58,296 nt of DNA from the IMG/VR virus record IMGVR_UViG_3300029240_000011; one strand, 5' to 3'. The DNA comes from a virus. The translations under genes were made by a program, and so were the position numbers. Under the pieces are notes generated by a model that had not been told where the DNA came from, made no database searches, and saw only the letters and a program-made list of their open reading frames with translations. Positions 1 through 58,296 of this stretch are shown here, piece by piece; within the stretch, counting starts at the first letter, position 1, and each line of letters opens with the position of its first letter.

Positions 1-99
1 CGCATCAATTTGTTCCCAAGTTAGACCTAACTGATCCTGTTCCTCCCAATTTCGCGGTCGCAAACTCGGGCCACCTGGTAAAATTTCGCTTCCGGACCA
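1..99. repeat. 99-bp terminal overlap identical to 58198..58296 (circular closure or terminal redundancy)
   Basis: Read directly: both strings are identical. One ORF reads continuously across the junction. Confidence 0.95.
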
Positions 100-138
100 T
101 GCTGAAAACTGACCGGAACGGATCTGTTTTTCTGCCAT
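1..138 (-). CDS. 5' part of junction-spanning tail-region gene (ATG at 138; bases 100-138 are unique; continues as 58060..58296; ~91 aa in total)
   Basis: Translating minus from 138 gives MAEKQIRSGQFSAWSGSEILPGGPSLRPRNWEEQDQ..., which joins the 58060..58260 track ORF in frame. Confidence 0.75.
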   Translation of the reverse strand, partial: MAEKQIRSGQFSAWSGSEILPGGPSLRPRNWEEQDQLGLTWEQIDA

Positions 139-139
139 A

Positions 140-418
140 TCAAATCACCCGAATCCGAATTGCTTTTTTCACAATTTCCGATCCAACCTGAAAGGTAAAG
201 GTAAGGTTGTATACCGTGCGCCGTTTAGGCTGTATTTCGCAGCGCAAGTTCCAATAAGATCCGTCCTGCTCTGGGAGAATCGTCCCCTGGGCCTCTTTGG
301 AATCCGTATAGCTCAAATCCCATTCGCAATTCTGCGGTGTAAATGCTGCATTGTCTTTCAGCCAGATTTTAAGCGTGATCGCTCTGCGCTCTCCAAGCTG
401 TAAAACTTTCTCTTCCAT
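140..418 (-). CDS. hypothetical tail-fibre-region protein (92 aa)
   Basis: Track ORF 140..424. GGAGG lies 6 nt upstream of ATG 418. Tightly packed in the tail block. Confidence 0.6.
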   Translation of the reverse strand: MEEKVLQLGERRAITLKIWLKDNAAFTPQNCEWDLSYTDSKEAQGTILPEQDGSYWNLRCEIQPKRRTVYNLTFTFQVGSEIVKKAIRIRVI

Positions 419-420
419 TT

Positions 421-789
421 TCACCCTCCAACCACTTCATATTGTGTGAGTTCTGCTCTATACTCATTTATCCAAAAGGAACTGCAATAATCTCTTATGC
501 ACGCCTTACTTTTGAAGCGTGACGCACCAAACAGTTCCAAAACCTCTTCCATTGTGAATCCCGCGCCAACTTCCAACACGGAAAAACGAAATTGAAGCAA
601 ATCAAGATCCACTGTGACCTTGACAGCTGCAAAATAGGTTCGGTTCCCTGCTTCATCCTCTGCCCACAATTCAAAAATATAAGTATTATCTTCCGATGCC
701 GGGACGGTGGTTTCCCACCGCCCCGTATACTCATTCAGGGTAAACACAATCTCAACGTTATCGCATTTCCCATATACCCGTTTGACCAT
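421..789 (-). CDS. hypothetical tail-fibre-region protein (122 aa)
   Basis: Track ORF. ATG sits 1 nt after the upstream stop, suggesting operon packing. Confidence 0.6.
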   Translation of the reverse strand: MVKRVYGKCDNVEIVFTLNEYTGRWETTVPASEDNTYIFELWAEDEAGNRTYFAAVKVTVDLDLLQFRFSVLEVGAGFTMEEVLELFGASRFKSKACIRDYCSSFWINEYRAELTQYEVVGG

Positions 790-790
790 G

Positions 791-1696
791 TCAGGAATCT
801 GTCACAGTAACAGATACGATATACGTTGCGCCGGCATCTACAGGATTAGGTGTCAACGTAATAGCCGTAATCACCGGAGCACCCGTATCGAGTACAACCG
901 ACCGCTCTACCGTGGTGCTCTTGCCAGCACTGTCAGTTGCAACAACCCGGATGGTATTGCTGCCCTCTGCCAGCGTAACATTAATCGAGAACGCTCCATC
1001 CGGTGCGACCTCTGCCGACTGTGCGATTCCTCCATTCACCTGTACCTTAACGGTGACCGGCGAAGAGGTTGCGTCGTTGGTGTTTCCGGAAACCAGAATG
1101 CTGCTCTGATTGGTGACCAGACCATCAGCCGGAGACGTAATAACCAGCGTGGGCGGAATCGTATCCACAGTAAATGTGACGCTGGCCTGTGTTGCAGTGT
1201 TCCCGTCGTGATCGCTTACATTGAAATATACGGTATGTGAACCCTCTCCAAGCGCTTCCGAAGGCGTATATGTACAGGCATATCCATTGGAAATGGAAGA
1301 CGTTTCAATCCCGCTTGTTACAGCAGTATTCCCATCGATCTTGATTGAAATGCTGCTTGTATCAATCCCGCTTCCGGTATCCGTCACATTCCACTTGAAC
1401 ACTGGGGCTGCACTGGTGATATAAGCGCCTGCGGTCGGATATGTTACCGCAATGAAAGGTTTCTCCTTTTCAAGGACACGTAGCTTTAATTCCTCAAACT
1501 CATCCTTTGTCGCTGTGACCCGGTTCCCTGCATTATCTTCTGCGGTAACTGTCCCATAAAACTTGTGTTCTTCATTTTCGTTGTAGCTGGTCGTGGACGG
1601 AGCAGTAATAGTAGCTTTGTACTGCTGGCTTCCCGCATCATAGGTCAGATCATAGGTCTGCCCATTGATAGAAAACTGAACTTTTTTGACTGACAT
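791..1696 (-). CDS. tail protein with tandem Ig-like (Big-type) domains
   Basis: 301 aa rich in T/S/V beta-repeat segments (VTDTGSGID, VTVKVQVNG, VVATDSAGKS). AAGGAGG SD. C-terminal LTPNPVDAGATYIVSVTV module is shared with the junction gene. Confidence 0.6.
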   Translation of the reverse strand: MSVKKVQFSINGQTYDLTYDAGSQQYKATITAPSTTSYNENEEHKFYGTVTAEDNAGNRVTATKDEFEELKLRVLEKEKPFIAVTYPTAGAYITSAAPVFKWNVTDTGSGIDTSSISIKIDGNTAVTSGIETSSISNGYACTYTPSEALGEGSHTVYFNVSDHDGNTATQASVTFTVDTIPPTLVITSPADGLVTNQSSILVSGNTNDATSSPVTVKVQVNGGIAQSAEVAPDGAFSINVTLAEGSNTIRVVATDSAGKSTTVERSVVLDTGAPVITAITLTPNPVDAGATYIVSVTVTDS

Positions 1697-1707
1697 AAGT
1701 TCCTCCT

Positions 1708-3252
1708 TTATGCTTCCGCCCGGCCTTCATAAGTCCCGCGGAATGCTCCATTATAGGTGTATTTAATGGATGTAACCAGAACCGTGCTCTGTGCGAACTG
1801 ATTTTCATTGCTCACCCTATCCAAAGCGTCCAATCTCGGATCTGCCCGGAATTCCCCGCTCAGAATGCGTCGGTTCTTCAAGTAGTTTCCGATCCATGTA
1901 GCAACCGTTTCAGCCCGTTCAGCCGATACCAGAGGATTGTTCACATCCTGCGTTTCTCCTGCGCTCCCAAAAGAAACCACCGCGGCTCCATCATTGATCG
2001 AAACGGCTTTCAATTGCTTGCTGAGGCTGATTTCAGAATTTTCATAGCTTCGGAACTGGTTTATTTCATAATCGGTAACTCCACTGGGCAGCGGTTCAAT
2101 ATGGTAAATACCTCCCCTGTCCTGATAGAACACACAACAGGCCGCGTTCGCTACATACTGCAGCACCTCGGCAATTGTATTTCCGTCCAGGCTTGCCCCC
2201 TCAGGAGCATGGATTGTTTCAAGTGACACATCAACGATCCACCGGTTGCTCCCGTCTTTCTGCTTTGGCAATGCAGCCTGTTCAAATGCAGCTGTCGCAA
2301 TCTCAAGAAGCGTTCCCTCAACCGGTCCGGAATAGGTATCCGTCATAAGTTCCTGCATATCGCGCGCCTTAAAGCTGGCTGTAATACCGTTTTGCGGCGT
2401 GTCCCATTCGCTCATGTAAAATGTTCCAGCCGGGATCCATTCAATAGCGCCGTCGATGAGATACCCATAACGTGCCGTTATCTCCTGCCGCTCCATTAAA
2501 TATTTCTCAGCGCCTTGCGGATTATCCGGGTTATACTGCCCGTTCAGATTGGAGATCGAAAACTCGATTTCAATGGTTGGAAGCGCAGCAGAAACGGGAT
2601 CAACCTCTATGGTGTGGCTGTAGTTCATCAGTTCGGTTTTGGAATATGTCTGTTTAATGCCAACCAGAATATTGGAAATCCTCGCTCTATGGTGGGGAAG
2701 GCACCATCTTGTAATCTGTATGACGATCTTGTCGTATTCCTCTATATCCAGATTTACAACAGAAGAAACGTTCCGGTTCCCCGTGACAGTGGCCGAAGCA
2801 GATACAGCTTCCCCACTGTATGCCGTCACAATAAAACTGTCTGCATACTCTCCATATGCCGTTCCCCAATCAATGGTTATGCCTGGAATTACACTGGTGA
2901 ACAACTTTGAAAACGAAATCGTAATGGTGGGAATACTCGAAAAGGAGCCATCGTCACCGCTGAGAACGTCCCCGATGTATCCGGTATCCCCATATGGCGG
3001 CGCATCCGGAAGAATGATCCGGTTGCTGCTCAGGAGCCAGCTGTTAAGCTCCAACGAAGCATATGGAAGCACGTTTTTATCTGTACCGTCCACAATCTGC
3101 GGCGTATTGGAAATTTCATCTGATCCGTTGTCACTGACCGATGCATCCTCCTGTGATTCCGGATCGCCTACATTCAAGATAACCTCAACATAGCTTTCCC
3201 CCACAAGATATTGCTCTTGGTTGTCTTTCCACTTCTGCGATACATTCTGCAT
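1708..3252 (-). CDS. tail-associated (Tal-like / minor structural) protein
   Basis: 514 aa, second gene after the tape measure gene. Call is based on position and size only. Confidence 0.55.
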   Translation of the reverse strand: MQNVSQKWKDNQEQYLVGESYVEVILNVGDPESQEDASVSDNGSDEISNTPQIVDGTDKNVLPYASLELNSWLLSSNRIILPDAPPYGDTGYIGDVLSGDDGSFSSIPTITISFSKLFTSVIPGITIDWGTAYGEYADSFIVTAYSGEAVSASATVTGNRNVSSVVNLDIEEYDKIVIQITRWCLPHHRARISNILVGIKQTYSKTELMNYSHTIEVDPVSAALPTIEIEFSISNLNGQYNPDNPQGAEKYLMERQEITARYGYLIDGAIEWIPAGTFYMSEWDTPQNGITASFKARDMQELMTDTYSGPVEGTLLEIATAAFEQAALPKQKDGSNRWIVDVSLETIHAPEGASLDGNTIAEVLQYVANAACCVFYQDRGGIYHIEPLPSGVTDYEINQFRSYENSEISLSKQLKAVSINDGAAVVSFGSAGETQDVNNPLVSAERAETVATWIGNYLKNRRILSGEFRADPRLDALDRVSNENQFAQSTVLVTSIKYTYNGAFRGTYEGRAEA

Positions 3253-3255
3253 AGC

Positions 3256-3621
3256 TTATACCTCGATCAGTGAAAGCTTCGCCCCTGTGTACCCTTTGAT
3301 ACTCCCATCCGGATTGCGAAGAAATACGCTGGCGGTTCTATCTCCAACATACATCGTCCGTGTTTCCCACTTGTTGGAATCTTGGCAAAAGAACGTTACA
3401 CTGTTGAAAAAACTTTTGTTAAATAGAGACATCACATTCGCCCAATCCTGAGCAGATATAAAATTCCAGCTCAGTTCCACCTTTGCAATTCCACTGCGGA
3501 TGACACTTGCAATGACATAGCCTTTCACGTTTCTTCCGCTGTCCACCACTGTGCTTGTTGTAGCACTGTATGTCGACGGTTCGGGGAGTGCCGTCCCTGC
3601 TACCGTTACCATTGAGCGCAT
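3256..3621 (-). CDS. small distal-tail-type protein
   Basis: 121 aa. ATG overlaps the tape measure stop (TAATG). Positional call. Confidence 0.5.
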   Translation of the reverse strand: MRSMVTVAGTALPEPSTYSATTSTVVDSGRNVKGYVIASVIRSGIAKVELSWNFISAQDWANVMSLFNKSFFNSVTFFCQDSNKWETRTMYVGDRTASVFLRNPDGSIKGYTGAKLSLIEV

Positions 3622-6600
3622 TACACGACACCCCCGATCAAAATATTCGCTCCGCTGCTGCGGCTGGCCTTGTCTACAGATTTCTTGAGCTGCTTCCCGT
3701 CCAAGTACACCCCAGACTTATTTAGGATGGCGCGCAGCAGCTCATTCTGCTCCTGCAAAAGAGCGTTTTGCTCTGCATTTGCATCGGCCACACCGTAGCG
3801 GATGCCTTCCACGATCTGCGCGTTGTTGGCAACCGCAGTTCGCTTCCCGATTTGTCCCACCAACTCAGGGCCAGCTTCCCGCGCCAAAAACAGTTCCCCT
3901 GTATCTGGGAATCCGCCGGAAGCATATCCCTTTGTGCTCCCAGATCCGCCCGAAACGTTTCGGGTCACAATCGTATGTACGGTTGTAATGTTGCGAGGAA
4001 TTGCATTAAGAGCACTGATAATGGACTGAATTTGCGCGTTGCTCTGTTTCGCCATTGTGCGGAAGTTATTTGTTGTCTGTGTGATAAAAGTCTTCAGTGC
4101 TGTGTCTACCGTCTCGATGGAGGCAAGGACATCCGTTTTAATGCTTTCCGTAGAAGTCTTTGTCTGGATGACAAATTCGGAATAATCGGTATTCATTGCA
4201 TCTGTCTGCACGCTGAACTGATCTGCCACCTGCTGGAACTGATCCGTGACACCAGTGAAATCAAAGGTCTTTTCCCAGTTGAGTCCTTCGCCATCGATTT
4301 TCGCATTGCGGATGGTTTCCAGCCGCGCAGCCTCTTCAAAGTCTCCGGATTCTTTCGCCGCGTTAATCAGTGCCATGTAGTTTGTACCGGGGTCATAGGA
4401 AATTCCATTGAACACCTTTTGCACGCTGTCCGCGATCCCCTGCGCCGCCGCTGTGATGGCGGGTGTGCTCTGAGAAATACCCTTTGCAATATCAGAACCC
4501 AAACTAACTCCAATGCCTTTAGCATCTCCAAAACCAATAATGTATCCTTGACGGGAATCAAGTCCTGATTCTTCAAATGCTTTAGAAGGCGAATGCGAAT
4601 CAATTCCTTCTTTGCTCCTAAATCCGGCAAGTAACAGTTGCGCAAAATCTTTACCTGTATCCCATAAAGAACCGAGTCCCTTTACAAGGCCATCAATAGC
4701 ATCTTGACCAAGCTGCTTCCACGTTTCGAGAGAAAAAAGAGGTTTCACTTTTTCATTGTACCAGTTCGAAATATTGGTTGTGATTTCGTTAAACTTCTTT
4801 GCAGCAAATTGGGGCAGCCAATCGCAAAATTCTTCCCAAGCATTCCCAATAAAATCCATTGCATTGTTAAAATTGGTTCGTACACTCTCAAGCCCTTCGC
4901 TTGTTAAAGTCTTTACATTCTCCCAAATAGGCGCCCAATCTTCTACAACTCCTTCGCAAAACAGATCCCAATGGGATTTCATCTCTCCGGTTTCCAAATC
5001 AATATATTTGGACATCTCACCAAGTTCAGTTTGCGCAGTAATTTTAGTCGCTTCAAATGTTTCTTCTGCTTTTGACTTCGCTGCTTCCAGATTACTTTCT
5101 GCCGCTCTCCTCATATCACCATATGCTGCATCTGTAATCAACCCGGCATCTTTTAGCTTTTGCAACTGAAAAATTGTGTCATTATATAGGGATTCAGCTG
5201 CAGCAACAGATTCATCTCTTGCAGAAGCAGCATTCTTTATAATCTCAGCTGCTTGCAACGCTGTTAGATCAGCAGCATTATCTTTCATGTTCTGCAAAAT
5301 AACATTTGCTTCTGTTTGGGTATCAGATAAATATTGAATTCCCGTATCCTTCATAGACGCTTGAATACTGGAAATTTGCGCTGCTTCTTCTGCAGTTAAA
5401 GCCCTATTCTCAGCAGCTGCCGCAGCAATAATTTTGTTAATTTCTGCTTCGCCATCTGTAACTGCCTTGATTTGCTCATCATATCCCCTGGCAACATTTG
5501 CACTGTATTCAGCGAATTTATCAGCCCCCAAAGCATTCCTCAACGGCTCCAAGTTTTTAAGCGCTTCGTTTTTATCAGCACTTAGAGAATTTACAATCGT
5601 GTCCGTGATACTGCTAAGCTGTGATTGAATATTAGAAACATCTGAGTCTGTGATAACTATATTTCCCCATTCAAGCGTTTTAATGGAGGAATCAAGTGTA
5701 TCCATTGCATCGATAAATGGTTCAACGTTATCTCTTGTCGCCGCGCTTATACTGTCTCCAAATAAGTCTACTGGCTGGATAATGTCCTCTGTCGCTTTTC
5801 CTATGGCTTTGATTCCGAGGACAATCCCCTCAATTGCCAGTCCAGCAGGGCCAAACAGAAGAAGCCCTCCCAGCGTAATAGCCAGATCGCTTACTCGAAT
5901 AAATCCACCTGTTGCATTCTCTAACGCTTCATTGATCCCTTTCCAGCCAAATTCAAAATCTGGGAAAACAGACGACACCAGATTTACAATTGGTTTCGTA
6001 AAATCACCTATAATTTCAATAATCCCCGCAATACCATGCTGAAACAGTTTACTTTTCGTTACCGTATCCAGAAGTCCAGCACCTAAAAGTGCAATTCCAG
6101 AAACTGTAGCAGCTATCGCTGCAATGCACGATGCAAGGCTTGCTCCGCCAGCCCCCATAATAGCTGCGCCGAGTCCGTTCTTGAAAACACCAGAAGTAAG
6201 AAGTTTAGCCAATTTCTCAATAGGTGCATAAACCGCCGGTACGAAGCCAACTAATGCAGGAAGTTTACTGCTCTTGTTTGCTCCTATCAATGCATTTTTT
6301 AACATCAATGCATTGACATATGCCTTTTTCAGTCCAGATGCTAATAGGCCCAAATTACCCAAAAGGGATGGCCCCAGTTTCCACGCAAGAAACCCAGCAG
6401 ATACCAGACCTATAATAGGGAGAATATCTTTGACCTTCTCTTTCAGCTCGTCCACTTGTCTGGTAATGTTTTTCAGCACAGATTCATCCCAAACACTATC
6501 CAGATCCCAGTCTTTTTCCCATCCAGCGCCGCCCACTGCACCACTGCCGCCGGAAGCGCCTGCCCCTGTATCGGGCTTAATAATATTTAATTCGTCAATC

Positions 6601-7997
6601 CCAAGCGTATAATCTTTCAGCTTCTTTGCCGCCGCTGCCGCATCGGACATGCCGTCTGCCATGTCATCTGCCGCCCCAGCGCCAAAATCAATCGCATTGC
6701 CCATGCCTTCCCAATCAGAGTAAGACCAGTCTGTCATCTTGAAGCCGAACAGCTTTGCCAGCGCCTGTGCGAATTCAGTCAAAACTTCTACGACCGCCTG
6801 CACAACTGGAATGATCTTCACCAAAGCAGGAATAAAAATACTTCCGATGGCGCGGGACAGCGACTTAAATTCCATATGTAGAATACGAAGTGCATTTGCT
6901 GGGGACTCCAGTGTTTTTGCCATATCTCCAATGACGCCCATGCGGGCAGACTGCTCCACAATCGCTGTATAGCGAATGATGGCTTTCTGCGCCTGTGTCA
7001 TCGTGCGGATCGACTGGTTTACACCGTGGTCATATGCTACCTGCTGAAGTGTTGCTTCATCCAGCGCATATCCGAGCCTGCGAAGCGGTTCCAATTCACC
7101 TGAAATACCGGACTGGACTTTCGCAAACGCGCCGTCACCAACCGCATCCAAACTGATATTGAAGAACGAAGAAATATCGTAGGAAAGTTCAGTCAGCCCT
7201 TTGGACAGGTTATAGGCCTGATCGTTTGCAAGGCCAAAGCCCTTTGCCATTGACATAAAAATGCCCTGGTTTCTCGTCCATTCAGAAATATCAATGCCGA
7301 GTTTGCTTTGCACCAGCTCTGCATATTCCATCGCTTCGCTGTAATATTCACCCATAGAAACGGAAAACAGATTCATATTTTCCACATAGGCGTTGATATT
7401 TGTAATAAACCCGCTTAGTACATCGGCAACAGCATTAATCCCAAATCCAAACAAAGTAAGGTTGGCAATGCTTTTCAAGCTGAATTTTCCGACGCTGTTA
7501 AAACTGTCTGCCGCCTTTTTATTGGATGCCGTCAAGCCGGAATTGCTTTGAATGATCTTCTGAATGCGGATTGGAAATGCTGCAAATCCCTTCGACACTT
7601 TTTCCATTTCCGCAGCCAACGGAGAAAGTGCAGCCGTTGCTTTCTTGATGGACTGAGCAAATTTATCCATATCCATTTGAGAAAGCTGACTCGAAATATC
7701 CGGAAGTTTTTTCAGTGCATTAATCGTAGAACTAAGGCCGCTCGACTTTTGCACCTCAGAAAGAGCTTTGAGTCCCCTTGCAATTTCAGATAGCTTTGTT
7801 CCGGAATTATCCGATCCAGACAAGGTGGTTTTCAGCCCGTCCAGCTGTTTCTTGATCGTGTTTAACCCGCGGACGCCACCGCTGGTGCTCGTTTTCAGTT
7901 CCTTCAGTGCCTCGGACAGCTTTTTGATATTTTCAGCCGCAGCATCGGACGATGCGCTGATCTCAATTTTGATGCTGTCAATTGTAGCCTCTGCCAT
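3621..7997 (-). CDS. tail tape measure protein (~1458 aa)
   Basis: Giant ORF. Alpha-helical A/E/K/L-rich N and C parts, glycine-rich TM-like middle. GGGGGA SD before ATG 7997. The track ORF extends to 8072 through the 48-bp repeat. Confidence 0.9.
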   Translation of the reverse strand: MAEATIDSIKIEISASSDAAAENIKKLSEALKELKTSTSGGVRGLNTIKKQLDGLKTTLSGSDNSGTKLSEIARGLKALSEVQKSSGLSSTINALKKLPDISSQLSQMDMDKFAQSIKKATAALSPLAAEMEKVSKGFAAFPIRIQKIIQSNSGLTASNKKAADSFNSVGKFSLKSIANLTLFGFGINAVADVLSGFITNINAYVENMNLFSVSMGEYYSEAMEYAELVQSKLGIDISEWTRNQGIFMSMAKGFGLANDQAYNLSKGLTELSYDISSFFNISLDAVGDGAFAKVQSGISGELEPLRRLGYALDEATLQQVAYDHGVNQSIRTMTQAQKAIIRYTAIVEQSARMGVIGDMAKTLESPANALRILHMEFKSLSRAIGSIFIPALVKIIPVVQAVVEVLTEFAQALAKLFGFKMTDWSYSDWEGMGNAIDFGAGAADDMADGMSDAAAAAKKLKDYTLGIDELNIIKPDTGAGASGGSGAVGGAGWEKDWDLDSVWDESVLKNITRQVDELKEKVKDILPIIGLVSAGFLAWKLGPSLLGNLGLLASGLKKAYVNALMLKNALIGANKSSKLPALVGFVPAVYAPIEKLAKLLTSGVFKNGLGAAIMGAGGASLASCIAAIAATVSGIALLGAGLLDTVTKSKLFQHGIAGIIEIIGDFTKPIVNLVSSVFPDFEFGWKGINEALENATGGFIRVSDLAITLGGLLLFGPAGLAIEGIVLGIKAIGKATEDIIQPVDLFGDSISAATRDNVEPFIDAMDTLDSSIKTLEWGNIVITDSDVSNIQSQLSSITDTIVNSLSADKNEALKNLEPLRNALGADKFAEYSANVARGYDEQIKAVTDGEAEINKIIAAAAAENRALTAEEAAQISSIQASMKDTGIQYLSDTQTEANVILQNMKDNAADLTALQAAEIIKNAASARDESVAAAESLYNDTIFQLQKLKDAGLITDAAYGDMRRAAESNLEAAKSKAEETFEATKITAQTELGEMSKYIDLETGEMKSHWDLFCEGVVEDWAPIWENVKTLTSEGLESVRTNFNNAMDFIGNAWEEFCDWLPQFAAKKFNEITTNISNWYNEKVKPLFSLETWKQLGQDAIDGLVKGLGSLWDTGKDFAQLLLAGFRSKEGIDSHSPSKAFEESGLDSRQGYIIGFGDAKGIGVSLGSDIAKGISQSTPAITAAAQGIADSVQKVFNGISYDPGTNYMALINAAKESGDFEEAARLETIRNAKIDGEGLNWEKTFDFTGVTDQFQQVADQFSVQTDAMNTDYSEFVIQTKTSTESIKTDVLASIETVDTALKTFITQTTNNFRTMAKQSNAQIQSIISALNAIPRNITTVHTIVTRNVSGGSGSTKGYASGGFPDTGELFLAREAGPELVGQIGKRTAVANNAQIVEGIRYGVADANAEQNALLQEQNELLRAILNKSGVYLDGKQLKKSVDKASRSSGANILIGGVV

Positions 7998-8026
7998 GTG
8001 CCAATTCCCCCTTTCGGTAAAATAAA

Positions 8027-8074
8027 TGGCACTTGGCACTGTTAGCTCCATCAGGGGAGAGGCACTTGGCACTG
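8027..8074. repeat. 48-bp element, perfect copy of 22031..22078 (two CAGTGCCAAGTGCC units on the minus strand)
   Basis: Read directly. Lies 30 nt upstream of the tape measure ATG. Confidence 0.9.
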
Positions 8075-8138
8075 TAGTAAAATTATGTTAGACTCAGATG
8101 TGTACTATATCAATCAAAAAGGGCTTTCTGTGTTATCG

Positions 8139-8432
8139 TCAATCGAAAATGCAGACAAAGAACGCGCCGAAACAGAAAAACAAAGACGCTATGAGAACAA
8201 AATATCGGCAGCTGGTATATTTGCTAATATTGCAGTCTTTTTTCTTGGGCTTCTCGTCGAACATTTTACCGGGATCTTCCAGGCTGCCCTTTCTGCATTT
8301 GGATAACTTTTCCTGATAGAGCGACCAAAACACATTAAATGTTTCGATTTGATGATGCGTATTATCAAAGAGACCGGATTCTATTGCAGCCAGAAGTGCC
8401 GCTCCTTTTTCTGTTATATAAAATTTCAACAA
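8139..8432 (-). CDS. hypothetical protein with wHTH-like N-terminus (FYITEKGAALLAAIESG) and hydrophobic C-terminus
   Basis: Track ORF. AGGGAGG SD before TTG start. Overlaps an antisense plus-strand ORF, 8085..8306. Confidence 0.45.
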   Translation of the reverse strand: MLKFYITEKGAALLAAIESGLFDNTHHQIETFNVFWSLYQEKLSKCRKGSLEDPGKMFDEKPKKKDCNISKYTSCRYFVLIASLFFCFGAFFVCIFD

Positions 8433-8466
8433 ATCCCTCCCTTATAATGTTTATTGCGTTAAATGT

Positions 8467-8811
8467 TTAAAGGTGTTGTGTTGAGAAATACCACTCTGCC
8501 CATTCTTTATCTGTCCTTCCGAGAGTAAATTTCCACCAACATCTGCTGACTTCTGCTTCACCTATTGCTTTCTCAATTGCCCGTACTGCCGGCGTGATAT
8601 AATATGATTTGGAATGTTGGCCTTTTAAGAATCTTATAATCGGGTTTTTGCTCGAATACGCGCATTTATCAAAATCTTTTGGCTTCTCTCCAATAAAGTC
8701 ATCCCATTCCCAGCAATTAAGCCTGCAATACGCCAAGCCAAGCCTTTCCGTTTGCGTTAATTCTTTTTCCTTACCAGCCCAATATTCAGACCAATCTTCC
8801 CTCACATCCAT
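8467..8811 (-). CDS. hypothetical protein (114 aa, W/C-rich)
   Basis: Track ORF in the moron island. Confidence 0.5.
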   Translation of the reverse strand: MDVREDWSEYWAGKEKELTQTERLGLAYCRLNCWEWDDFIGEKPKDFDKCAYSSKNPIIRFLKGQHSKSYYITPAVRAIEKAIGEAEVSRCWWKFTLGRTDKEWAEWYFSTQHL

Positions 8812-8885
8812 GCGCCTTCTTTCTAAAACTATAAAATCCCCGCCATCCGAATATATGGATAGCGGGGATCTCGATTATTAAATTG

Positions 8886-9434
8886 TTATTCCGCTAAAAG
8901 AGGCGGCTGCTGAAATGCTGTTAAGCAGATCTGTCCGGGGCACTGCATTTCAAGAGACGCAGGAATCGGAACGTTCCAAGTGGAAAACATATCCTTAACC
9001 ATATAGCCTACTTGCTGCGGTGTGCTTCCCATATCCAGCATTACCCTTCTTGTGATGCGAACCAGATTGGCAAGGCCGTTTGGAGAAACCTCTTGAGAGA
9101 TGCGGGTGTGTGGTTTCAACTGCTCGTTCATCTTCTCAAAAGCAGTGACATAGGCCGCTGTAAACAATACGCCTTTCTTTCCGGGCATCTTATTTGCAAT
9201 CATATCACAACCCTTTTTAGTAATTAAAAAACACGGGCGTTCCTGATTGTTGTTATCGATGTAGCTGTTTCCGATGAAGAATGCGCCGTGGGGGAAATTC
9301 CCCTCGGCTAAATACTGTTGGTAAGTGCGGATACTCTTAAGAAGTTCGTTATGGCTTCGCCCTACCATCTGCGCTACGTCCCTGCTGTCTACTACGTCCA
9401 CATCGCGGAAATTAAAAACTTTAAGTTCGTTCAT
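8886..9434 (-). CDS. Rha-family phage regulatory protein (antirepressor-like)
   Basis: From MNELKVFNFRDVDVVDSRDVAQMVGRSHNELLKSIR...ITKKGCDMIANKM, the Rha N-terminal pattern. ATG 9434 directly follows the upstream stop. Confidence 0.7.
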   Translation of the reverse strand: MNELKVFNFRDVDVVDSRDVAQMVGRSHNELLKSIRTYQQYLAEGNFPHGAFFIGNSYIDNNNQERPCFLITKKGCDMIANKMPGKKGVLFTAAYVTAFEKMNEQLKPHTRISQEVSPNGLANLVRITRRVMLDMGSTPQQVGYMVKDMFSTWNVPIPASLEMQCPGQICLTAFQQPPLLAE

Positions 9435-9435
9435 G

Positions 9436-9720
9436 TCAGGCCTCCATTTCACAGAGGAATGCATAGTTTGCAACCTCGTCTCGCAGATCGCTGATGTTCT
9501 CATGCAGCATTTGCAAGGCTTCCCGCCATGTTGGATAACTGGCGCACAGAGCTGCAGCTTTTTCAAGTTCTTCCCTTGTTCCTTCTTTCAATTCAATCGT
9601 GTCAAAGCTGAAAATGTTTTCCAAAATAATTTGGAACATTGCATTGATCTGGGTGAGTTTATTTTCCGTCGCCTCATATCTTGCGACGTTCTCCATGCGA
9701 GAAATGTTTCCACTCTTCAT
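9436..9720 (-). CDS. hypothetical protein (94 aa)
   Basis: AGGAGG SD before ATG 9720 (the track ORF starts further upstream). Confidence 0.5.
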   Translation of the reverse strand: MKSGNISRMENVARYEATENKLTQINAMFQIILENIFSFDTIELKEGTREELEKAAALCASYPTWREALQMLHENISDLRDEVANYAFLCEMEA

Positions 9721-9861
9721 GTGGTTACCTCCTAATAAGTCAATCTTCATCACATGCTTGACCTTAAACTGAGGGTGCTCCGATGTCGCCAAACATCTTT
9801 GTGGAGCACCTCTCTTTTTAATCGTCAGCTGCAGAATTGCGCAGCGAAATGATTTCTTCCC

Positions 9862-10002
9862 TTAATCTTCGCTGCCCTCCTTCACCGTGATAACCACTTG
9901 ATCCGGCCTCACACCCAAATAGGCGGCGGCAATGCGCTTGACCCAATGTTCGCTGTTCGCCAACTGATTGAGCAATTCTTGAATACTGTTTCTTTCGTTC
10001 AT
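9862..10002 (-). CDS. small hypothetical protein (46 aa; not in the ORF track)
   Basis: Own translation: MNERNSIQELLNQLANSEHWVKRIAAAYLGVRPDQVVITVKEGSED. AGGAGG SD. Confidence 0.5.
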   Translation of the reverse strand: MNERNSIQELLNQLANSEHWVKRIAAAYLGVRPDQVVITVKEGSED

Positions 10003-10114
10003 GGGAAACCTCCTATTGATTAAAGGTTCCCGCTGTGATAGAATAGATTTATCCAGTGGGAGACCTCTGGTGCATAAGACAATCGGGGTTACTTGTCACG
10101 GTTTCCCGGTTGTC

Positions 10115-10291
10115 TTATTTTTCTGCCTCGGCTTTAACCTTTTGAATTCCAATGCGAATAATATCACTTTTGGTCTTGTTCAGTTTTTCACAGCAGAAAT
10201 TTAAATCAGCAACGGTTTCTTTGTCTGCCAAAAACTTCACTTGAATATTCTTCGGGTTTTCCGCCTTGGGTCTGCCTGTACGGGGCGACAT
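10115..10291 (-). CDS. ribbon-helix-helix (CopG/Arc-like) regulator, 58 aa (not in the ORF track)
   Basis: Own translation: MSPRTGRPKAENPKNIQVKFLADKETVADLNFCCEKLNKTKSDIIRIGIQKVKAEAEK. This shows the typical RHH beta-alpha-alpha pattern. Confidence 0.6.
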   Translation of the reverse strand: MSPRTGRPKAENPKNIQVKFLADKETVADLNFCCEKLNKTKSDIIRIGIQKVKAEAEK

Positions 10292-10309
10292 TTCATCACC
10301 TACTTTCTA

Positions 10310-10349
10310 TGTACATGGTTATTGTATTATTATGTACACAAAAAGTCAA
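10310..10349 (-). promoter_or_regulatory. sigma-70-type promoter (TTGACT-17-TACAAT) bracketed by inverted repeat TGTACAT-n15-ATGTACA (putative operator)
   Basis: Read directly on the minus strand upstream of the RHH gene. Confidence 0.6.
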
Positions 10350-10358
10350 GAGGTTTTC

Positions 10359-10395
10359 CAAAAAAATACCCTCCGTTCCAAAAGGAGCGGAGGGC
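10359..10395 (-). terminator. rho-independent terminator after the 10401..11270 gene
   Basis: CCCTCCG...CGGAGGG stem followed by TATTTTTTT on the minus strand. Confidence 0.7.
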
Positions 10396-10400
10396 TTTGT

Positions 10401-11270
10401 TTAAGGGCATCTCTCTATACTAATAGAAACTTTGCTTGGTTCTTCATAGATATCTTTCCAAAAATTTATTTCAACAACTTTACAACCCGACTTATCAAGG
10501 CGATCTGGCCATGTATTTTGGACTGCAAAAATACGGTCTTTACTATCATATAGTGAAACAACAATTCTTCGATTTGTTATACCTTTTACCGATGCGTCAT
10601 AGTGGACTTCACAACGAATATCGACTTCATATCGTACGTCATTATAATCTGTTTGCTTATAAATACACGACTGATGTCTTACCTCCAAAGAATACTCATT
10701 TGGCAAAACATCAAATGGAATTTCCAACACTTTTGGAGGATCGAGTTTAATTCTATCAGAAATAACAGTGGGCTCTATTTCCGCCATGTTTTGTTCCTCT
10801 TTCACAGGTTGTATAACTACTTCATCATTCTTCTTGTGCGCTACCCTACTTTCTTTCATATTTTGTTGTCTCATATATGACATCAATTTGAAATATTGCG
10901 TTGTACCTTCCTTAACCGATATATTTTGGGGTTCCTTATCTGAATATGTTACGTAAAATGTAGCCTGTATACCTTGCAGCCTCTTTCTCTTCCCGAAATA
11001 AGCGCGTCCGTGCCCGCTCGTCCCTATTGAAAATCCTGTATGCTCAAAGCCTTCTTTGTAAATCTTAGTTCTTTCAATAAATTCTACATGAATTATATTT
11101 TCAAGTTGCTTTTCTTGACTCTTTGAATCCATTCGCGCCGTCATTAATGCTATAACCAATATTATAATACCAATAATCAATATCGGAGTCATAAAGTTAA
11201 TAAGAAAATATAGTGGGATCCCAACGATAATACATATAAATAGTATATTACTACATTCTTTCCTGCTCAT
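10401..11270 (-). CDS. membrane protein (two N-terminal TM helices), unknown function
   Basis: 289 aa. Visibly AT-rich. AAGGAG SD. Own TGnTAAAAT-type -10 box and own terminator. Confidence 0.6.
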   Translation of the reverse strand: MSRKECSNILFICIIVGIPLYFLINFMTPILIIGIIILVIALMTARMDSKSQEKQLENIIHVEFIERTKIYKEGFEHTGFSIGTSGHGRAYFGKRKRLQGIQATFYVTYSDKEPQNISVKEGTTQYFKLMSYMRQQNMKESRVAHKKNDEVVIQPVKEEQNMAEIEPTVISDRIKLDPPKVLEIPFDVLPNEYSLEVRHQSCIYKQTDYNDVRYEVDIRCEVHYDASVKGITNRRIVVSLYDSKDRIFAVQNTWPDRLDKSGCKVVEINFWKDIYEEPSKVSISIERCP

Positions 11271-11328
11271 CACTTTCCACTCCTTTTCTTCTAAATTTTA
11301 CCACATTTAACAATAAGAAGACAAGTGC

Positions 11329-11370
11329 GGAAAAGTATACCCTCCGCGCAGGAATTGGCGGAGGGTATTT
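11329..11370 (-). terminator. rho-independent terminator after the lipoprotein gene
   Basis: TACCCTCCG...CGGAGGGTA stem followed by a T-run on the minus strand. Confidence 0.65.
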
Positions 11371-11372
11371 CA

Positions 11373-12182
11373 TTAAGACACAGATATATTATAGGTAAAG
11401 GATTCGAAATCTTCTGACCAATTGTCAGAACTTCCTTCCAAAATAATTTGGAAGTCTGCATTCTCAATCGCCGGGAAAGTAAATATTCCTTCTGTGGAAA
11501 CTCCAACAGACAAATCGGTTTGGACATCAGGGTAATCCGCTTCATAGTTCGTTTCTTCTTCATATTGCTTGCCATTTTGAATAATTAGCGAATTAAATGA
11601 ATACAGATTAAACTTTCCTGCTCCGTTATTTTCAACTTTAATATACACACGCGTTTCTTGTTCTGCTAATTCAACTTTTTCCACCGTCACAGAATATCCA
11701 TTTTGTGTCAATGTAGATTCATTCGGAATATATGTATATAATGTAGGAGCAACAGCATCTTGGTACGTTAAAACTTCAGCAGAATCAGCTGTAATAACTG
11801 GCGCCGTAATTTTTGCTCCAAGCATATTTTCCCCTTCAAATTCTCCGCTGACCTTGCCAATTACTTTAACATAATCGCCATCACTCAATTCTGCATCAGG
11901 ATTCCCATATGCAACAACCGTATTCATCTCATAATTAGCCGGATCTGCATACATCTGAAAATATACTCCATCAGAATCATAATCTATAGAACCAAATATT
12001 TTCCCCGTAAGTTCAATAGTTCGTCCTTTGAACTCATTCACATCTGCATACATCTGTTTGATTTCATCGTTGCTCATTGGAATTTGCTCTTCACTGGAAC
12101 CTTGCCCAGACGAATTGTTCCCACATGCAACCAGAGAAATAACCATCGCCACAGCAGCTAAAATAGATAAGACTTTCTTCAT
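11373..12182 (-). CDS. secreted lipoprotein (DUF4352-like C-terminal beta domain)
   Basis: MKKVLSILAAVAMVISLVAC lipobox. The track ORF starts upstream; ATG 12182 has a GAGGAAGAG SD. Confidence 0.7.
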   Translation of the reverse strand: MKKVLSILAAVAMVISLVACGNNSSGQGSSEEQIPMSNDEIKQMYADVNEFKGRTIELTGKIFGSIDYDSDGVYFQMYADPANYEMNTVVAYGNPDAELSDGDYVKVIGKVSGEFEGENMLGAKITAPVITADSAEVLTYQDAVAPTLYTYIPNESTLTQNGYSVTVEKVELAEQETRVYIKVENNGAGKFNLYSFNSLIIQNGKQYEEETNYEADYPDVQTDLSVGVSTEGIFTFPAIENADFQIILEGSSDNWSEDFESFTYNISVS

Positions 12183-12266
12183 AACGTTCTCTTCCTCTCT
12201 TTCCAATTTAGGGAAAATCCCTGAATCGACTATAGCACAAGAGGAATACAGAATCAATCAAAACAT

Positions 12267-12905
12267 TTATAGTTCCATCAGCGGATAAACCTTCTCCCAA
12301 ACGTTCATGTGGTAAACGTTAATGGTCCCATAGTTAGCGTCGAAAATCTTTTTTACCCCATAGCCCTGGCGTTGGCTTTCAATCTTGAGCTTCCTCCAAT
12401 CGAATGCCTTGTGAGATACGCCGTTCATATGTGCTACTCGTTTGATGGAATACCATTCTTTGCTGCGATCCAACTCGGCTTCCAAAGACTTCCGTTTGTC
12501 CTGCTCGTCTTTTAGTGCAGTAAGCAGCTTGATGCCAAACTCCGGAGAATTTATCATTTTGTCGATAGTGTCTGAGGTCATGTAAGTTCCGTGTTTACGG
12601 ATAGATGGTAATACCTCGCTTGTTACCCATCGGCGGAACTTCTTCGCTCCGGGGAGTTTGCTGGACAATACCAGAGAATAGAGACCGGATTCGTTGATAA
12701 TGGTCATTTCCTGCTCGCCGCCAGGGGTGTAACATTTCGTTACCCCCTTGTCCTCATCGTCCACGTGGTCAGCCAGGGCTTTGCGTGGGTTGGTGTGCCC
12801 CAATGCTTGAGCCACGTCCTTACCAACCAGCCACGGCTCCCCGCCTACTTCCACGGTTCTAATCTGCCCAAACTCGGGATTGTTGAAAATCATTATATCG
12901 TTCAT
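12267..12905 (-). CDS. Bro-N / KilA-C-type antirepressor-like protein
   Basis: N-terminus FNNPEFGQIRTVEVGGEPWLVGKDVAQALGHTNPRKALADHVDDEDKG matches the Bro-N domain pattern. Confidence 0.7.
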   Translation of the reverse strand: MNDIMIFNNPEFGQIRTVEVGGEPWLVGKDVAQALGHTNPRKALADHVDDEDKGVTKCYTPGGEQEMTIINESGLYSLVLSSKLPGAKKFRRWVTSEVLPSIRKHGTYMTSDTIDKMINSPEFGIKLLTALKDEQDKRKSLEAELDRSKEWYSIKRVAHMNGVSHKAFDWRKLKIESQRQGYGVKKIFDANYGTINVYHMNVWEKVYPLMEL

Positions 12906-13131
12906 GTATATACCGCCTTTCTAAAATGTTATTTTCACCTTATATGTTGACCCAGGGCAGGGGAGTAAGGTGGCACCTCCCTTTTCGGCCCGTCGGCCTA
13001 TCCCTGGCGTTCAACCAATGTTGTGAGAGACAGCGATATCCGTTTGCCTCTCAAATGGTAGATTCTAAATCAAAATCTCCGCTATCCATATATTCGGTTG
13101 TCAAGGTACAATTTATTGGAATGGATGGAAA

Positions 13132-13527
13132 TTATCCGATCTTCCGGTTTGCTCTGGCCCAGTTCTCAAAGAAAAGGCTCGCCTTCAAGCGCTCATTTTC
13201 AATCTGCGTCTCGTCCGGCTCTTTTCCTTTTCGGAACGAATAAGGCTTATCGCTGTATGGATTCGGCTTCGTCCCTTTTTTGGCAAATGCATGAAGCACC
13301 GGCGCTGCATCCAGAACCGCTTCATAAATGTACATGCCCTGCAGCCATGCATCCTGATTGATACGTTCCTGCCTTATGCGTTCCGCCGCAAGGTATTGTT
13401 CAATGATCCAGACATCGCCGTTCCAGTATTGATCCCAAGTCATTCCAATGGAAAGATAATAGGGACATTCCCGTTCAAACAGTTCCGACAGCGAAATTAC
13501 ATTTCCACTGTCACATTGGAGTTTTTT
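13132..13527 (-). CDS. -1 frame extension of the tail assembly chaperone (gpT-like part of the GT fusion)
   Basis: The frame is open from the slippery site to 13132 with no start of its own near its 5' end. Track ORF 13132..13443 lies in this frame. Confidence 0.7.
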   Translation of the reverse strand, partial: KKLQCDSGNVISLSELFERECPYYLSIGMTWDQYWNGDVWIIEQYLAAERIRQERINQDAWLQGMYIYEAVLDAAPVLHAFAKKGTKPNPYSDKPYSFRKGKEPDETQIENERLKASLFFENWARANRKIG

Positions 13528-13853
13528 GCCAATTCCTCGTCTGTGATAACGCGATGGGCATATGCAGTCTGGTTATAGAGCTGCATCAGGCGTTCCATCA
13601 TGGCAACAGTCATGCCGCCGATGGACTCCAGAAGCTTGTCGCTTTGTGTCCGGGCAATGAATTTGTGATTCTTGCGCAGCGCATAGAAAAACAGCTCCGG
13701 AACTTTTGTGTTCGGGAATGCGATTACATCTTCCGCCTTAAAGCCGCGCTGCTCTGCAAAGGCAACACTTTCCCTGGAAAAGTCCAGCTCATAAACAGTC
13801 CCGTCCACGGTGATCCGGATCGGGTTTACGCGTTCTTCATTCATTTTGCTCAT
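13497..13853 (-). CDS. tail assembly chaperone (gpG-like)
   Basis: 118 aa located between the major tail gene and the frameshifted extension. Confidence 0.75.
   Translation of the reverse strand: MSKMNEERVNPIRITVDGTVYELDFSRESVAFAEQRGFKAEDVIAFPNTKVPELFFYALRKNHKFIARTQSDKLLESIGGMTVAMMERLMQLYNQTAYAHRVITDEELAKNSNVTVEM
13521..13527 (-). promoter_or_regulatory. A_AAA_AAC -1 programmed ribosomal frameshift heptamer (G/GT chaperone)
   Basis: Minus-strand GCA AAA AAC lies 8 codons before the G stop. The -1 frame continues for 130 codons. Confidence 0.75.
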
Positions 13854-13879
13854 GGCTCAAAACTCCTTTTCACGATGTA

Positions 13880-14350
13880 TTAGACCTCTGAAAGCTTTGC
13901 GTCCCAAACAGGGGCATTGGTCGGCGTAATATAGGCCGTCGCTTCCAGCACATTGTTGACCTCCATACCGGGAAGTCCAAGCGGCGTAGGCTGGCCTGTA
14001 AAGAACAGATCCTTCGCAAGACCGGGCACATCAATACAGAACCACATTGCCTTCCCCTCTCCGGCCGCTTCGTCATACGCCTCAACCATAGTGCTCCATG
14101 CGGCCAGACTGTCTTTTGTCAAGTTGATTGTGAAGCCCAGCGCGCCGCCAAGATCTTTTAGGCCAGCAATGTAGGTTTTGTATTCCGTTTCTTTCAGGTT
14201 GGTTGTTTCCAGCGTATCCGGTTCAGGGTTCATTTCTGGGATTGCTTTCAGTTCCGGGACCTCAGTATAGCCTGTCGTAGGACGGGTGCCAGAGGTCGCT
14301 TCCACGGCGTACTTCATAGTTACGCCGGCAGTGCTCAGTTGAATGCTCAT
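13880..14350 (-). CDS. major tail protein (siphovirus type)
   Basis: MSIQLSTAGVTMKYAVEATSGTRPTTGYTEVPELKAIP... AAAGGAGG SD before ATG 14350. Position fits. Confidence 0.75.
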   Translation of the reverse strand: MSIQLSTAGVTMKYAVEATSGTRPTTGYTEVPELKAIPEMNPEPDTLETTNLKETEYKTYIAGLKDLGGALGFTINLTKDSLAAWSTMVEAYDEAAGEGKAMWFCIDVPGLAKDLFFTGQPTPLGLPGMEVNNVLEATAYITPTNAPVWDAKLSEV

Positions 14351-14378
14351 TTTAATTTCCTCCTTTAGATGGTTGGGA

Positions 14379-14408
14379 GGCACTTGGCACTATGGCACTT
14401 GGCACTGT
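14379..14408. repeat. third copy of the tandem AGTGCCAAGTGCC pair (units 2 nt apart)
   Basis: Read directly. About 30 nt upstream of the major tail ATG. Confidence 0.85.
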
Positions 14409-14416
14409 CAGCCCAC

Positions 14417-14821
14417 TCAATTTGTATAGATTCTATACTCTTTATCGACAACGGCTTGATACCGTGCGACAATACGGTAAATGGTGGCATCATTCAAATT
14501 TGCCACCGGGTTCATCAAAATACGTGTAAAGTTCAGTTTGGAAAACTCTTCATCCACAGTTTGCAGCAGCTCTTTCGCTTCCATTTTTCCATACCCGACT
14601 TTGTTGCTGTAAATATTTACTTCATACAGAACCGTTGCTGCATTCTCGATGTTTCTGGTACGCATTTTCTGCAGCACAGTATTGGAAGCCTCTGCAATGG
14701 TCACAGATGGGAACTTCGCCGGTGAGTCCGTATACTCTCCTGTGACATACGCACCGTAGCGCTCTCGAAGGACCGTGGCGATTCTTGAAAAGATAAAGCT
14801 CTCAATATCAATCGTCGTCAA
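14417..14821 (-). CDS. tail completion / terminator-like protein
   Basis: 134 aa. Positional call. Confidence 0.5.
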   Translation of the reverse strand: MTTIDIESFIFSRIATVLRERYGAYVTGEYTDSPAKFPSVTIAEASNTVLQKMRTRNIENAATVLYEVNIYSNKVGYGKMEAKELLQTVDEEFSKLNFTRILMNPVANLNDATIYRIVARYQAVVDKEYRIYTN

Positions 14822-15296
14822 TCACCTCTTTTGCAACATACGGTATGCTCTCCCGTAGAATTTGCGCAGTGTCATACATATACGGGCGGCTTGGCATGCC
14901 CTTTGTCCAATGCCATTCTCCGTCATCCCCAAGATACCACCAACCGGATTCCCCGTGGTTGTTGACATCGTACTTCCACCCAGCAAGGCCGGGATTCGGA
15001 TGCTGGCTTCCCTTTCCCATGACTCCAGTTCCAAATTCTACGAAAGCGCTGTGCGGAGCCGTAGCGGCAATTTCGCCGGTCTTTCCAAATGTTCTCCCTA
15101 CAATCCCATTGACCAGCGCACCGGAATCATAGGCATTCATGTACATAGCAAATTCCTTCGCCTGCTCTGTACCGGATTCTGTCAGAGTTTGCACAATCGT
15201 TTCATCCGCATCGGAAACCTTTTTCCGATATCCCTCTAACCGGTCAAGAGCTTTGGACAGGGAATCCGCGCTTAGATCGATCTTGATTTGCAACAA
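14808..15296 (-). CDS. HK97 gp10-family head-tail protein
   Basis: 162 aa with ...HSAFVEFGTG... motif. TTG start. Confidence 0.6.
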   Translation of the reverse strand: MLQIKIDLSADSLSKALDRLEGYRKKVSDADETIVQTLTESGTEQAKEFAMYMNAYDSGALVNGIVGRTFGKTGEIAATAPHSAFVEFGTGVMGKGSQHPNPGLAGWKYDVNNHGESGWWYLGDDGEWHWTKGMPSRPYMYDTAQILRESIPYVAKEVIDDD

Positions 15297-15696
15297 AACT
15301 CACCGCTTTCATTGCCTGCTGCTGCTCTTTTTCATAGGTGCTGACGTCAACTTCCTGTATGGCAAATTGAAGGGAGTTTTTCCACGCAGCTCGTTTCTTG
15401 ACGCGGTAGTTATACGCACCTTCCGGATCTGCTCCGTCTATCCACAAGACCGAGTTTTCATTGATCTCGCACCCTGTGTCCGCAGTAGTCATCGTTCGGT
15501 CATAATCTGTTTGCGTGCCAAACTGGTTTACTTCGGAACTCCCTTTATTGGGAGAAACACAAAGGTAAGCTTTCTTTTGTGAAGTATAAAGCGGGACAAA
15601 ATTTCCTGTTACATTCCCGTACTGATCCTCAATCTCTACCTGCCCAATATAGTTCTTGTAATAGACAGGGCTCAAATTCGCGCGTAGATTTCTCAT
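15244..15696 (-). CDS. head-tail joining protein (hypothetical)
   Basis: 150 aa. Positional call. Confidence 0.45.
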   Translation of the reverse strand: MRNLRANLSPVYYKNYIGQVEIEDQYGNVTGNFVPLYTSQKKAYLCVSPNKGSSEVNQFGTQTDYDRTMTTADTGCEINENSVLWIDGADPEGAYNYRVKKRAAWKNSLQFAIQEVDVSTYEKEQQQAMKAVSFVANQDRSKRGFPVQSS

Positions 15697-15697
15697 A

Positions 15698-16003
15698 TCA
15701 CCGCACCATTCCTACAACAGGAGTAACCTCCTGCAGCAATTCCTCTGGTATTCCTTCCGACGCCCATCCACGGTCTACACCATTTTCTTTGTGGCTTGTC
15801 TGATAATCCGCCCCAAGCTTGTTATAGGCCGCCAGTGCAATCCGTACCTGCAGGTCGCTGTAGCGAGGCTCCAATGTTTCCGGGTATTCTCCATAAGGGA
15901 ACCGACGTGCCAAAATCGCATGTTTAGCGCTCTCCAAAAGCTCTTGAAGCAGCTCTTCATCGGATTCATTGGTGCGCAGTTTCAGCCTTTCCAGATTCTC
16001 CAT
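15698..16003 (-). CDS. gp6-like head-tail connector protein
   Basis: MENLERLKLRTNESDEELLQELLESAKHAILARR..., the typical connector N-terminus. Confidence 0.65.
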   Translation of the reverse strand: MENLERLKLRTNESDEELLQELLESAKHAILARRFPYGEYPETLEPRYSDLQVRIALAAYNKLGADYQTSHKENGVDRGWASEGIPEELLQEVTPVVGMVR

Positions 16004-16181
16004 GATTCACCTTCCTCGGTCTTCCTGCTTTTCTTGGGGCAGCAGGAGGCGGCGAAGGTTCATGGAGTACTGTCCCATGCTTTTGCATTGTATCCGCGTC
16101 TTCGTCCCTGATCTGGAACGGAAAACCAGCCTCATAAAACCGGCCGTTATAGCACACGCGGTAATTTGGAATAAACTTCAT
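15966..16181 (-). CDS. hypothetical protein (71 aa)
   Basis: Track ORF with an ATG start. Confidence 0.45.
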   Translation of the reverse strand: MKFIPNYRVCYNGRFYEAGFPFQIRDEDADTMQKHGTVLHEPSPPPAAPRKAGRPRKVNHGESGKAETAHQ

Positions 16182-16195
16182 GCCGCCTCCTGTTT

Positions 16196-16516
16196 TTACT
16201 CAAACGAAGCTCCGTCAAAACGGAAGATCACAACGCTCTTCCCATCTACCAGAACTTCAAAAGTATCCGTTTTCGTCACACGGAAAATAATGTCAGGATC
16301 AAAGGTAATGTCCTGCTTTGTAGGAGAGCCGTTCTTTTTGAATGTCATCTTGCTTCCAGTCTTTGTCAGGTGGAACGGGAAGTAATAGCCATCCTGTTCA
16401 TCCGGTTCCGAACTGAACTCTGTGTATCCTGTCACATGATGGAATGTACCAGAGACTGAACCGTCTGCCTTGACCATCAGATCATTGCCTACCAGGTCGG
16501 ACACCTGCTTCCCCAA
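16196..16516 (-). CDS. hypothetical head-region protein (start uncertain)
   Basis: Track ORF. TTG at 16516 has no SD; ATG 16477 is an alternative start. Confidence 0.45.
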   Translation of the reverse strand: MGKQVSDLVGNDLMVKADGSVSGTFHHVTGYTEFSSEPDEQDGYYFPFHLTKTGSKMTFKKNGSPTKQDITFDPDIIFRVTKTDTFEVLVDGKSVVIFRFDGASFE

Positions 16517-16518
16517 TA

Positions 16519-16558
16519 GGGTCTGACTGCCGGGGAACAGCGTCAGAATGTCAGACCC
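16519..16558 (-). promoter_or_regulatory. 9-bp perfect stem-loop (GGGTCTGAC...GTCAGACCC) immediately after the capsid gene
   Basis: Read directly. No U-tract, so it may be an attenuator or an RNA-stability hairpin. Confidence 0.5.
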
Positions 16559-16560
16559 GA

Positions 16561-17631
16561 TTATTCCCCCAGGACGTTAAGTACTGCCACTTCGTCCATG
16601 CGCTCAAAGGAAGGCAAGACAATTTCGGATGCAAAGGTATTGATGTTTACGGGGTGCTCCTGCAGAACGCGGGTAATGGCAACTCCGGTATTTACAATGG
16701 AAACCTCTGCACTGGACGCTCCGCGCAGATCCGCCTCTTCCGGCGTAGTGCCATACCATGTTCCGCCAAGCGTTCCGTCAGGGATCAGGCAGACATAGCC
16801 GTTTGGCACAAACGCATGAGCAACCTTGCTCTCGTCCCGATACTGCTTATCGTAAATTGCAATCCGCAAACCAGAAGTAGACTCCACAACCGCCTTTACT
16901 TCATTTTCAGTCAGATATCCAAGAGACATGCCGTTGGTAGTCATATAACGGTTCTTTACAGCATCCGCTTTGGACAACAGATTGAAGGTATAGGAGTTCA
17001 TGATGGCTACAGTCAGCTCAGTGCCGGTTTTTGCACGGATTGCATCCTTAACCGCTTTGAACGCCGCAAAGGGATCTGCTGTTGCCGGCTTGTCCCAAGT
17101 TGCAGTACTGGTCAGAGCAGTGTAGTTGGTTGTTTTCCAGGAACCATCCGTATCGTATTTGTAGGTGTAATCCATCCCGTTTGCCTTGATCGCAATGCCA
17201 ACATCGCCGCCCTCCGGGAAAAGCAGCTGCATAATCATCCGCTCAGGGACAACATTCGCGCCATCAATCAAATCACGAGTATCGTCAAACACACGGGCGA
17301 TCACCTCAGCAGCATACGGGTCGGTAGACTCCTGCACTCGAAGCATCTCCTGCCGATCCTTCTCTTTGATCTTGTAACCCTCGCGGAAGAAGGGCATTTC
17401 CGTCTCCAGTTTCTCAAAGCCAATCCGATCCCGGAAGGTAGCCTTAGCATCAAAAGCGGAAGGCATCAGAGACACAGGCAGGCCACGGGAACCTTTGAGC
17501 CAGGACAGATCAAGGCCAGCCTTCTTGCGGGCAGGAAACAGGGTAGCGCCCAGATAGGGAATCTGGTTGGAAGCAACCTCCGTCCAGTTCGCCGCAATCG
17601 CAGCAGGTGTAAAAACTTCTCTCAAATCCAT
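16561..17631 (-). CDS. major capsid protein (lambda gpE-like family)
   Basis: 356 aa. Preceded by a gpD-like decoration gene and a scaffold gene. N-terminal pattern ...IPYLGATLFPARKK... Confidence 0.8.
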   Translation of the reverse strand: MDLREVFTPAAIAANWTEVASNQIPYLGATLFPARKKAGLDLSWLKGSRGLPVSLMPSAFDAKATFRDRIGFEKLETEMPFFREGYKIKEKDRQEMLRVQESTDPYAAEVIARVFDDTRDLIDGANVVPERMIMQLLFPEGGDVGIAIKANGMDYTYKYDTDGSWKTTNYTALTSTATWDKPATADPFAAFKAVKDAIRAKTGTELTVAIMNSYTFNLLSKADAVKNRYMTTNGMSLGYLTENEVKAVVESTSGLRIAIYDKQYRDESKVAHAFVPNGYVCLIPDGTLGGTWYGTTPEEADLRGASSAEVSIVNTGVAITRVLQEHPVNINTFASEIVLPSFERMDEVAVLNVLGE

Positions 17632-17644
17632 TATGTTCGCCTCC

Positions 17645-17977
17645 TTACTCGTTCACGCCGATGTTGTCCCGCAGGATAATCCCGGGCACTGCAAATGTCG
17701 TATCCAATGTTACACCAGAATGCTCCTGAGCTTTTGCCTTGTCTACAACGCCCTGAACCAGCAGCGCTCCGTTCGGATTCTCTGTCGGATCTACATCGTA
17801 CAGGAGCATACCTGCAGCAGTAGCATAAGACGTGGATGCAATCTTTTTCCCAGCAGAAGTCATCGGCGTTCCAGCCTTAACAGTCGATGTTTCATCCACT
17901 TTAATAGGAATTGCCACAAAATCGTCAGCAGCCAAAATTTCTACAGTGCCGCCAACAGAAGTCTTGGAAAACTTCAT
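17645..17977 (-). CDS. head decoration protein (gpD-like)
   Basis: 110 aa lying directly upstream of the capsid gene. Confidence 0.6.
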   Translation of the reverse strand: MKFSKTSVGGTVEILAADDFVAIPIKVDETSTVKAGTPMTSAGKKIASTSYATAAGMLLYDVDPTENPNGALLVQGVVDKAKAQEHSGVTLDTTFAVPGIILRDNIGVNE

Positions 17978-17995
17978 CTGTTTCTCTCCTTTTCA

Positions 17996-18568
17996 TCAAA
18001 AATAGTGTTTCAAACCTTCGTTTGCATTTTTGAGGGCATCGGCCCGCTGCTTGCCCAGCTTCTTGGCAAACTCTACGGCCTCATTCTTGCCGACCTCTCC
18101 ACCACCAGCACCGTCAGGCTTAGGGTCCTGCTTCACCAGATCAGCCCGCAGCTTCTTCTCATATGCGGCGTTGGCCTTCTGCTGGTTGGCAAAGACCCGC
18201 TCCATATCGCCGTCAAACAACGCCTCTGCTGTCTCGCGGGCCAGCTTCTCGTCATAGCCCGGCATGGCGATATAGCGGGCGGTGTGCTCGGCAATGGTGG
18301 ACTTCCGCAGCAGTTCGGTGTACTTGCCCTCCAGCTCCTTGCGGTCTGCATCGGCTTGGGCCTTTGCGGCCTCGTCATCGGTCATTTTGGATTTGAGCTG
18401 CTTTTTCAGTTCAGCGGCCTCTGTCGCATATTTGTCCGCAGTATCTTTCGACACATACAAAGACAAATCCACCTTCTCAGGAATTTCAGCTTTCAGAAGT
18501 GCATCTACCTTCTGTTCAGCAGTCATCCCATCAAAGCCCTCAATCGTGCTGATATCAATGGTGGCCAT
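17996..18568 (-). CDS. capsid scaffolding protein
   Basis: 190 aa, coiled-coil, A/E/K-rich. Position fits. Confidence 0.7.
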   Translation of the reverse strand: MATIDISTIEGFDGMTAEQKVDALLKAEIPEKVDLSLYVSKDTADKYATEAAELKKQLKSKMTDDEAAKAQADADRKELEGKYTELLRKSTIAEHTARYIAMPGYDEKLARETAEALFDGDMERVFANQQKANAAYEKKLRADLVKQDPKPDGAGGGEVGKNEAVEFAKKLGKQRADALKNANEGLKHYF

Positions 18569-18689
18569 AAAAACTCTCCTTTGCGCTTATAGTCATCTCC
18601 GACTTATTCTTGCGTTTGATTACCCTCACTTCTCTGTGAGCCTGCGATACTTATACCGCCCCTTCTCTGGGGCCATATTCAAACGGAGT

Positions 18690-18878
18690 TTATTCCTTCA
18701 CGATTTCAAAATCAGATGGAAGAACACCGCGAATTTCAATAATTTCTCCTGTCTCCTGCACAAATTTTAGGTCATAGGAAGAAACTGCCGTCCGCGGTTC
18801 TTGACAAAGGTAGTATTCTTCTATGTTCGCCGCCAACAAAAGGATTTCCCCTTCAAAGTTTCTGCACTTAATTTTCAC
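18690..18878 (-). CDS. hypothetical protein (62 aa)
   Basis: Track ORF. GTG start with an AGGAGGAAG SD. Confidence 0.5.
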   Translation of the reverse strand: MKIKCRNFEGEILLLAANIEEYYLCQEPRTAVSSYDLKFVQETGEIIEIRGVLPSDFEIVKE

Positions 18879-18929
18879 GGCTTCCTCCTATTTCTCTGTG
18901 GACATATTCAAACGGCTGGGCCGCTTAAA

Positions 18930-19157
18930 TTACTTTGTTGCATTGTGTTGCCACTCAAGTTCTTGCTCATCCAAATACTTGTGCCGCACCATATATCTCT
19001 CAATTTCATTTTCTGGGTAATTCGCAATAGCGTTGTAACTTCTCACATAGATATCGTGCGATTCTGGCAAGCCCTGTAATGACCTTTCCCAAGATTTCAC
19101 AATCACGCCAATCTGATTGCCATCTACTACGACAATGTCTCCAAAACAAAATTTCAT
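18930..19157 (-). CDS. hypothetical protein (75 aa)
   Basis: ATG 19157 forms an ATGA overlap with the upstream stop. Confidence 0.5.
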   Translation of the reverse strand: MKFCFGDIVVVDGNQIGVIVKSWERSLQGLPESHDIYVRSYNAIANYPENEIERYMVRHKYLDEQELEWQHNATK

Positions 19158-19759
19158 TTCACGGCCTCCAGCCAACACCTACATCGTCTATGGGGCTTCG
19201 GTGGTATCGCGTTAATGGAGTACACCTTCCCATTTCGCTCCCGGCAAGTTTCGCATACCTTTTCGTCACCAGCAGTAATCCACTTGACCTTTTTTACCCC
19301 GGCATCTCGATAGGCTTTTAGAGTTGATTCATCGGTCACGATATCCCCGTATGTAGCGGTCAGGTCAGCCCAGTAATGCAGCCCCCGTCGAAACTCAGTC
19401 ACCTTGGCCGTGCTGGAATTGATGCCCTCAGCGGTGTACTGCCTCTTTCGTTCGGCGTCGTTGTCATAGATAACCTTCGTGACGGCGTTATAAGCCGCCA
19501 GCAATGCCAGTAGCCACGCTAAATCAGGCGGTTCCTCTCCATGCGGTTCGGCCTCCTGATACCGCTCTTGCGCCAGCTCTAAAAAGGCAGACTGGTTATC
19601 GAATTGAAGGTCTCGGTATAAGCTCCGTGTGATTTCAAGCACATTAAGTTCATCAAAATTCAACCTTGCGGCTTGGTCTTTTGCGCTCTCAAACCTTCTA
19701 ATCGCTTTTTTATTAAGCAATTCAATCGTTTTGTCACTAAGCTCCCAGTACCTGCTCAT
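19154..19759 (-). CDS. head morphogenesis protein (SPP1 gp7 / Mu F-like)
   Basis: C-terminal ...WITAGDEKVCETCRERNGKVYSINAIPPKPHRRCRCWLEAV motif. Confidence 0.8.
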   Translation of the reverse strand: MSRYWELSDKTIELLNKKAIRRFESAKDQAARLNFDELNVLEITRSLYRDLQFDNQSAFLELAQERYQEAEPHGEEPPDLAWLLALLAAYNAVTKVIYDNDAERKRQYTAEGINSSTAKVTEFRRGLHYWADLTATYGDIVTDESTLKAYRDAGVKKVKWITAGDEKVCETCRERNGKVYSINAIPPKPHRRCRCWLEAVK

Positions 19760-20498
19760 TTAATTTCCCACCTTGTATAGGCTTTGTTAGAGCTTCTTCT
19801 AAACTCCATCCAGCCTTAATCCGGTATCGCAAAGTGCTTGAACTAACTCCATATTCTTTCGCAAGTTGCGCCAGTGTTTTTTGCTCACCCCTAAACAAAA
19901 TCTTTTTTGTATCTCTTCGGTTGTTTTGCTGTGTGTCCCAATCTACCCAGCGACAATTATCTGGCGAATAATCCTTGTTGGCATCTATTCTGTCTAAACT
20001 GCATTCCACAAATTTAAGAGCAGGGTCATATCCGCTTTGCTCGGCCCATTGCATGAAAGACTGAAAATTGTGCCATTCATCACAAACTTTTATTCCTCTT
20101 CCGCCGTAATTTTCATAACCCGTACTTGTGGGCCTACTGCACCTTCCTATCATATTGGCCCAAATCGAATACAGCCTACTATCGCATTGCCCATGTTTTT
20201 TCTTTGTTGTACTTGCTCTTTCTTTTTGGAGACATCCACAACTTTTAGATGCACCTTTTTTCAATGACTCTGTTGGAAACTCTTTGATTGTTCCACAATC
20301 ACACTGGCAAACCCAAAATGCTTGCCTATACTTTCGTGTTTTAGATGGAGATAAAACGACAAGCCTTCCGAATCTTCGCCCGGTCAAATCTACATGCTTT
20401 CCCAATATTGCTACCGCCTTTCGTAGTGCCTTATATTGTGAACTTGGAGGAAAACGGTAAGGCTTCCGTCTTGTCGCGTTGCAATCGCTATCCTCCAA
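19737..20498 (-). CDS. homing-endonuclease-like protein (Zn-ribbon DNA-binding module + degenerate HNH-like LDRID..NCRW module + C-terminal HTH)
   Basis: LTGRRFGRLVV, WVCQCDCG...SCGC, YGGRGIKVCDEW, SLDRIDANKDYSPDNCRW. Paralogous to 25794..26939. Start is uncertain. Confidence 0.55.
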   Translation of the reverse strand: MEDSDCNATRRKPYRFPPSSQYKALRKAVAILGKHVDLTGRRFGRLVVLSPSKTRKYRQAFWVCQCDCGTIKEFPTESLKKGASKSCGCLQKERASTTKKKHGQCDSRLYSIWANMIGRCSRPTSTGYENYGGRGIKVCDEWHNFQSFMQWAEQSGYDPALKFVECSLDRIDANKDYSPDNCRWVDWDTQQNNRRDTKKILFRGEQKTLAQLAKEYGVSSSTLRYRIKAGWSLEEALTKPIQGGKLNEQVLGA

Positions 20499-20506
20499 GG
20501 GGTCAC

Positions 20507-21964
20507 CTACTCACTTTGGGCTTCTTCAACATTCGATTGGACATGCTCTCCACGGGAAATTTCATCTCGCAAAGACCTTTGAAGTACAGCCTGCTGCTCT
20601 TCGTAGTAAGATTGAGAAATCCTGTACGCAGATTCTGGGTCGCTGAACAACCCACTGTACTGGAACGCCAGCTTCGGATGGATCTTGCTGTTGTTCAGCA
20701 TCTCCGCCAGAACCTGAGCCTTAGACTGAATGTTAGACAGGTTTTTCCGAGTGAACTCCGGCTTGATGTCGGACAGCTGCAAGCCCAAATCTCCAGTCTC
20801 CCGGCAGATATACAACACCAGCCGTAGAAACTCTCTCTCTGACCGCTCCCATGTCTTTTCCGTGTCCTTAGCCCGGCTCTCAGCAGCAGACCAGCCGTCC
20901 CGGTAAATGACCGCCTGACCGGTGTCGCTTGTAGAGGAACCGCCGTTCCGGTTCGGCATCCCGCAGATGGTTAGATAGGCGTCTTCCAAATCGTCCACAA
21001 CAGTCTGCGTGTTGGCCTGATTCAGCTCAGAGGCAATGCGGTAGACTTTGGCTTCCATACCAGGAACACCCTTAATTTCAATCGCCATGCCTCCAGAAGC
21101 AAGGGATCTGTATGCGTTCTTGTCAATTTCGCAATTCTGGAACACATCAAAAGCGTTCACGAAATCCTGGATACTGTCCAGCCGGTTAGACTCAATCATA
21201 TTGATGGCGTTCAGGATAGGGATGACCGGCTCAAAGGCCCCCATTCGTGCATCGTTGTTCACATACTCCACAATGGGGATGTATGGTATGGTGCGGGTCT
21301 CTTGCTTCGTGATCTTACCGTTCTGTACCTCGAAGTACCACTCCGGGGTATATACACAAAAATAAGGCTGACACTCTTCGTCTACTTGTTCTATCACACC
21401 CGCGACCTTTTTCTGCCCGATTCCGCTGTGATAGATGCAGAACGCAGCCCTCGGATCAAGGGTGTAAATGGATACGGGGGAACCATCTTCTTCTCCTGCT
21501 TCATCAGGGAGAACCATACGTACCGCCACACCGCAAATGTGCATCCAGTCTGCCAGTTCCTTATCGAGAGTGTCCTTGCTCTCGGCCCGCATATACTCAT
21601 TAAGTGTGTTTACACTGGCGGAAATATCATCCTCTCCGCCGTTGGATACATAGCGGATCGGGCCATCCAGCAGATAGGCCGTCTTGAAGGTCACGATCTC
21701 GTTCGCACGGTTAATCATCACCTTGTTGTTAATCTCCGGGCGGACGATTTTATTTTTCAGGCGGATGTCCTGTTTCCCTCTGTAATAATCATACAGGTAG
21801 GCTGTTTCTACCCTGTTGATACGATGCACTGCCAGCGCTTTTCCCAGAACATCCACCACATTTTCCGGGGTGACTCGCTTTTTCGAGGTGTAGATTTTAC
21901 GCCGACCCGTCAAACCATTGACCGGCCACTCAGATAAAGCTCGAACAGTATCGTTTTCAGTCAC
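20507..21964 (-). CDS. portal protein (SPP1 gp6-like)
   Basis: ~485 aa lying between TerL and MuF. GGAGG lies 7 nt before GTG 21964. The track ORF runs upstream into the 48-bp repeat. Confidence 0.8.
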   Translation of the reverse strand: MTENDTVRALSEWPVNGLTGRRKIYTSKKRVTPENVVDVLGKALAVHRINRVETAYLYDYYRGKQDIRLKNKIVRPEINNKVMINRANEIVTFKTAYLLDGPIRYVSNGGEDDISASVNTLNEYMRAESKDTLDKELADWMHICGVAVRMVLPDEAGEEDGSPVSIYTLDPRAAFCIYHSGIGQKKVAGVIEQVDEECQPYFCVYTPEWYFEVQNGKITKQETRTIPYIPIVEYVNNDARMGAFEPVIPILNAINMIESNRLDSIQDFVNAFDVFQNCEIDKNAYRSLASGGMAIEIKGVPGMEAKVYRIASELNQANTQTVVDDLEDAYLTICGMPNRNGGSSTSDTGQAVIYRDGWSAAESRAKDTEKTWERSEREFLRLVLYICRETGDLGLQLSDIKPEFTRKNLSNIQSKAQVLAEMLNNSKIHPKLAFQYSGLFSDPESAYRISQSYYEEQQAVLQRSLRDEISRGEHVQSNVEEAQSE

Positions 21965-22030
21965 CTTGCCACCTCCAAACAAACAAAAAAGCGCCAACAA
22001 GAATCCGGGAAATGAATCTCGGAAACTCAT

Positions 22031-22078
22031 TGGCACTTGGCACTGTTAGCTCCATCAGGGGAGAGGCACTTGGCACTG
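22031..22078. repeat. 48-bp element, perfect copy of 8027..8074
   Basis: Read directly. Sits in the leader of the portal gene. Confidence 0.9.
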
Positions 22079-22237
22079 GTTTATTTCAGTTTTCCTCAAA
22101 GGAAGAACTATTTTTATGTTTTTATGACATCCTTTGCAATATGGATAAACAGTTCCATTTGCATCGTCTTCTACTTCCATAAGCTTTCTTCGGATACCGG
22201 CGGCGGCACATATTGGGCAAAAAACATTTACCTTCAA
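22055..22237 (-). CDS. small zinc-ribbon protein (Mu Com-like pattern CPxC...CxxC)
   Basis: 60 aa, VFCPICAAAG...YPYCKGCHKNIKIV. TTG start. The 3' end runs into the repeat. Confidence 0.45.
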   Translation of the reverse strand: MKVNVFCPICAAAGIRRKLMEVEDDANGTVYPYCKGCHKNIKIVLPLRKTEINQCQVPLP

Positions 22238-22263
22238 TCAACCGCCCACCTTTCCTGAAAATT

Positions 22264-22337
22264 TGGAGCAGCGCACGGGTCTTGAACCCGTACCATCAGC
22301 TTTGAAAGCTGGTATGCGCCAATTACACCAGCGCTGC
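22264..22337 (-). tRNA. tRNA with anticodon UCA (opal suppressor type), CCA encoded
   Basis: Hand-folded cloverleaf: 7/7 acceptor pairs, 5/5 T stem with loop TTCAAGA, 4-bp D stem with GG in the loop, anticodon loop TT-TCA-AA, 4-nt variable loop, discriminator T. Confidence 0.8.
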
Positions 22338-22501
22338 AAATAGCCCTCGTAACAGGGCTATGTTGTGTGATTATCAGGATTTGCACACCGTCCTATACAT
22401 GCGCCATTTGTTTTCTCCCACTATACAGCGCAAGATACAATGGGAAAAGTGTCTCTTCCACAGCCAGCAAACCAGATTGGTTTATTTCCGCTTTTGCGGA
22501 T

Positions 22502-22578
22502 TGGTGGCACGGGGTGGGCTTGAACCGCCTTGTGCTCCCATCTGAGAGCCTATGCCCATCCATTCGGACATCCGTACC
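22502..22578 (-). ncRNA. tRNA-like element / tRNA pseudogene (acceptor, D and T arms present; non-canonical anticodon arm)
   Basis: GGTACGG/CCGTGCC acceptor stem + A + CCA. D stem GTCC/GGGC. T stem has one C-A mismatch. The anticodon region folds as GCTCTC-agat-GGGAGC, or with an 8-nt loop. Confidence 0.55.
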
Positions 22579-22654
22579 GTATTTGGGCCTCCGGCGATGT
22601 ACCGTCGGCCCGCTTACTCTCTCCCGAAATACTATATATTGTATTTCTTTTTTA

Positions 22655-22683
22655 ATTATACCACAATATAATGTGTTTGTAAA
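22655..22683 (-). promoter_or_regulatory. strong sigma-70-type promoter TTTACA-17-TATAAT (TG-extended) driving the tRNA locus
   Basis: Read directly. It is a near-duplicate of 31466..31494. Confidence 0.7.
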
Positions 22684-22714
22684 CCAATTTATGAGAAAAA
22701 ACACAAGATACTTT

Positions 22715-24337
22715 TTAAAACGGGCGTCGGAATACCTCCACCTTGTTCCCTTCTAGTTGCTGGACATACTCAGCAAACATTGCCAAAGCATCAGGAACAT
22801 CGTCATGTTTATTTTTACCTGCCATCGTATACCCGCAAAGGAAGTTGAGCATCCTTCGATATTCCTTGCCCTTCTTTATGACAGAGTTGTCTTTGAACAG
22901 CACATGGTCTTTCACCCACGGCGAGTTCACTATGATTTTTGTTTCCTTTTGCTGTGTCGTATATTTTGTGGTGATTTTCGCTATACCGCCAGCTTCTTTA
23001 ACTTCTTTCTGAACTTTTTCTGCTACTTTCCCACCAGCGCTGTTGCTTTCAAACTGGCCCATTTGAGCCTTATGCTGAAGGAGCTTTGACACCAGCCGCG
23101 CCTCTACAACCTCTGGATTGCTGTTGTCACATACCACGTCTTCGCAATAGAAGTCATTTCCGTACTGATAGCAAATTGGCATGACGCAGTAGTCAGTTCC
23201 CTTGTCTTTCGTGTCGCAAACGAACAGAATAGCGTCTGGCTTACCATCAGGAAGCTCAAAGTAGCGCCGTAGCTCATCTTCGTTGTAGAGCTGCCCTTCA
23301 CGCTCGATGGGTTGCGTCATGTAAAGTGCTCTCCATGATGCATCATCCATGACATCTCTCTGATTGTGATAGAATGCCGTGGTAAACCCAAGCCCATACG
23401 GATAATCAAAATTACTCTCATCGTTTTCATCCAGAGCAGGTAGGTGGATAAACTCTGCCAGTGGGTCTTCTGCATGGGCTAGTTCAAGTCGGTCAATGGG
23501 GTCATGCAGCGTCCATGGAGTTTGGACAAGGAGCTGGACGCAATCGCCAATCATTCTTTGCATCAGATCGGTATAATACTGTTGCCAGAGTTTATCCATC
23601 CGTTCTTTGCTCATTGCAGATTCAATATCAGGTACAAGGTCATCTGCTACCAGAAGATTAGAGGCACGAACTTTGCCCGCGTTACCAGATCCAATGGACG
23701 AAAACTCAAAGGTCTCAAACCGCTTTCGTTTTCCAAGATCAATTCGCATGTCCTGGGCGTTTGTTTTGCAAACTTGAGCAGATGGAAAAATATCTTTCCA
23801 CAAATACTCCCCTTTGGGGTCTAACATCCGCCCAACTTCTTCATAAGCCCCACGTAGGAATGAGTTTGAGTGCGAACCCATCAGAATGCTTAAATCTGGA
23901 TTCTTTAACCCCTCCATCACCATGAACATCAATTCAATGGTGGTCTTCCCGACGCCTGGGGGAGCCATAACACCCAAAATGCGTATCTTCCGTTCAGATA
24001 GCCGCTGCATGGCCTTGACAACAGGAAGTAGCTGCTTTCTGCGTGGCATATAAAACTTCTTTTTCGGCTCTCTATCCCACTCAGCATATCTTATCGCCGC
24101 ATCAAAATCATACGGTGCATCAAACAGCAGACTTCGCTTATTCAGATCAAACATCTTGAAGCTGTTCTGCTCTTTGGCATATTTGGCCGATAGGCGGCGG
24201 ACTTCCTTATTAACGCTGTGGGCTTCTTCAAAATTTTCGGATTCATACAATCTACATACATCAAACAAATCTTGCAACGCAGAGGCATCAGATAGATCTC
24301 TCTCTCTTGCTTTCTTAATCAGTTCATCAAGCTTCAC
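22715..24337 (-). CDS. terL: terminase large subunit
   Basis: 540 aa. Walker A MAPPGVGKTT. LLVADDLV Walker B-like motif. GTG start with a GGAGG SD. Confidence 0.85.
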   Translation of the reverse strand: MKLDELIKKARERDLSDASALQDLFDVCRLYESENFEEAHSVNKEVRRLSAKYAKEQNSFKMFDLNKRSLLFDAPYDFDAAIRYAEWDREPKKKFYMPRRKQLLPVVKAMQRLSERKIRILGVMAPPGVGKTTIELMFMVMEGLKNPDLSILMGSHSNSFLRGAYEEVGRMLDPKGEYLWKDIFPSAQVCKTNAQDMRIDLGKRKRFETFEFSSIGSGNAGKVRASNLLVADDLVPDIESAMSKERMDKLWQQYYTDLMQRMIGDCVQLLVQTPWTLHDPIDRLELAHAEDPLAEFIHLPALDENDESNFDYPYGLGFTTAFYHNQRDVMDDASWRALYMTQPIEREGQLYNEDELRRYFELPDGKPDAILFVCDTKDKGTDYCVMPICYQYGNDFYCEDVVCDNSNPEVVEARLVSKLLQHKAQMGQFESNSAGGKVAEKVQKEVKEAGGIAKITTKYTTQQKETKIIVNSPWVKDHVLFKDNSVIKKGKEYRRMLNFLCGYTMAGKNKHDDVPDALAMFAEYVQQLEGNKVEVFRRPF

Positions 24338-24493
24338 TATCTATCAATCCTCCAAAATATTCTTTCTCTGCGTTTAGTCTTGCATTTTTTGCTTCTTCTA
24401 AATTATCGAAGTATCCGAACAATATCACTTTTTTATCTCTTGAAATTTCTCTCTATCAAAGTGGTCGTGCCCGTAATGTACATATCTGCGCAT
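24327..24493 (-). pseudogene. split small ORF: SD-ATG 22-codon ORF ending A_AAA_AAG-TGA, then a -1 frame encoding an AP2-like remnant (ILFGYFDNLEEAKNARLNAEKEYFGG)
   Basis: Own translation of both frames. GGAGG SD before ATG 24493. Heptamer at 24428..24434. Confidence 0.45.
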
Positions 24494-24495
24494 AT

Positions 24496-24726
24496 TCAAT
24501 CCTCCGCCGGTTCTGGAATAGGCATCCAGTGAGTAACTATCATCCCTTTAAATACGGAATTTATTGGAGTACATTCCTCAAACATTTTATCTTGAAACTG
24601 CCAGGCTTCATATTCTTTTAAATATCTGTAATTAGACAAAATCTTTTTCTTACCCGCCCATCTTACCGTCACCATCACTGGCTCCATATCTGGTGGCATC
24701 CTATCAGTGCATTTGATCCAGTCCAT
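24496..24726 (-). CDS. DUF551-like protein
   Basis: MDWIKCTDRMPP...VTHWMPIPEP pattern. Confidence 0.6.
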   Translation of the reverse strand: MDWIKCTDRMPPDMEPVMVTVRWAGKKKILSNYRYLKEYEAWQFQDKMFEECTPINSVFKGMIVTHWMPIPEPAED

Positions 24727-24934
24727 TCAATATTGCCCCATCATAGTATCTGCAATTCTTATCAATCGGAAGCGAAAACTCCTCCGGCATATTCCCCAAA
24801 AAGAAACGGCTCATTTTTGTTCTTTTGCACCTTAGTGACCATCCAGCAGGAGACTCCATCCCATCAGGCCACTCAATCCTGTCGTGCCACTCTATTTCAT
24901 TGTATTCACAATTCACACAATTTCTCATAATCAC
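24704..24934 (-). CDS. hypothetical Cys-containing protein (76 aa)
   Basis: Track ORF. Confidence 0.45.
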   Translation of the reverse strand: MIMRNCVNCEYNEIEWHDRIEWPDGMESPAGWSLRCKRTKMSRFFLGNMPEEFSLPIDKNCRYYDGAILNGLDQMH

Positions 24935-24957
24935 CCATCATGCAACACAGCATCGCT

Positions 24958-25623
24958 TCAGGCATTATTTTGATCCAGTCCATACTTTTCTAACAACTCC
25001 CTCTTTTTCGAATCATACGCGGACTTTGCACTTTCAATAGACAGAAAACCCGTTTTTACCCAGCGTTCTCCAGAAACCTGAACGGCTACTCTGTATGTCT
25101 TGCCATTCTTTTCCAACATAACGCCACGCACACCGGTTTTGCTTCTTATCATCGCCTTATCTGACTTCACCGCCGCAATATCCGCACGTTTTGTTCCGCC
25201 CGTTTCTACGAACTTGGCCTTAACAGCAAGATCAGAGTATTTCTTCATTTCCTCGCTTTTGTATTGCTGGCAGCCGCATCCTTTTGGCTTATTCCTTATC
25301 GTCTGCGCGGGGAACTCTTTTTCAGATCCGCACATGGAACACTTGCACAGATACAGCGCGTTCCTGTGCTTGTCAATTCCGGTTCGCTTTAATACAGTCA
25401 GCGCACCATAGATTTTTCCGGTAAGATCTGCTGTTTTCTCACGCTTCTTGCATCCACAGTCTTTCTTTGGCGATTTTTTATCGGTTAACCGTTGGCCCTC
25501 CACGACGCACTCATTTCCGCATCTGCGACATATGCACCGCCAAAGCATGGCGCCTTTGGGCGAGCGCCCAGCGGGTTCTATTACTGTCAGTTCCCCAAAC
25601 CTTTGGCCGATGAGGTCTTTCAT
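24958..25623 (-). CDS. homing-endonuclease-like DNA-binding protein (two Zn-ribbon modules + C-terminal AP2 domain)
   Basis: LIGQRFGELTV, WRCICRRCG...DCGC, CKCSMCG...GCGC, then TGVRGVMLEKNGKTYRVAVQVSGERWVKTGFLSIESAKSAYD. Confidence 0.6.
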   Translation of the reverse strand: MKDLIGQRFGELTVIEPAGRSPKGAMLWRCICRRCGNECVVEGQRLTDKKSPKKDCGCKKREKTADLTGKIYGALTVLKRTGIDKHRNALYLCKCSMCGSEKEFPAQTIRNKPKGCGCQQYKSEEMKKYSDLAVKAKFVETGGTKRADIAAVKSDKAMIRSKTGVRGVMLEKNGKTYRVAVQVSGERWVKTGFLSIESAKSAYDSKKRELLEKYGLDQNNA

Positions 25624-25793
25624 CTTACTCACCAAAACCACCCTCTTTTTGTTTTGTGCGGCGATTTTTCAATGCGCCTTTTTTTCACGGGATTTTAGAA
25701 AGCTCTCCTTTCCAGCACATACCACTGGATCTTACTAATCCCAATCTGCTTACAGGCGGCCTCCACTGTGATGGAGCCGTCTTTTTTTATTTT

Positions 25794-26939
25794 TTAGGAT
25801 ATTGTCGTTTTTGGCCTACCAGCGGTAACTTTCGGCGTGGTTAATGCCTCGTATGGTGTCATGCCCATTTTCTTAATGCGGTAAGATACAAAAGAAAAGC
25901 TCAATCCGTATTGCTCGCACCAATCAATGGCCGACTTCGTTTCTCCATTAATCTCCCATTCCAGTTTCCGTTTCCTGCTCCGCTTTTTGGTTGGTCTTGC
26001 GGTAAATGTATATTTCGGATGTTGATTGTTTGCTTGCGCCTTTGCATCAGCCCACCTACAATTATCTGGTGAGTACCCTTTGTCGTTATCAATTCGGTCT
26101 ATTGATAAATTATCGGCATACCCATGCGACAGAGCCCAATCCCTAAACGCAAACACATCCTCTCTCCATTCATCACAAATGTCTATTCCTCGCCCACCGT
26201 ATGTTTTCCACGCATGGTTTTTGTGGTTATAACACCGCTCTTTCATTCCGCTCCAAATTCTGTATATCCTATCTTTTGATAATCCATGTGTACTAATAAG
26301 GGACTTATGATGAATACAATCTGCTTTTCCACAACTCTTTATTGTCCCATTTTCAAAAAGCACCGGATTTACTTCAACTGATCTACCGCAATCACATCTG
26401 CACACAAACATCTTTTTGCGTTTTCCAACAACGGTTAGATGGTATTTTCGAACACCTCTCCATTTTTCTATATCAAACTTTCCTCGGTTTGTTTGGCAAA
26501 TACAAACCATAGGATTTTCTCTCAACAAAAACTTTGGAGCGTGGTAATTCTCTGCACCACAAAAGGTACATCTCGTTTTCCAGCCGAATCCCGTTTTATA
26601 TCCAATTATCTCCCAGCATCCAATTTTCTGCCCAATCCACTTTGGGTTGCTTGGCAAATTTTCTCTTTTAATCCTTGCGGTTTCCTTTTCCGCTGCTATT
26701 CTTTTTCTTGTTTCACACCCACAAATCCCTTGATTCTTCCCTTTCGCATAATCTTTCCCGTTATGCGTGACTTTCTTCCTTCCGCACTTCTGACAGGTTA
26801 GCTCCCACATCTGTTTATGTGTTTCCCAATCATACCAAACACGGGTAACTTCAAAATCGCCGTACACTTTCCCGATTCTGTCAGAATAAAACTGATCCTG
26901 CATTTCAAGAACCTGTTTCTTGTTTGCCTCGTTAAACAT
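25794..26939 (-). CDS. homing-endonuclease-like protein (three Zn-ribbon modules + IDRIDNDKGYSPDNCRW module + HTH)
   Basis: 381 aa. Paralogous to 19737..20498. ATG overlaps the recombinase stop. Confidence 0.55.
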   Translation of the reverse strand: MFNEANKKQVLEMQDQFYSDRIGKVYGDFEVTRVWYDWETHKQMWELTCQKCGRKKVTHNGKDYAKGKNQGICGCETRKRIAAEKETARIKRENLPSNPKWIGQKIGCWEIIGYKTGFGWKTRCTFCGAENYHAPKFLLRENPMVCICQTNRGKFDIEKWRGVRKYHLTVVGKRKKMFVCRCDCGRSVEVNPVLFENGTIKSCGKADCIHHKSLISTHGLSKDRIYRIWSGMKERCYNHKNHAWKTYGGRGIDICDEWREDVFAFRDWALSHGYADNLSIDRIDNDKGYSPDNCRWADAKAQANNQHPKYTFTARPTKKRSRKRKLEWEINGETKSAIDWCEQYGLSFSFVSYRIKKMGMTPYEALTTPKVTAGRPKTTIS

Positions 26940-27597
26940 CCCCCTTTTTTACCCCCTTTTTGTTTCGGCTCTCCAGCGGAGGCAACCCGTGTTCCGCCCG
27001 ATACTTCGCAACTGCCTTATAGTAGGTGTTTGGACGCAACCCCAACTTTTCCATCGCCCACTTGTTCGTCCTCCCATCAGACAGAACTTCTTTGTAGGCT
27101 GCATCGAAAGCCACCTCATCTATTTCAATCGGCTTTCTTCCTTTATATGCGCCTCTGTCCTTAGCAAGAGCAATCCCTTGGGCCTGCCGCTCATGCGTGT
27201 TGATTCTTTCCTTCTCAGCCACATACGAAAGAACTTTCAATACAATATCAGCAATCAGCGTTCCTGTGAGATCGTTCGTTTTCCTGGTATCCAAAATGGG
27301 CATATCCAGCACAACAATATATGCTCCGATCTCCTTCGTGATATGTTCCCACTGTTTTCCAGTCTCAGTGTAATTTCTTCCGAGCCGGTCAAGGCTGCAC
27401 ACAAAAACCGTATCACCCTTTCGGATTACAGTCATCATCGCGTTCCATTTGTCCCGGTTGTAGTCCCGCCCGCTCTCTTTATCAATGAAGATGTACCGCT
27501 CCGGCACTCCGGCCTCTTTCAGCATTTTAGTCTGCCGCTCCTCATTTTGGTCTTTCGAGGACACCCGCGCATATCCAACACAAATGCTCTCAGCCAT
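26932..27597 (-). CDS. small serine recombinase (resolvase/invertase family)
   Basis: MAESICVGYARVSSKDQNEERQ...VFVCSLDRLGRN catalytic-domain motifs plus a C-terminal HTH. AAGGAGG SD before ATG 27597. Confidence 0.85.
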   Translation of the reverse strand: MAESICVGYARVSSKDQNEERQTKMLKEAGVPERYIFIDKESGRDYNRDKWNAMMTVIRKGDTVFVCSLDRLGRNYTETGKQWEHITKEIGAYIVVLDMPILDTRKTNDLTGTLIADIVLKVLSYVAEKERINTHERQAQGIALAKDRGAYKGRKPIEIDEVAFDAAYKEVLSDGRTNKWAMEKLGLRPNTYYKAVAKYRAEHGLPPLESRNKKGVKKGDV

Positions 27598-27627
27598 CCC
27601 ATCTCGCCTCCTTTTGTTTGCAAATTC

Positions 27628-27657
27628 ATTATAACAAATAATTTTGTTGTTTGTCAA
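27628..27657 (-). promoter_or_regulatory. consensus promoter TTGACA-18-TATAAT for the recombinase operon
   Basis: Read directly. Confidence 0.65.
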
Positions 27658-27874
27658 CATGTTTTTTGCTTTTTTTAATTTTTCTGTGGTAGGGGGGCTC
27701 AGGTGGTGGGTGGCCGCCCTGTCCTATCCCCCTGGGGTGCCCGGCGGCCCGTTATCCTTGTAATACCTTGATTATCTGGGGTATACCCATACCAAACAGC
27801 CCACATATATATAATAATAATTTGGCACAAATCGCAACTACTCAAAAAATAAATAAAAATATTTGTAAATTCTG

Positions 27875-27903
27875 TTGACTACATCAAGCAAATATGTTAT
27901 CAT
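27875..27903 (+). promoter_or_regulatory. promoter TTGACT-17-TATCAT (plus strand)
   Basis: Read directly. Precedes the 43-aa ORF. Confidence 0.55.
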
Positions 27904-27956
27904 ATAATCACAGCAAGGGAAACCGCGCTGAATCTACCGGGCAGGAGGTACACGAA

Positions 27957-28088
27957 ATGGAGACTGATAGCATGACCCAGACCGAGTTAGCATCTTACCT
28001 TGAAACCCTGGCGAAACTGGTAGAGGCCACAGCCAAAGACCCGCAGGATGCGGCCCGCATTATCCGGGAAGCCATTCCAAAGCAGTAA
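27957..28088 (+). CDS. small hypothetical protein (43 aa)
   Basis: GCAGGAGG SD. METDSMTQTELASYLETLAKLVEATAKDPQDAARIIREAIPKQ. Confidence 0.5.
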   Translation: METDSMTQTELASYLETLAKLVEATAKDPQDAARIIREAIPKQ

Positions 28089-28301
28089 AAAAGATAGCCG
28101 CCCTACCCTTAACAAGTAAGCGGCTATCTAACAAAGAACACGGGGCGGCATGGCCTGCCACATGTCGCCCTCAGTGTAACACAACCGGCAGGGAAAGGCA
28201 AGAGCCGCAAGGAGACCGAAGAATGGAGGTGACCCCCGCTTGATTGTCCTGTTTGTCTTGCTCCTCCCGCTTATGGTGATCTGGGAGACGGCGAAAAAAT
28301 C

Positions 28302-28330
28302 TTGACTGCCCTAAGCGGGCGCGATACAAT
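28302..28330 (+). promoter_or_regulatory. promoter TTGACT-17-TACAAT (plus strand)
   Basis: Read directly. Precedes 28376..28675. Confidence 0.55.
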
Positions 28331-28375
28331 CAACACAACGGAGCCCGGCAAAGCCTGGGGAAAGGACGGCATAAT

Positions 28376-28675
28376 ATGACTACTACGTTATATATCACCC
28401 GCACCGGCGATATGATCCAGACGGGCAAGCCCGCAGAGGTAACACTTGAGGAGTACCCGGAAATTAGCCGGACATGGATCCGGCGCGTTACTGTGGAGCT
28501 GCCCGCAGGGTTTGAGGCGGCAGAGGCCGGAGACGGAAGGAAGCGCATTTTTCGCGGCCCTGATTGCTACGAGCTGACCGCTAACGTGGACGACGTGCCC
28601 TGCATCATCGACCACACCCAGAGAGGTGGTCCGTTTATCCCGCTCCGCGTCCTGTCTGAGGGATGGGACATCTAA
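28376..28675 (+). CDS. hypothetical protein (99 aa)
   Basis: Track ORF on the opposite strand to the phage backbone. Followed by a terminator. Confidence 0.55.
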   Translation: MTTTLYITRTGDMIQTGKPAEVTLEEYPEISRTWIRRVTVELPAGFEAAEAGDGRKRIFRGPDCYELTANVDDVPCIIDHTQRGGPFIPLRVLSEGWDI

Positions 28676-28689
28676 CAATATCTTCACTG

Positions 28690-28724
28690 CCCACCCTGGG
28701 CTTTCCCGGGGCGGGTTTTCTTTT
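28690..28724 (+). terminator. rho-independent terminator
   Basis: CCCaCCCTGGG-cttt-CCCGGGGcGGG followed by TTTTCTTTT. Confidence 0.7.
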
Positions 28725-28996
28725 GTCTATGCCCTTGTATTCCCCTCATGCTCCACGCCGCTTGTATGGCCTCCTATGGCCCACAGGCGGCATTATTGCG
28801 CCCATGTCCGGCAAAGCGGAGCCGACCGCAAAAAGCAACGCCGCAAAGGCCATTTACAGACCTTACACGGCGTTTTATCGCTATGCAGTGTCTCTGTATA
28901 TCCCATAGCACCAAACGGCATATATCGGCTCTCAGAGCGCCCCACAGCGCACAAAGCAACCCCGACCCGCTCCGCATGGAGTAGGACGGGGTATTG

Positions 28997-29224
28997 TCAT
29001 TTGTTGCGGGCCAGGTATAGGACGGCGCAGCGGGGGCCGTCGCACTCCCCGCCGATATACTCCACGCGGGGCGGCTCTCCATCGGCCTGACACTTAATCA
29101 CGCCAACTTTCAGCGCTGCGGCCAGATCCGGCTCCGGGTCATATTTGTTATAGTTGCACAAATCGCCAAAGTGTTTTCCCGAGAATTTGCGATACCCGCT
29201 TGTGCAATTTACTGGTGATAGTCG
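28997..29224 (-). other. start-less 75-codon ORF in frame with TerS, directly after its TGA stop
   Basis: Codon-by-codon reading: TGA then RLSPVNCTSGYRKFSGKHFGDLCNYNKYDPEPDLAAALKVGVIKCQADGEPPRVEYIGGECDGPRCAVLYLARNK then TGA. No ATG/GTG/TTG lies near its 5' end in this frame. Confidence 0.4.
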
Positions 29225-29752
29225 TCACTCCTCCACCACCACAGACCCGGCGATCCGCTCTTCAAGCTGTTTCTGGTCTGGAGAGTCGCCGAGGGGCTGA
29301 TTCGGGGTGAGAACCAGGTCTTGAACATCTTTCATGCCATAGAAGTTCTTAGACCTAAAAATATACGTAGTCTCCGGGATTTTGCGTCCAAGCACCAATT
29401 CTGCGTCGATATTTGATAAAATTTGTTTCGCTTTTTTTATCATGTTCGACCTCGCGGAACTGCATCCATTCCCATTTTCCCATTCCCAAACAGTAGACCG
29501 AACAGCGCCCAATGCAAGGCACATCTTCTCAACGGTAGGGATTTCCCCGGTTCTTCCACACTCTGCAAAGAACTCATTCAGTCTGTCTGCACACTCATCA
29601 TCAGACTTAACAATCTGCTTATTAAACCACTTGTAAGAGTTCCTGACGATTTGAGCGATTTCTTCTTTCTTTGCTGTGGTAGTCGCTTCAATGGAGGCTG
29701 ACTTCGACCCTCTTTTCCTGACGGGCTGTGTCATAGTCACATCCTGCTCCAT
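29225..29752 (-). CDS. terS: terminase small subunit
   Basis: ...FFAECGRTGEIPTVEKMCLALGAVRSTVWEWENG...TYIFRSKNFYGMKD, the TerS HTH + oligomerisation pattern. Start at MEQDV (the track ORF is longer). Confidence 0.7.
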   Translation of the reverse strand: MEQDVTMTQPVRKRGSKSASIEATTTAKKEEIAQIVRNSYKWFNKQIVKSDDECADRLNEFFAECGRTGEIPTVEKMCLALGAVRSTVWEWENGNGCSSARSNMIKKAKQILSNIDAELVLGRKIPETTYIFRSKNFYGMKDVQDLVLTPNQPLGDSPDQKQLEERIAGSVVVEE

Positions 29753-29759
29753 AGTCGCA

Positions 29760-29978
29760 TCATTCTTGCTCAGAGTTGTCACCTCCGTTATCTTTTCTCC
29801 AAATCCATTTTGCTTTTCTGCGAACAGAAACGACCTCACCGTTTTGACAATAAATTACATCATCATCAGACTTATATCTCTTTCCGTATGCCCAATTTTC
29901 AATCTGGACTCCAAATGTATGCGGTACTCCGATATGTGAAAGTTGTTTCCTTATGTCTTTGGGCAAGATAAATCCCAT
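29760..29978 (-). CDS. hypothetical protein (72 aa)
   Basis: Track ORF. Confidence 0.5.
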   Translation of the reverse strand: MGFILPKDIRKQLSHIGVPHTFGVQIENWAYGKRYKSDDDVIYCQNGEVVSVRRKAKWIWRKDNGGDNSEQE

Positions 29979-29981
29979 AAA

Positions 29982-30182
29982 TTATTCCTCCCTCGCAAAC
30001 CCAAACCCCTCTCTCTTTGCCATGTTTTCGCGCTGTTCGTCCGATAGTTCCTTTGGCGCACGGGCTTTAATCCACTTCTTGGGGAAAGTATATTCCCTCA
30101 TTCCTTCGCTAGTTCTAAGTAAAGTAATTTCTTTGTGTTTTTCGGCAAGTACATCTAAGCGGCGGATCAGGGCACGGTCCAT
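29982..30182 (-). CDS. hypothetical protein (66 aa)
   Basis: Track ORF. Confidence 0.5.
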   Translation of the reverse strand: MDRALIRRLDVLAEKHKEITLLRTSEGMREYTFPKKWIKARAPKELSDEQRENMAKREGFGFAREE

Positions 30183-30281
30183 TGTTCAAAGATTTAGGTA
30201 CGCCCCCGGCTCCTGCAACTGCGGGGCGGCATATTTGAGCGGGTGAGGATTTGCACCTCACATGTCAGCATTATGTGGCTT

Positions 30282-30607
30282 TTACCTATGCGCTTTCTCC
30301 TCAGTGCGCTTCGGGGCTGAACATACCTTTATGCGTCTACTATTGCTGGAAATCACACCAGCTTTACCACAATTAGTGTCTATTCCGCCACCGCTCAATG
30401 GTTCCAGACCGGCCAGCATCTTTTCGCCAGCCACATGGCACATCCGGCTTAAATGGCCGTTGATGTGTGCACAGCTCCATGCGCTTAGCTTCTCGCGCTT
30501 CAATATTGATTACAATTATTTCTGTTCTTGCAAAACCAGCATCCATCCTGTCCCCACCAGTACCAGTCCGGCATGGACGGTTTTGGTTTACGCTTTGCCT
30601 TACCCAT
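30282..30607 (-). pseudogene. Cys/Trp-rich small gene split into two overlapping frames (35-aa SD-ATG ORF ending TGA at 30500; 73-aa ORF in the -1 frame from 30503)
   Basis: Own translation: MGKAKRKPKPSMPDWYWWGQDGCWFCKNRNNCNQY*, then (I)LKREKLSAWSCAHINGHLSRMCHV... The second ORF has no SD. Confidence 0.4.
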
Positions 30608-30774
30608 TATGCACTCCAATTTTTTGTGCGCTTCCCGCTTAGATTGCCACACCATCAATCAGTCAGCTACATGCCATTTGGCGGTTCACTGTCCTACGGT
30701 AGTTTTCAGCGAGCATTTTCATTCTCTCTGAGGTGTTGCGCTACGCTCAGATCATCCGGGAGCGACCCGGCCAC

Positions 30775-30850
30775 TGGAGCCACCGGGAGGACTTGAACCT
30801 CCAACTTACCGATTACAAGACGGTTGCTCTACCAGTTGAGCCACGATGGC
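30775..30850 (-). tRNA. tRNA-Thr (anticodon UGU), CCA encoded
   Basis: GCCATCG-TG-GCTC-AACTGGTA-GAGC-A-ACCGT-CTTGTAA-TCGGT-AAGTT-GGAGG-TTCAAGT-CCTCC-CGGTGGC-T-CCA. One U-U mismatch at 31-39. Confidence 0.85.
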
Positions 30851-31033
30851 TTATAATAGCGGCATACTTTCTCAGGCTCTCGAAGTCCCGTTGCGGTATG
30901 CCAGCGCGCCGCGCTCCTGATCGGCTTGCCTGTGTTGCTCTCCACAGCTTCGCAGTTGCTATCGGTCTGTGTTCCGTCCGGCTTCCACGGATGGGAATGA
31001 CCCAGCAGTTCGGTGGAAGTCATGGCACCTCCA

Positions 31034-31109
31034 CGGAACCTGCAAGATTTGAACTTGCGATCTCTACCCCTTTCGGTTAAGCGACGGATTCCGCCCCGTC
31101 CCAGGCTCC
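31034..31109 (-). ncRNA. tRNA-like module inside the structured RNA (76 nt; acceptor, D and T arms good; anticodon arm replaced by a GAAA-capped irregular hairpin)
   Basis: GGAGCCT/AGGTTCC acceptor, GACG/CGTC D stem, GCAAG-TTCAAAT-CTTGC T arm. No CCA. Confidence 0.5.
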
Positions 31110-31277
31110 ACATGTCCCCGTCTTTCCGGGGTGTCATTCTCCACTGGTGGCCAGTTATTCCCCCAGTTGGGCCACTCCGCGCGACGCCATCAGGCGTTTC
31201 GGTGCGTTACTACCTCATCAGGCGCTTTTTTCTGGGGCTAGATGTTGCCTGCACATGGAGAAGTTGGCAACCCACGC

Positions 31278-31339
31278 TGGTGCCGCATGGAGGGTGCGAC
31301 CCTCCGACCCGGATAAGTGGGCTGATGCGCTCACGCGGC
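31278..31339 (-). ncRNA. truncated tRNA-like module (62 nt; acceptor GCCGCGT/ATGCGGC + A + CCA, GGAGG-GTCGCAC-CCTCC arm; no D arm)
   Basis: Hand-folded. Confidence 0.4.
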
Positions 31340-31465
31340 ATATTTCGCCGTTATTGCCGCCACGGACGCGGGCGGGTAAGGAGGGGAAAAAGAAGTATGG
31401 AATACGCCTTTATCCTCGGAAGAATGTGCACGTGTCTGCAGCACATATTCTCTGCTTCCTTCTTT

Positions 31466-31494
31466 ATTATACCACAATATCTTGTGTTTGTAAA
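31466..31494 (-). promoter_or_regulatory. strong sigma-70-type promoter TTTACA-17-TATAAT (TG-extended) driving the structured RNA + tRNA-Thr
   Basis: Read directly. ~36-nt near-identity with 22650..22690. Confidence 0.7.
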
Positions 31495-31530
31495 TCAAAT
31501 TACAGATTTTTGTATCAATATCTTGTGCTT

Positions 31531-31740
31531 TCAGGAGTTGTCAAACGCCCTCCGCACCATATCTTGTATCTGATCGCTTGTATAAAGGTTTTCTTCTGTT
31601 CCTCCCTTTTTGCACCAAAAGTCTGCATCCGTCATGCATCCAGTGACCTTGCACCGCCCCCATGTTCGGCCGTCTTCTCCTATCACAGGCTCGTTCGACC
31701 ACCACTTACACGCGGCGCAGGGTATCGCTTCCACTGTCAT
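31531..31740 (-). CDS. hypothetical Cys-rich protein (69 aa)
   Basis: Track ORF. Confidence 0.5.
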   Translation of the reverse strand: MTVEAIPCAACKWWSNEPVIGEDGRTWGRCKVTGCMTDADFWCKKGGTEENLYTSDQIQDMVRRAFDNS

Positions 31741-32800
31741 CTATTTCCCTCCTGTCCATTTCCATCACTGCCAGAATGGCATAGTTTGCAAGATCCAGCA
31801 GCGTGTCCCGGAGCGATTCGTCCTTCACCTGCTGGCTATCCCCTCGCGTCAGTGCCTTGACACGGTTCAACTTGTCCGAAAGCCGAATACGCACCATTGG
31901 CCAGCCTTCTTCTGCGAAGGTCTGGTGGAAACTGTCTCCATAGTCATGGTTTTTGCGTTCAAACAGTGCGGTCAGCTCGTTGCAAATCTTCTTGTGCAGC
32001 TGCAGAGGGGCCTGCACTGTATATGGCACCCAGCAAGTGCCGCCCTCTTTTCTGTTCTGGCAATCCACGTTTTCGCCCCAGTCGCAAAAGGGGCCTCCGT
32101 GAGCACAGTCGCAGCACATACCCTCCACAGTGTTGGCCGTGTTGGCCTCCTCCTTAACCGGTGTCGCAACAAACGACCATTCAAAGACATCTGTTGGATC
32201 GTTCAATTCCATAAAACATTGTTTCCCGTTGTAATATTCTCCGGGTTTATGATTGCAACTCCCGGTACTATCTCCGCAAATGGAACAGGTTCTTGTTGCT
32301 ACTGAGCATCCAATGCTGACTTCTTTCTTTTTTCCGCTCTTGATTTCCTCGATGACCTTGAAATTTTCCGGGATATTCTTGATGGACGCATTGGCCTTGA
32401 TAAACCACTCGCCGTCTTTCCCTTTAAGGACTACTGTGGAAAGAATTTTTGCAATACTGTCTTGGCCTACAAAACCGTTTTTACCGACAAACATTTCAGA
32501 CAGTTTACGCAAACACGGAAGTGTAAACCTCTCAAAATCTCTATCGATCTTGGTATCACAAAGACGGATTTCAAACTTATAGTATTCCGGCTCATCCTCC
32601 ACCGCCTCATAGCCCATCAGGCGGGCGGCTTCGTAAGGGTTGGCTCTTACGTATTCATGACACGGCTTCTTTGTCCCTGCGTATTGCTGCACGGGTTCCC
32701 GAAGCTCGCAATAGTCGCAATCTTTTTTGCTATCGCAAAACTGCTCTAATGCCTGGTCAATGGTAAGTGCGATTTCACCCGTCTTACTCCGAAACTTCAT
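31706..32800 (-). CDS. fusion-type protein with C-terminal DUF1599-like (MazG-like all-alpha) domain
   Basis: ...LFERKNHDYGDSFHQTF...RLSDKLNRVKAL...ESLRDTLLDLANYAILAVME. AAGGAGG SD before ATG 32800. Confidence 0.55.
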   Translation of the reverse strand: MKFRSKTGEIALTIDQALEQFCDSKKDCDYCELREPVQQYAGTKKPCHEYVRANPYEAARLMGYEAVEDEPEYYKFEIRLCDTKIDRDFERFTLPCLRKLSEMFVGKNGFVGQDSIAKILSTVVLKGKDGEWFIKANASIKNIPENFKVIEEIKSGKKKEVSIGCSVATRTCSICGDSTGSCNHKPGEYYNGKQCFMELNDPTDVFEWSFVATPVKEEANTANTVEGMCCDCAHGGPFCDWGENVDCQNRKEGGTCWVPYTVQAPLQLHKKICNELTALFERKNHDYGDSFHQTFAEEGWPMVRIRLSDKLNRVKALTRGDSQQVKDESLRDTLLDLANYAILAVMEMDRREIDDSGSDTLRRV

Positions 32801-33101
32801 GCTCGTCCTCCTTCTTGCCGCGCCATTCAAACGCCCCACACTGATCTACACGTTCTGCCGCATCACTCCCTGCATCGATGCAGTCGGCTTTGCATCCCTC
32901 ACAAGGGTTGGTGCTGTACCGGATGGCACTTTCCAGAAACTCCACCGCCGCATCCCTTTCCCGCTTCACCTGCTCTAGCTCGGCCTCTTGCTCTTGTAAT
33001 AGCAAGTGCCTCCTATCAAGTTCTTTCGCCTGTTGAAATACTAAGTCCACCTTACTTTTTAGCTCGGTTCGCAGCCGCTCAATCAGCTTCTCAATGTCCA
33101 T
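32784..33101 (-). CDS. hypothetical coiled-coil protein (105 aa)
   Basis: GGAGGAGG SD. ATG 33101 overlaps the upstream stop. Confidence 0.5.
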   Translation of the reverse strand: MDIEKLIERLRTELKSKVDLVFQQAKELDRRHLLLQEQEAELEQVKRERDAAVEFLESAIRYSTNPCEGCKADCIDAGSDAAERVDQCGAFEWRGKKEDEHEVSE

Positions 33102-33379
33102 CAGGTGTCCTCCTCCGCTGGCTGCTGGAGCCAGTTCAGCCGACATTGACGGCACGACACTCCGTCGCATTGGCAATCCTCAAAATCTCTTATGCAAATC
33201 CCGGCTATCATAAGCCATTTTGCAAGCTCCTCGTCGTTCATGGCCCGGATGCGGTCAGAGTTGGATAGGCTCTGATCCGGGCAAGGGCCTTGCACACAAT
33301 ACGATGTTATGCCGTCTGTGCTGTACTTTTCACACAGACCACCAGGCTTATAGTAGACACAGGGGTATTCTAGGCTCAT
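33101..33379 (-). CDS. hypothetical Cys-rich protein (92 aa)
   Basis: GGGAGG SD. ATGA overlap. Confidence 0.5.
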   Translation of the reverse strand: MSLEYPCVYYKPGGLCEKYSTDGITSYCVQGPCPDQSLSNSDRIRAMNDEELAKWLMIAGICIRDFEDCQCDGVSCRQCRLNWLQQPAEEDT

Positions 33380-33795
33380 GCAGTTTCCTCCCTCTCCGGC
33401 GGCCCATCCCAGGCCGTCCAGTATTTGCCGTACAGCTCCATTGCAAACGGCTTGATGTGCTTGCAGTACAGGTATCCATCCCTGCACCCTTCTGCAATCT
33501 CCAGGCCGCCCCATTGGAGCTGGGCTATCCCTGCCCCCTCGATGTAGATTGCGGTCTCCTGGGTGATGGATTCCAGCTCTGCGCGGGTATATTGGTGTCT
33601 CATGGCGACACCTCCGGCGGGGGTGAGGGTGGGCGCAGTGCCTGTTCCGTTTCTTGCTCCGCACCGGCGGCAGAAAATAAAATTTTCGCTGAACGTTTGC
33701 TCCCCGAAGTCCTCTCGGAACTCATGATAATCGTGGCAATTTGGGCAGATATATTGAGTTGTACCCTTTTCGGTTTCTCTACGTATCCATCCCAT
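33376..33795 (-). CDS. hypothetical zinc-ribbon protein (139 aa)
   Basis: CPNC...CRRC motif. Track ORF. Confidence 0.5.
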   Translation of the reverse strand: MGWIRRETEKGTTQYICPNCHDYHEFREDFGEQTFSENFIFCRRCGARNGTGTAPTLTPAGGVAMRHQYTRAELESITQETAIYIEGAGIAQLQWGGLEIAEGCRDGYLYCKHIKPFAMELYGKYWTAWDGPPEREETA

Positions 33796-33997
33796 CCGTT
33801 TTCTCCTTCCCGCAGGGCAACCACCTACTGTCCCACTCCCTTATCGCCCCACGTTTTGTGAACTTCCAGGCCGAACCAGGTATAGTTGATTTATCGCAGC
33901 GGGAGCAAAAAACGGAGAATCGCAGTCTCCACCGTCCAACCCGTCTGACTTTGGCCTCTCCTCCACAATACGGGCAAGGTTTAATCGCCCTTACCAT
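33779..33997 (-). CDS. Lar-family restriction-alleviation-like protein
   Basis: CPYCGGEAKV...CSRC...AIREWDSR pattern. Confidence 0.55.
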   Translation of the reverse strand: MVRAIKPCPYCGGEAKVRRVGRWRLRFSVFCSRCDKSTIPGSAWKFTKRGAIREWDSRWLPCGKEKTDGMDT

Positions 33998-34376
33998 CGT
34001 TCAGCGCCTCCCATCTCTCCATCACCATGTCCACTGCCGCGGTCGTAAATGCCTCGCCGCAGTAACCACAAAAATTCAGGAAATTGTCAGGGCTTTGCCT
34101 CCCACACTTGGGGCAATATAGATCGTCGTACTCGCACCTTTCGTCAATCGTGACCTCGTGCTGTTCGCCCATGTCGTCAATACCCTTGACGCGGCGAAAA
34201 CCACCACGGTGTTTGTGGCGCTTAACCCACTCGCCCCTCCACACCTTCTCCACCTGCTCCCGGCTGACGGGGCGGAGGGCGTCAATTGCCATCTTAGCGG
34301 CTTCAACCTCAGTCGGCTTATATGTCCAGTATTCGATTATGTTTTGCAATGACTTGATTGCTTCTTCCCGCGTCAT
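33981..34376 (-). CDS. hypothetical protein with C-terminal zinc ribbon (131 aa)
   Basis: Track ORF. CPKCG...CGYCG. Confidence 0.5.
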   Translation of the reverse strand: MTREEAIKSLQNIIEYWTYKPTEVEAAKMAIDALRPVSREQVEKVWRGEWVKRHKHRGGFRRVKGIDDMGEQHEVTIDERCEYDDLYCPKCGRQSPDNFLNFCGYCGEAFTTAAVDMVMERWEALNDGKGD

Positions 34377-34945
34377 GGCTGGGCCTCCTCTTTCAGGCGA
34401 ACCGGCATAACCATCTTAATGTCCTCCTTGTTGGTGCGGAGAAGAATAGGCTCTACATTACTGCGAAACTCCAAAATAACGGGCTGTCTGAAGCTCTCTC
34501 CAGCAGATACTTTTGCTGCCTGCAAAGCTGCCAGAAGGTAATTTCCATTGAAGCCAATCCGGTATTTTACCTCACTTGTCGGAATCGCCTTTTCCCACTC
34601 AAATCCGCTGTCTTGTGGCTGGGTATATCCGAACGAGAATCCACAGCATCGAATTACAGCCTCTTTTCCGTCCTCGGTCAGAGAGATGGTTGCATACTGT
34701 TTGCTCGGAAGTTTGGTATTGCTCTTGATGAACGCCACAAAATCCTCGTCGCAATCGCTGATAATGGAATGTTCCACAGACATCCGATATCCGTCAACAG
34801 CCATAGCCACAACTTGACTGTCTGCCGCATGAAACTCCAGCTTTATGTATTGGTTGCAAGGGCGGTGGTCACTATTACCCACAAAAGACTTGGTGGCCGC
34901 AATCAGGCGGTTCAAGTCGTTAGTGTAAATCTTTGCCGACTTCAT
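34373..34945 (-). CDS. DNA polymerase III beta-clamp-like protein (short form)
   Basis: IGFNGNYLLAALQAAK and C-terminal VMPVRL resemble DnaN domain III. Confidence 0.55.
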   Translation of the reverse strand: MKSAKIYTNDLNRLIAATKSFVGNSDHRPCNQYIKLEFHAADSQVVAMAVDGYRMSVEHSIISDCDEDFVAFIKSNTKLPSKQYATISLTEDGKEAVIRCCGFSFGYTQPQDSGFEWEKAIPTSEVKYRIGFNGNYLLAALQAAKVSAGESFRQPVILEFRSNVEPILLRTNKEDIKMVMPVRLKEEAQP

Positions 34946-35252
34946 GTGTTTTCCTCCATTTTTTAATCTCTTCCGCGCTCAGAATCAGCGCACGGGTGTT
35001 CCATTCCTCAATAGCTGCTCTGTCTACATCTTGCCACCGTTCCATTGGAAGCTGCCTATGCGTAACAGTCCGGACTCCACATTTTTTGCATTGCACTACC
35101 GCTTGTCGGCAATGCGCGATCTGACGGCTTGGAAACCCCTTCTTGAACTTAGCTTCGCTGCCACAGCACGGACACGGCACCAGCACCCCCGCCTTCGTCA
35201 GCCGCTTCGCCGCCTCGTGGTCACCCAGAAGGGCGCGCTTTATGTCATCCAT
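34920..35252 (-). CDS. Lar-family restriction-alleviation-like protein
   Basis: CPCCGSEAKF...CKKCG...AIEEWNTR. GGGGAGG SD before ATG 35252. Confidence 0.6.
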   Translation of the reverse strand: MDDIKRALLGDHEAAKRLTKAGVLVPCPCCGSEAKFKKGFPSRQIAHCRQAVVQCKKCGVRTVTHRQLPMERWQDVDRAAIEEWNTRALILSAEEIKKWRKTHEVGKDLH

Positions 35253-35844
35253 TGCAAATTCCTCCCCATTGTTCTGCCATCGCCTGCGCCAATCCATGGA
35301 ATGTCTTAGCCCTATTTTTCTGCCGGTCTTTTCCGCCCTTCATGAACCATGTCCCGGCCTCATGGCATCCGCATTTCGGGTCTACTATGTTTGTCGGTTC
35401 CAGTGGTGGCAGTCCTCTAAGCCACAGGCGAGTCTTTTTCTGGACCGGGTGTCCGAACATCCACGGCTGTACCTCCTGGGTGTGTGGCGGCATTTCGTAA
35501 ATTCTGCTGGATACTGGGTTCTCCACGCATATGTGCGGACAGTCCGCATTAAGGAATTTCAAGAAAAACTCCTTTGCTTCCAGACCCATATGGTATCGTT
35601 CCTGGTTGAGAACGCCCCCCCTGAACAGGTGCTTTGCTCCGGCGTTTGACAGGTATGTACAGGGCGGAAACGCCAGAATCATATCCCACCGCAGCTTCAG
35701 CATTTCCAGCGCATCACATTGGAGATGCCATTCCGGATGCCCGCCGCTACACGGCTCAATGTCACAACTGTACGCCTCATGGCCCAACGCGCGGAATGCT
35801 TTGCAGACCTCCTGCGATTCTTCGCAGGCAACTAAAACTCTCAT
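35245..35844 (-). CDS. short DNA cytosine-methyltransferase-like protein
   Basis: VLVACEESQEVCKAFRALGHEAYSCDI...ILAFPPCTYLSNAG pattern. Confidence 0.55.
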   Translation of the reverse strand: MRVLVACEESQEVCKAFRALGHEAYSCDIEPCSGGHPEWHLQCDALEMLKLRWDMILAFPPCTYLSNAGAKHLFRGGVLNQERYHMGLEAKEFFLKFLNADCPHICVENPVSSRIYEMPPHTQEVQPWMFGHPVQKKTRLWLRGLPPLEPTNIVDPKCGCHEAGTWFMKGGKDRQKNRAKTFHGLAQAMAEQWGGICNG

Positions 35845-35854
35845 GTTTCTCCCC

Positions 35855-36082
35855 TCACCAATACCGCGTCTTGCTCTTGAGGCCGTTCACATACTTCGCT
35901 TTTTTCCTGACTTTGTTGAAATGGTCCGCATAGTACCGATCATGGCGGGCAAGGGACGCTTGGATCTGCAGTTCATTCCTTTTCGTCAACGCATCCCGCT
36001 CCAACCGGTATTCCGGGCATGCGCTATGACATCCCACCGAACGTTTTTCACAGCCTTTGCAGCAGTTGATTTTTATCCATAC
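35855..36082 (-). other. start-less 75-codon Cys-rich ORF in frame with the methylase gene, directly after its TGA stop
   Basis: TGA then VWIKINCCKGCEKRSVGCHSACPEYRLERDAL...TRYW. The nearest ATG (36080) is in the adjacent frame and is separated from the long frame by an A5 run. Confidence 0.45.
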
Positions 36083-36856
36083 TCATAATTCGATCTCCAT
36101 CTGCATTTTCTCTTCAAACAGCGGAGCAAGCATCTGTTTCTTTGCCGAATCGTAAAATTTTTTATCCACTTCAAACCCATAAGAATTTCGCCCCAATTCA
36201 TAAGCAGCCCGAAGTGTAGAGCCGCTCCCAGCGCATGGGTCAATCACTATATCTCCCAAATCTGTAAAAACTTCGATTAACCGCTTCAGCAATCCAACAG
36301 GCTTTTGGGTCGGATGGATTTTTGGGTAATCCCCGGAACTGTCCCTGCGCCATTCAAACCAATTGAATACCATATGTCCGTTATTACGGAATTTCGGAAG
36401 TTTGTTTCGATACAACACTACGGCAAACTCTGTGGCGCCAACGATCTTCATATTGGCTTTCAACACCTGCGAGGAGTAATTCTTGACAAAGAACAGAGGG
36501 TAGTTATGTAAAAAGCCATATCGCTTCCCGTAGTCAATCACCGTCTGCATCTGTTCAAATGCACAGAATACAATCATGGCCGGGGCTTGACCTTTTTCTT
36601 GTGGTTCTTTTTTCAAAAGTCGGTTACAGAAATGCATATATTCCGCAATTTTGAAATTTCCATCCGTGTGGAAGAAACTCTGCTTTGCCAGTTTGCTTTC
36701 CCCGTTTTTGTTATCTCCACCCTTATACCACATAGGGTTACTGGCATAGGCATTCGATCCGATGTTATACGGAATATCTGCAATCACCAGCTGCGCTTTG
36801 GGGATCCCATATCGCTTAAAATTCTGAAAATTATCATGATATAACTCACATTTCAC
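36083..36856 (-). CDS. DNA N6-adenine/N4-cytosine methyltransferase (beta class)
   Basis: VIADIPYNIG (DPPY-type) and IDPCAGSGSTLRAA (AdoMet motif). AAGGAG lies 9 nt before GTG 36856. Confidence 0.8.
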   Translation of the reverse strand: MKCELYHDNFQNFKRYGIPKAQLVIADIPYNIGSNAYASNPMWYKGGDNKNGESKLAKQSFFHTDGNFKIAEYMHFCNRLLKKEPQEKGQAPAMIVFCAFEQMQTVIDYGKRYGFLHNYPLFFVKNYSSQVLKANMKIVGATEFAVVLYRNKLPKFRNNGHMVFNWFEWRRDSSGDYPKIHPTQKPVGLLKRLIEVFTDLGDIVIDPCAGSGSTLRAAYELGRNSYGFEVDKKFYDSAKKQMLAPLFEEKMQMEIEL

Positions 36857-37106
36857 AAAGCTTATCTCCTTTTCTACACATTCTCCTTTTTGTATCGATG
36901 CAATTTGTGCATTCATCCTTTTTACACTGCAAGCACATGCGGATCTGCTTCGGCGTATCGTACAAAACCGCCTTTTCTTTTAGCCAAATGCCGTCAGCTT
37001 TCAAGATACGACGCACCGTCTCGGCAGAACACCCCAAAACAGCGCCAATCTCCGCGGTGCTTTCATGTCGAAGGTAACGCTTCGCGATCTCACTTCTCTC
37101 CGACAT
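36846..37106 (-). CDS. small HTH (sigma region-4-like) protein with Cys-rich tail
   Basis: SEIAKRYLRHESTAEIGAVLGCSAETVRRILK. Confidence 0.5.
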   Translation of the reverse strand: MSERSEIAKRYLRHESTAEIGAVLGCSAETVRRILKADGIWLKEKAVLYDTPKQIRMCLQCKKDECTNCIDTKRRMCRKGDKLCEM

Positions 37107-37440
37107 CGTCAGTTCCTGCCTTTTCATTGCACTCAAACTCCCTGTACAAGCGGAACCAATCCTCTGCACGCATTGTGACAAGCCAATCGTGGTGGTTCCT
37201 ACGATGTGCTACGATTGGAATTTCTCCTGCGCAGTCATGCACTGCCTGACATACTGCGTCTTCAAGGTTCAGACGCTCTACACGTTTCACTTCCTGATGG
37301 ATTCCCGGAAGGCCAACCACATCTGAAGCTTCCCCGGTATTGCCGCAGTATTGGGCCGTTCTGCGGCACACATATCCATGTTCTCTGCAAAACCTCGCCC
37401 ATTCCAGCTCGCCGCGCTTTCCTTTTTGCCTGCTGTTCAA
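37090..37440 (-). CDS. PD-(D/E)xK Holliday-junction-resolvase-like nuclease (Hjc-like)
   Basis: KGKRGELEW...ASDVVG...HQEVK motifs. The in-frame start is TTG 37440 with a distant SD. A well-spaced SD-ATG at 37447 is one base out of frame. Confidence 0.6.
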   Translation of the reverse strand: MNSRQKGKRGELEWARFCREHGYVCRRTAQYCGNTGEASDVVGLPGIHQEVKRVERLNLEDAVCQAVHDCAGEIPIVAHRRNHHDWLVTMRAEDWFRLYREFECNEKAGTDDVGEK

Positions 37441-37480
37441 ATGGCATCTTCACCTCCTGCAAGATAGGCGTCCATCCCTG

Positions 37481-38743
37481 TCATGTCATCATCTCCCACG
37501 AATATTGTTTTGCCGGGCTTTTGCCCGCCTGATAGAGCCGCTTTGACGGCTCGTTATATTCCAGCCCAATCCGAGCCCTTGCGCCGAATTCACGGTTTTT
37601 CAAGATCGTCAGCAGGGAGGAATAGCCCGCCTCCCCTACTTTGTCCTCTGGGACGCGCTCGACCTTGAACACGTTGTCTGCGCGGTTCGTAATATCGCTG
37701 GATCCGCCAATATCGTCTGCCTCCAGCGGCTTATCCCCGGTCTTGCGGGGGTGCGCCACCAGATGCACATGCACGTCAAGGCGTTTTGCAAAGGCCACCA
37801 GCCGCCCGGTAAAGGACGATTGCGCCCGCCAGAACCCAAGCTGCGCCTCGTCTTTCAGCTCTGCGGTCATGATGTTGTCCACAAGGAACACATCGCATCC
37901 GTACCGGCGATAAGCGTACTCGAAGATCTTCATGATATTTGCCTCGTCGTGCGCATCTTTGCGCTGGATATCGGTCAGAAATAATCTCCCGTCCCACCAT
38001 GCGTTGATCGCAGGGAGCACGGATGGAGCAATGTCATAAAACACTCTTCCGCTCACAGCGTCTTCCCGGCGCTTCACATGCAGATATCCGGCCGCCTGCT
38101 GCAGCAGGCCCATTTTGAAATCCTCCTTCGGGAGTTCTCCGGAATAGGCACATACCTTCCGCCCCTGATTCACCGCATCCAGCAGGATCTGGCCCAGCAA
38201 TGTGCTTTTCCCTTCGCCCCGTTTCCCCGTCCAGACCGACAGAGCGCCCCCGCTGAATCCCCCGATGGCTTTGTCCAGCTCCGGGATCCCGGACACCACG
38301 CGCCTGGCGTTTTTCCGTTTCGTTGTATCCACATCGGCAAGGTTCAACAGACCCTGCACCGGCAGCTCTTCGGCTTCCATCAGCAGCTTGTCCATCGCCT
38401 TGAAACGCCCATTGTCCCACAGCTCTTTCAGCGTGGCGCAGCCCCGGAACGCCTTCGGCTTCGGGACCATAACCGGAGTAAAAAACCGGTTCTGCAGCTC
38501 CTCCGCAATCTCCTCCTGCTTCGGCCCAGGAGGGACGGCCAGCAGTATGTACGGGAACTGTTCCACCCATTCCTTCCACGGCTCCAGATCCGACCATTTT
38601 GCCAGAAGGGACAGGCACACCGCGTTCGTCCCAACCGCCTGCGCATCCTCCGCGGTGGCACACCACCACAGGCCGGTGGATGCAGAAGGATCCATCATCT
38701 CCGGGCGGAATACCAGAGCGCCGTCAGAGTTTCCAGTAATCAT
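37481..38743 (-). CDS. DnaB/gp4-like replicative helicase with Toprim-like N-terminal region
   Basis: Walker A GKRGEGKST. VFLVDNIM. HVHLVAHPRK. GSSDITNRADNVF. Confidence 0.75.
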   Translation of the reverse strand: MITGNSDGALVFRPEMMDPSASTGLWWCATAEDAQAVGTNAVCLSLLAKWSDLEPWKEWVEQFPYILLAVPPGPKQEEIAEELQNRFFTPVMVPKPKAFRGCATLKELWDNGRFKAMDKLLMEAEELPVQGLLNLADVDTTKRKNARRVVSGIPELDKAIGGFSGGALSVWTGKRGEGKSTLLGQILLDAVNQGRKVCAYSGELPKEDFKMGLLQQAAGYLHVKRREDAVSGRVFYDIAPSVLPAINAWWDGRLFLTDIQRKDAHDEANIMKIFEYAYRRYGCDVFLVDNIMTAELKDEAQLGFWRAQSSFTGRLVAFAKRLDVHVHLVAHPRKTGDKPLEADDIGGSSDITNRADNVFKVERVPEDKVGEAGYSSLLTILKNREFGARARIGLEYNEPSKRLYQAGKSPAKQYSWEMMT

Positions 38744-39440
38744 CGTTGCTCACGCCTTTCATTTCTCCCTTGATTCGGTCAAAGAACAGTCCCTGATAGT
38801 TGCTGGCGATGCAGTCCAGAATGCAGTTCGCTGCTGCCTTATCTCCGTAAGAAGACGCCGCTTTCCGGATTTTGTTCTGCAGCGCTGCCAGCCCGCGGGG
38901 CTTGTATTCTTGCTTCCGTTCGTGTTTATAAGCCAGCCATTCCTCAAACGCCGACTGAAGCACGGCGCTGAATCCGGTTTCTTCCTGCGTCGGGATAGGG
39001 GGCGTCTTTCTTTTTACCCCCGTAGGGGGTTTTTCTTTCTGGGGGGTTGTCTTAGTCTTAGTCTTATTATGGGGTACCATTTGCGACCCGTTTTCGACCC
39101 CACATTCGACCCCACATTCGGCCCCACATTCGACCCCAAAAACGGACCAGAAACACTGATCTAATTGTATGAGTTTGAACTGTGACGGGGTGCCTTTTTT
39201 CCCTTTGCGGTACTCGATGAAGCCGCCGGACACAAGCGCGTCCCTTGCCCGCCATAATGTATCTTTCTTTGCGACCTGTACCATGCCCATAAGCCGGAAG
39301 TTATCTACTGAGACCCACTCAGGCCACCCGCACACGTTGAATACATCAAGGAGTTTGAAGTACAGCAACTGTGCGGTGGGGGATAAGTGACCATGTTCGA
39401 CACGCCGGTTGAACGCGTTCAGGTAGTCAATATAAGTCAA
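38724..39440 (-). CDS. replication initiator / replisome-organizer-like protein
   Basis: N-terminal wHTH-like region. Internal iterons. Lies upstream of the helicase. TTG start. Confidence 0.6.
   Translation of the reverse strand: MTYIDYLNAFNRRVEHGHLSPTAQLLYFKLLDVFNVCGWPEWVSVDNFRLMGMVQVAKKDTLWRARDALVSGGFIEYRKGKKGTPSQFKLIQLDQCFWSVFGVECGAECGVECGVENGSQMVPHNKTKTKTTPQKEKPPTGVKRKTPPIPTQEETGFSAVLQSAFEEWLAYKHERKQEYKPRGLAALQNKIRKAASSYGDKAAANCILDCIASNYQGLFFDRIKGEMKGVSNDDYWKL
39093..39140. repeat. 4 x 12-bp direct repeats (TTCGACCCCACA), plus a degenerate fifth copy at 39081; putative origin iterons
   Basis: Read directly. Located inside the initiator gene. Confidence 0.7.
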
Positions 39441-39463
39441 TTTCGCTCACTCACTTCCCGTTT

Positions 39464-39904
39464 TTAGAACGGAAGTTCTCCGTCTCCTGAATCATCCATA
39501 GGGATGATTCCGCTGCCTGTTTCACTGCCAGATACACTGTCGGAAACACTGCTGTTATGCAATCCGTTTTGGCCGGATTCTTCTCCGCGGTCGCCAAAAT
39601 AAACGCTGCTTGCAATGACCTCTGCGGACACTCGTTTGTTTCCTTCCTTGTCCGTCCACTCGCGCATCTGCAGGCGGCCGTCCACAACTGCCATACGGCC
39701 CTTTGCAAAATATCGGCTGACGAACTCTGCCGTCGCGCGCCAGGCCACTACATCGACCCAGTCAATACTCCTCTGGCCTGTCTGCGTGTCCTTGAAATCC
39801 CGCTCCACTGCCAGCCGAAACGACGCCACCGGAACGCCGGCCTGTGTTCTGCGCAGCTCCGGGTCTTTCGCCAATCGGCCCATGATCGTAATATGATTCA
39901 GCAT
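39464..39904 (-). CDS. ssb: single-stranded DNA-binding protein
   Basis: MLNHITIMGRLAKDPELRRTQAGVPVASFRLAV... OB-fold pattern and acidic DDSGDGELPF tail. Confidence 0.9.
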   Translation of the reverse strand: MLNHITIMGRLAKDPELRRTQAGVPVASFRLAVERDFKDTQTGQRSIDWVDVVAWRATAEFVSRYFAKGRMAVVDGRLQMREWTDKEGNKRVSAEVIASSVYFGDRGEESGQNGLHNSSVSDSVSGSETGSGIIPMDDSGDGELPF

Positions 39905-40231
39905 TCAAAGATAACTCCTTCCAAAAATCCGGATAAATTCATCGATATCCCATTTATATTTCTTCATAGCAGCCATCTGCGCCTCCCGTTGGAGCGGGAC
40001 ACGAAGGCTTGCCCCTTTATGTACTCCGTTCAGGTGACAGCGGTCATGGCATAGCAGAACCCATAACCCATAGCGCTTGCTTTTCGCCCTGTCAGGGCCG
40101 CCGAATACCTCGTGGCGGTCTAACTTATCCATCGATCCGTTGCGACCGCACAGGTGACAGCAGGAGCCTTCCTGAAGGATAGACTTGGCATAGCCATTGC
40201 CGTCCAGCTTCATGTTGTATTCATTGCGCAT
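39905..40231 (-). CDS. HNH-like nuclease (Ref / RecA-dependent-nuclease-like pattern)
   Basis: CHLCG...LDRHEVFGG...LLCHDRCH. Confidence 0.4.
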   Translation of the reverse strand: MRNEYNMKLDGNGYAKSILQEGSCCHLCGRNGSMDKLDRHEVFGGPDRAKSKRYGLWVLLCHDRCHLNGVHKGASLRVPLQREAQMAAMKKYKWDIDEFIRIFGRSYL

Positions 40232-40232
40232 T

Positions 40233-40769
40233 TCACTTCCCCCATTCTTCTTTCAGCAGCGCGATCTTATCCGGCGGCATGGTTTCCACACCAACAGCCC
40301 TGCAGTCCTGGATGCAATTGTCGATCAGATGCGACATCTGCTGCTTGTCAAAATCGCTGCTTCCATAATAGGCCAACACTGTAACACAACCGGGGAGTTT
40401 GGATGCCCTCGTCTCCACCATGCGCCCAAGATGCCTGCTGCACCAGCGTTCCTTGAAGGATTCAAGCGCTCCTTTCTGCATACACAGCGTTTCGTAGTTT
40501 CCGATATCTTTGATATGGCTTCGGTAAATCGCTTCTGGTTTCTCATGAACAGCCTTTGACAGCTCCCCTACCAGACTCCAGTAAAGGCCGTTAGCATCCA
40601 GACTCCGTTTGTCTTTATGCGCCTTGATCTCCACATCGTAGACGATGCCGGGCTTGTCCTGCGCCATACAGAACCGCCGGGCTGCAGCGGGGTCTGTCAC
40701 TTTCAGGCACAGCCATACCGCGCCGTCCTCGCTGCTGATTTTTTCGTCGGTGACGGTTAGAATCATCAT
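40233..40769 (-). CDS. NinB/Orf-like recombination mediator
   Basis: KDKRSLDANGLYWSLVGELS resembles lambda Orf RSLDQNRKLWACLGDVS. ATGA overlap with ERF. Confidence 0.55.
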   Translation of the reverse strand: MMILTVTDEKISSEDGAVWLCLKVTDPAAARRFCMAQDKPGIVYDVEIKAHKDKRSLDANGLYWSLVGELSKAVHEKPEAIYRSHIKDIGNYETLCMQKGALESFKERWCSRHLGRMVETRASKLPGCVTVLAYYGSSDFDKQQMSHLIDNCIQDCRAVGVETMPPDKIALLKEEWGK

Positions 40770-41353
40770 TGCACGCTCTCCGCTGCAAAAGCTTTCCGCT
40801 GGCAATCTGGGCAAAGAGCACGCCCGAAACGCCGCGCAGAGTATGCAGCAATGTCTTTTGCTGCCCACAGACTTCCGTCTTTCTTTGCCGCGTTCCGGAT
40901 CTCCACACCACAATCTTTACAGAGTGTGGGGGATGTCCTTTGCGGTTTCTGTGTAGCAGCGCCGGTGTTCGTTGCATCGCTGTCCTTCGTGTCATCAATG
41001 GCAAACAAGCCGTTGAGGGCATATTTCCGGGCGTAAGAGCTGGCTGCTCCGGACACCTGCGCAGCGTCCATTCCCTTTTTGCTGTCCTCTTCCCGTGCCT
41101 GAGAAGTCACGCTGATCTTCTCCCCGGTTTCCGCATCCATCAGCGTAGCGGTAGCAATGATGTAGTACCGCTCACCAACCAGCTCCACTCGGTCTGTAAT
41201 CGTCAGAACAGCCTTAACCTTTCCTGCCAGCGGCTTCACCGCCTCTACGATGTCCTCGCAGCTGCGGTAGCTGTACTTGCCAAACGCATTGTACTGCCCT
41301 TTCGGCGCTTTTAGTTCCTGCTGAATGGACATCAGTTTTTCATAGACCGCCAT
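40766..41353 (-). CDS. ERF-family single-strand annealing protein
   Basis: IQQELKAPKGQYNAFGKYSYRSCEDIVEAVKP...ASSYARKYALNGLF. Confidence 0.75.
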   Translation of the reverse strand: MAVYEKLMSIQQELKAPKGQYNAFGKYSYRSCEDIVEAVKPLAGKVKAVLTITDRVELVGERYYIIATATLMDAETGEKISVTSQAREEDSKKGMDAAQVSGAASSYARKYALNGLFAIDDTKDSDATNTGAATQKPQRTSPTLCKDCGVEIRNAAKKDGSLWAAKDIAAYSARRFGRALCPDCQRKAFAAESVQ

Positions 41354-41576
41354 TGTTTTCTTCCTCTCCGATAAAATTCAGCGGGCAATGCTGGCCCACA
41401 TAGTGTTCCGGGTACGCCACCAGCGCGCCATTGAGCGCACAGACACGGCTTTGCCTGCGTAGATACGGGCATTGGGTGCAGCATATAGCTGCGTTCCCCT
41501 TATAATCTACCGGGAAAGATACGATGACCGTTGCCGAAGCTTTAATATAGCTGCGCACACCGCTTTCAAATTCCAT
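41340..41576 (-). CDS. hypothetical Cys-containing protein (78 aa)
   Basis: Track ORF. Confidence 0.5.
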   Translation of the reverse strand: MEFESGVRSYIKASATVIVSFPVDYKGNAAICCTQCPYLRRQSRVCALNGALVAYPEHYVGQHCPLNFIGEEENNGGL

Positions 41577-41578
41577 TG

Positions 41579-41734
41579 TTACACCTCATCAAAATACAGG
41601 ATTTCCTCAAAGTCCGTATCCCCGCAGCGCGGGCATACCGCCCAGCGCTCACCCGGAGCCGATGCATCGCCGTGGTATTCTATGTAATATTCCGGGGCGT
41701 CAAATTCTTCCCCACACTCATTGCAGCGGAACAT
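41579..41734 (-). CDS. zinc-ribbon protein (51 aa)
   Basis: MFRCNECGEEF...CPRCG. Confidence 0.5.
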   Translation of the reverse strand: MFRCNECGEEFDAPEYYIEYHGDASAPGERWAVCPRCGDTDFEEILYFDEV

Positions 41735-41885
41735 TCTGCTCTTCCCGTTCCCTGGACTCGCTGTACTCTGCCAGGTGCCGATCACTTAACAGAACCTCCA
41801 GAATTTCCAGTTTGTCATACGCCGTCAGATGGCCTGCATTGATCACAGAAACTGCCGCTTCCCGATAGATTTTACTTTTTCGCAT
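41718..41885 (-). CDS. small hypothetical protein (55 aa; not in the ORF track)
   Basis: Own translation: MRKSKIYREAAVSVINAGHLTAYDKLEILEVLLSDRHLAEYSE... Confidence 0.45.
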   Translation of the reverse strand: MRKSKIYREAAVSVINAGHLTAYDKLEILEVLLSDRHLAEYSESREREEQNVPLQ

Positions 41886-41918
41886 GGTTCTCTTCCCCTT
41901 TCTTTAAAATGACTGGAA

Positions 41919-43148
41919 TTACTTCTTTGTGAGTTCTTTCCATACGGCTTCACTAAATTCAGGGAGTTCTTTGATATAGTCAAGCATATTTTGGGGCATT
42001 TTACTCCAAGCTATATCATTATCAACATATTGCAGTTGAGGGAAGCAAAACGCCCACCATTCTTGATTCCCTTTGATTCCATACCAGTTTGAAAATTCTG
42101 GTATCCAATTAAACTCTCTGATTTTACACAAAACTTCTTTTACACGAGATTTATTTGACTTCTTATTAAAAATATAGTGAGAAATTCCATCTTTATTTGA
42201 ACAAAACAAAGAATGAAAAACCCCTCTGCAATTTCGAATTCCATAGCTGCCGTTGACTGCGGCGCTGCCGCTGACTGCGGCGCTGCCGCTGACTGCGGTG
42301 CTGTCGCTGACTGCGGTGCTGTCGCTGACTGCGGTGCTGTCGCTGACTGCGGCGCTGTAGCTGACTGCGTCGCTGCAGTTGACTGCGTTGCTGTTTCTGA
42401 CTGCGTCGCTGAAGTCGACTGCGTTGCTGCCGTTGACTGCGTTGCTGTTTCTGACTGCGTTGCTGTTTCTGACTGCGTCGCTGCAGTTGACTGCGTTGCT
42501 GTAGCTGACTGCGTTGCTGTTTCTGACTGCGTCGCTGCAGTTGACTGCGTTGCTGCCGTTGACTGCGTCGCTGAAGTCGACTGCGTTGCTGCCGTTGACT
42601 GCGTTGCTGTTTCTGACTGCGTTGCTGTTTCTGACTGCGTCGCTGCCGTTGACTGCGTTGCTGTAGCTGACTGCGTTGCTGCCGTTGACTGTGGTGCTGC
42701 AGTTGACTGCGTTGCTGTAGATGACTGCGGTGCTGTAGCTGACTGCGGTGCTGTAGCTGACTGCGGTGCTGGAACGATCAAACTGTTTTATCAGATTTAT
42801 AAATTGCATGAGGTCGTATTCTTCAACAAACTCGATGCATTGTGCAACCGTTTTTAATCCATCCGGCGTATCGACAATATTTTCATATGCTGCAACCTTA
42901 AAATAGCGATTATAGCCTAACGGTTCATAAAAGTTAAAAACGTTAGCAGGATCTTTCGAAAAATGAAGGCCCCAACTGCAAGCATTTATATCTCCATCTA
43001 CACGGAATATTTTACCTTCAAGTTTTTCCCCTGTTTCTCCATATCGAAACCTCTGATTCGTTCCGCTGTCCCATTTGACTGCTTTATATCCGTAACACAG
43101 CGGTTTTGCGCCGTTCAGTTCCTTGCGCTGAATCTCAATTGTTTCCAT
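41919..43148 (-). CDS. hexapeptide-repeat protein (about 30 x [ND]-A-V-x-x-S) with globular N- and C-terminal domains
   Basis: 409-aa ORF. The repeat register was read directly. Confidence 0.7.
   Translation of the reverse strand: METIEIQRKELNGAKPLCYGYKAVKWDSGTNQRFRYGETGEKLEGKIFRVDGDINACSWGLHFSKDPANVFNFYEPLGYNRYFKVAAYENIVDTPDGLKTVAQCIEFVEEYDLMQFINLIKQFDRSSTAVSYSTAVSYSTAVIYSNAVNCSTTVNGSNAVSYSNAVNGSDAVRNSNAVRNSNAVNGSNAVDFSDAVNGSNAVNCSDAVRNSNAVSYSNAVNCSDAVRNSNAVRNSNAVNGSNAVDFSDAVRNSNAVNCSDAVSYSAAVSDSTAVSDSTAVSDSTAVSGSAAVSGSAAVNGSYGIRNCRGVFHSLFCSNKDGISHYIFNKKSNKSRVKEVLCKIREFNWIPEFSNWYGIKGNQEWWAFCFPQLQYVDNDIAWSKMPQNMLDYIKELPEFSEAVWKELTKK
42255..42768. repeat. about 28 tandem 18-bp repeats (GACTGCGTTGCTGTTTCT-like) with higher-order structure
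   Basis: Read directly. All frames are open because of the periodicity. Confidence 0.9.
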
Positions 43149-43362
43149 CTTCCCACTCCTTATAAAGATCTGCCAAAGCCGCGCGCTGCGCGTTTTCCGC
43201 TCCGATCTCCTGCAAATATTCCTCCGCCGTAGGCTGGGAACTTTCCGCTGCAGCCTGAACCATCGTAGAGGCTGCAGCCGCTGTTACGATCAGGCAGGCC
43301 GCCAGCATGATCCAGAAACGCAGCCTTCCCGCGCGCCGGCGTTTTCGTTCTTCCCGTGTCAT
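43135..43362 (-). CDS. small membrane protein (75 aa)
   Basis: MTREERKRRRAGRLRFWIMLAACLIVTAAAA... ATGA overlap. Confidence 0.5.
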   Translation of the reverse strand: MTREERKRRRAGRLRFWIMLAACLIVTAAAASTMVQAAAESSQPTAEEYLQEIGAENAQRAALADLYKEWEDGNN

Positions 43363-43568
43363 GTGAAAGCCGCCTCCTTTTCTGCAATCCATCGATCCAG
43401 CTGATTCCGATAGATGTAACACCACTTGACTTTCCCGCCAGACATAACACAATCCCCAAAAGGGAATACTCCCTGCTGGATCCCGTCCCGGACAGTTTCC
43501 GGGGAAATTCGTAGCCCAACATTTCGGAGAATTTCTGTCGCCTCAACTGCATTCAGTGTTTCGATCAT
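43359..43568 (-). CDS. excisionase-type / MerR-like small DNA-binding protein
   Basis: MIETLNAVEATEILRNVGLRISPETVRDGIQQG... Confidence 0.5.
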   Translation of the reverse strand: MIETLNAVEATEILRNVGLRISPETVRDGIQQGVFPFGDCVMSGGKVKWCYIYRNQLDRWIAEKEAAFT

Positions 43569-43725
43569 TGTTCCCGCCATCCTTTCCAAGAGTTTTTACA
43601 AGCTCGTCCCATGTCATGCCGTAGTAGGCCCGGCAAAGGTCGTCCATGACGCGCCGGGCGTTGTTGAAGCGGTTCTCAATCTCCCGCTTCGTGCTGCTCT
43701 CGTTGAGCTGCCCATCTTTGGTCAT
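43543..43725 (-). CDS. hypothetical protein (60 aa)
   Basis: AAGGAGG SD. Confidence 0.5.
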   Translation of the reverse strand: MTKDGQLNESSTKREIENRFNNARRVMDDLCRAYYGMTWDELVKTLGKDGGNNDRNTECS

Positions 43726-43901
43726 AAAAAATCCTCCTTTTCTTGCCAGAGGCCGGAGGATGTGATATACTGTCTCCGATACCTCGTAGCGCGTTTACGT
43801 GGTGTCATGGGCCGTTCTCTGCTGCTATCAGAGGCGGCCCAATTTTTGTTGTGCGCCCCCTCCCGTCGTGGTATACTGGGCGAAAAAAGGAGGCGTTAGA
43901 A

Positions 43902-44282
43902 ATGAAACTAAATCCTGATTGTATTCGAGATATTCTTTTGGCCGTAGAAGCCATATGCGATACTGGGCACTACTTTGATTCCAGAATAGATTTAGAGAAA
44001 ATACCCGGAAATCACGATACCGAGGAACTTGCGTACCACGCCCGCCAATGTGATATGGCTGGTATGTTTTACAAATTCAAACGTGGTATTGATGGCGGCT
44101 GGGAAGTTGTAGACTTAACCCCAAAAGGCCATGAATTCCTTTCCAACATTCGGGAAGATACCATTTGGAACAATGTAAAAACCGTATCATCTAAGGTTGG
44201 TTCAAAATCACTGAGCGCCATTTCTCAAATAGCGTCAGCCATTGTCACGGAAATCATAAAAGCTCAACTTGGACTTCGTTAG
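43902..44282 (+). CDS. DUF2513 (YjcQ-like) protein, opposite strand to the early operon
   Basis: MKLNPDCIRDILLAVEA...DLTPKGHEFL pattern. AAGGAGG SD. TGgTATACT -10 box. Confidence 0.6.
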   Translation: MKLNPDCIRDILLAVEAICDTGHYFDSRIDLEKIPGNHDTEELAYHARQCDMAGMFYKFKRGIDGGWEVVDLTPKGHEFLSNIREDTIWNNVKTVSSKVGSKSLSAISQIASAIVTEIIKAQLGLR

Positions 44283-44421
44283 TCACCTTCCCGGAGAACT
44301 CTAGCGTTATGGGGCCATCCTGCGTTTTTTCAATTTTTACGCTGTATAAATTCTGTATTTCCACGCCGTCAATTTCCAGCTTTGTGTTATGCCCATCGTT
44401 TCTTAAAACCACTCTTTTCAT
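44254..44421 (-). CDS. small hypothetical protein (55 aa; not in the ORF track)
   Basis: Own translation: MKRVVLRNDGHNTKLEIDGVEIQNLYSVKIEKTQDGPITLEFSGKVTNEVQVELL. GGGAGGGAAGGGGG SD. Confidence 0.45.
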   Translation of the reverse strand: MKRVVLRNDGHNTKLEIDGVEIQNLYSVKIEKTQDGPITLEFSGKVTNEVQVELL

Positions 44422-44438
44422 CGCTTTCCCCCTTCCCT

Positions 44439-44470
44439 CCCGCCACGTCAGGGGCGGGTTTCTTTTTCTT
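44439..44470 (+). terminator. rho-independent terminator (plus strand)
   Basis: CCCGCC-n8-GGCGGG followed by TTTCTTTTTCTT. Confidence 0.6.
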
Positions 44471-44725
44471 CGTTTTTTGTGCCTTTTTGTATCAGCCAGC
44501 CGGAAAAGCCGCCGAGCAAACGCTGTTGGCGATCAGCATTTGTATAGAGGCTTTTGAATTGAGTGTGATGAAGAGTGGAGATATGTTATGTGTTCTCGGC
44601 GGCTCTTCTAGCTGGCTGATGTTTTCTATGAATTTTTATTCTGTAGCATCTCTTCCAATGGTCGCCTCCTCTGTTTTTTTCCAAAATCTGATATGCTATA
44701 CTGGCTGGGAAGGGAGGTGAACATT

Positions 44726-45106
44726 GTGGTAGATAAAAAGACTTACAAAGTTCTAAAGTTGCTTTACAAGAAAAAACGCTGTACGTTCAAGGACATCCAA
44801 GAAATCACATCTCTAAACGAATCAAAAAGCCCAAGCAAATATATTTCAGAGCTTTACAAGAACCGCTTTATAGAGTATTGGATAAGCGACGAACTTATTG
44901 AAATAAATGGTATAAAAGACAATAAACAACTTGGTTATTCTATTTCTCTGGCCGGAGAAGCTTATGTAGAGCAAAGAAGACGTGAATCCAGAAACTTTTG
45001 GGTTCCTTATGTGATTACGACATTCATCGCGGCATTAAGCCTGATTGCATCGCTTGCTGATAACTGGGGCACGATTCTATCTTGGTTTGGCTATACACCG
45101 GGGTAA
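44726..45106 (+). CDS. membrane-anchored wHTH-like protein (C-terminal TM helix), opposite strand
   Basis: GGGAGGTG SD before GTG 44726. TGcTATACT -10 box like that of the DUF2513 gene. Confidence 0.55.
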   Translation: MVDKKTYKVLKLLYKKKRCTFKDIQEITSLNESKSPSKYISELYKNRFIEYWISDELIEINGIKDNKQLGYSISLAGEAYVEQRRRESRNFWVPYVITTFIAALSLIASLADNWGTILSWFGYTPG

Positions 45107-45344
45107 AGTCCTTGCATTCAGCGTCTTTGCCACAGCCGAGAAGAGTGTAAATATCTCCGTAGTAACCAGTTGGCTTTAATACCGAATAAGCGCATTGGAA
45201 GCAGTACAATCCTTTGCATTTGGGAAGAGATGCTTTGCTTATCAATGCACTCTCTCTGGTTTTGCTTCGCTCAACCTTCAATTCGGCTTCCAATTCTGAA
45301 ATTCTTCGCCTTAATGCTCTATTGCTTTGAAGCAACCATTTCAC
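45024..45344 (-). CDS. hypothetical coiled-coil/Cys protein (106 aa)
   Basis: Track ORF. Its 3' end overlaps the convergent plus-strand gene. Confidence 0.45.
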   Translation of the reverse strand: MKWLLQSNRALRRRISELEAELKVERSKTRESALISKASLPKCKGLYCFQCAYSVLKPTGYYGDIYTLLGCGKDAECKDFTPVYSQTKIESCPSYQQAMQSGLMPR

Positions 45345-45433
45345 CTCTCATTCTAGCTCCCGCCCCCTCAAGGGCGGTCTTCTTTGTCTCATCCAGTGAA
45401 GTCCGCAGAGGTCAAAATCCAAGAAAGAAAATT

Positions 45434-45649
45434 TTAATCTTTTGACCCGTTTGGGAAACATGCACCTGCTTCAAGGGCCATCTCCGCTGCGGCGAGGATG
45501 GCTTTTGAATATGCCACGCTCCGTTGGTTCCCGATTTGAAGGATAGCGATGATGGCGTTTGCCTTGTCGGCTCCTTCATCGCCAAGACGCTCTCTTACTT
45601 CTTTTTCGTAAGAAGGAAATGCATCAAATCTTTCTTTTGCTGTGCTCAT
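45434..45649 (-). CDS. hypothetical protein (71 aa)
   Basis: AGGAGGTG SD. Confidence 0.5.
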   Translation of the reverse strand: MSTAKERFDAFPSYEKEVRERLGDEGADKANAIIAILQIGNQRSVAYSKAILAAAEMALEAGACFPNGSKD

Positions 45650-45667
45650 GTTGTATCACCTCCTACC

Positions 45668-45865
45668 TCACTCGCCCTTCTCCGAAAGAAGCTCGTCTAC
45701 CGTCACACCGTAAAGTTTCGCAATTTCAGGAAGCATATTTGCCCTTGGAAGCGACCCGCCCTGTTCTCGTTCCCATAAACAAACAGCGGAATCAGAAATA
45801 CCAAGTCTATTTCCAACCTCTCGCTGAGAAAGACCAGCTTTCTCCCGAAACTCCTTAAATTTCAA
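45668..45865 (-). CDS. Cro-like XRE-family HTH regulator
   Basis: FREKAGLSQREVGNRLGISDSAVCLWE. TTG start after GGGGGTGA. Confidence 0.75.
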   Translation of the reverse strand: MKFKEFREKAGLSQREVGNRLGISDSAVCLWEREQGGSLPRANMLPEIAKLYGVTVDELLSEKGE

Positions 45866-45893
45866 AAATTCACCCCCAAACGCTTAATATTAC

Positions 45894-45922
45894 TTGACAT
45901 TTTAGGCTGCACCGCTTAATAT
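45894..45922 (+). promoter_or_regulatory. promoter TTGACA-17-TAATAT facing the CI-like gene
   Basis: Read directly. Overlaps CTTAAT-type operator half-sites. Confidence 0.5.
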
Positions 45923-46005
45923 TGAGTTGTCGGAACAATAGTAAACGATGCAGCCCAGTATTAAGTGGGCCTGATTTTTTGCGGCCTTTCCACTTAACAA
46001 TGTTA

Positions 46006-46034
46006 AGTATAAGGTATATCCAGCTTAATGTCAA
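46006..46034 (-). promoter_or_regulatory. promoter TTGACA-17-TATACT facing the Cro-like gene
   Basis: Read directly. Overlaps the palindrome CTTAACaatGTTAAG. Confidence 0.55.
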
Positions 46035-46078
46035 GGCCCTTTTCTTAATTTTATTAAGTTCGTTTTTGGAGGAGCCAC

Positions 46079-46420
46079 ATGGATATATTTTTCATGCTTT
46101 CCCAAATTGATAAACTATGCAGAGAACATCACATGACAAAAGCAGAATTTTATGAAAAGGTCGGCATAACAGCATCCGCGGTGTCTCAATGGAGAAATGG
46201 GAAAACAGAACCAGCTGAAACTACAATTTATAGAATCGCAGATTTGTTCAATGTTGACGCGAATTTTCTGACCAGAGAGCAAAATAATCCCGACCCCCAA
46301 ACGGGAGCCGGGATGGACGATTTGACAAAAGATATTTTGAGTGAACTTGAAGGGATGAGCCACGCAGAAATGCTTCTTGTAAAAGAAAGAATTCAAAAAA
46401 TCAAGGAGTCCAGAGAATGA
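46079..46420 (+). CDS. CI-like XRE-family repressor
   Basis: MTKAEFYEKVGITASAVSQWRNGKTEP HTH. GGAGGAG SD. Divergent from the Cro-like gene. Confidence 0.75.
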   Translation: MDIFFMLSQIDKLCREHHMTKAEFYEKVGITASAVSQWRNGKTEPAETTIYRIADLFNVDANFLTREQNNPDPQTGAGMDDLTKDILSELEGMSHAEMLLVKERIQKIKESRE

Positions 46421-46599
46421 GAACTGAACGAGTAGTTACAAAAAATCGAGACGAGGAATCGACCTCCAAAATCATCCAGAGTTTTATTAATCTTGGTTGG
46501 GCTTATACCGGGATTTCGGAGCTTGGTAATGGCTATATCCTCAGATTTGATTGGGATAAAGAGACTCCGGCAGTTTATCCAAAAAGTCATTGGGATTGA
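46417..46599 (+). CDS. hypothetical protein co-transcribed with the repressor (60 aa)
   Basis: ATGA overlap with the repressor stop. Confidence 0.45.
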   Translation: MRTERVVTKNRDEESTSKIIQSFINLGWAYTGISELGNGYILRFDWDKETPAVYPKSHWD

Positions 46600-46843
46600 A
46601 TGGCTCACTGTTGAACGCTTTTCGACCAGACTGCTCAATCCCTGACAGCCACTTTTCTGCTTCTTCTCGTGTTCTCTTTTTTGGCTTATCTGGGTAGAAA
46701 AGTCCATAGCACCCAGACTCATAACCGAACATTTGCGGACAGAGAATACAATTCCATTCTCCGGTCTGAATGCGATCAATCACTTCCTCTCGGTTGTTCG
46801 TGAAAATCATATCCGGTTCAATGTATTGGTAGCTGATATTCAT
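46541..46843 (-). CDS. hypothetical protein (100 aa) between the repressor and the integrase
   Basis: Track ORF. ATGA overlap with the upstream 53-aa ORF. Confidence 0.5.
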   Translation of the reverse strand: MNISYQYIEPDMIFTNNREEVIDRIQTGEWNCILCPQMFGYESGCYGLFYPDKPKKRTREEAEKWLSGIEQSGRKAFNSEPFNPNDFLDKLPESLYPNQI

Positions 46844-47001
46844 TGAGCTATCTCCTTACTTGATTTCATTTCTTTAATCCAGTACAAAAGAGTTTCTTTT
46901 TCTTCCTTTGTAAGATCTATTATAGAAGATTTGATAATGATTTTCAATTCTTCTTCAGTTTCATTGAGCAATTCACCGCACGTTACATCTTGTTTATCCA
47001 T
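46840..47001 (-). CDS. small acidic hypothetical protein (53 aa; not in the ORF track)
   Basis: Own translation: MDKQDVTCGELLNETEEELKIIIKSSIIDLTKEEKETLLYWIKEMKSSKEIAQ. GAAGGAG SD. Confidence 0.45.
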   Translation of the reverse strand: MDKQDVTCGELLNETEEELKIIIKSSIIDLTKEEKETLLYWIKEMKSSKEIAQ

Positions 47002-47277
47002 CTTCCAGTTGCTCCTTCTACAAAAATATAGAACATAAGTTCCCTTTTGAAATTATTATAGCAGGGCACTTTAGAAATTTCTATTCGCATTTTATCAAGT
47101 TTTTGATGTCTCGTTTTGGTGCCAGTCTATATGTTGTATTGTAAGCAGATAGAATATCCACATACTGGAAAATTTATTTTTGTATTTTGTCCAATAAGAA
47201 TATAAAAAACGCCCGGTGCTGGAACACCGAACGGGGTAAAGGGGCGGCAAAATTTGGCGACTCACTATGGAGGGTAA

Positions 47278-48351
47278 ATGTCAATGGAATGTGCAAAATG
47301 TAAAGCAACTTTGCCAAATGGTGCATTGTATTGTCCTATGTGTGGGAAAAAGCAGATCTCAGAAAAGAGAAAAGCTTTGAAGCGCGCCAACAGGACGGGC
47401 ACCGTCTATAAGCTGCAGGGGCGAAGAAAACGCCCCTGGGTGGCCGCGAAGAATAAAGTGATCATTGGATACTACGAGCGAAAAACGGACGCTTTGGAGG
47501 CTCTTGAGCACCTATCTGGGAAAGATCTGAGCGAGCGTTATAATATGACATTTTCAGAAGTTTTTCAGGGATGGCGTGAGGAACATTATAAAACTATTAC
47601 GAAGAGCGGTATAGCATCCTATAACATCGCCTTCAAGGTATTTGCACCGCTACACAATAGAAAATTTAGAGACTTACGTACTGCAGATTTCCAAGCAGAA
47701 ATAGACAAACACATTGGAAAATCTTACTCTACTTTGTCAAAACACAAACAACTCATTACTCAAATGTATCAATGGGCCATCCGGGAAGAAATATGCACAA
47801 CAAATTTCGCAAAGTTTGTCCAACTTCCAGAGAACAAGAAGAAAGAAAAAGAAATTTTTTCAGACGAAGAAATCAAAAAGCTTGAAGAAGACGGAAGCGA
47901 AGCAGCAAGGATCGTCCTCATGCTCTTGGCAACTGGTATGCGCATTGGGGAGCTATTTTCGCTTCCGCTAAAAGACTACCACGGAACATATGTCGTTGGA
48001 GGCTCTAAAACCGAAGCCGGCAGAAACCGGATCATACCAATTCGTCCAGAAGGTAGAGCACATTTCGAGTATTTTTCCCGGCAAGCAGATGGACCACTGC
48101 TACTTTCTGGATACACAGGCCAAAAGGTATATACTAATTATCGAAAGCGGGATTATTACCCACTGTTAGATAAGCTTGGAATTAAGCGCAAAACGCCTCA
48201 TGCAACCAGGCACACATACACATCCAGAGCAGTTAAAGAAGGTATGCCCCCAGAGATCCTTCAAAAAATTCTTGGCCATGCAGACTACTCTACCACGGCA
48301 AATGTTTATACCCACATCGATATTGAAACATTGGTGAAGTCTGTTGAATAA
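47278..48351 (+). CDS. int: tyrosine integrase with N-terminal zinc ribbon
   Basis: CAKCKA...CPMCG N-terminus. C-terminal ...HATRHTYTSRAV...LGHADYSTTANVYTH catalytic motifs. Confidence 0.9.
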   Translation: MSMECAKCKATLPNGALYCPMCGKKQISEKRKALKRANRTGTVYKLQGRRKRPWVAAKNKVIIGYYERKTDALEALEHLSGKDLSERYNMTFSEVFQGWREEHYKTITKSGIASYNIAFKVFAPLHNRKFRDLRTADFQAEIDKHIGKSYSTLSKHKQLITQMYQWAIREEICTTNFAKFVQLPENKKKEKEIFSDEEIKKLEEDGSEAARIVLMLLATGMRIGELFSLPLKDYHGTYVVGGSKTEAGRNRIIPIRPEGRAHFEYFSRQADGPLLLSGYTGQKVYTNYRKRDYYPLLDKLGIKRKTPHATRHTYTSRAVKEGMPPEILQKILGHADYSTTANVYTHIDIETLVKSVE

Positions 48352-48358
48352 ATCACGG

Positions 48359-48380
48359 TTACTAACGCGTTACTAACAAA
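48359..48380 (+). repeat. two TTACTAAC(G/A) units (putative integrase arm-type sites, int-proximal arm)
   Basis: Read directly. Confidence 0.5.
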
Positions 48381-48403
48381 TCATTTTCAGAAGAAAAGAA
48401 GAA

Positions 48404-48436
48404 AACCCAGAAACCATTGCGGTTTCCGGGTTTTTC
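48404..48436. terminator. stem-loop AACCCaGAAACC/GGTTTCcGGGTT with flanking T/A runs (terminator for int, and for the tRNA on the other strand)
   Basis: Read directly. Confidence 0.65.
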
Positions 48437-48478
48437 TGGTGGAGAATACAGGACTCGAACCTGTGACCCCCTGCACGT
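48437..48478 (-). other. attP core: 3' fragment of a tRNA gene (variable loop GGGTC, T arm ACAGG-TTCGAGT-CCTGT, acceptor ATTCTCC, A73, CCA)
   Basis: The cloverleaf is absent 5' of the anticodon-stem position. Adjacent to int. Flanked by arm repeats. Confidence 0.75.
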
Positions 48479-48585
48479 CAAATATATTCAGCTTATATAC
48501 AAGGTTGTTCGAAAATGATTTTCCTTGATTTATCAATGGTTTTTTGCAATTCAAATCATTATAAATCATCTAAAAACACTTTGGG

Positions 48586-48607
48586 TTACTAACAAATTAC
48601 TAACAAA
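48586..48607 (+). repeat. tandem TTACTAACAAA x2 (putative integrase arm-type sites, distal arm)
   Basis: Read directly. Confidence 0.5.
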
Positions 48608-48628
48608 TCGAACTCAGAGATGAGCTTT

Positions 48629-49327
48629 TTACTCTACAATATTTTCGTAGTATTCTGCCAGTTTGTCCGGTACAGCATCTTTATCTTTCAGCCAAAAAGC
48701 AATTGCAGAGTCTACATAGAAATCGATCGTATTGACTCCATGCTTTTTATTGACAGCGCACCGATCACTGTACTCCGCATTCATCGCAACCCAGAGTTTC
48801 AAGGGATCGCAGTCCAGCCCCTTTTGAGAGATCAGCTGCTTTACCTGGTCAAGAGACCAATGACCTCCGGTGCTTCCATCTTCGTTCTGCATCTCTGATA
48901 CCCACTCTTCTGCCATTTTCTTATTAAACGATACAGGCGCACCGGACGCATAACCAGAAGTCATTTTCCCGTAACGGCCATAATCCATTTCCGGGAAATC
49001 TTTGTGGTTAGCATCACTTCGATAGTTCTTTTCAATTTCAGGCCGACTGTAGTTCTCTCCTGCAGAAAAGCCGATCTTATTCATTGGGCGATACCTCCCG
49101 TCATTCTCGTGATGCTCTCTATAAACGGGCGGCATATATTCATTTCTCATAGGCGCATAACGCCCATTGTCGTAATGCTCACGTCCTCTGTCATCCCGAA
49201 ACCGGCCTTCGATCCAGGCGCCCCAATCGTCACGAGGGTAATACTCGTGGGAAAATGAATCATAGTCATATCCACGTTCGTTTCTTTTCTCACGGTTCAT
49301 CATGAGCATTTTCGTTAAACCCTTCAT
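48629..49327 (-). CDS. cargo protein: R/Y/D/E/N-rich low-complexity N-half + globular C-terminal domain
   Basis: 232-aa track ORF. ATGA overlap with the upstream gene. Confidence 0.55.
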   Translation of the reverse strand: MKGLTKMLMMNREKRNERGYDYDSFSHEYYPRDDWGAWIEGRFRDDRGREHYDNGRYAPMRNEYMPPVYREHHENDGRYRPMNKIGFSAGENYSRPEIEKNYRSDANHKDFPEMDYGRYGKMTSGYASGAPVSFNKKMAEEWVSEMQNEDGSTGGHWSLDQVKQLISQKGLDCDPLKLWVAMNAEYSDRCAVNKKHGVNTIDFYVDSAIAFWLKDKDAVPDKLAEYYENIVE

Positions 49328-49740
49328 TTAGAAACCTCCCTTACAGCAGCTGTAGGAACAACTGTACTTCCACCATCGATGGAAGTCAGGTTATTATTGG
49401 GAGCGCAGCAAGGACTTCCAAGCATGCGGAAAGATCCTCCTGTTGGCGTTGTCACAACACATACGGAATACCGCGTGCGGGTACGAATGCCGCAGGCGGT
49501 AACCTGTGCACAATTTCGCTTTGTCAGTGGGTAAAGAGTGGTTCCTGTACCGATAGTAATATACACCGGGGCATTAATAGTTGCAGCATCAGGGATGCTC
49601 TGTGCAACAACGATACAGTATTTCTCTCCATTGTTGTAGGAACCGGCGGGCAGATTAATCTCCAAGTTTCCGCCAGTAAAAGCGACAGCCTGAGACAACA
49701 CCAGGTGATTGCAAAGTTTGCATACAGGTTTGCAAGACAT
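49324..49740 (-). CDS. cargo protein: Cys-rich, 138 aa
   Basis: GGAGG SD before ATG 49740 (MSCKPVCKLCNH...). Confidence 0.55.
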   Translation of the reverse strand: MSCKPVCKLCNHLVLSQAVAFTGGNLEINLPAGSYNNGEKYCIVVAQSIPDAATINAPVYITIGTGTTLYPLTKRNCAQVTACGIRTRTRYSVCVVTTPTGGSFRMLGSPCCAPNNNLTSIDGGSTVVPTAAVREVSK

Positions 49741-49843
49741 ATATTTTACCTCCAAAAATCAGGGACGGCGAACATCAGCTCACCGCCCCGAAATCGTCAC
49801 GGCAAAGCCGGAATTACCATATTGGTAAAGTCAAAAAAATTGT

Positions 49844-50602
49844 TCAGCAGCCACAGCCGCAGCCGTTGTTATAGGCCCCGCAATAGGGGTAGGGTGCAGG
49901 AACCTGATAGGCAGGTACAGGCATGGGGTTGATCCGGCGAATCAGCTCAGAGGTCTGCGCGTCCAAAGTCGCCGTCAAATAGCTGTTCTGGTTAGCCTGA
50001 GAAGCAGCCAGCTTGAGAGACTGATTCTCCGCCTGCAAGCTGGAGATCTTATCCTGAGTCAGGAAATCCAGAATCGCACGGGTGTTGGCATTCTGCCCGT
50101 CGATGATATCCCGTGTAGTGGACTGGATCAGATTACGGGTATCGCAGGCCTGCGTAGCCATATCATACCGAACGCCCTGAATAGCCGTCTGCGTATCGCA
50201 GCAGCACTGTGCCATCTGTGCACCGAGCGAATTGAAGCCCATCTGCGTCTGATACCCCAGGTTGCACACCGCAGTGTCCACACTGTGGAAACCATTGTTA
50301 ATGCTGTTGTTCAGTGCAAAGGTGCTGTCACAAATGCCCTGCTGAATACCCCGGACGCCATTCTGCAGGTCATTGAAATTGAACTCACTGCACAGATCCG
50401 CACGCGTCAATGCACCCTGACCAGCCGGGCTGTTGATGCCGCCGTTACCGCCGAATCCGCCCCAGCCGCCGTTTCCCCAGCCGAAGATCATAGCAAAGAG
50501 GATAATGGCCCACCAGCCATCTCCGCCCCACATACCATTTCCGTTCCCATTGTTGCTGTCTTGACCAAGCGCATAGCCCAAAGCCATAGAATCATCAGCC
50601 AT
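49844..50602 (-). CDS. cargo protein: Gly/Trp-rich N-terminus + TM helix + Q/N-rich helical region + CGCGC tail
   Basis: 252-aa track ORF. AAGGAG SD. Confidence 0.55.
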   Translation of the reverse strand: MADDSMALGYALGQDSNNGNGNGMWGGDGWWAIILFAMIFGWGNGGWGGFGGNGGINSPAGQGALTRADLCSEFNFNDLQNGVRGIQQGICDSTFALNNSINNGFHSVDTAVCNLGYQTQMGFNSLGAQMAQCCCDTQTAIQGVRYDMATQACDTRNLIQSTTRDIIDGQNANTRAILDFLTQDKISSLQAENQSLKLAASQANQNSYLTATLDAQTSELIRRINPMPVPAYQVPAPYPYCGAYNNGCGCGC

Positions 50603-50716
50603 AATTTTATCTCCTTTTCCGTTATATCACATCGGCCTGCGCACTGCCGAATGTGTCAAAATCACACTCGGTTTTTATCAAGGCCGAAAACTGAAAAGTG
50701 AGAATGCTTAAGTCTG

Positions 50717-50968
50717 TTATCTCTTCCCTCCTCTTGGGAATGTGTTCTGCATCTGCTTTATAAACTGGTCAAGATCAATCCCGCGTTCTTTGGCAATGTT
50801 TTCTGCCATACTGCGAAGTTGATTTGAATTTTTTCCACGGATCATCTGATTAAATTGCTGCACTTGCGGATTGTTTCTTCCCATTTGATCAAAAAATGAC
50901 ATTGGGTTGCCACCGCCCTGCATCATCTGCATAAGCATTTGCATGGGATTATTCGACATCGGCATCAT
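50717..50968 (-). CDS. cargo protein: Met/Gln-rich, 83 aa
   Basis: Track ORF. Confidence 0.5.
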   Translation of the reverse strand: MMPMSNNPMQMLMQMMQGGGNPMSFFDQMGRNNPQVQQFNQMIRGKNSNQLRSMAENIAKERGIDLDQFIKQMQNTFPRGGKR

Positions 50969-51386
50969 TGCCCTTTACCACCTTTCCACGCTTTTTCAAT
51001 TTTTCAATTTCCGATTGGAGTCCAGAAATCTTTTCTTGCAATTCCTGGATATCCTTAGACGAAGCGTAATCAGGGGCAGCCTGTTCCTGTTCAGCGCGGA
51101 ACGTAAAAATATCTGAAGCACCCGTTTGATTGTTAAAACGCTTCAAATAAATTTCACCTTTGGCCAGATTCGGCATTAACGTGCCCTGATTAAAAAAATC
51201 GATTTGGCTTGCAATCGCTTCTTCACGACTTGTGACAGGTCTGACACTGAAGGTAGGTAAATTCACCTGCGGTTGAGCAGATGGCTGCTGCTGAGCCTGC
51301 TGCGTCATCTGCGGTGCATATTGAGGCTGAATCGAGGGAGGAATTTGAGCGTAATTTGGATATCCTCCATAATTATAAAAATTCAT
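50949..51386 (-). CDS. cargo protein: Q/P/Y-rich N-terminus + small domain + coiled-coil tail (145 aa)
   Basis: Track ORF. ATGA overlap with the upstream 54-aa ORF. Confidence 0.5.
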   Translation of the reverse strand: MNFYNYGGYPNYAQIPPSIQPQYAPQMTQQAQQQPSAQPQVNLPTFSVRPVTSREEAIASQIDFFNQGTLMPNLAKGEIYLKRFNNQTGASDIFTFRAEQEQAAPDYASSKDIQELQEKISGLQSEIEKLKKRGKVVKGNDADVE

Positions 51387-51547
51387 AACTCCACTCCTGC
51401 GTCATGATAAGTTTCTGCAGATTGAATAAATGATTCCAGCGCAGCCCAATCTTCAACTGAGGCATATTTCTGACAAATATCCGTCGCATTTGATTCTGTA
51501 AAACCACATCGCACTAAACGGCTAATTAATTCTCTTCCATTTTCCAT
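51383..51547 (-). CDS. small hypothetical protein (54 aa; not in the ORF track)
   Basis: Own translation: MENGRELISRLVRCGFTESNATDICQKYASVEDWAALESFIQSAETYHDAGVEL. Confidence 0.45.
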   Translation of the reverse strand: MENGRELISRLVRCGFTESNATDICQKYASVEDWAALESFIQSAETYHDAGVEL

Positions 51548-51693
51548 TTGAACACGTCCTTATGTAAAAAATAAGGAGGATCGTGAGGAGGGTGGCGACG
51601 TGTACCAACCCTAAATCCCCACGTCCTCCATGCCTATATTGTCGCAGAAAAATACCCCGGCTGGGGTTGATCCCAGTCGGGGTTATGTATGAT

Positions 51694-51945
51694 TTATGTT
51701 TGATTTGTGTAGAGACTTTTGGCTACGTCAGCAACTCTTTGGAATACATATTTTTCGTGGGTACTCACAGCGCCACGATACCAGCCCAGCTCCGCTGCTA
51801 CATCAATCTGATCCCATTTATCAATAATTCTTCGCTTGGCAATCAGTTCGTCATCCTTGTGCAAAGCCGATTCGTAGATTGCCTTTTCGAGCTGAGAGCG
51901 CAAAAGCTTTCCCAGCGGTTCCGGTAATTTTACTCTTGCGCTCAT
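51694..51945 (-). CDS. small sigma-70 region-4-like HTH protein (83 aa)
   Basis: DELIAKRRIIDKWDQIDVAAELGWYRGAVSTHEKYVFQRV. Confidence 0.5.
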   Translation of the reverse strand: MSARVKLPEPLGKLLRSQLEKAIYESALHKDDELIAKRRIIDKWDQIDVAAELGWYRGAVSTHEKYVFQRVADVAKSLYTNQT

Positions 51946-51960
51946 AATCCACGTCCTTTC

Positions 51961-52650
51961 TTATCTCATCGCCTTTGCCAACTTTACCATCAGATCTTCC
52001 CCGTACTTGTAAGCACCGAGGAACTGAATCGTATACGCATCCAGCCCCGCCTTGTCCATAATAATTTTCTTTGCCTCGTCCGTAGTCATGGTTTGCACCT
52101 CCCCTTTATATGCAATGCCCAGCGTTTTCAAAATACCTTTGGAATATGCCGCAGCGAACGTTCTGCGCTTTTCCTCCGTATTGATCTTCTGCGCGTCCGC
52201 ACTGTCAATGAACGCGCATTCCAGAATCACCGCAGGGCACTTTGTCTGACGGATAAAGCCGAAATAATCTTTGCCCGCGCTATTCGCTCTGGTTTTCAAT
52301 CCCCGGCTTTTCTGCCCGATCTTGATGACTTCTGCTTCGATGTTCTGCGCCAGCACTTTCCCCTTGCCGCCGCTCAGGGTGTGATAGGCCTCAAAGCCTT
52401 CCCCGCCGCCGGCGTTGGTGTGGATGTCCACCGCATACTCCGGCGCGAATGCGTTGCACTCTTTCACCTCTTCGCTGGTGGGATCGTCCTCATCCACTGT
52501 TCGACTGATTCCAACTGTCACACCGTGGCGCTGCAATTCTTCCCGCAAATGCAGCGCAATGGAGAGATTGACCTCTTTTTCTTTCAGGCCGTTGCCCACA
52601 GCGCCGGCATCGCTTCCGCCATGCCCCACGCCAATAAATACCTTGCTCAC
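51961..52650 (-). CDS. endolysin: N-acetylmuramoyl-L-alanine amidase (Amidase_3 type)
   Basis: VFIGVGHGGSDAGAVGNGLKEKEVNL...DIHTNAGGG. GGAAAGGAG SD before GTG 52650. Confidence 0.85.
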   Translation of the reverse strand: MSKVFIGVGHGGSDAGAVGNGLKEKEVNLSIALHLREELQRHGVTVGISRTVDEDDPTSEEVKECNAFAPEYAVDIHTNAGGGEGFEAYHTLSGGKGKVLAQNIEAEVIKIGQKSRGLKTRANSAGKDYFGFIRQTKCPAVILECAFIDSADAQKINTEEKRRTFAAAYSKGILKTLGIAYKGEVQTMTTDEAKKIIMDKAGLDAYTIQFLGAYKYGEDLMVKLAKAMR

Positions 52651-52816
52651 GTATCGCTCCTTTCCGGGCAGCAAAAAACCGCCCTGTCAAATGAGTTGAC
52701 AAAAGCGGCTCTCTGCGATAGAATAAAGCCAGTAAGAATGGCTGCCATTGCAGTGGCGGTCGTCCCTGTGCAAGTTTGTAGCTTGAAGGAAACGCCGCTC
52801 ACCGCCTGGTGGGCGG

Positions 52817-52906
52817 TTATTTCTTGCGCATTGTGATCGTAACGATCAGAGTGGCAAGCGCGATCAACACAAGCGTGTATGTAAACATATCAGCAAATGT
52901 TACCAT
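52817..52906 (-). CDS. 29-aa hydrophobic peptide of holin-like-toxin (Hol-Tox) type
   Basis: Own translation: MVTFADMFTYTLVLIALATLIVTITMRKK. CAGGAGGTG SD. Not in the ORF track. Confidence 0.55.
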   Translation of the reverse strand: MVTFADMFTYTLVLIALATLIVTITMRKK

Positions 52907-53020
52907 CGCCGCACCTCCTGTTGAGGAAGTGGACAACCTCGCCGCTCTTACTGGCTTTGCCTATCTTATCATATGTTTCCGCTTTTTGTCAATTTTCGCC
53001 GCCCTCATGGGGCGGCTTTT

Positions 53021-53287
53021 TCAATCGCTCTTTTTGGGGCAGGTATAGCGCAGCGCCTGCGCGCTGTCGCTGACTCCTGCGGTGGTCGGATCGATAAAGA
53101 CCGCCAGTACCGCCAGCACCACCGTCACAAGCTGAACGGGATTGCGCAGCACGTCCACAATGTACCCGCCCAGGCTTTCCCAGCTCACAAACTGCTGTGG
53201 ATCCACGCCGAGCGCCGTAATGATAATGGACACTACGCCTACCCAGAACCACGGGTTTTTCAGGCGAACCGGAATATTAACCTTCAT
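53021..53287 (-). CDS. holin (phi LC3 / Phage_holin_1 family)
   Basis: MKVNIPVRLKNPWFWVGVVSIIITALG...FIDPTTAGVSDSAQALRY signature. Confidence 0.8.
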   Translation of the reverse strand: MKVNIPVRLKNPWFWVGVVSIIITALGVDPQQFVSWESLGGYIVDVLRNPVQLVTVVLAVLAVFIDPTTAGVSDSAQALRYTCPKKSD

Positions 53288-53633
53288 TGTGTACCTCGAT
53301 ATGATCCCCCACCACAGCAAAGGTATAGCCTGCGATGTACAGCGTGGCCTTCGGCGCATTACCTTTCACATCAAAGCCCGTATCATAGTCCAGCTTGCCC
53401 GCTGTGACGTGCATCTTCTCCGGAGTGCCAATTCCATGATCCATGAAGCCGTATCCGCTCGTGCCCGCCGGCGTGCCGTCCGAGTGCGTCTGCGCCATCT
53501 CCGCGCCGGTGATCGCGTTCTTCATCGGATCTAGCCGCAGACCCACCGTGCACTCCGCCAGTCTCTTGTTGGCCTCTTCCACCGTGATCTCACCTTTGCT
53601 GTAGCTCAAAATAATTTCAGTTGCTTTTCCCAT
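53277..53633 (-). CDS. hypothetical protein in the lysis cassette (118 aa)
   Basis: AAAGGAG SD. Confidence 0.5.
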   Translation of the reverse strand: MGKATEIILSYSKGEITVEEANKRLAECTVGLRLDPMKNAITGAEMAQTHSDGTPAGTSGYGFMDHGIGTPEKMHVTAGKLDYDTGFDVKGNAPKATLYIAGYTFAVVGDHIEVHNEG

Positions 53634-53685
53634 TGTTTCGTTCTCCTTTGTAATATATTTTACAGGCAGTGCCCGTAATAAACTT

Positions 53686-53961
53686 TTAATGACGCCTCTC
53701 CAGATTGCGGATGCGTCCTTCGTGTTCTGTCAGTTTCTTTTCATGCTCATTGATTTGCTTGTCCTGTTCGTCGTTATGGCTCCAAATCCGTTTGTGGCTC
53801 TCCCGGCTGTGCTCTTCCTGTTCCTTGACATCCGCCCGGAGCTGCTCCACTACCGCCGTCAGCGTTGTAATCGTGCTGGTCAATGTAATGATCGGGCGGA
53901 CAACCGCAATACCAAAGGTGCCGAGCGTAATCAGCACCACTACTACACCCCATTCCGTCAA
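53686..53961 (-). CDS. BhlA/UviB-like holin-like protein (N-terminal TM + coiled coil)
   Basis: 91 aa. TTG start after AAGGGGGGA. Confidence 0.55.
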   Translation of the reverse strand: MTEWGVVVVLITLGTFGIAVVRPIITLTSTITTLTAVVEQLRADVKEQEEHSRESHKRIWSHNDEQDKQINEHEKKLTEHEGRIRNLERRH

Positions 53962-53973
53962 GTGCGTCCCCCC

Positions 53974-54441
53974 TTATCTGGTAACTTCACCCAGATCTTC
54001 CCAGCCGCTGGGATACTCGTTCGGGTTCCATGTGTTGTTGTCCATTTTCGAGCGCCACACATGGCCGCCTTCCGTGCAGCAATCGCCGGTAGCATATGGG
54101 CTGGTGGCCAGCGCGATAAACCGCAGCGCCTTTTCCGGATCCGTTGACCAGACAAAGCCCCACTGCGCAGGCAGTTCCTCCGGCTCCTGTGGATACACGG
54201 AACTGTCATAGGGCTGCAGCAGCCGCACTACACGCCCGGCGGAAGATTTGCAGACAAATCCAACCGCCCGTTCCAGCATGTTCTTCCGCTCCGATGCCGC
54301 TTTGAACTCCGGTATGTATCCATCTTCTGCATAAAGCTGTGTGCCAGTCATATCCTGCGCCGCCGTCTGGATCTGTTCCGCCGCCGATTTCCCTGCGCGC
54401 CGCAGGGTTTCCAGAACATACTTCTGATCAGTCAATTTCAT
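53974..54441 (-). CDS. hypothetical protein (155 aa)
   Basis: GGAAAGGAG SD. Confidence 0.5.
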   Translation of the reverse strand: MKLTDQKYVLETLRRAGKSAAEQIQTAAQDMTGTQLYAEDGYIPEFKAASERKNMLERAVGFVCKSSAGRVVRLLQPYDSSVYPQEPEELPAQWGFVWSTDPEKALRFIALATSPYATGDCCTEGGHVWRSKMDNNTWNPNEYPSGWEDLGEVTR

Positions 54442-54745
54442 TCACTCCTTTCCGGATCGCAGCAGCCATCGAAGCCCATGTCACAGGCTGTTCCAGTTCC
54501 GGTTCTTCCGGCTGTTCCGCCTGCGCCGCCCTCCACGCTTCCCATGCCTCCATGTTCGGCTCCACCAGCGTTCCGATCTCGCCCGTTTCCTCGTTCTCAA
54601 TCCGCTGGATGGTCACAAAGCCATTGTAAGCAAGAAAGGTTTTCGCTTGTTCTTCCGTAAGTTCGATGGCTCCGCGAAACGACGTGCTCTGAAAATTGGA
54701 ATACCCTCCATTTTCATTTTTTTGCGGGTTTAAGTAGTAATTCAA
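54428..54745 (-). CDS. hypothetical protein (105 aa; XkdW-like position)
   Basis: TTG start after GGGGGA. Confidence 0.45.
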   Translation of the reverse strand: MNYYLNPQKNENGGYSNFQSTSFRGAIELTEEQAKTFLAYNGFVTIQRIENEETGEIGTLVEPNMEAWEAWRAAQAEQPEEPELEQPVTWASMAAAIRKGVNEID

Positions 54746-54963
54746 TTGGATTCCCCCATTGCTATTTTTTATAAATGGTGGTATAGTACCGGTGGACAGT
54801 ATCGGTGTCTTGAAAGATTCCTTTCTCTTTTAACGATCTGATAGAGATACACCGAGAATAAGTCCTTTCTTATACCGCTCCCCAACAGGGGGGCGGTTTT
54901 TTCAATGACCCATCAAATACCGTTTACATTTTTCGAAGGCATCCGCTGGCTGGAAATTATCTG

Positions 54964-56493
54964 TCATCGATCTTTTGCTTTCACATAAGTATAATGTGTA
55001 GAGTCGCTTATAGTAGGTAATACAGGAGATTCCAGCTCACCTGTCGGATTTTGCACAATAACATTTTTACAGGACAGCAACCCACCCATTGACGGATCAG
55101 ACTTCCAGAATTGTATAATGTTAGTGTCGCCAGATATAGTCGCAATTGTCTGCGTAGTCACCGTTGTATCCGTCAAAGATGTTGCATAGACGAGTTGCAA
55201 ATTATTTTCAGACAATTGATATCTGTAATACAGGCCGCTTTCTTCATCATAATCAAAATCCAAGTTATTAAACGCTTTAACCATTGGGCAGTACTTATAT
55301 GTTCCGTTATAGGTATCGCAGTACCCATAAGCATGGCGCTGACTGTCGCTCCCATATTTGGAAAACATAAAGAAGTACTTTCCAATTTTTCTGAATGTAA
55401 CGCCATTGTTTACATTGACAGTGGTTCCAGTATCCCGCGTGTATTCAGCACTATCGAAGTAATGTGGTTTAAGAGCAGCGTCAATTAAGGTATGCGGGCA
55501 CCACGTGCTGTTATCGCTCCACACCATTTCTACAATTGCCTGACCATATTGTTCAGTTCTTTCATACCACTCGTTGGCATTTGGTAATGGGCTCCAACTA
55601 TTTGTAATTGTCGTCTTCGTAGCTTGGTATGTTGAAACATTGATAAATTCTTCGATAGTAGGAGCGTGAAAGATTCGCACTTCGTATCCGTTACTCCACC
55701 TATAGATCGCTTCTCCAACAAATTCACCATTGTATGCAATTAAGTAATCAAAGCTCCAATACTGGTAGTCCGAAGCCAGCCCATTGCCAAACGTCTCAGC
55801 TTTGAAATTGTAGCCGTCTGTGCTCCATAAAATCAGAGGTGCTTTGTTGTTATCAAGCGGATGCATTGAAGCAAATTGCCCATTGTTGTATGCTATAAAG
55901 GCATAGTCAAGGTAGAAACTATAGTCTTCACTCAAAATTTTTACTTCGTGACCCTCTGCGGCACCCGTTGCAGCATCAACAATAGTCAATCGGAAGTAGT
56001 TCCACTGATAATCTCCATCATATTTGTTGCTTGAGTATACGTACCACTTTCCTTTTTCTTTGACGTAAATGATTTGAAAAATGCGAGCATAGCCTGGATG
56101 AGTTTCTTCGACAATCTTACCGAGATCGTAGAGTGTCTGATACTTCGTCAGCTCTTTGTTGCACAACTTAGCCAGCTCTGGGTAATCGTCTGTGCGGAAC
56201 TGTTCGCCATTGCACAAAAGCCACGGATCTCCTATGTCTGCCCGTAAACTTTGTTTTAGATCTCCAATGTGCTCCGGGGAGTCACACAGAAGATTAAACA
56301 CATCATTCGGGACTGCCGTGTTATCCAAACCATATTTCTCTGCTGTAACATCCTGCAGCATATTCGCTTTATTGAAATAATCCCCCTCTTCTTCGACCTC
56401 GCCAGGAGCAGGTTCAATATCATAAATATCATCCGTTCCTGCTACTTTCGTGAATTTGTAGCGGTTCGGGAACTCAACGTTGCGGTCTTTGAT
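54964..56493 (-). CDS. tail fibre / receptor-binding protein (N-terminus upstream of the track start)
   Basis: The track ORF starts at ATG 56361, but the frame is open 44 codons further (PIKDRNVEFPNRYKFTKVAGTDDIYDIEPAPGEVEEEGDYFNKAN). AAAGGGGGA SD at 56501-56509. Confidence 0.6.
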   Translation of the reverse strand: MKDRNVEFPNRYKFTKVAGTDDIYDIEPAPGEVEEEGDYFNKANMLQDVTAEKYGLDNTAVPNDVFNLLCDSPEHIGDLKQSLRADIGDPWLLCNGEQFRTDDYPELAKLCNKELTKYQTLYDLGKIVEETHPGYARIFQIIYVKEKGKWYVYSSNKYDGDYQWNYFRLTIVDAATGAAEGHEVKILSEDYSFYLDYAFIAYNNGQFASMHPLDNNKAPLILWSTDGYNFKAETFGNGLASDYQYWSFDYLIAYNGEFVGEAIYRWSNGYEVRIFHAPTIEEFINVSTYQATKTTITNSWSPLPNANEWYERTEQYGQAIVEMVWSDNSTWCPHTLIDAALKPHYFDSAEYTRDTGTTVNVNNGVTFRKIGKYFFMFSKYGSDSQRHAYGYCDTYNGTYKYCPMVKAFNNLDFDYDEESGLYYRYQLSENNLQLVYATSLTDTTVTTQTIATISGDTNIIQFWKSDPSMGGLLSCKNVIVQNPTGELESPVLPTISDSTHYTYVKAKDR

Positions 56494-56507
56494 AGGTCAT
56501 TCCCCCT

Positions 56508-57431
56508 TTAGAAAATGGCGACATAGCGATAGGTTATTCCAGAAATATTAAATTGTCCTTGTGCATTGTTCATCAATTTTTGCGAGTACCATGACATGGT
56601 GTTTCCGGTAGTTCTAACAATATTAAGTGCACTGTCATTAGAAGATACAGAAGACATTATCGTGCACCCCCAAATATAAATTCCAGCCGTCATTGCGCCG
56701 TACTGTGTACTGTCCATATCAATAACCACAATTTTCGGCTTAGAGTCAAATGTCAGTGTATTGGGATGGCTCTCTCCATACGTCCCGGTGCCAATATAGC
56801 TGCCTGTGGCGATCCTCGGTGCCTCTCTCGCATTCTCAAACGGGATACCGAGGTATTGATATTCGTATCCGTTTTGCTCTCCGCTATCAGGATAAGCATT
56901 GCGGCTATCAGAGAATACATATTCCCAATCAGATATTTCTGTGCTAACAGATACTTTTTGTGCCTTTACAGAAACGCCGTCTACTTGCAAGGACACGTTA
57001 CTTGTTTGGTACGATATTGTTTGAAGCGGAGGATCAAATTCTTTTCCATAGGTTGTGCCGTTCGGAAGGTAATATATATTGCCAGTGTCACCAGTTAAAC
57101 CTCTCAGATAGCATGGAGCAAAAGATGCAAGCGTCTCTGCCGCTTCCTGCGCTCCGTCGGATGATATCCAAGTGGTTTTATATTCAATTGGGTCAACAAT
57201 CTCCGCAGATCCATCTGATTTAATTTTTAGATCTGTACCATACGAAATCGATACGCCTGCAGATTTGTCCCCAATGATAACAGGAGCAGTAATGTCACTT
57301 TTTATGATGGATCCATTTACACCTATCCGCTTCCACCAATACCGATACAGCTCATTCAGAACCGAAAACCGCGCATTAAATGCTGCACGATTCACAAGCC
57401 CTTTCGGATCCTGGAACGTTAAATCAGTCAT
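56508..57431 (-). CDS. tail fibre-associated protein (307 aa)
   Basis: ATG 57431 forms an ATGA overlap with the upstream stop. Confidence 0.55.
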   Translation of the reverse strand: MTDLTFQDPKGLVNRAAFNARFSVLNELYRYWWKRIGVNGSIIKSDITAPVIIGDKSAGVSISYGTDLKIKSDGSAEIVDPIEYKTTWISSDGAQEAAETLASFAPCYLRGLTGDTGNIYYLPNGTTYGKEFDPPLQTISYQTSNVSLQVDGVSVKAQKVSVSTEISDWEYVFSDSRNAYPDSGEQNGYEYQYLGIPFENAREAPRIATGSYIGTGTYGESHPNTLTFDSKPKIVVIDMDSTQYGAMTAGIYIWGCTIMSSVSSNDSALNIVRTTGNTMSWYSQKLMNNAQGQFNISGITYRYVAIF

Positions 57432-58063
57432 TTTGTCACCCCCAAATTTCCATAGGCCAAAAGATACCAGTCTGCGTTTTCCAAATCGTTCCACTCTCGT
57501 TCCATTTTGTCTAATTCCTCCCATGTACGACCGAAATCACTGTCTGCGCATGGAAGCCCCAACGTTCCGCTCCAAAACGCAAACTGACCGCTCCGACGAA
57601 ACCCGGAAATAACCCGGTTCATGATTTCTTCCACGATTACAAGGATCTGCTCTATATCGTTGGCTTCTTCATATGTCAACGCTTCCATATCTTCCGGAAC
57701 ATTCGGTGTATTTGAAGGTAATTCAAGCGTTCTCCGGATAGCCTTTACATTGGAAAGATACTGATCCATTTGCTCTTCCTTAGGTTTATCCGTTTCATAC
57801 CAGCGATATGGGTCTAATGATTCATCATGGAGAATTTTAACATCTTGATATCCTGTCTCATATCCATACCCAGAAAGCCGGTCGTTAATGTACTCCATTG
57901 CCTCTGTAACACGGTTTAGGTCAGTGTAGTTATACGCTCCGCGAAGCCCTGCCAAATAAGCAGCCCATTCTTCCGTAGTCATGTCCTGCCCTTTGGCGGC
58001 CAGTTCTGCAGCGTAAGAAGCATCTTCCTGTGTTCTGTTTGTGATAAGGTCATCTATAATCAT
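57428..58063 (-). CDS. tail-region protein (211 aa); its C-terminal 60 aa are paralogous to the N-terminus of the next gene
   Basis: Track ORF. The RSGQF-WSG...TWE...DWYL..YG module is shared. Confidence 0.55.
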   Translation of the reverse strand: MIIDDLITNRTQEDASYAAELAAKGQDMTTEEWAAYLAGLRGAYNYTDLNRVTEAMEYINDRLSGYGYETGYQDVKILHDESLDPYRWYETDKPKEEQMDQYLSNVKAIRRTLELPSNTPNVPEDMEALTYEEANDIEQILVIVEEIMNRVISGFRRSGQFAFWSGTLGLPCADSDFGRTWEELDKMEREWNDLENADWYLLAYGNLGVTK

Positions 58064-58296
58064 GTCAACACCATCTCCACTGTAACCGAAACTTGAAGCG
58101 TAGCCCCACAGTCCACCGGATTGGGCGATAGGCTAACCGCTGTAATCTCAAGATGCCCAGCAGACCCATAGCCCCACAAATACCAGTCCCAATCCAGCGC
58201 ATCAATTTGTTCCCAAGTTAGACCTAACTGATCCTGTTCCTCCCAATTTCGCGGTCGCAAACTCGGGCCACCTGGTAAAATTTCGCTTCCGGACCA
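58060..58296 (-). CDS. 3' part of the junction-spanning tail-region gene (see 1..138)
   Basis: The frame is open to the window end and continues at base 100 after removal of the overlap. Confidence 0.7.
   Translation of the reverse strand, partial: WSGSEILPGGPSLRPRNWEEQDQLGLTWEQIDALDWDWYLWGYGSAGHLEITAVSLSPNPVDCGATLQVSVTVEMVLT
58198..58296. repeat. 99-bp terminal overlap (copy of 1..99)
   Basis: Read directly. Confidence 0.95.

Follow-up and report, generated by a model that had tools for sequence, protein, structure and literature searches.

Paired units before the late genes of a gut phage: a probable RNA leader for antitermination and translation unmasking

In the hut and trp leaders of Bacillus, the proteins HutP and TRAP bind short repeated single-stranded RNA motifs that lie beside a terminator. 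Small Cys4 activators of several late promoters also exist, P2 Ogr being a protein of this kind that acts at four late promoters. To our knowledge, almost nothing is known of how phages of strictly anaerobic gut Firmicutes control their late genes. The 62-aa zinc-finger protein Com of phage Mu activates the translation of the mom mRNA (PMC6483171). The bipartite RNA-plus-protein system conAn provides processive antitermination that allows cassettes to be embedded in long operons (PMC8191782), and RinA, ArpU and LtrC are late activators of Gram-positive phages (PMC3753634).

The DNA analysed here is a 58,296-nucleotide stretch, the IMG/VR virus record IMGVR_UViG_3300029240_000011, called the window below. 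It carries pairs of short units in front of three late genes. We consider it likely that this repeat is the window's version of a leader conserved in a clade of temperate siphophages of gut Clostridia.

Paired units in the window and in related phages

The 48-mer TGGCACTTGGCACTGTTAGCTCCATCAGGGGAGAGGCACTTGGCACTG occurs at 8027-8074 and 22031-22078 in identical copies, as the first-pass annotation had noticed. Six (C/T)AGTGCCAAGTGCC units are present in the window, every one on the gene (minus) strand. A search with the 14-mer CAGTGCCAAGTGCC, allowing up to two mismatches, likewise gives six matches, on the minus strand only, against 0.48 expected in shuffled sequence, and none of 100 shuffles reaches six. 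A looser search for pairs of CCAAGTG cores returns only sites A, B and C in the window (Table 1). The units are spaced by 33 nt in both 48-mers and by 15 nt, with a 2-nt linker, at 14379-14408, in agreement with the gaps of 19 and 2 nt reported before. According to PHROG matches, the genes downstream are those of the portal (20507-21964, site A), the tape measure protein (3621-7997, site B) and the major tail protein (13880-14350, site C), so that the earlier assignment of the three leaders holds. The islands named in the same annotation are also found: a low-GC island with Ant/Rha-like genes (the moron island of about 5 kb) precedes site B, and the tRNA locus precedes site A. A fourth site, before TerL, is absent from the window, though close relatives (L222) have one.

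Table 1. Leader features of the window
Feature	Position	Strand	Remarks
14-mer matches	8028, 8061, 14379, 14394, 22032, 22065	minus	14379 is TAGTGCC..., 1 mismatch
Near-consensus sigma-70 promoter TTTACA-17-(TG)TATAAT	22655..22683	minus	directly after TerL stop
60-codon Cys4 zinc-ribbon ORF	22055..22237	minus	TTG start, SD GGTGG; candidate trans-acting factor
Site A unit 1, CAGUGCCAAGUGCC	22065..22078	minus	overlaps last codons of zinc-ribbon ORF
Site A linker	22046..22064	minus	small hairpin CUCC-CCUGAU-GGAG and tail CUAAC
Site A unit 2	22032..22045	minus	last six bases AGUGCC (22037-22032) begin terminator stem
Site A intrinsic terminator (predicted)	21977..22037	minus	stem AGUGCCAAUGAG...CUUGUUGGCGCU (22037-21990), then UUUUUGUUUGUUU
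Site C unit 1	14394..14407	minus	10 nt past stop codon of preceding head-tail gene
Site C unit 2, UAGUGCCAAGUGCC	14379..14392	minus	2-nt linker to unit 1
Site C pairing	14359..14380	minus	CCUCC (14380-14376), overlapping end of unit 2, with SD GGAGG (14363-14359)
Moderate sigma-70-like promoter TTGATA-17-TAACAT	8085..8113	minus	ends about 10 nt before site B unit 1
Site B unit 1	8061..8074	minus	
Site B linker hairpin	8042..8060	minus	same sequence as site A linker
Site B unit 2	8028..8041	minus	GUGCCA predicted to pair with UGGCAC immediately before AUG
'Anti-unit' UUGGCACAUGGCAG	7991..8004	minus	contains tape-measure ATG (7997-7995)

The search of related phages for the 14-mer, which had been recommended, revealed the unit pair in more than 110 IMG/VR phage loci, always in sense orientation. 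The genes behind the pairs are those of TerL (63), portal (52), major tail (23), tape measure (22) and a DNA methyltransferase (4), and four sites per genome are typical. A core of 7-10 nt is strictly conserved and all flanks have diverged, and the distance from unit 2 to the start codon is only 21-35 nt. The first-pass annotation had also reckoned that absence of the motif from relatives of the same gene order would tell against a function. Four more distant relatives, with portal proteins 36-49% identical, do indeed have no units, which shows that the system belongs to a clade and that the motif is not due to chance. Three of these four have no zinc-ribbon ORF upstream of the portal, and in the fourth, Dulem virus 39, that position is taken by a different Cys4 ORF.

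The leader element is previously undescribed, being absent from Rfam and from the literature searched. Rfam 15 gave no match at any site, either over the whole window at the gathering threshold or over 21900-22800 at E <= 1, and none at E <= 1 at any TerL, portal, major-tail or tape-measure site of five relatives. The 12-mer occurs in published material only in two unrelated human primer lists, and keyword searches of the literature were empty. INPHARED contains no near-DNA match to the window. A scan of a genome collection with a degenerate pattern yielded, among the matches listed, only heptamer microsatellites of the (AGTGCCA)n type in unrelated, mostly high-GC phyla.

Leader anatomy and the candidate factor

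The anatomy of the element points to RNA rather than DNA. The units carry CCAAGUG cores, GUGCCAAGUG and CCAAGUGCC, and are spaced either by 14-15 nt, with a linker of 2-3 nt, or by 29-35 nt with a small hairpin between them; this linker hairpin is optional, none being found in the shorter class. In ten long linkers, whose sequences are all different, the hairpin lies 1-3 nt after unit 1 and leaves a tail of 7-10 nt, each of the ten geometries being 1-11% likely under shuffling. Since it is a hairpin that is inserted, the units remain neighbours in the RNA, whereas in duplex DNA they are moved apart.

The last heptamer of the pair, AGUGCC, forms the 5' base of a strong hairpin in the MFE folds of 86 of the 87 unique sites, and in 32 different stems, whose close is AGUGCC/GGCACU, 92.7% of cells are paired as against 34-46% when the partners are slid, these pairing counts being partly circular because the arms and hairpins were taken from MFE predictions. 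Compensatory changes are seen at 7/12 stem positions, including AGUGCU/AGCACU within the unit. A U tract stands behind the hairpin at 72 of 75 unique sites other than those of the tape measure (TerL 32/33, portal 29/30, major tail 8/9, methyltransferase 3/3). The stems at the terminator sites are 12-20 bp long. A strong intrinsic terminator, often burying the Shine-Dalgarno sequence too, is thus predicted at the TerL, portal and most major-tail sites. At the tape-measure sites AGUGCC is predicted to pair with GGCAC, a 3' arm that abuts the AUG, in 12/12 cases.

In the window, by folding prediction, the site A stem (22037-21990), followed by U5GU3GU3, qualifies as an intrinsic (Rho-independent) terminator. 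The leader fold has a dG of -50.1 kcal/mol and z = -5.1, and 3' of the terminator come the SD GGAGGUGG and the portal GTG start at 21964. From the promoter directly after TerL, a structured RNA, the tRNA(UCA) and the zinc-ribbon gene would be transcribed as one unit ending at the site A terminator. Site C of the window has lost the U-tract terminator, which is kept by eight of nine other major-tail sites. Site B has no U tract and does not classify as an intrinsic terminator. There, 10 of the 12 positions of GGCACAUGGCAG (8002-7991) agree with the complement of a unit, a near-unit is scored on the plus strand at about 7990, and the MFE fold pairs unit 1 with GGCAC.UGGCA across the tape-measure start codon.

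At least four lineages have near-consensus sigma-70 promoters at a distance of 10-80 nt before unit 1, and in one of them 10 nt lie between the end of the -10 element and unit 1. In three lineages the units and a terminator come within 10-100 nt after such a promoter, before the first packaging gene. The units would therefore be transcribed in several lineages and, where a consensus promoter is directly upstream of unit 1, would fall at about +3 to +30. Some sites have no promoter nearby, for example a major-tail site 10 nt after a stop codon.

The best candidate for a trans-acting factor, named from synteny only, is a Cys4 zinc-ribbon protein of about 50 aa. In the window its ORF (22055-22237) is flanked by the tRNA and by site A, into unit 1 of which it extends. 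Such an ORF is directly upstream of the portal site in 48/48 cases, and of 80 loci fetched through the protein 77 show a unit pair downstream in the orientation of the gene, no pair being seen on the opposite strand, a synteny that belongs to one clade and is not phylogenetically independent. The gene is preceded by its own sigma-70 promoter in most lineages. It is tentatively suggested that the protein is the founder of a new class of antiterminators and translation activators that bind RNA in a sequence-specific manner, and that it would open at least four checkpoint leaders via two CCAAGUG cores.

The protein has no significant match in Pfam, PHROGs, NCBIfam, PDB sequences, Foldseek or the Com profile, and nothing in Pfam at E <= 1, the Com (PF10122) and Ogr/Delta families included. 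No homology to RNA-binding families is detectable, and tblastn against deposited phages gave no match. The best Foldseek matches, chains of ribosomal proteins, have E > 3 and are not significant. An hhalign comparison of 47 zinc-ribbon with 18 Com sequences gave a probability of 38% with the zinc knuckles out of register. Separately, the strong promoter of the zinc-ribbon gene might be active in lysogens, which would fit poorly with a role in activating late genes.

Other candidate factors were sought as well. The HTH and sigma-like proteins put forward in the first-pass annotation did not gain support: the sigma-r4-like HTH ORF 36846-37181 does give an HTH/sigma-r4 match, but no relative of it was found in IMG/VR, and 51694-51945 matches no family. 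Among the window ORFs scanned there is no phage RNA polymerase or known late activator, no Pfam match to HutP or TRAP (TrpBP) and no N-like family match; no Q-family match was found either. The ORFs at 24.4-31.1 kb match only DUF551, HNH endonucleases, a resolvase and a terS-like protein or have no match, and none of them matches a RinA/ArpU/LtrC/DUF1492 activator upstream of terS/TerL. A trans-acting antisense RNA was rejected, no GGCACUUGGCAC-like sequence occurring elsewhere on the gene strand of the window, and a pac or cos site because there are four dispersed sites per genome. On inspection, the resemblance of plus-strand TGGCAC to a sigma-54 element turned out to have the wrong spacing and the wrong strand. 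There is no sign of TGA recoding tied to the UCA tRNA, as TGA ends 20 of 45 long ORFs.

Proposed mechanism and competing readings

The repeat is probably a conserved late-gene RNA leader that acts by factor-dependent antitermination and translation unmasking. Each leader would present two single-stranded recognition units, the last heptamer of which, AGUGCC, doubles as the 5' base of a hairpin. This hairpin would serve as a terminator at TerL, portal and most major-tail sites and as a mask of the start codon at tape-measure sites. Transcripts may arrive from the early operon, from promoters embedded in the tRNA and moron islands, or from dedicated sigma-70 promoters. If the factor is absent, upstream transcripts would stop or go untranslated at each checkpoint. 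If it is present, a trans-acting RNA-binding factor, for which the zinc-ribbon protein encoded just upstream of the portal sites is the syntenic candidate, would bind the units as they emerge and hold the AGUGCC arm, so that the hairpin could not form and RNA polymerase and ribosomes would proceed. Islands with their own promoters and terminators would thereby be tolerated in the late operon and would not uncouple it. The first-pass annotation had listed an antitermination signal re-coupling late transcription among its options, and the evidence on the role of the element favours that option, the last heptamer being predicted to form the arm of a terminator or of a start-masking stem.

If this is true, the virion operon of gut Clostridia phages could house tRNA, ribozyme and moron islands that each bring promoters and terminators of their own, the checkpoint leaders to be opened being those of TerL, portal, tail tube and tape measure plus the methyltransferase. 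The leader would account for the tolerance of mosaic late operons towards embedded cargo and would serve as an annotation signature of late-gene boundaries in metagenomic phage contigs. A compact RNA (26-48 nt) whose core is defined, which includes its own terminator and for which a protein of 50 aa is the candidate partner is directly testable, and it may offer a small, orthogonal protein-RNA switch of transcription and translation for Clostridia.

Unit RNA and factor might also load onto the polymerase and make it resist terminators kilobases downstream, as in a nut system. Such processive antitermination is a variant of the leader explanation, not an exclusive alternative, and seems a possible though somewhat doubtful form of it. 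Strong unit-less terminators do lie between the major-tail and tape-measure sites of the window (10369-10385 and 8833-8872), and L003-type phages have two directly upstream of the tape-measure units, which a purely local mechanism could not pass, so that either processive antitermination or initiation at the units is needed. The position of the units at the extreme 5' end of promoter-proximal leaders and the bipartite conAn precedent (PMC8191782) fit as well. However, full processivity would make it needless to repeat a site ahead of four gene blocks, every copy overlapping a terminator of its own, and there is no structure resembling boxA/boxB. In the window and in L197-type phages, sigma-70-like promoters immediately before the tape-measure units could supply the transcripts instead.

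The units could alternatively work in DNA, either bound as duplex by an activator (for example the zinc-ribbon protein, in the manner of P2 Ogr) or being themselves the promoter. Transcription would then start just after unit 2 inside the hairpin, and late transcripts, lacking the 5' arm, would escape a terminator that stops those from upstream. The strict orientation, the placement before late gene blocks and the order terminator-terminator-units-gene at L003-type tape-measure sites, a classic terminator-then-promoter layout, are in line with this, and Ogr offers the precedent of a small Cys4 activator of several late promoters. Nevertheless, we regard it as unlikely. Spacings of 14-15 and 29-35 nt misfit both the -35/-10 geometry of sigma and a fixed activator position, and the extra spacing is always a hairpin. 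No conserved element, a -10 included, was found at a fixed distance after unit 2 (below 0.5 bit), the units end only 21-35 nt from the start codon, and consensus sigma-70 promoters stand directly upstream of unit 1. The pairing of AGUGCC with the AUG region at all 12 tape-measure sites would be pointless if the mRNA did not contain the units, and the zinc-ribbon protein does not match Ogr/Delta. The earlier suggestion that a late activator or a sigma-like protein binds the DNA here is disfavoured on the same grounds.

It is very unlikely that the zinc-ribbon protein or another factor instead strengthens termination or blocks translation, TRAP-like, to silence virion genes in the lysogen. The zinc-ribbon gene, together with tRNAs behind a near-consensus sigma-70 promoter, does resemble lysogen-expressed cargo, but the terminators are already strong and binding of the 5' arm would oppose hairpin formation. 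Least probable of all are recombination linkers or a mobile terminator cassette, boundary sequences for module exchange and island insertion that need no regulatory factor: the sites flank islands, the two 48-mers of a genome evolve in concert ('cccctgat' in both copies of the window, 'cccttgat' in both of contig 118325) and the TerL-type leader precedes unrelated genes in L178 and L203, yet the last heptamer as terminator arm in more than 30 different stems, the geometry of the linker hairpin and the strict conservation of the core amid diverged flanks are left unexplained, so that the linker role proposed earlier is plausible as a by-product (concerted evolution, genes inserted behind a leader) but not as the main one.

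Comparison with known systems

RinA, ArpU, LtrC and Ogr are, like the system proposed here, phage-encoded switches for packaging and morphogenesis genes. They act on DNA upstream of a promoter, whereas the sites described here lie downstream of promoters, inside leaders, and no such family was detected. The RinA type has a single site before terS instead of the four per genome typical here, and Ogr uses a dyad-symmetric site upstream of a sigma-70 -10 in place of direct repeats on one strand with no conserved -10. The three lineages with a promoter and then units and terminator before the first packaging gene recall lambda PR'-tR' and Q, where a phage antiterminator opens a terminator close to a constitutive late promoter, and they share its logic, the leader being short and terminated as long as the factor is missing. 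Q, however, has a single site, where it binds DNA and a paused polymerase; no Q-family match was obtained here, and sites with no nearby promoter exist.

With lambda N-nut, HK022 put and conAn the leader shares a cis RNA near the 5' end of a long operon with internal terminators and embedded cassettes, and several sites per genome. The lambda nut site consists of boxA and a boxB hairpin and works with the arginine-rich N protein, in contrast to direct repeats with no boxB and an optional linker hairpin. The put and conAn2 elements are large structured RNAs (PMC8191782; conAn was compared by description) as opposed to mostly unstructured repeats of 26-48 nt. Each site here overlaps its own terminator, unlike in these three systems, and processivity is putative.

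HutP and TRAP come close in having repeated short single-stranded motifs, in two blocks with a spacer, directly upstream of or overlapping a terminator arm, where protein binding would decide on hairpin formation. Their motifs are UAG/GAG triplets, not the two CCAAGUG cores, no homologue of either was seen among the scanned ORFs, and they serve metabolic operons rather than a phage late-gene regulon. TRAP promotes termination, the opposite of the role proposed here.

Com of phage Mu differs in showing no sequence or profile homology to the zinc-ribbon protein (PF10122 unmatched; hhalign 38%), and in recognising a hairpin loop at one gene, where the present system has two single-stranded direct repeats at four or more sites per genome, most of them overlapping transcription terminators. 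Both systems nonetheless have a small phage Cys4 zinc protein, as factor in Mu and as candidate here, and an RNA target just 5' of a start-sequestering stem of a late gene, the closest counterpart of which is the stem predicted at the tape-measure sites.

Distribution of the leader element

The 48-bp repeat is real, conserved and best read as a late-gene checkpoint acting at the RNA level. The two copies are identical, as the first-pass annotation had claimed. The 14-mer unit, CAGTGCCAAGTGCC, has six matches in the window at up to two mismatches, all on the minus strand (0.48 in shuffled sequences; six reached in 0 of 100 shuffles), and pairs of the CCAAGTG core, sought with a looser pattern, occur in the window at the same three sites alone: site A in the portal leader, site B in the tape-measure leader and site C in the major-tail leader. 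PHROG matches confirm the three genes named earlier as lying downstream. These genes and TerL are likewise all encoded on the minus strand, which makes the units sense-oriented within the leaders. The end of unit 2 is 28–29 nt from the start codon at sites B and C, and 66 nt at site A.

Features of the window
Feature	Coordinates	Strand	Remark
Tape measure	3621-7997	minus	PHROG match
Site B	8027-8074	minus	14-mers at 8028, 8061
73-codon ORF	8085-8306	plus
Low-GC island	about 8.1-13.1 kb		Ant/Rha-like genes
Terminator-like hairpin	8833-8872	minus
int-alpA RNA	12938-13008	minus	Rfam, above gathering score
Major tail	13880-14350	minus	PHROG match
Site C	14379-14408	minus	14-mers at 14379, 14394
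Portal	20507-21964	minus	PHROG match
Site A	22031-22078	minus	14-mers at 22032, 22065
Zinc-ribbon ORF	22055-22237	minus	60 codons, Cys4
tRNA, anticodon UCA	22264-22337	minus	ARAGORN label SeC
Structured RNA	22430-22650	minus	unannotated
Strong promoter	22683-22655
TerL	22715-24337	minus	PHROG match
AP2/HNH-like fragment	24338-24495		broken
HNH endonuclease genes	24958-25641, 25794-26939
Resolvase	26932-27660
terS	29225-29839		weak match
CI-like repressor	46079-46420	plus
Tyrosine integrase	47278-48351	plus
RAGATH-31 RNA	51575-51629	minus	Rfam, above gathering score

The window has the appearance of a complete temperate siphophage. It also encodes Erf, NinB, SSB, a DnaB-type protein for replication and DNA methyltransferases, and carries the HNH and resolvase genes between terS and TerL. 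The placement of two sites at insertion edges holds up: the island precedes site B, and the promoter, structured RNA, UCA tRNA and zinc-ribbon ORF precede site A. The tRNA would read UGA; the genome gives no sign of UGA recoding, TGA being the stop of 20 of 45 long ORFs. The ~200-nt RNA directly behind the promoter is highly structured (dG -83 kcal/mol), has at its end a T-arm and acceptor resembling those of a tRNA (GGTTCAAGCCCACCCCGTGCCACCA) and has no match in Rfam or by ARAGORN. The int-alpA RNA, matched in the related locus L006 too, heads the 5-kb island just upstream of an Ant-like gene. Near the TerL leaders of relatives lie a twister-sister ribozyme (L240:960-1040) and a skipping-rope RNA (L222:1449-1589); non-coding RNAs are unusually abundant in motif-bearing phages. 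The 73-codon ORF begins 11 nt from site B on the opposite strand, is hydrophobic in its C-terminal half and lacks a clear Shine-Dalgarno.

The motif search in related phages that had been proposed found the exact two-unit pattern at 26 IMG/VR loci and a slightly degenerate pattern at at least 112. Among the matches listed there are 111 unique site contexts and four sites per typical genome. Clustering of the first gene downstream gives five main groups, with other genes at a few sites. The TerL site is lost in the window, where the AP2/HNH-like fragment takes its place and the TerL N-terminus is replaced, and is kept in a near-identical relative (contig 118325, L222). In L178 and L203, genes are inserted directly behind a TerL-type leader. 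Names on homologous proteins (Anaeromassilibacillus, Ruminococcus, human faecal Caudoviricetes) point to gut Clostridia as the probable host group. Tandem intergenic heptamer arrays, (AGTGCCA)n and related, also occur in many unrelated phyla (genome contigs L027-L146, among the matches listed), some paired with inverted arrays and some adjoining a Shine-Dalgarno, e.g., upstream of a groEL-like gene in L146. They are probably microsatellites unrelated to the element.

The linkers of both window copies carry 'cccctgat' and those of both copies in contig 118325 'cccttgat'. The perfect identity reflects concerted evolution of copies within a genome. Recombination at these conserved boundaries, proposed earlier as a linker role, is likely a by-product rather than the element's function.

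Anatomy of the element

The cores are invariant, GUGCCAAGUG in unit 1 and CCAAGUGCC in unit 2, while the inner unit halves vary (e.g., AGUGUU-uaa-UUACCA). Core-to-core spacing falls into two classes, 14–15 nt or 29–35 nt. In the long class the linker holds a small hairpin in every case. The ten linkers differ in sequence, with stems such as CUCC/GGAG, CCGC/GCGG, GGCC/GGCC, UCCGGGC/GCCUGGA, GCCCG/CGGGC, GCUGUGC/GCGCAGC and GAAAGUUGC/GCAAUUUUC; in all ten, the stem begins 1–3 nt past unit 1 and leaves a single-stranded tail of 7–10 nt. By shuffling, each hairpin is 1–11% likely, and all ten jointly ~2e-14 if independent, an assumption that overstates the case somewhat. Such an insertion leaves the two units adjacent in RNA; in duplex DNA their separation would be 1.5–2 helical turns.

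At 86 of 87 unique sites among the matches listed, a further hairpin has the last heptamer (AGUGCC) as its 5' base.

Sites and hairpins by downstream gene, among the matches listed
Downstream gene	Sites	Unique sites	AGUGCC paired	U tract
TerL	63	33	33	32
Portal	52	30	30	29
Major tail	23	9	8	8
Tape measure	22	12	12	0
DNA methyltransferase	4	3	3	3

The hairpins at the TerL, portal, major-tail and methyltransferase sites are predicted to be strong intrinsic terminators, and many hold the Shine-Dalgarno within the 3' arm. Site A folds at -50.1 kcal/mol (z = -5.1). Site C is the sole major-tail exception, retaining only a CCUCC pairing with the Shine-Dalgarno GGAGG. At the tape-measure sites the 3' arm (GGCAC in 9 of 12) adjoins the AUG; in the window, GGCACAUGGCAG (8002-7991) holds the start codon and complements a whole unit at 10 of 12 positions. 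Across 32 different stems, taking 12 nt from each arm, 92.7% of cells are paired vs. 34–46% with partners slid; since MFE folds served to pick the arms, this agreement is partly built in. At 7 of 12 stem positions both partners change, and among the changes are AGUGCU/AGCACU and G-U variants within the unit. It is highly probable that the cis-element consists of two recognition cores overlapping a terminator or start-masking hairpin before the main virion gene blocks.

Action on RNA or on DNA

Several observations argue for RNA: the linkers contain hairpins, overlap with a stem that terminates transcription or masks the start is obligatory across >30 independent stems, and unit 2 lies only a short way from the start codon (17–35 nt for TerL, 21–30 nt for major tail and tape measure). 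No conserved -10-like element lies at a fixed distance past unit 2 (<0.5 bit, 52 non-redundant sites), and neither a phage RNA polymerase nor a sigma factor or RinA/ArpU-type gene turned up among the ORFs scanned. In at least four lineages, near-consensus sigma-70 promoters immediately precede unit 1. In the L158 type (TTGTCT-17-TGcTATAAT) 10 nt separate the end of the -10 from unit 1, and the RNA thus starts at the units; the others are the L155 type (TTGGCA-17-TGgTATAAT, 50–80 nt upstream), L211 (TTGAAA-17-TGcTATAAT, 31 nt) and L197 (TACACA-17-TATAAT, 24 nt). Matches of at least 10/12 occur in 9 of 61 non-redundant upstream regions vs. 1.9 expected, and at site B a TTGATA-17-TAACAT promoter stops ~10 nt short of unit 1. 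Between promoter and unit 1, L155, L160, L162 and related loci carry GCAGAACGATA-like repeats in varying number.

The rival reading of a DNA-level promoter, with transcription starting at the units themselves, draws support from L003-type phages. Their tape-measure units directly follow a moron gene and two strong terminators, which leave no room for a sigma-70 promoter; either initiation occurs at the units, or polymerase is already termination-resistant on arrival, made so at the major-tail site in a processive, nut-like manner. In L003-, L180- and L232-type phages the tape-measure units are directly preceded by a conserved terminator, CCCCGCUAUC...GGCGGGG followed by a U tract (L003:6110-6245); its window homologue is ~760 nt upstream of site B, with inserted genes between. 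Among the roles suggested earlier, the antitermination signal gains from the terminator overlap, and the DNA site for an activator or sigma-like protein loses from the spacing hairpins, the missing -10 and the upstream promoters.

In the RNA-level reading, a factor would bind the units as they emerge and stop the AGUGCC arm from pairing, which would bring about antitermination and unmask the Shine-Dalgarno or AUG. The checkpoints would keep readthrough from the early operon, and transcription driven by the promoters of embedded cargo (tRNAs, the zinc-ribbon unit, morons), out of the virion genes, and the late programme would still pass through them. We consider such factor-dependent antitermination and unmasking rather likely.

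Candidate factor and known systems

When all window ORFs were compared by tblastn with the motif-bearing loci, the zinc-ribbon ORF proved the most widespread after TerL. Its product is a Cys4 zinc ribbon (consensus MKxxIFCPxCAAAGIxRKLMEVDSxAxGxIYPYCKGCKKNxxIEL). A CxxC...CxxC ORF ends beside unit 1 at all 48 portal sites with enough upstream sequence: 2–31 nt before it in 40, 78 nt before it in one, and running 19 nt into the element in seven (window-type). In the reverse test, relatives of the protein are encoded at 199 IMG/VR loci. Among the best 80 of these, 77 have a core pair downstream on the same strand (at most 60 nt away in 46, behind a 0.3–1.3 kb insert in 31), none has one on the opposite strand, and most have a second pair ~2.1 kb upstream, at the TerL site. 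The insert belongs to one lineage (L297-L326, ~3160-4400), begins TTACGGGGCGAAAGCCCCG... and looks structured. Units are absent from four phages with portals 36–49% identical (MT835537, MT836094, Clostridium phage Maintenon, Dulem virus 39); Dulem virus 39 carries another Cys4 ORF, a different one, beside its portal gene, and in the other three no zinc-ribbon ORF precedes the portal gene. The factor link is therefore strong, yet it rests on synteny within one clade.

The protein has no match in Pfam, PHROG or NCBIfam and no PDB sequence match. AlphaFold models it (pLDDT 79) as a small beta zinc ribbon, for which Foldseek found nothing significant, the best hits (E > 3) being ~50-residue chains in bacterial ribosome entries; profile comparison with the Mu Com family gave a probability of 38%. 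In most lineages a sigma-70 promoter (10–12/12 matches) lies between the TerL stop and the zinc-ribbon gene, which defines a transcription unit of promoter, tRNAs or other RNAs, zinc-ribbon gene, and units with terminator. A strong promoter ahead of a late-gene activator sits awkwardly with lysogeny, which is a puzzle. From its genomic position, the protein may be put forward tentatively as the factor.

No Rfam family matches the sites in the window or in five relatives, and no mention of the motif was found in the literature searched; relative to both, the element is new. HutP/TRAP-type leaders carry repeated single-stranded motifs beside a terminator, lambda PR'-tR' with Q combines a constitutive promoter and a terminator, and N-nut and put provide RNA-based passage through internal terminators. 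The same passage by conAn permits embedded cassettes (PMC8191782), and in the Mu Com-mom system the stem that masks the start is opened by a small zinc protein (PMC6483171). The element resembles these four (N-nut, put and conAn taken together) in logic and is a member of none by the tests available. Read at the RNA level, it is unlike the RinA/ArpU/LtrC activators of Gram-positive phages, which act on DNA (PMC3753634).

Follow-up and report, generated by a model that had tools for sequence, protein, structure and literature searches.

A tRNA with an opal-suppressor anticodon and a glycine-like body in the cargo slot of a standard-code gut phage

Nearly half of the genes in the phage genome studied here end in TGA, and the same genome encodes a tRNA whose anticodon reads UGA; what might such a tRNA do in a phage that uses TGA as an ordinary stop? 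The window, the whole stretch of DNA that was analysed, is 58,296 nucleotides of viral sequence (IMG/VR record IMGVR_UViG_3300029240_000011). The genome is complete and circular (~58.2 kb, with a 99-bp terminal repeat and a GC content of about 47%) and belongs to a temperate siphovirus of gut Clostridia, probably with a host in the order Oscillospirales. Our best reading of the sequence, to which we give a probability of roughly 0.55, is that the gene would encode a functional, accessory and weak opal suppressor, probably one that inserts glycine. The features on which the argument draws are the following.

22715..24337, minus strand: large terminase subunit, 540 aa, upstream flank; named by its size and its position beside the portal.
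22038..22714, minus strand: variable cargo slot between large terminase and portal, here occupied by the suppressor cassette; defined by alignment with relatives.
22655..22683, minus strand: predicted sigma-70-like promoter, TTTACA-17-TATAAT, with TG before the -10 hexamer; 11/12 positions matched.
22502..22578, minus strand: degenerate tRNA-like element, called by ARAGORN at lowered threshold only.
22340..22361, minus strand: 8-bp hairpin, AUAGCCCU-GUUACG-AGGGCUAU, read from the sequence.
22264..22337, minus strand: opal-suppressor-type tRNA, anticodon UCA, Gly(UCC)-like body, encoded CCA; ARAGORN, Rfam and arm signature.
22055..22237, minus strand: zinc-ribbon ORF, 60 aa, CPIC...CKGC; tblastn in relatives.
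20507..22036, minus strand: portal protein, 509 aa, downstream flank; named by size and by its position between terminase and head genes.

With default settings, ARAGORN calls a 74-nt tRNA with anticodon tca at exactly 22264..22337 on the minus strand, and Rfam RF00005 matches 22267..22337 (minus strand) over the full length of the model (1–71), scoring 52.2 bits where the gathering score is 29 (E=2.2e-8 over the whole window). Read directly from the sequence, the acceptor stem is paired at 7/7 positions (G1:C72, C2:G71, A3:U70 and so on), the T stem at 5/5 with TTCAAGA as the T-loop, and the D stem has four pairs, two of them G-U wobbles, of which ARAGORN draws three. The anticodon stem pairs at 4/5 positions, the mismatch being C27-A43, and the 7-nt loop UUUCAAA provides U33, the anticodon U34-C35-A36 and A37; the variable loop has 4 nt, the discriminator is U73 and CCA is encoded. 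The conserved core is present (U8, G18-G19, U33, a purine at 37, T54-T55-C56), with C at position 21, where A is usual. By its RF00005 score and this core the molecule belongs with canonical elongator tRNAs, and by its 5'-UCA-3' in a normal 7-nt loop it is an opal (UGA) suppressor by anticodon. A sequence-only reading had described a well-formed tRNA with this anticodon and these stems and had proposed ARAGORN and covariance-model runs as checks; the tool call, the covariance score and our direct reading agree with it, the anticodon and coordinates being the same and the score lying over the cut-off. Folded without modifications, the sequence has a minimum-energy structure other than the cloverleaf (-32.4 versus -25.2 kcal/mol); such non-cloverleaf minima are common among tRNAs. 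A selenocysteine tRNA would combine the bacterial 8+5 acceptor/T-stem geometry with a long variable arm, a D stem of 6 bp and G73 as its discriminator. The 7+5 geometry, the 4-nt variable loop and U73 rule this class out, as had been argued from the acceptor stem and variable loop, and the Rfam tRNA-Sec model, of the same clan, scored below the general tRNA model and was dropped. The 'SeC' label given by ARAGORN reflects the anticodon only.

The same reading had held that the genome is standard-code, with about half of its genes ending in TGA and many of these in ATGA overlaps, and the counts bear this out. In a rough, codon-usage-based call of 95 genes under the standard code (86% coding), the stops are TGA in 46, TAA in 44 and TAG in 5 (48% TGA), and 18 of the 46 TGA stops lie within an ATGA tetranucleotide. 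Profile matches show the major capsid protein, endolysin, integrase and helicase to be intact, and nothing interrupts the long ORFs taken as terminase and portal. Coding-potential screens of the complete genome for an in-frame TGA with coding signal on both sides returned only adjacent same-frame genes, and a site at 37439 was rejected as an off-frame artefact. A tblastn of all TGA-spanning peptides against relatives gave too much noise, since conserved DNA aligns in off-frame translation as well. Since no gene has a credible in-frame TGA, this is not a recoded phage. Many of its TGA stops are followed by long extensions before the next non-TGA stop, and TGA usage is about equal in relatives with and without the suppressor tRNA; this lack of genome adaptation to a suppressor argues that suppression is weak or that the acquisition is recent.

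Several traits of the tRNA are those of bacterial tRNA-Gly(UCC), namely CAGC/GCUG in the anticodon stem, UGNU in the variable loop, CGGG/CCCG in the T stem, and U73, G1:C72, C2:G71 and C35. IMG/VR was searched with the arm pattern CAGCNTNNNAAGCTGATGNT, which comprises the anticodon stem and variable loop and leaves the anticodon free. Among its 120 matches, 77 were tRNA-Gly(TCC), all 77 with C32, and Gly made up 84 of the 87 matches that ARAGORN calls tRNA; none of the 120 was Cys. The sequence-only reading had leaned towards a relative of tRNA-Cys, which this arm signature contradicts. A derivative of tRNA-Cys(GCA) was rejected on these matches and on the U at position 34, while U73, C35 and A36 are present, and a code-4-type tRNA-Trp(UCA) was rejected on the discriminator: T73 occurs in 36/47 Gly, 3/3 Cys and 0/4 Trp tRNAs among those compared, all four Trp tRNAs having G73. 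A blastn of the 74-nt tRNA against E. coli genomes, seeking glyT, cysT and trpT, gave no match; the glyT comparison used E. coli-type glyT copies found in IMG/VR loci, to one of which the identity is 57/74. Outside the anticodon arm the tRNA is no closer to Gly than to Leu, His or Asn tRNAs, with similarities (0.80 for Leu(UAA) and 0.72 for Gly, His and Asn) that do not discriminate isotypes.

The tRNA is best read, from these features, as a Gly(UCC)-type body with the changes C36A and C32U, in which the 27:43 pair has also opened. The change of C36 to A would give the UCA anticodon and an A36-A37-A38 context, and the C-A opposition at 27:43 leaves a 4-bp anticodon stem. Searches for an ancestor with another anticodon recovered 5 contigs in IMG/VR with the 3' half and a free anticodon and 8 contigs in metagenomes with the 5' half, all of them TCA, and a search of IMG/VR for a Gly-type arm with TCA returned the present tRNA and one poor candidate, and no ancestor. 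In E. coli and Thermus the GlyRS acceptor identity set is U73, G1:C72, C2:G71 and G3:C70, and E. coli work makes C36, together with G3:C70, a GlyRS identity element. Here U73, G1:C72 and C2:G71 are present and 3:70 is A:U, not G:C; of the Gly anticodon identity bases, C35 is kept and C36 is replaced by A. Because position 36 is A, the tRNA is Gly-derived or Gly-like and is not to be filed as a normal tRNA-Gly, and with A36 for C36 and A3:U70 for G3:C70 charging may be poor or by another enzyme. That glycine is the amino acid charged is our inference.

The gene lies in a slot whose content varies. Alignment to relatives is lost at 22713 and again near 22077; the cassette itself hardly varies, and its flanks differ at 12–21 sites per 50 bp. 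Some relatives have Ile, Thr, Met, Gln or Arg tRNAs in the slot and others have no tRNA there, and the suppressor tRNA is one interchangeable allele of this tRNA cargo slot. By tblastn, IMG/VR and GTDB genomes contain hundreds of unannotated relatives of the 540-aa ORF taken as large terminase, and the 509-aa ORF taken as portal is conserved beside the slot in relatives. The promoter-like site lies about 30 nt after the TerL stop, is the sole such site within 21900–22800, and is present in every suppressor-bearing cassette with 1/29 sites variable. The tRNA-like element at 22502..22578 has a 7-bp acceptor stem, an A73-CCA end and a T-loop-like GGTTCAAGCC; its anticodon arm is shrunk to a hairpin with no usable anticodon loop. 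It gave no significant match to the Rfam tRNA model, its minimum-energy fold is cloverleaf-like (z=-2.3), and it is 97–100% conserved across all suppressor-bearing cassettes. The hairpin at 22340..22361 ends 2 nt short of the tRNA 5' end, is invariant in a six-sequence alignment, and belongs to a 313-nt leader that is highly structured (z=-5.5); its probable role is to help process or insulate the precursor. The zinc-ribbon ORF begins 26 nt after the tRNA, with the portal gene next. It is a conserved core gene, found by tblastn in essentially all relatives at 50–73% identity and kept also where the slot is empty of tRNA or the tRNA lies farther upstream, and it has no match in Pfam or PHROG. 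ARAGORN calls of tmRNA inside the cassette, obtained at very low thresholds, were judged to be noise.

The same 74 nt occur in 14 copies, in the window, 5 IMG/VR contigs and 8 gut-metagenome contigs, and the cassette is shared by the window and these 13 related gut contigs. The recurrence of one tRNA sequence in 13 other related phage contigs makes it more than a chance resemblance. Across the 14 copies the tRNA has 0/74 variable sites against 46/604 in the rest of the cassette (binomial probability ~0.003), and the cassette is near-identical though the flanking terminase and portal genes differ by 10–20%. This pattern of conservation indicates that the tRNA is genuine, selectively maintained and not decaying, although a recent spread of the cassette could account for much of it; as all copies are identical, no covariation analysis is possible. 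A search of GTDB genomes for prophage copies found 67 terminase relatives, none of which carries a suppressor tRNA, and the GenBank phage collection gave no match to the 14-kb neighbourhood by megablast or to the 141-nt tRNA region by blastn. For the role of the tRNA the sequence-only reading had offered a genuine suppressor, a decoy or a counter-defence tRNA. The features cited in support of function are that the cassette has its own predicted promoter and that the tRNA is conserved above its flanks.

The expression, charging, suppression and benefit that we infer for this gene would proceed as follows. Transcription, started at the slot's own sigma-70-like promoter or continuing from the late operon, would yield the tRNA within a structured precursor that would then be trimmed to a CCA-ended tRNA. 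The host glycyl-tRNA synthetase would charge it, sub-optimally because C36 is lost, and the charged tRNA would compete with release factor 2 at UGA and cause low-level glycine insertion and read-through. With no in-frame TGA in any of the phage's genes, the tRNA is not needed to decode them and would therefore be an accessory gene rather than part of a code change. The most likely pay-off, in our view, would be that UGA termination at large becomes slightly and tolerably leaky during infection or lysogeny. A bolder reading, in which the phage keeps this glycine-type tRNA for the sake of global leakiness and not to decode its own genes, seems to us unlikely; the targets might then include the autoregulation of host RF2, a UGA-dependent host defence or competing phage, or the proteome of the lysogen.

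Two alternatives would tie the tRNA to the phage's own genes. In one, it marks an early step of a code change, or serves hidden TGA-recoded late genes as in the TGA-recoded gut phages; Borges et al. propose that suppressor-tRNA acquisition comes before recoding and report one standard-code relative of recoded phages with a TGA suppressor (bioRxiv 10.1101/2021.08.26.457843). However, their model starts from a TGA-depleted genome (2.7% in the example), and we rejected such a precursor state here since 48% of genes stop at TGA (46/95) and GC is about 47%. Membership in the TGA-recoded class fails on the 86% coding density under the standard code, the profile-matched, intact capsid and endolysin, the uninterrupted putative terminase and portal ORFs and the lack of a credible in-frame TGA in the complete genome, in which a search for a release-factor or synthetase gene also found none. 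For this genome the code-change reading is largely refuted and, to our minds, very improbable. Just as improbable is programmed read-through, with the tRNA serving a C-terminal extension of one particular phage protein. Candidate sites exist: the small terminase (29225..29839) has a further 75 in-frame codons past its TGA, 39905..40231 is followed directly and in frame by the ATG of 39464..39904, and 17996..18568 is followed in frame by 17645..17977. Yet the small-terminase 'extension' (29227) is a small conserved gene in its own right, found in another frame in most relatives, the 17998 site is a tandem TGA-TGA, and the remaining cases stand at chance level, as a third of neighbouring genes share a frame. 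At the protein level, none of the extensions is conserved across relatives.

The other alternatives concern what the tRNA does to translation at large, or whether it does anything. It might be inert or nearly so, a tRNA that is folded and processed and hardly charged because C36 is lost, and that persists by hitch-hiking in an often-exchanged slot or acts in cis by marking the zinc-ribbon/portal mRNA for processing by RNase P/Z, in which case its anticodon is irrelevant. Very different tRNAs stand 26 nt before the zinc-ribbon ORF (a slot-terminal Met(CAT) tRNA in some relatives, the suppressor here), the slot is also home to odd tRNAs and to a tRNA-like element that lacks an anticodon loop, back-up-stop adaptation is absent from the genome and the whole cassette looks recently spread. 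Against this, the tRNA is conserved, anticodon loop included, above the rest of the cassette (0/74 against 46/604), and E. coli glyT UCA mutants and the code-25 tRNA-Gly(UCA) can be charged with glycine; many relatives that have no slot tRNA keep the zinc-ribbon and portal genes, so a role in cis is not essential. We regard inertness as unlikely, while deserving of serious thought. The same grade suits an opal suppressor charged with another amino acid, a lesser possibility that takes two forms. For cysteine speak U73, common to tRNA-Cys, and the loop UU-NCA-AA, one change from GCA and identical to the E. coli tRNA-Cys anticodon loop except at position 34; the CysRS identity base G34 is absent, however, and 0/120 arms with matching anticodon stem and variable loop are Cys. 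For tryptophan, C35-A36 are strong TrpRS determinants and UCA opal suppressors of E. coli are prone to mischarging with Trp, but the sampled Trp tRNAs all have G73 where this tRNA has U73. Finally, the tRNA could be a host-directed weapon or counter-defence acting by deliberate global UGA read-through, for example by undercutting RF2 synthesis at the prfB frameshift site, disabling a defence protein or altering the lysogen proteome. Its own strong predicted promoter is moron-like, the tRNA is conserved and the phage has no internal use for it; but no linked defence or anti-defence gene was found and the phage's own 46 TGA-terminated genes would be equally hit, and we consider such a weapon quite unlikely.

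If the tRNA is active as the weak suppressor that we favour, a temperate phage can keep an opal suppressor though half of its own genes end in TGA, and presumably many host genes do too, which bears on how much read-through cells and phages tolerate. It would bear as well on the start of stop-codon reassignment, because the current model assumes that the codon is depleted first; if the tRNA were indeed kept for global leakiness, this would contradict the need for TGA depletion before suppressor acquisition. An active tRNA would also be a glycine-type UGA suppressor that arose in nature and has three changes in its anticodon arm (C36A, C32U, opened 27:43), a combination of possible interest for tRNA engineering. 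An inactive one would be one more oddity of a fast-evolving phage tRNA cargo slot.

Glycine-type suppressors have precedents. Murgola and co-workers reportedly obtained laboratory UGA suppressors from E. coli glyT, tRNA-Gly(UCC), by C36→A, and Campbell et al. are said to have described the tRNA-Gly(UCA) of code-25 bacteria in 2013. With the glyT-derived suppressors the present tRNA has in common the single anticodon change and the kind of body, at 57/74 identity to an E. coli-type glyT; unlike them it is natural, phage-borne and conserved in the wild, with extra changes at 32, 27:43 and 3:70. tRNA-Gly(UCA) is found in code-25 bacteria (Gracilibacteria, Absconditabacteria) and in their phages (PMC10746230). 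The likeness to these, a glycine-type body with a UCA that reads UGA, is one by description, and code-25 organisms do not terminate at UGA, which is a densely used glycine codon in them, whereas the phage and its probable host are standard-code. tRNAs with 4-bp anticodon stems promote UGA reading (PMC13092985), the tRNA in those cases being a near-cognate tRNA-Trp(CCA). The open C-A pair at 27:43 likewise leaves four anticodon-stem pairs here, and, as the anticodon is already fully cognate, an effect of this mismatch is conjecture.

Among phages, one comparison is with the suppressor tRNAs of alternatively coded gut phages (crAss-like, Lak, Agate, Jade and others; Borges et al., bioRxiv 10.1101/2021.08.26.457843), which likewise encode a tRNA with a UCA anticodon, in the human gut, in a standard-code host. 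Those phages use TGA or TAG in frame within structural and lysis genes, have a low code-11 coding density and read TGA as Trp; the present genome has no in-frame TGA, 86% coding density, TGA as its commonest stop and a tRNA with a Gly-type body and U73. Also comparable are a standard-code Agate relative with a TGA suppressor tRNA and 2.7% TGA stops (bioRxiv 10.1101/2021.08.26.457843), and the crAss-like phage Lera, which carries tRNA-Sup-CTA, shows no amber suppression and has TAG followed at once by TAA (PMC12386605). The novelty implied by the sequence-only reading was therefore overstated, phage suppressor tRNAs without matching recoding having already been reported (bioRxiv 10.1101/2021.08.26.457843; PMC12386605), and suppressor tRNAs occur in 0.3% of standard-code bacterial genomes (PMC13092985). 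Like the present phage, these two have a suppressor tRNA and no corresponding use of the stop as a sense codon, but the Agate relative and Lera avoid that stop or back it up, which the present genome does not, and they are large lytic-type phages of 150–180 kb, compared with a 58-kb temperate siphovirus here.

The setting of the gene is a familiar one. tRNA cargo regions are known from T4, T5 and mycobacteriophages, and the present slot resembles them as an accessory hot spot that varies between close relatives in a homing-endonuclease-rich genome, with three HNH genes near the slot. Phage cargo tRNAs normally read sense codons, whereas the allele in this slot reads a stop.

ARAGORN, run with default settings, detects two tRNAs in the window, and one of them has the anticodon tca and lies at 22264..22337 (-), exactly where the sequence-only reading had placed a UCA cloverleaf. 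That claim is borne out by an end-to-end match to the Rfam general tRNA model in a whole-window search (52.2 bits, E=2.2e-8; gathering score 29). The UCA tRNA reads GCAGCGC-UG-GUGU-AAUUGGC-GCAU-A-CCAGC-UUUCAAA-GCUGA-UGGU-ACGGG-UUCAAGA-CCCGU-GCGCUGC-U-CCA, with full pairing in the acceptor (7/7) and T (5/5) stems, four D-stem pairs including two G-U, and an anticodon stem in which four pairs form and C27-A43 is mismatched. The anticodon loop carries U33, U34-C35-A36 and A37; the variable loop has 4 nt, the discriminator is U73 and CCA is encoded. The ARAGORN label 'SeC' stems from the anticodon alone. As had been proposed, a selenocysteine tRNA (selC) is ruled out by the 7+5 geometry, the short variable loop and U73, and a focused Rfam search dropped the lower-scoring clan model, tRNA-Sec included. 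The naked sequence folds well (z=-3.3), its minimum-energy structure being an extended alternative at -32.4 kcal/mol and the cloverleaf lying at -25.2 kcal/mol; a minimum-energy fold other than the cloverleaf is common among tRNAs in unmodified form.

The window carries an identical 99-bp direct repeat at its ends (1-99 and 58198-58296), indicating a circular, complete contig of ~58.2 kb, and its genes lie almost entirely on the minus strand. Its gene content is that of a temperate siphovirus-like phage:

Genes of the phage, by profile search unless stated otherwise
29225..29839, small terminase
16561..17631, major capsid protein
19154..19759, short minor head protein (201 aa)
19737..20498, 24958..25641 and 25794..26939 (-), three HNH homing-type endonucleases
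51961..52674, endolysin
47278..48351 (+), tyrosine integrase
37481..38743, primase/helicase
36083..36916, DNA methyltransferase
40766..41353, ERF recombinase
22715..24337, large terminase, 540 aa (named by size and position, no profile search)
20507..22036, portal, 509 aa (named by size and position, no profile search)
3621..8072, tape-measure ORF, 1483 aa (named by size and position, no profile search)

No release-factor or aminoacyl-tRNA-synthetase gene was found in the window. The close DNA relatives all come from human-gut metagenomes, and terminase relatives in GTDB genomes are mainly in MAGs of Oscillospiraceae, Acutalibacteraceae, Ruminococcaceae and other Clostridia (best 77% identity); the host is likely a standard-code gut clostridium, with the caveat that phage contigs are unreliably binned into MAGs. 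The second tRNA, Thr(UGU) at 30775-30850 (-), scores 66.5 bits, has U73 and an encoded CCA, and separates the early region from the small terminase gene.

With the long ORFs of the window as the training set, a rough gene call gave 95 genes and a coding share of 86%; these genes end in TGA (46), TAA (44) or TAG (5), with 18 of the TGA stops lying within ATGA. Read in the standard code, the presumed terminase and portal ORFs are long, with no interruption, and the capsid, endolysin and helicase genes give intact profile matches. The earlier view holds: the genome follows the standard code and TGA serves it as an ordinary stop. TGA-recoded late genes, the usual account of phage suppressor tRNAs, are inapplicable here. 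When each in-frame TGA was checked for coding signal on either side, and the sequence 3' of each TGA stop was measured, the few matches were all neighbouring genes sharing a frame by chance, or artefact. An apparent 75-codon extension of the small terminase past its TGA is a separate conserved small gene, in another frame in most relatives; this ORF (28997-29161 (-), ~54 aa) directly follows the small terminase, occurs in many relatives at 57-68% identity, shares the terminase frame in this genome and in just a few more, and has no good start here (TTG with a tight RBS). The site at 17998 is a tandem TGA-TGA ahead of the next gene, and that at 37439 is an off-frame artefact. Near the latter, a PD-(D/E)XK-like nuclease ORF (37090-37440 (-)) has TTG as its sole start, and a good RBS, GGAGGTG, with an ATG at 37447 opens another frame that enters an A-rich run (GCAAAAAGGAAAG); either a programmed frameshift or an indel from assembly may explain the frame break at 37380-37460 (-). 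Among minus-strand genes (17993-17998, the 24327 region and the 40766 region among the sites), tandem in-frame TGATGA ends three and TGA-TAG ends another, so that immediate back-up stops follow 4/46 TGA genes and 1/44 TAA genes, numbers too small for significance.

The UCA tRNA occupies a variable slot. Alignment with relatives is lost directly after the terminase stop (22713) and regained at ~22077, just before the portal, and among 80 IMG/VR relatives this gap holds tRNA-Ile(GAT), Thr(TGT), Met(CAT), Gln(TTG) or Arg(CCG), irregular tRNA-like calls, or none, with the UCA tRNA in 5 contigs. The slot of the window runs in the order promoter, tRNA-like element, further hairpins, 8-bp hairpin, UCA tRNA and zinc-ribbon ORF:

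Elements flanking the UCA tRNA in the slot
22683..22655 (-), predicted promoter from the sequence, near-consensus sigma-70 type, TTTACA-17-TATAAT with TG
22578..22502 (-), degenerate tRNA-like element (ARAGORN and fold)
22237..22055 (-), zinc-ribbon ORF, 60 aa, starting 26 nt after the UCA tRNA

In the tRNA-like element, seven pairs (U3-G70 among them) form an acceptor stem, A73 precedes CCA at the end, and GGTTCAAGCC resembles a T loop. The place of an anticodon arm is taken by a hairpin of 6 bp whose loop is 4 nt long (6 nt as drawn by ARAGORN), leaving no usable anticodon. The element is 97-100% conserved across all suppressor-bearing cassettes and could be a decayed tRNA or a processing-related tRNA mimic. 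The 313-nt leader from promoter to UCA tRNA (22338-22650 (-)) is unusually structured (z=-5.5), including one hairpin of 14 bp near 22408-22447 and another of 8 bp that stops 2 nt short of the tRNA, and has no match in Rfam. Essentially all relatives carry the zinc-ribbon ORF as a core gene: it starts 26 nt after Met(CAT) where that tRNA ends the slot, the same spacing as after the suppressor, and is also present where the slot has no tRNA or one farther upstream. Irregular tRNAs recur in the relatives' loci (L001-L065; e.g. L001 7784-8888, L043 3974-4052, L051 5863-5943, L059 3406-3477); several slot tRNAs are ARAGORN 'tRNA-???' calls with 2-nt anticodons, and one Ile(GAT) has T at position 37.

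The identical 74 nt occur in 5 IMG/VR and 8 ENA or JGI gut-metagenome contigs, always in the same slot. These phages share 80-94% protein identity with the window in the terminase and 99-100% in the helicase module. The cassette hardly varies, while there are 12-21 differing sites per 50 bp in the terminase and portal genes on either side; recombination has therefore exchanged or retained the module.

Variable sites among 14 copies of the cassette
Suppressor tRNA, 0/74
tRNA-like element, 2/77
Promoter, 1/29
Zinc-ribbon ORF, 19/183
Remaining intergenic DNA, 24/315

At the background of 46/604, the probability of no change in 74 sites is ~0.003, modest but real evidence for purifying selection acting on the UCA tRNA. 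No copy with a different anticodon was found in IMG/VR or the metagenome collection, so that its origin was not caught and a covariation test is impossible.

To place the tRNA among isotypes, we searched IMG/VR with a pattern combining the anticodon stem with the opening bases of the variable loop, in which position 32 and the anticodon could vary (CAGCNTNNNAAGCTGATGNT). tRNA-Gly(TCC) accounted for 77 of the 120 matches, all 77 with C32; ARAGORN called 87 matches as tRNAs, 84 of them Gly and none Cys, contrary to the sequence-only reading, which had leaned to a tRNA-Cys relative. An E. coli-type glyT copy among these loci is identical at 57/74 positions and has the same CGGG/CCCG T stem, UGNU variable loop of 4 nt and A15/U48. 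Beyond the anticodon arm, similarity cannot tell isotypes apart, and the Gly assignment thus rests on that arm and the acceptor end; among the tRNAs collected, T73 occurs in 36/47 Gly and 3/3 Cys, and G73 in 4/4 Trp. The GlyRS identity elements in E. coli and Thermus are U73, G1:C72, C2:G71, G3:C70, C35 and C36. Four of the six are present and two are missing (A36, A3:U70), marking a Gly-derived tRNA that cannot be filed as an ordinary tRNA-Gly. UGA suppressors have been made from glyT in the laboratory, and code-25 bacteria have a tRNA-Gly(UCA). On both grounds glycine is our best guess for the residue inserted, at somewhat better than even odds (for code 25, see PMC10746230). The three derived features, C36A, C32U and the opened 27:43 pair, all lie within the anticodon arm. 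C36A would also yield A36-A37-A38, the context used by the A37 isopentenylation enzyme; the opened pair leaves a 4-bp anticodon stem, which reportedly favours UGA reading by tRNA-Trp(CCA) (PMC13092985) and might, as a conjecture, matter here too.

The best-supported reading is that the UCA tRNA is a functional accessory opal suppressor. On this prediction, the slot promoter or the late operon would supply the transcript, and the processed tRNA, charged by host GlyRS (probably inefficiently), would compete with RF2 for UGA. Weak suppression or recent acquisition of the tRNA is probable, because the phage displays no defensive adaptation (many TGA stops are far from the next non-TGA stop and the base after TGA is unbiased) and TGA usage is alike in relatives with and without the UCA tRNA. 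Rival readings have the tRNA as inert cargo or a cis RNA-processing element, or charged with another amino acid; a host-directed or counter-defence role is conjectural. Programmed read-through of one gene is a further rival, for which no conserved extension was found. A precursor of recoding is contradicted by the 48% TGA stops here, whereas the published model starts from TGA depletion (bioRxiv 10.1101/2021.08.26.457843).

It is well established that recoded phages can carry suppressor tRNAs, and a TGA suppressor is carried by 35% of TGA-recoded genomes in one survey (bioRxiv 10.1101/2021.08.26.457843) and 15% in another. [quoted passage not shown] It differs from known cases chiefly in that TGA is the most used stop of the window, and also in its glycine-type body, its small temperate Clostridia phage and its swap-in place in a tRNA slot. 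The observation is genuine and in mild conflict with the depletion-first model of recoding; suppression is putative.

Elsewhere, the packaging/head module is heavily invaded by mobile genes: a serine recombinase (26932-27660 (-)) and the three HNH genes interrupt it, one of the latter (19737-20498) separating the portal from the 201-aa minor head protein. A RAGATH-31 RNA motif at 51575-51629 (-) (75.1 bits, above the gathering score) lies just 3' of the endolysin gene region. An int-alpA RNA motif at 12938-13008 (-) (47.5 bits) adjoins a low-GC (~37%) insert among the tail genes (10401-12905), which encodes a Bro-N protein (12267-12905) alongside two unknown ORFs (290-294 aa); an anti-repressor-like gene lies at 8886-9566, and the region looks like a moron or cargo island.

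Follow-up and report, generated by a model that had tools for sequence, protein, structure and literature searches.

The start-less, 75-codon open frame that directly follows the stop codon of the probable TerS gene in IMG/VR virus record IMGVR_UViG_3300029240_000011 is very probably a composite of a non-coding spacer and the 5'-truncated remnant of a neighbouring gene, brought into the TerS frame by a 215-nt deletion. The window, which here means the whole stretch of viral DNA analysed (58,296 nt), carries the TerS gene on its minus strand. Five observations carry this reading: the frame has homologues, the breakpoints of the deletion can be located, the frame arithmetic fits, the allele recurs in other assemblies, and substitutions in the spacer follow a non-coding pattern.

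Reading codon by codon from the TerS TGA, the same frame remains open for 75 codons, and the translation is identical to the 75 residues reported in an earlier, sequence-only reading of this DNA. That reading also stated correctly that the frame has no start codon near its 5' end, the first in-frame start being the TTG at 29161, which leaves 54 codons, and that the region is rich in G+C (GC 0.58–0.60, versus about 0.44 in TerS). The 75 codons consist of 27 spacer codons, one junction codon and 47 remnant codons (Table 1). When the 46 likely genes of the window were scanned for in-frame open codons behind their stops, at least 75 were found in 4 and at least 50 in 7; openness by itself does not put the 75-codon frame above chance. 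The earlier remark that the translation looks protein-like is correct; homologues and a coding pattern are seen for the last 47 codons, and the first 27 are non-coding spacer. The earlier caveat that the frame may be open by chance applies to the first 27 codons. The 5' third of the frame is open by chance, and the 3' two-thirds are not a chance frame, as they match 33 further protein clusters.

Table 1. Features of the window around the probable TerS gene and the open frame behind it
Feature	Position	Strand	Details
Probable TerS gene	29225..29752	-	ORF open from GTG 29839; likely start ATG 29752
Stop codon TGA of probable TerS	29227-29225	-	
75-codon open frame after the TerS TGA	29224-29000 (225 bases)	-	Translates to RLSPVNCTSGYRKFSGKHFGDLCNYNKYDPEPDLAAALKVGVIKCQADGEPPRVEYIGGECDGPRCAVLYLARNK
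Intergenic spacer	29144..29224	-	81 nt, first 27 codons (RLSPVNCTSGYRKFSGKHFGDLCNYNK); non-coding in L072
Perfect inverted repeat, 8 bp	Arms 29154-29161 and 29200-29207		TTGCACAA / TTGTGCAA; within the spacer
54-aa ORF (P0001)	28997-29161	-	TTG start 29161
Deletion junction	29141..29143	-	Codon TAT; 218 nt of L072 reduced to 3 nt, net loss 215 nt
Probable 3' remnant of the small cysteine-rich protein gene	29000..29140	-	47 codons, DPEPDL...CDGPRCAVLYLARNK
Site of older 30-nt in-frame deletion	29024..29032	-	Common to L072; one 9-nt repeat copy (CGCTGCGCC) left
Closing TGA of the 75-codon frame	28997..28999	-	Native stop position of the small gene
Conserved GC-rich non-coding stretch	28690..28996	-	About 300 nt, downstream of the small gene
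Terminator-like hairpin	28950..28991 (hairpin 28991-28960)	-	CCCCGTCCTACTCC-ATGC-GGAGCGGGTCGGGG, then TTGCTTTGTG
Terminator for convergent plus-strand gene	28694-28711		Ends the GC-rich stretch
Convergent gene, 99 aa	28376-28675	+	
Convergent gene, 64 aa	27894-28088	+	
Serine invertase gene	27660-26932	-	Own strong promoter
TerL	24337-22715	-	
tRNA, anticodon UCA	22264..22337	-	Opal suppressor type; 6.9 kb downstream

The structure of the frame becomes apparent in an alignment with L072, a Logan contig encoding the homologous protein P0002, which is a close relative of the window and not its actual ancestor. The two sequences share 95.0% identity from 30504 to 29138 and 91.2% identity from 29141 to 28241, and the only large gap, corresponding to positions 1770–1980 of L072, lies between these aligned blocks. 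L072 has the same TerS end, the same TGA and, apart from two substitutions, the same 81 nt after the TGA. There the spacer is followed by an intact gene in another frame, with its SD and ATG: the sequence continues as ...AATGACTTTCTGGAGGCAAGGCGACT-ATG (GGAGG-N10-ATG) into the 111-codon gene of P0002, whose product reads MADDYESPTL...GKLCPLKAAEPPVLTIWNSDPEPDL...CDGPRCAVLYLARNK (111 aa). A full-length gene is accordingly present at the same locus with collinear flanks. The 215 nt missing from the window include the ribosome site, the ATG and codons 1–64 with the KLCPLK motif. The microhomology TGAC is found at both L072 breakpoints, and one junction base departs from a simple TGAC-mediated deletion. 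As 215 equals 3n+2, the 47 codons left over now lie in phase with TerS. We infer that the difference arose by deletion in the window rather than by insertion in L072.

The same junction is present in two independent ENA metagenome assemblies (L073 and L074, 99.4–99.7% identity), and the GGGAAAAC run does not differ between the window, L072, L073 and L074. The identity of junction and run in L073 and L074 shows that the allele is real and circulating, and that neither an assembly error nor a homopolymer error is involved. As a separate observation, an allele found in at least three assemblies is not strongly counter-selected.

The spacer that supplies the first 27 codons also occurs in L006, a more distant sequence than L072, and the 17 mismatches between the two copies fall 9/6/2 on the first, second and third codon positions of the TerS frame. 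This distribution argues that the spacer is not coding in that frame. Both differences from L072 are non-synonymous in the TerS frame. Analysed as RNA, the spacer shows no significant fold (z -0.2). It contains a perfect 8-bp inverted repeat that is kept in L006, L072, L073 and L074 and was detected in no other fetched locus; this candidate element may serve as a protein-binding site. The TTG that could be taken for the start of the 54-aa ORF sits inside one of its arms.

A homology search with the 75-aa peptide, proposed in the sequence-only reading, did reveal homologues. Leaving aside the 54-aa ORF of the window itself, the peptide matched 33 protein clusters (92–127 aa) at E values of 3e-18 to 2e-9, in all cases within its last ~50 residues. 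The family set (P0002–P0093) comprises 34 clusters when grouped at 90% identity, with 60 representatives when grouped at 50% identity. When 1.84 billion cluster representatives were searched with a profile, 60 members were returned; they measure 44–143 aa with one exception, an unrelated 2062-aa protein matching only the N-terminal profile positions 5–49. Full-length members are mostly 53–143 aa, and some matches are shorter fragments. The family is characterised by K-x-CPL-K, a variable middle and C-x4-CAWW(D)-x4-RCAVLS(L/I)ARNK, with four conserved cysteines. IMG/VR relatives carry the homologue as a gene of its own directly behind TerS, and its ATG typically lies 5 nt past the TerS stop. 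Pairwise codon differences within the family are 45% synonymous in this frame versus 11–29% in the other five, and the variable columns distribute 24/22/41 over the codon positions. Judged by its codon substitutions, the parent family is protein-coding in the frame of the remnant. An antisense ORF at 28626–29090 on the plus strand (154 aa), which shares the wobble positions, was rejected by six-frame counts of synonymous and non-synonymous differences.

The 47 remnant codons are 85% identical to residues 65–111 of P0002 and 46–77% identical to other family members. The remnant lacks an SD, a start codon and the conserved KLCPLK and CAWWD motifs; of the four-cysteine pattern it keeps only C-x4-C fused to AVL. 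Its CPL cysteine was lost in the 215-nt deletion and one further cysteine in the 30-nt deletion, which occurred between 9-nt direct repeats and removed the conserved CAWWDxxxxR segment; CAWWD is seen in distant family members too. The missing start and SD suggest that the remnant is not translated, and it is most likely a pseudogene fragment. Neither the 75-aa peptide nor the full-length members could be assigned to a family by Pfam, PHROGs or NCBIfam, and searching PDB sequences with the family profile gave nothing usable. AlphaFold2 with the 33-sequence alignment reached a mean pLDDT of 42.6 and no usable model. A tblastn search of the peptide against GenBank phages yielded only marginal hits (E 0.04 or worse), blastn of the region one weak match and the family search of genome contigs one spurious match. 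The present analysis documents an uncharacterised small cysteine-rich family whose genes usually sit next to TerS, on its downstream side, in these phages.

The small gene is dispensable, being absent, nonsense-mutated or truncated in different lineages. L001, the nearest relative by TerS (98% identity), shares 99.97% DNA identity with the window downstream of 28677; the gene is missing from L001, and unrelated non-coding DNA stands in its place. In L003, L004 and L071, a TGA occupies the conserved Trp codon. The possibility that the L003 group consists of code-4 phages was rejected, as their other genes contain no in-frame TGA.

The gene label TerS is probable, and rests on weak profile matches (PF16677 GP3_package, E 8e-5, scoring 23.2 bits where the cut-off is 29.4; phrog_606 terminase small subunit, E 1e-5) together with the place of the gene in the packaging region; neither NCBIfam nor PDB sequences matched. 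TerL lies 4.9 kb downstream of TerS, and is followed by the tRNA(UCA) and then the portal gene. Two HNH-type endonuclease genes are located between the serine invertase gene and TerL. Given this order of downstream features, TerS and the 75-codon frame close a transcription unit and are 4.9 kb away from TerL. The terminator-like hairpin marks the end of the unit formed by TerS and the small gene. Its predicted stability is -24 kcal/mol in the window; relatives have a perfect 15-bp stem (-30 kcal/mol, z -5.7), and L062 shows one compensatory G-C to A-U change. An Rfam search over 27600–29400, at gathering and E-value thresholds, returned no match. The segment 27700–29200 was also considered as an invertible segment for the adjacent serine invertase and was rejected, as no convincing inverted repeats were found.

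These findings can be combined into a sequence of events. The ancestral layout would have resembled L072, with the TerS TGA, the 81-nt non-coding spacer and a separate 111-codon gene preceded by GGAGG and starting with ATG. A 30-nt deletion would already have cost this gene its CAWWD segment, as in L072. The later 215-nt deletion, with TGAC at both ends, would have taken the last spacer bases, the ribosome site, the start codon and 64 codons, and its 3n+2 length would have moved the remaining 47 codons into the TerS frame. With the spacer free of stops in that frame, a start-less 75-codon frame would have arisen directly behind the TerS stop. The remnant would now belong to the 3' untranslated region of the TerS mRNA, before the conserved terminator hairpin.

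A cis-acting role of the remnant, as DNA or RNA, is compatible with the pseudogene explanation. In such a case, the remnant would have been kept because the 29-nt stretch GAGCCGCCCCGCGTGGAGTATATCGGCGG may pair with the 3' half of the terminator hairpin, a proposal that we regard as unlikely. The 29-nt stretch is almost invariant in divergent relatives, third codon positions included, with single substitutions in L062, L021, L035 and L004. A 20-nt inverted repeat (29077–29058 versus 28983–28964, 85% complementary) overlaps the loop and the 3' arm of the terminator, and the module that begins at the 3' end of TerS and reaches the non-coding element shows DNA conservation beyond that of the TerS protein. 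However, complementarity in the relatives is far weaker (counted by hand, ~10 Watson-Crick and 4 G-U pairs over the 20 positions, interrupted by mismatches), and RNAalifold on the conserved non-coding stretch found little covariation, the term of +0.2 being almost nil. The strong conservation may just be the result of recent horizontal exchange of the module.

Translation of the remnant from the TTG at 29161, giving the 54-aa P0001 as a shortened functional family member, has only a slim chance of being correct. The ORF exists and is called as a gene in two other assemblies, and certain family members measure merely 53–60 aa. Yet the 15 nt upstream of the TTG (ACACTTTGGCGAT) contain no purine-rich ribosome site, in agreement with the sequence-only reading, which had seen no SD there. 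The TTG itself belongs to the conserved inverted repeat of the spacer, which is found also where the gene is intact. Moreover, P0001 lacks both the near-invariant CPL cysteine motif and CAWWD, which even the shortest members possess.

The sequence-only reading had offered readthrough of the UGA by the phage tRNA(UCA) as its first explanation, which would yield a functional, C-terminally extended TerS (TerS-X-75 aa). This proposal is very improbable, even though several features invite it. The phage encodes a tRNA(UCA) whose 7-nt anticodon loop (UU-UCA-AA) is canonical; its CCA end is encoded, and the discriminator position, as read by eye, is a U. TerS and the 75-codon frame are contiguous, and the allele recurs in three assemblies. 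The TerS stop stands in a UGA-C context, which is a weak terminator context, and an incidental readthrough product may be made, even if unselected. Against a functional extension, the in-frame layout results from a recent deletion and is absent from L072, in which readthrough would append 51 residues of spacer and out-of-frame sequence. The TerS C-terminus ...ERIAGSVVVEE is kept in relatives of 34–98% identity; all of them end at ...SVVVEE, with no conserved extension. At this same ...VVEE position the stop is TAG in 36, TAA in 30 and TGA in 9 of the fetched loci, some of which are overlapping fetches of one contig. Identical copies of the tRNA occur in five IMG/VR contigs, and in four of these TerS ends in TAG (L001, the nearest relative, and L022, L034 and L041). 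On this comparison, the tRNA is not linked to the TerS stop. TGA is, furthermore, the commonest stop of the window and not specific to TerS, as it ends 30 of the 62 greedy ORFs (9 of 24 late, 21 of 38 others). None of TerL, the portal gene, the 1483-aa gene and the other large late ORFs contains an in-frame TGA, and among the 60 family representatives there is neither a TerS fusion nor a TerS-sized member. The substitution pattern of the spacer codons (9/6/2 versus L006) is also not of the coding type. Overall, the cognate tRNA is present, but a conserved stop and extension and a coding pattern over the whole length were not found, nor were the in-frame TGAs in late genes or the avoidance of TGA stops that recoding would leave. 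A variant of this proposal, in which the deletion allele is under selection because the UGA-C context and the tRNA(UCA) give, late in infection, an extended TerS isoform that alters packaging, is just as improbable. If it were true, the spread of the allele over at least three assemblies would reflect selection for an extended TerS isoform with a cysteine-rich 47-residue tail.

The second explanation of the sequence-only reading, a stand-alone gene that starts at the GTG overlapping the TerS stop (29228–29226; MTTITSKLHKRVSQILGK...) and is joined to the frame by a 1-nt change in the A4 run GGGAAAACAC, be it an error or a programmed shift, can practically be discarded: the GTG frame is open for 26 codons and its VTTIT start resembles the METTI/MATTI start of the family, but four independent sequences (the window, L072, L073 and L074) agree exactly in the A4 run and around it, and L006 differs by a substitution without change in length. 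In L072 the gene does share the frame of this GTG, which is offset from the TerS frame by one base upstream, but two TAA stops interrupt that frame ahead of the true SD and ATG. The likeness to METTI stems from a CGACTAT heptamer, which all relatives, even those lacking the gene, carry behind the TerS stop, and the family residues expected next (DYD..GKLCPLK..) are missing in every frame because the 215 nt are absent. No homologue has coding sequence across the A4 site, which is intergenic in L072. What stands of the idea of a separate gene is that a small neighbouring gene, not TerS, is involved; the GTG-plus-slip mechanism does not.

The deletion reading also carries a caution for annotation. 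A start-less frame behind a TGA, in a phage encoding a tRNA(UCA), mimics recoding or readthrough, and here a single close relative exposes it as a probable deletion scar.

Several known systems resemble the arrangement in part. The A1 protein of phage Q-beta is produced by UGA readthrough of the coat gene, and its extension is conserved and essential. The window shares with it a UGA stop followed by an open in-frame extension; in contrast to A1, this extension is lineage-specific, made by deletion and partly composed of non-coding spacer. Compared with the TerS-adjacent cysteine-rich family, the last 47 codons of the window are 46–85% identical to the C-terminal part, whereas full members have the ATG, CPL, CAWWD and four cysteines that the window copy lacks. 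A standard-code Agate phage with a TGA suppressor tRNA has been discussed as a possible step before a code change, and depletion of TGA is expected before recoding (Borges et al., 10.1101/2021.08.26.457843). Like those suppressor-tRNA phages, the phage of the window uses the standard code and encodes a tRNA with anticodon UCA; unlike what is expected there, it shows no TGA depletion, and nothing connects its tRNA to TerS. A further parallel is offered by the deletion remnants found at mosaic module junctions of temperate phages. As in those, a close relative retains the full-length homologue, the breakpoints are sharp and show microhomology, the start and ribosome site are lost, and separate events have removed or inactivated the gene in sister lineages (L001; L003 and L004). 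The window differs from them in that its remnant lands in frame behind an upstream stop and thereby mimics readthrough.

Comparison of positions 29240-28677 of the window with positions 6513-7005 of L001, a locus of a related phage lacking the small cysteine-rich gene found next to the probable small terminase subunit gene (TerS) in other relatives, revealed sharp mosaic boundaries. L001 matches the window at 94.8% identity in TerS and at 99.97% from 28677 downstream, but the approximately 560 nt in between are swapped for unrelated sequence in L001. From this comparison of sequences, the small gene behaves as part of one exchangeable cassette, which also takes in the last ~60 nt of TerS and the non-coding element.

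The non-coding element opens with a conserved terminator-like hairpin, and its mean column identity across the alignment of relatives is 74%; the TerS proteins of the phages sharing it are just 34–56% identical to that of the window. An Rfam search of this stretch returned no match, RNAalifold covariation is weak, and the fold z-score is -2.6. The element could be a region to which a protein binds (a pac site, for example); it could also be an RNA, or a module that was exchanged recently.

The heptamer CGACTAT occurs five to eight times immediately 3' of the TerS stop in the related loci L059 (2379-2500), L061 (1574-1690), L072 (1680-1950), L001 (6525-6720), and L007. Copies near the 5' end of the small gene are read in two different frames, yielding ..TTI/TTM.. 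and ..DY.., and the heptamer is also present in the non-coding DNA of relatives without the small gene. Because it occurs in two frames and in non-coding DNA, CGACTAT appears to be a motif at the level of the DNA. After the TerS stop, the window retains a single copy (29218-29224), the others having been lost in the deletion that reduced its small gene to a 3' remnant, and carries an extra copy at the TerS start (29751-29757). In the window, a 20-nt inverted repeat connects a near-invariant stretch of the remnant ORF, GAGCCGCCCCGCGTGGAGTA, to the terminator hairpin, where it covers the loop and the 3' arm. The two halves may pair as an alternative, anti-terminator structure; the complementarity is weaker in the relatives.

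Features of the window and of related loci
Feature	Coordinates	Strand	Remarks
GC-rich non-coding stretch 3' of the small gene	window 28690-28996; L059 2726-3030; L061 1888-2190; others	- (window)	~300 nt
Inverted repeat	window 29058-29077 and 28964-28983		20 nt, 85% complementary
Serine recombinase, invertase type	26932-27700	-	PF00239; phrog_125; between TerS and TerL
Two HNH-type endonuclease genes and two small ORFs	within 24958-26939	-	381 aa and 227 aa; phrog_3377, phrog_374
tRNA, anticodon UCA (opal-suppressor type)	22264-22337	-	74 nt, CCA encoded
Match to RAGATH-31 RNA	51575-51629	-	Rfam, 75 bits, above gathering score
Match to int-alpA RNA	12938-13008	-	Rfam, 47.5 bits, above gathering score

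The TerS–TerL gap is unusually long (4.9 kb) and insertion-rich, with the HNH genes and two small ORFs lying between the invertase and TerL. The invertase gene is preceded by a near-consensus promoter (TTGACA-18-TATAAT), and its true start is probably an internal ATG (MAESICVGYARVS...). A search for flanking inverted repeats that would define an invertible segment found none around the invertase.

The phage encoding tRNA(UCA) uses the standard code: TGA is the stop of about half of its ORFs, and none of its large late genes contains an in-frame TGA. Manual reading of the tRNA sequence places U at the discriminator position, and an identical tRNA is encoded on five IMG/VR contigs, which come from relatives that are otherwise divergent. 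At the related loci L003, L004, and L071, from two different IMG/VR contigs, TGA replaces the first Trp codon of the conserved CAWWD motif of the small gene (CA*WD). In L003, TerS, an RtcB-like gene, and other genes are free of in-frame TGA. Either the TGA in CA*WD is a nonsense mutation, or this one codon depends on a suppressor. Separately, two consecutive TGA codons (within 17978-17995, minus strand) close a 190-aa late ORF (17996-18568), behind which the next ORF, of 110 aa (17645-17977), lies in the same frame. This double TGA may serve as a tandem stop; given the opal-suppressor tRNA of the phage, such an arrangement would be notable.
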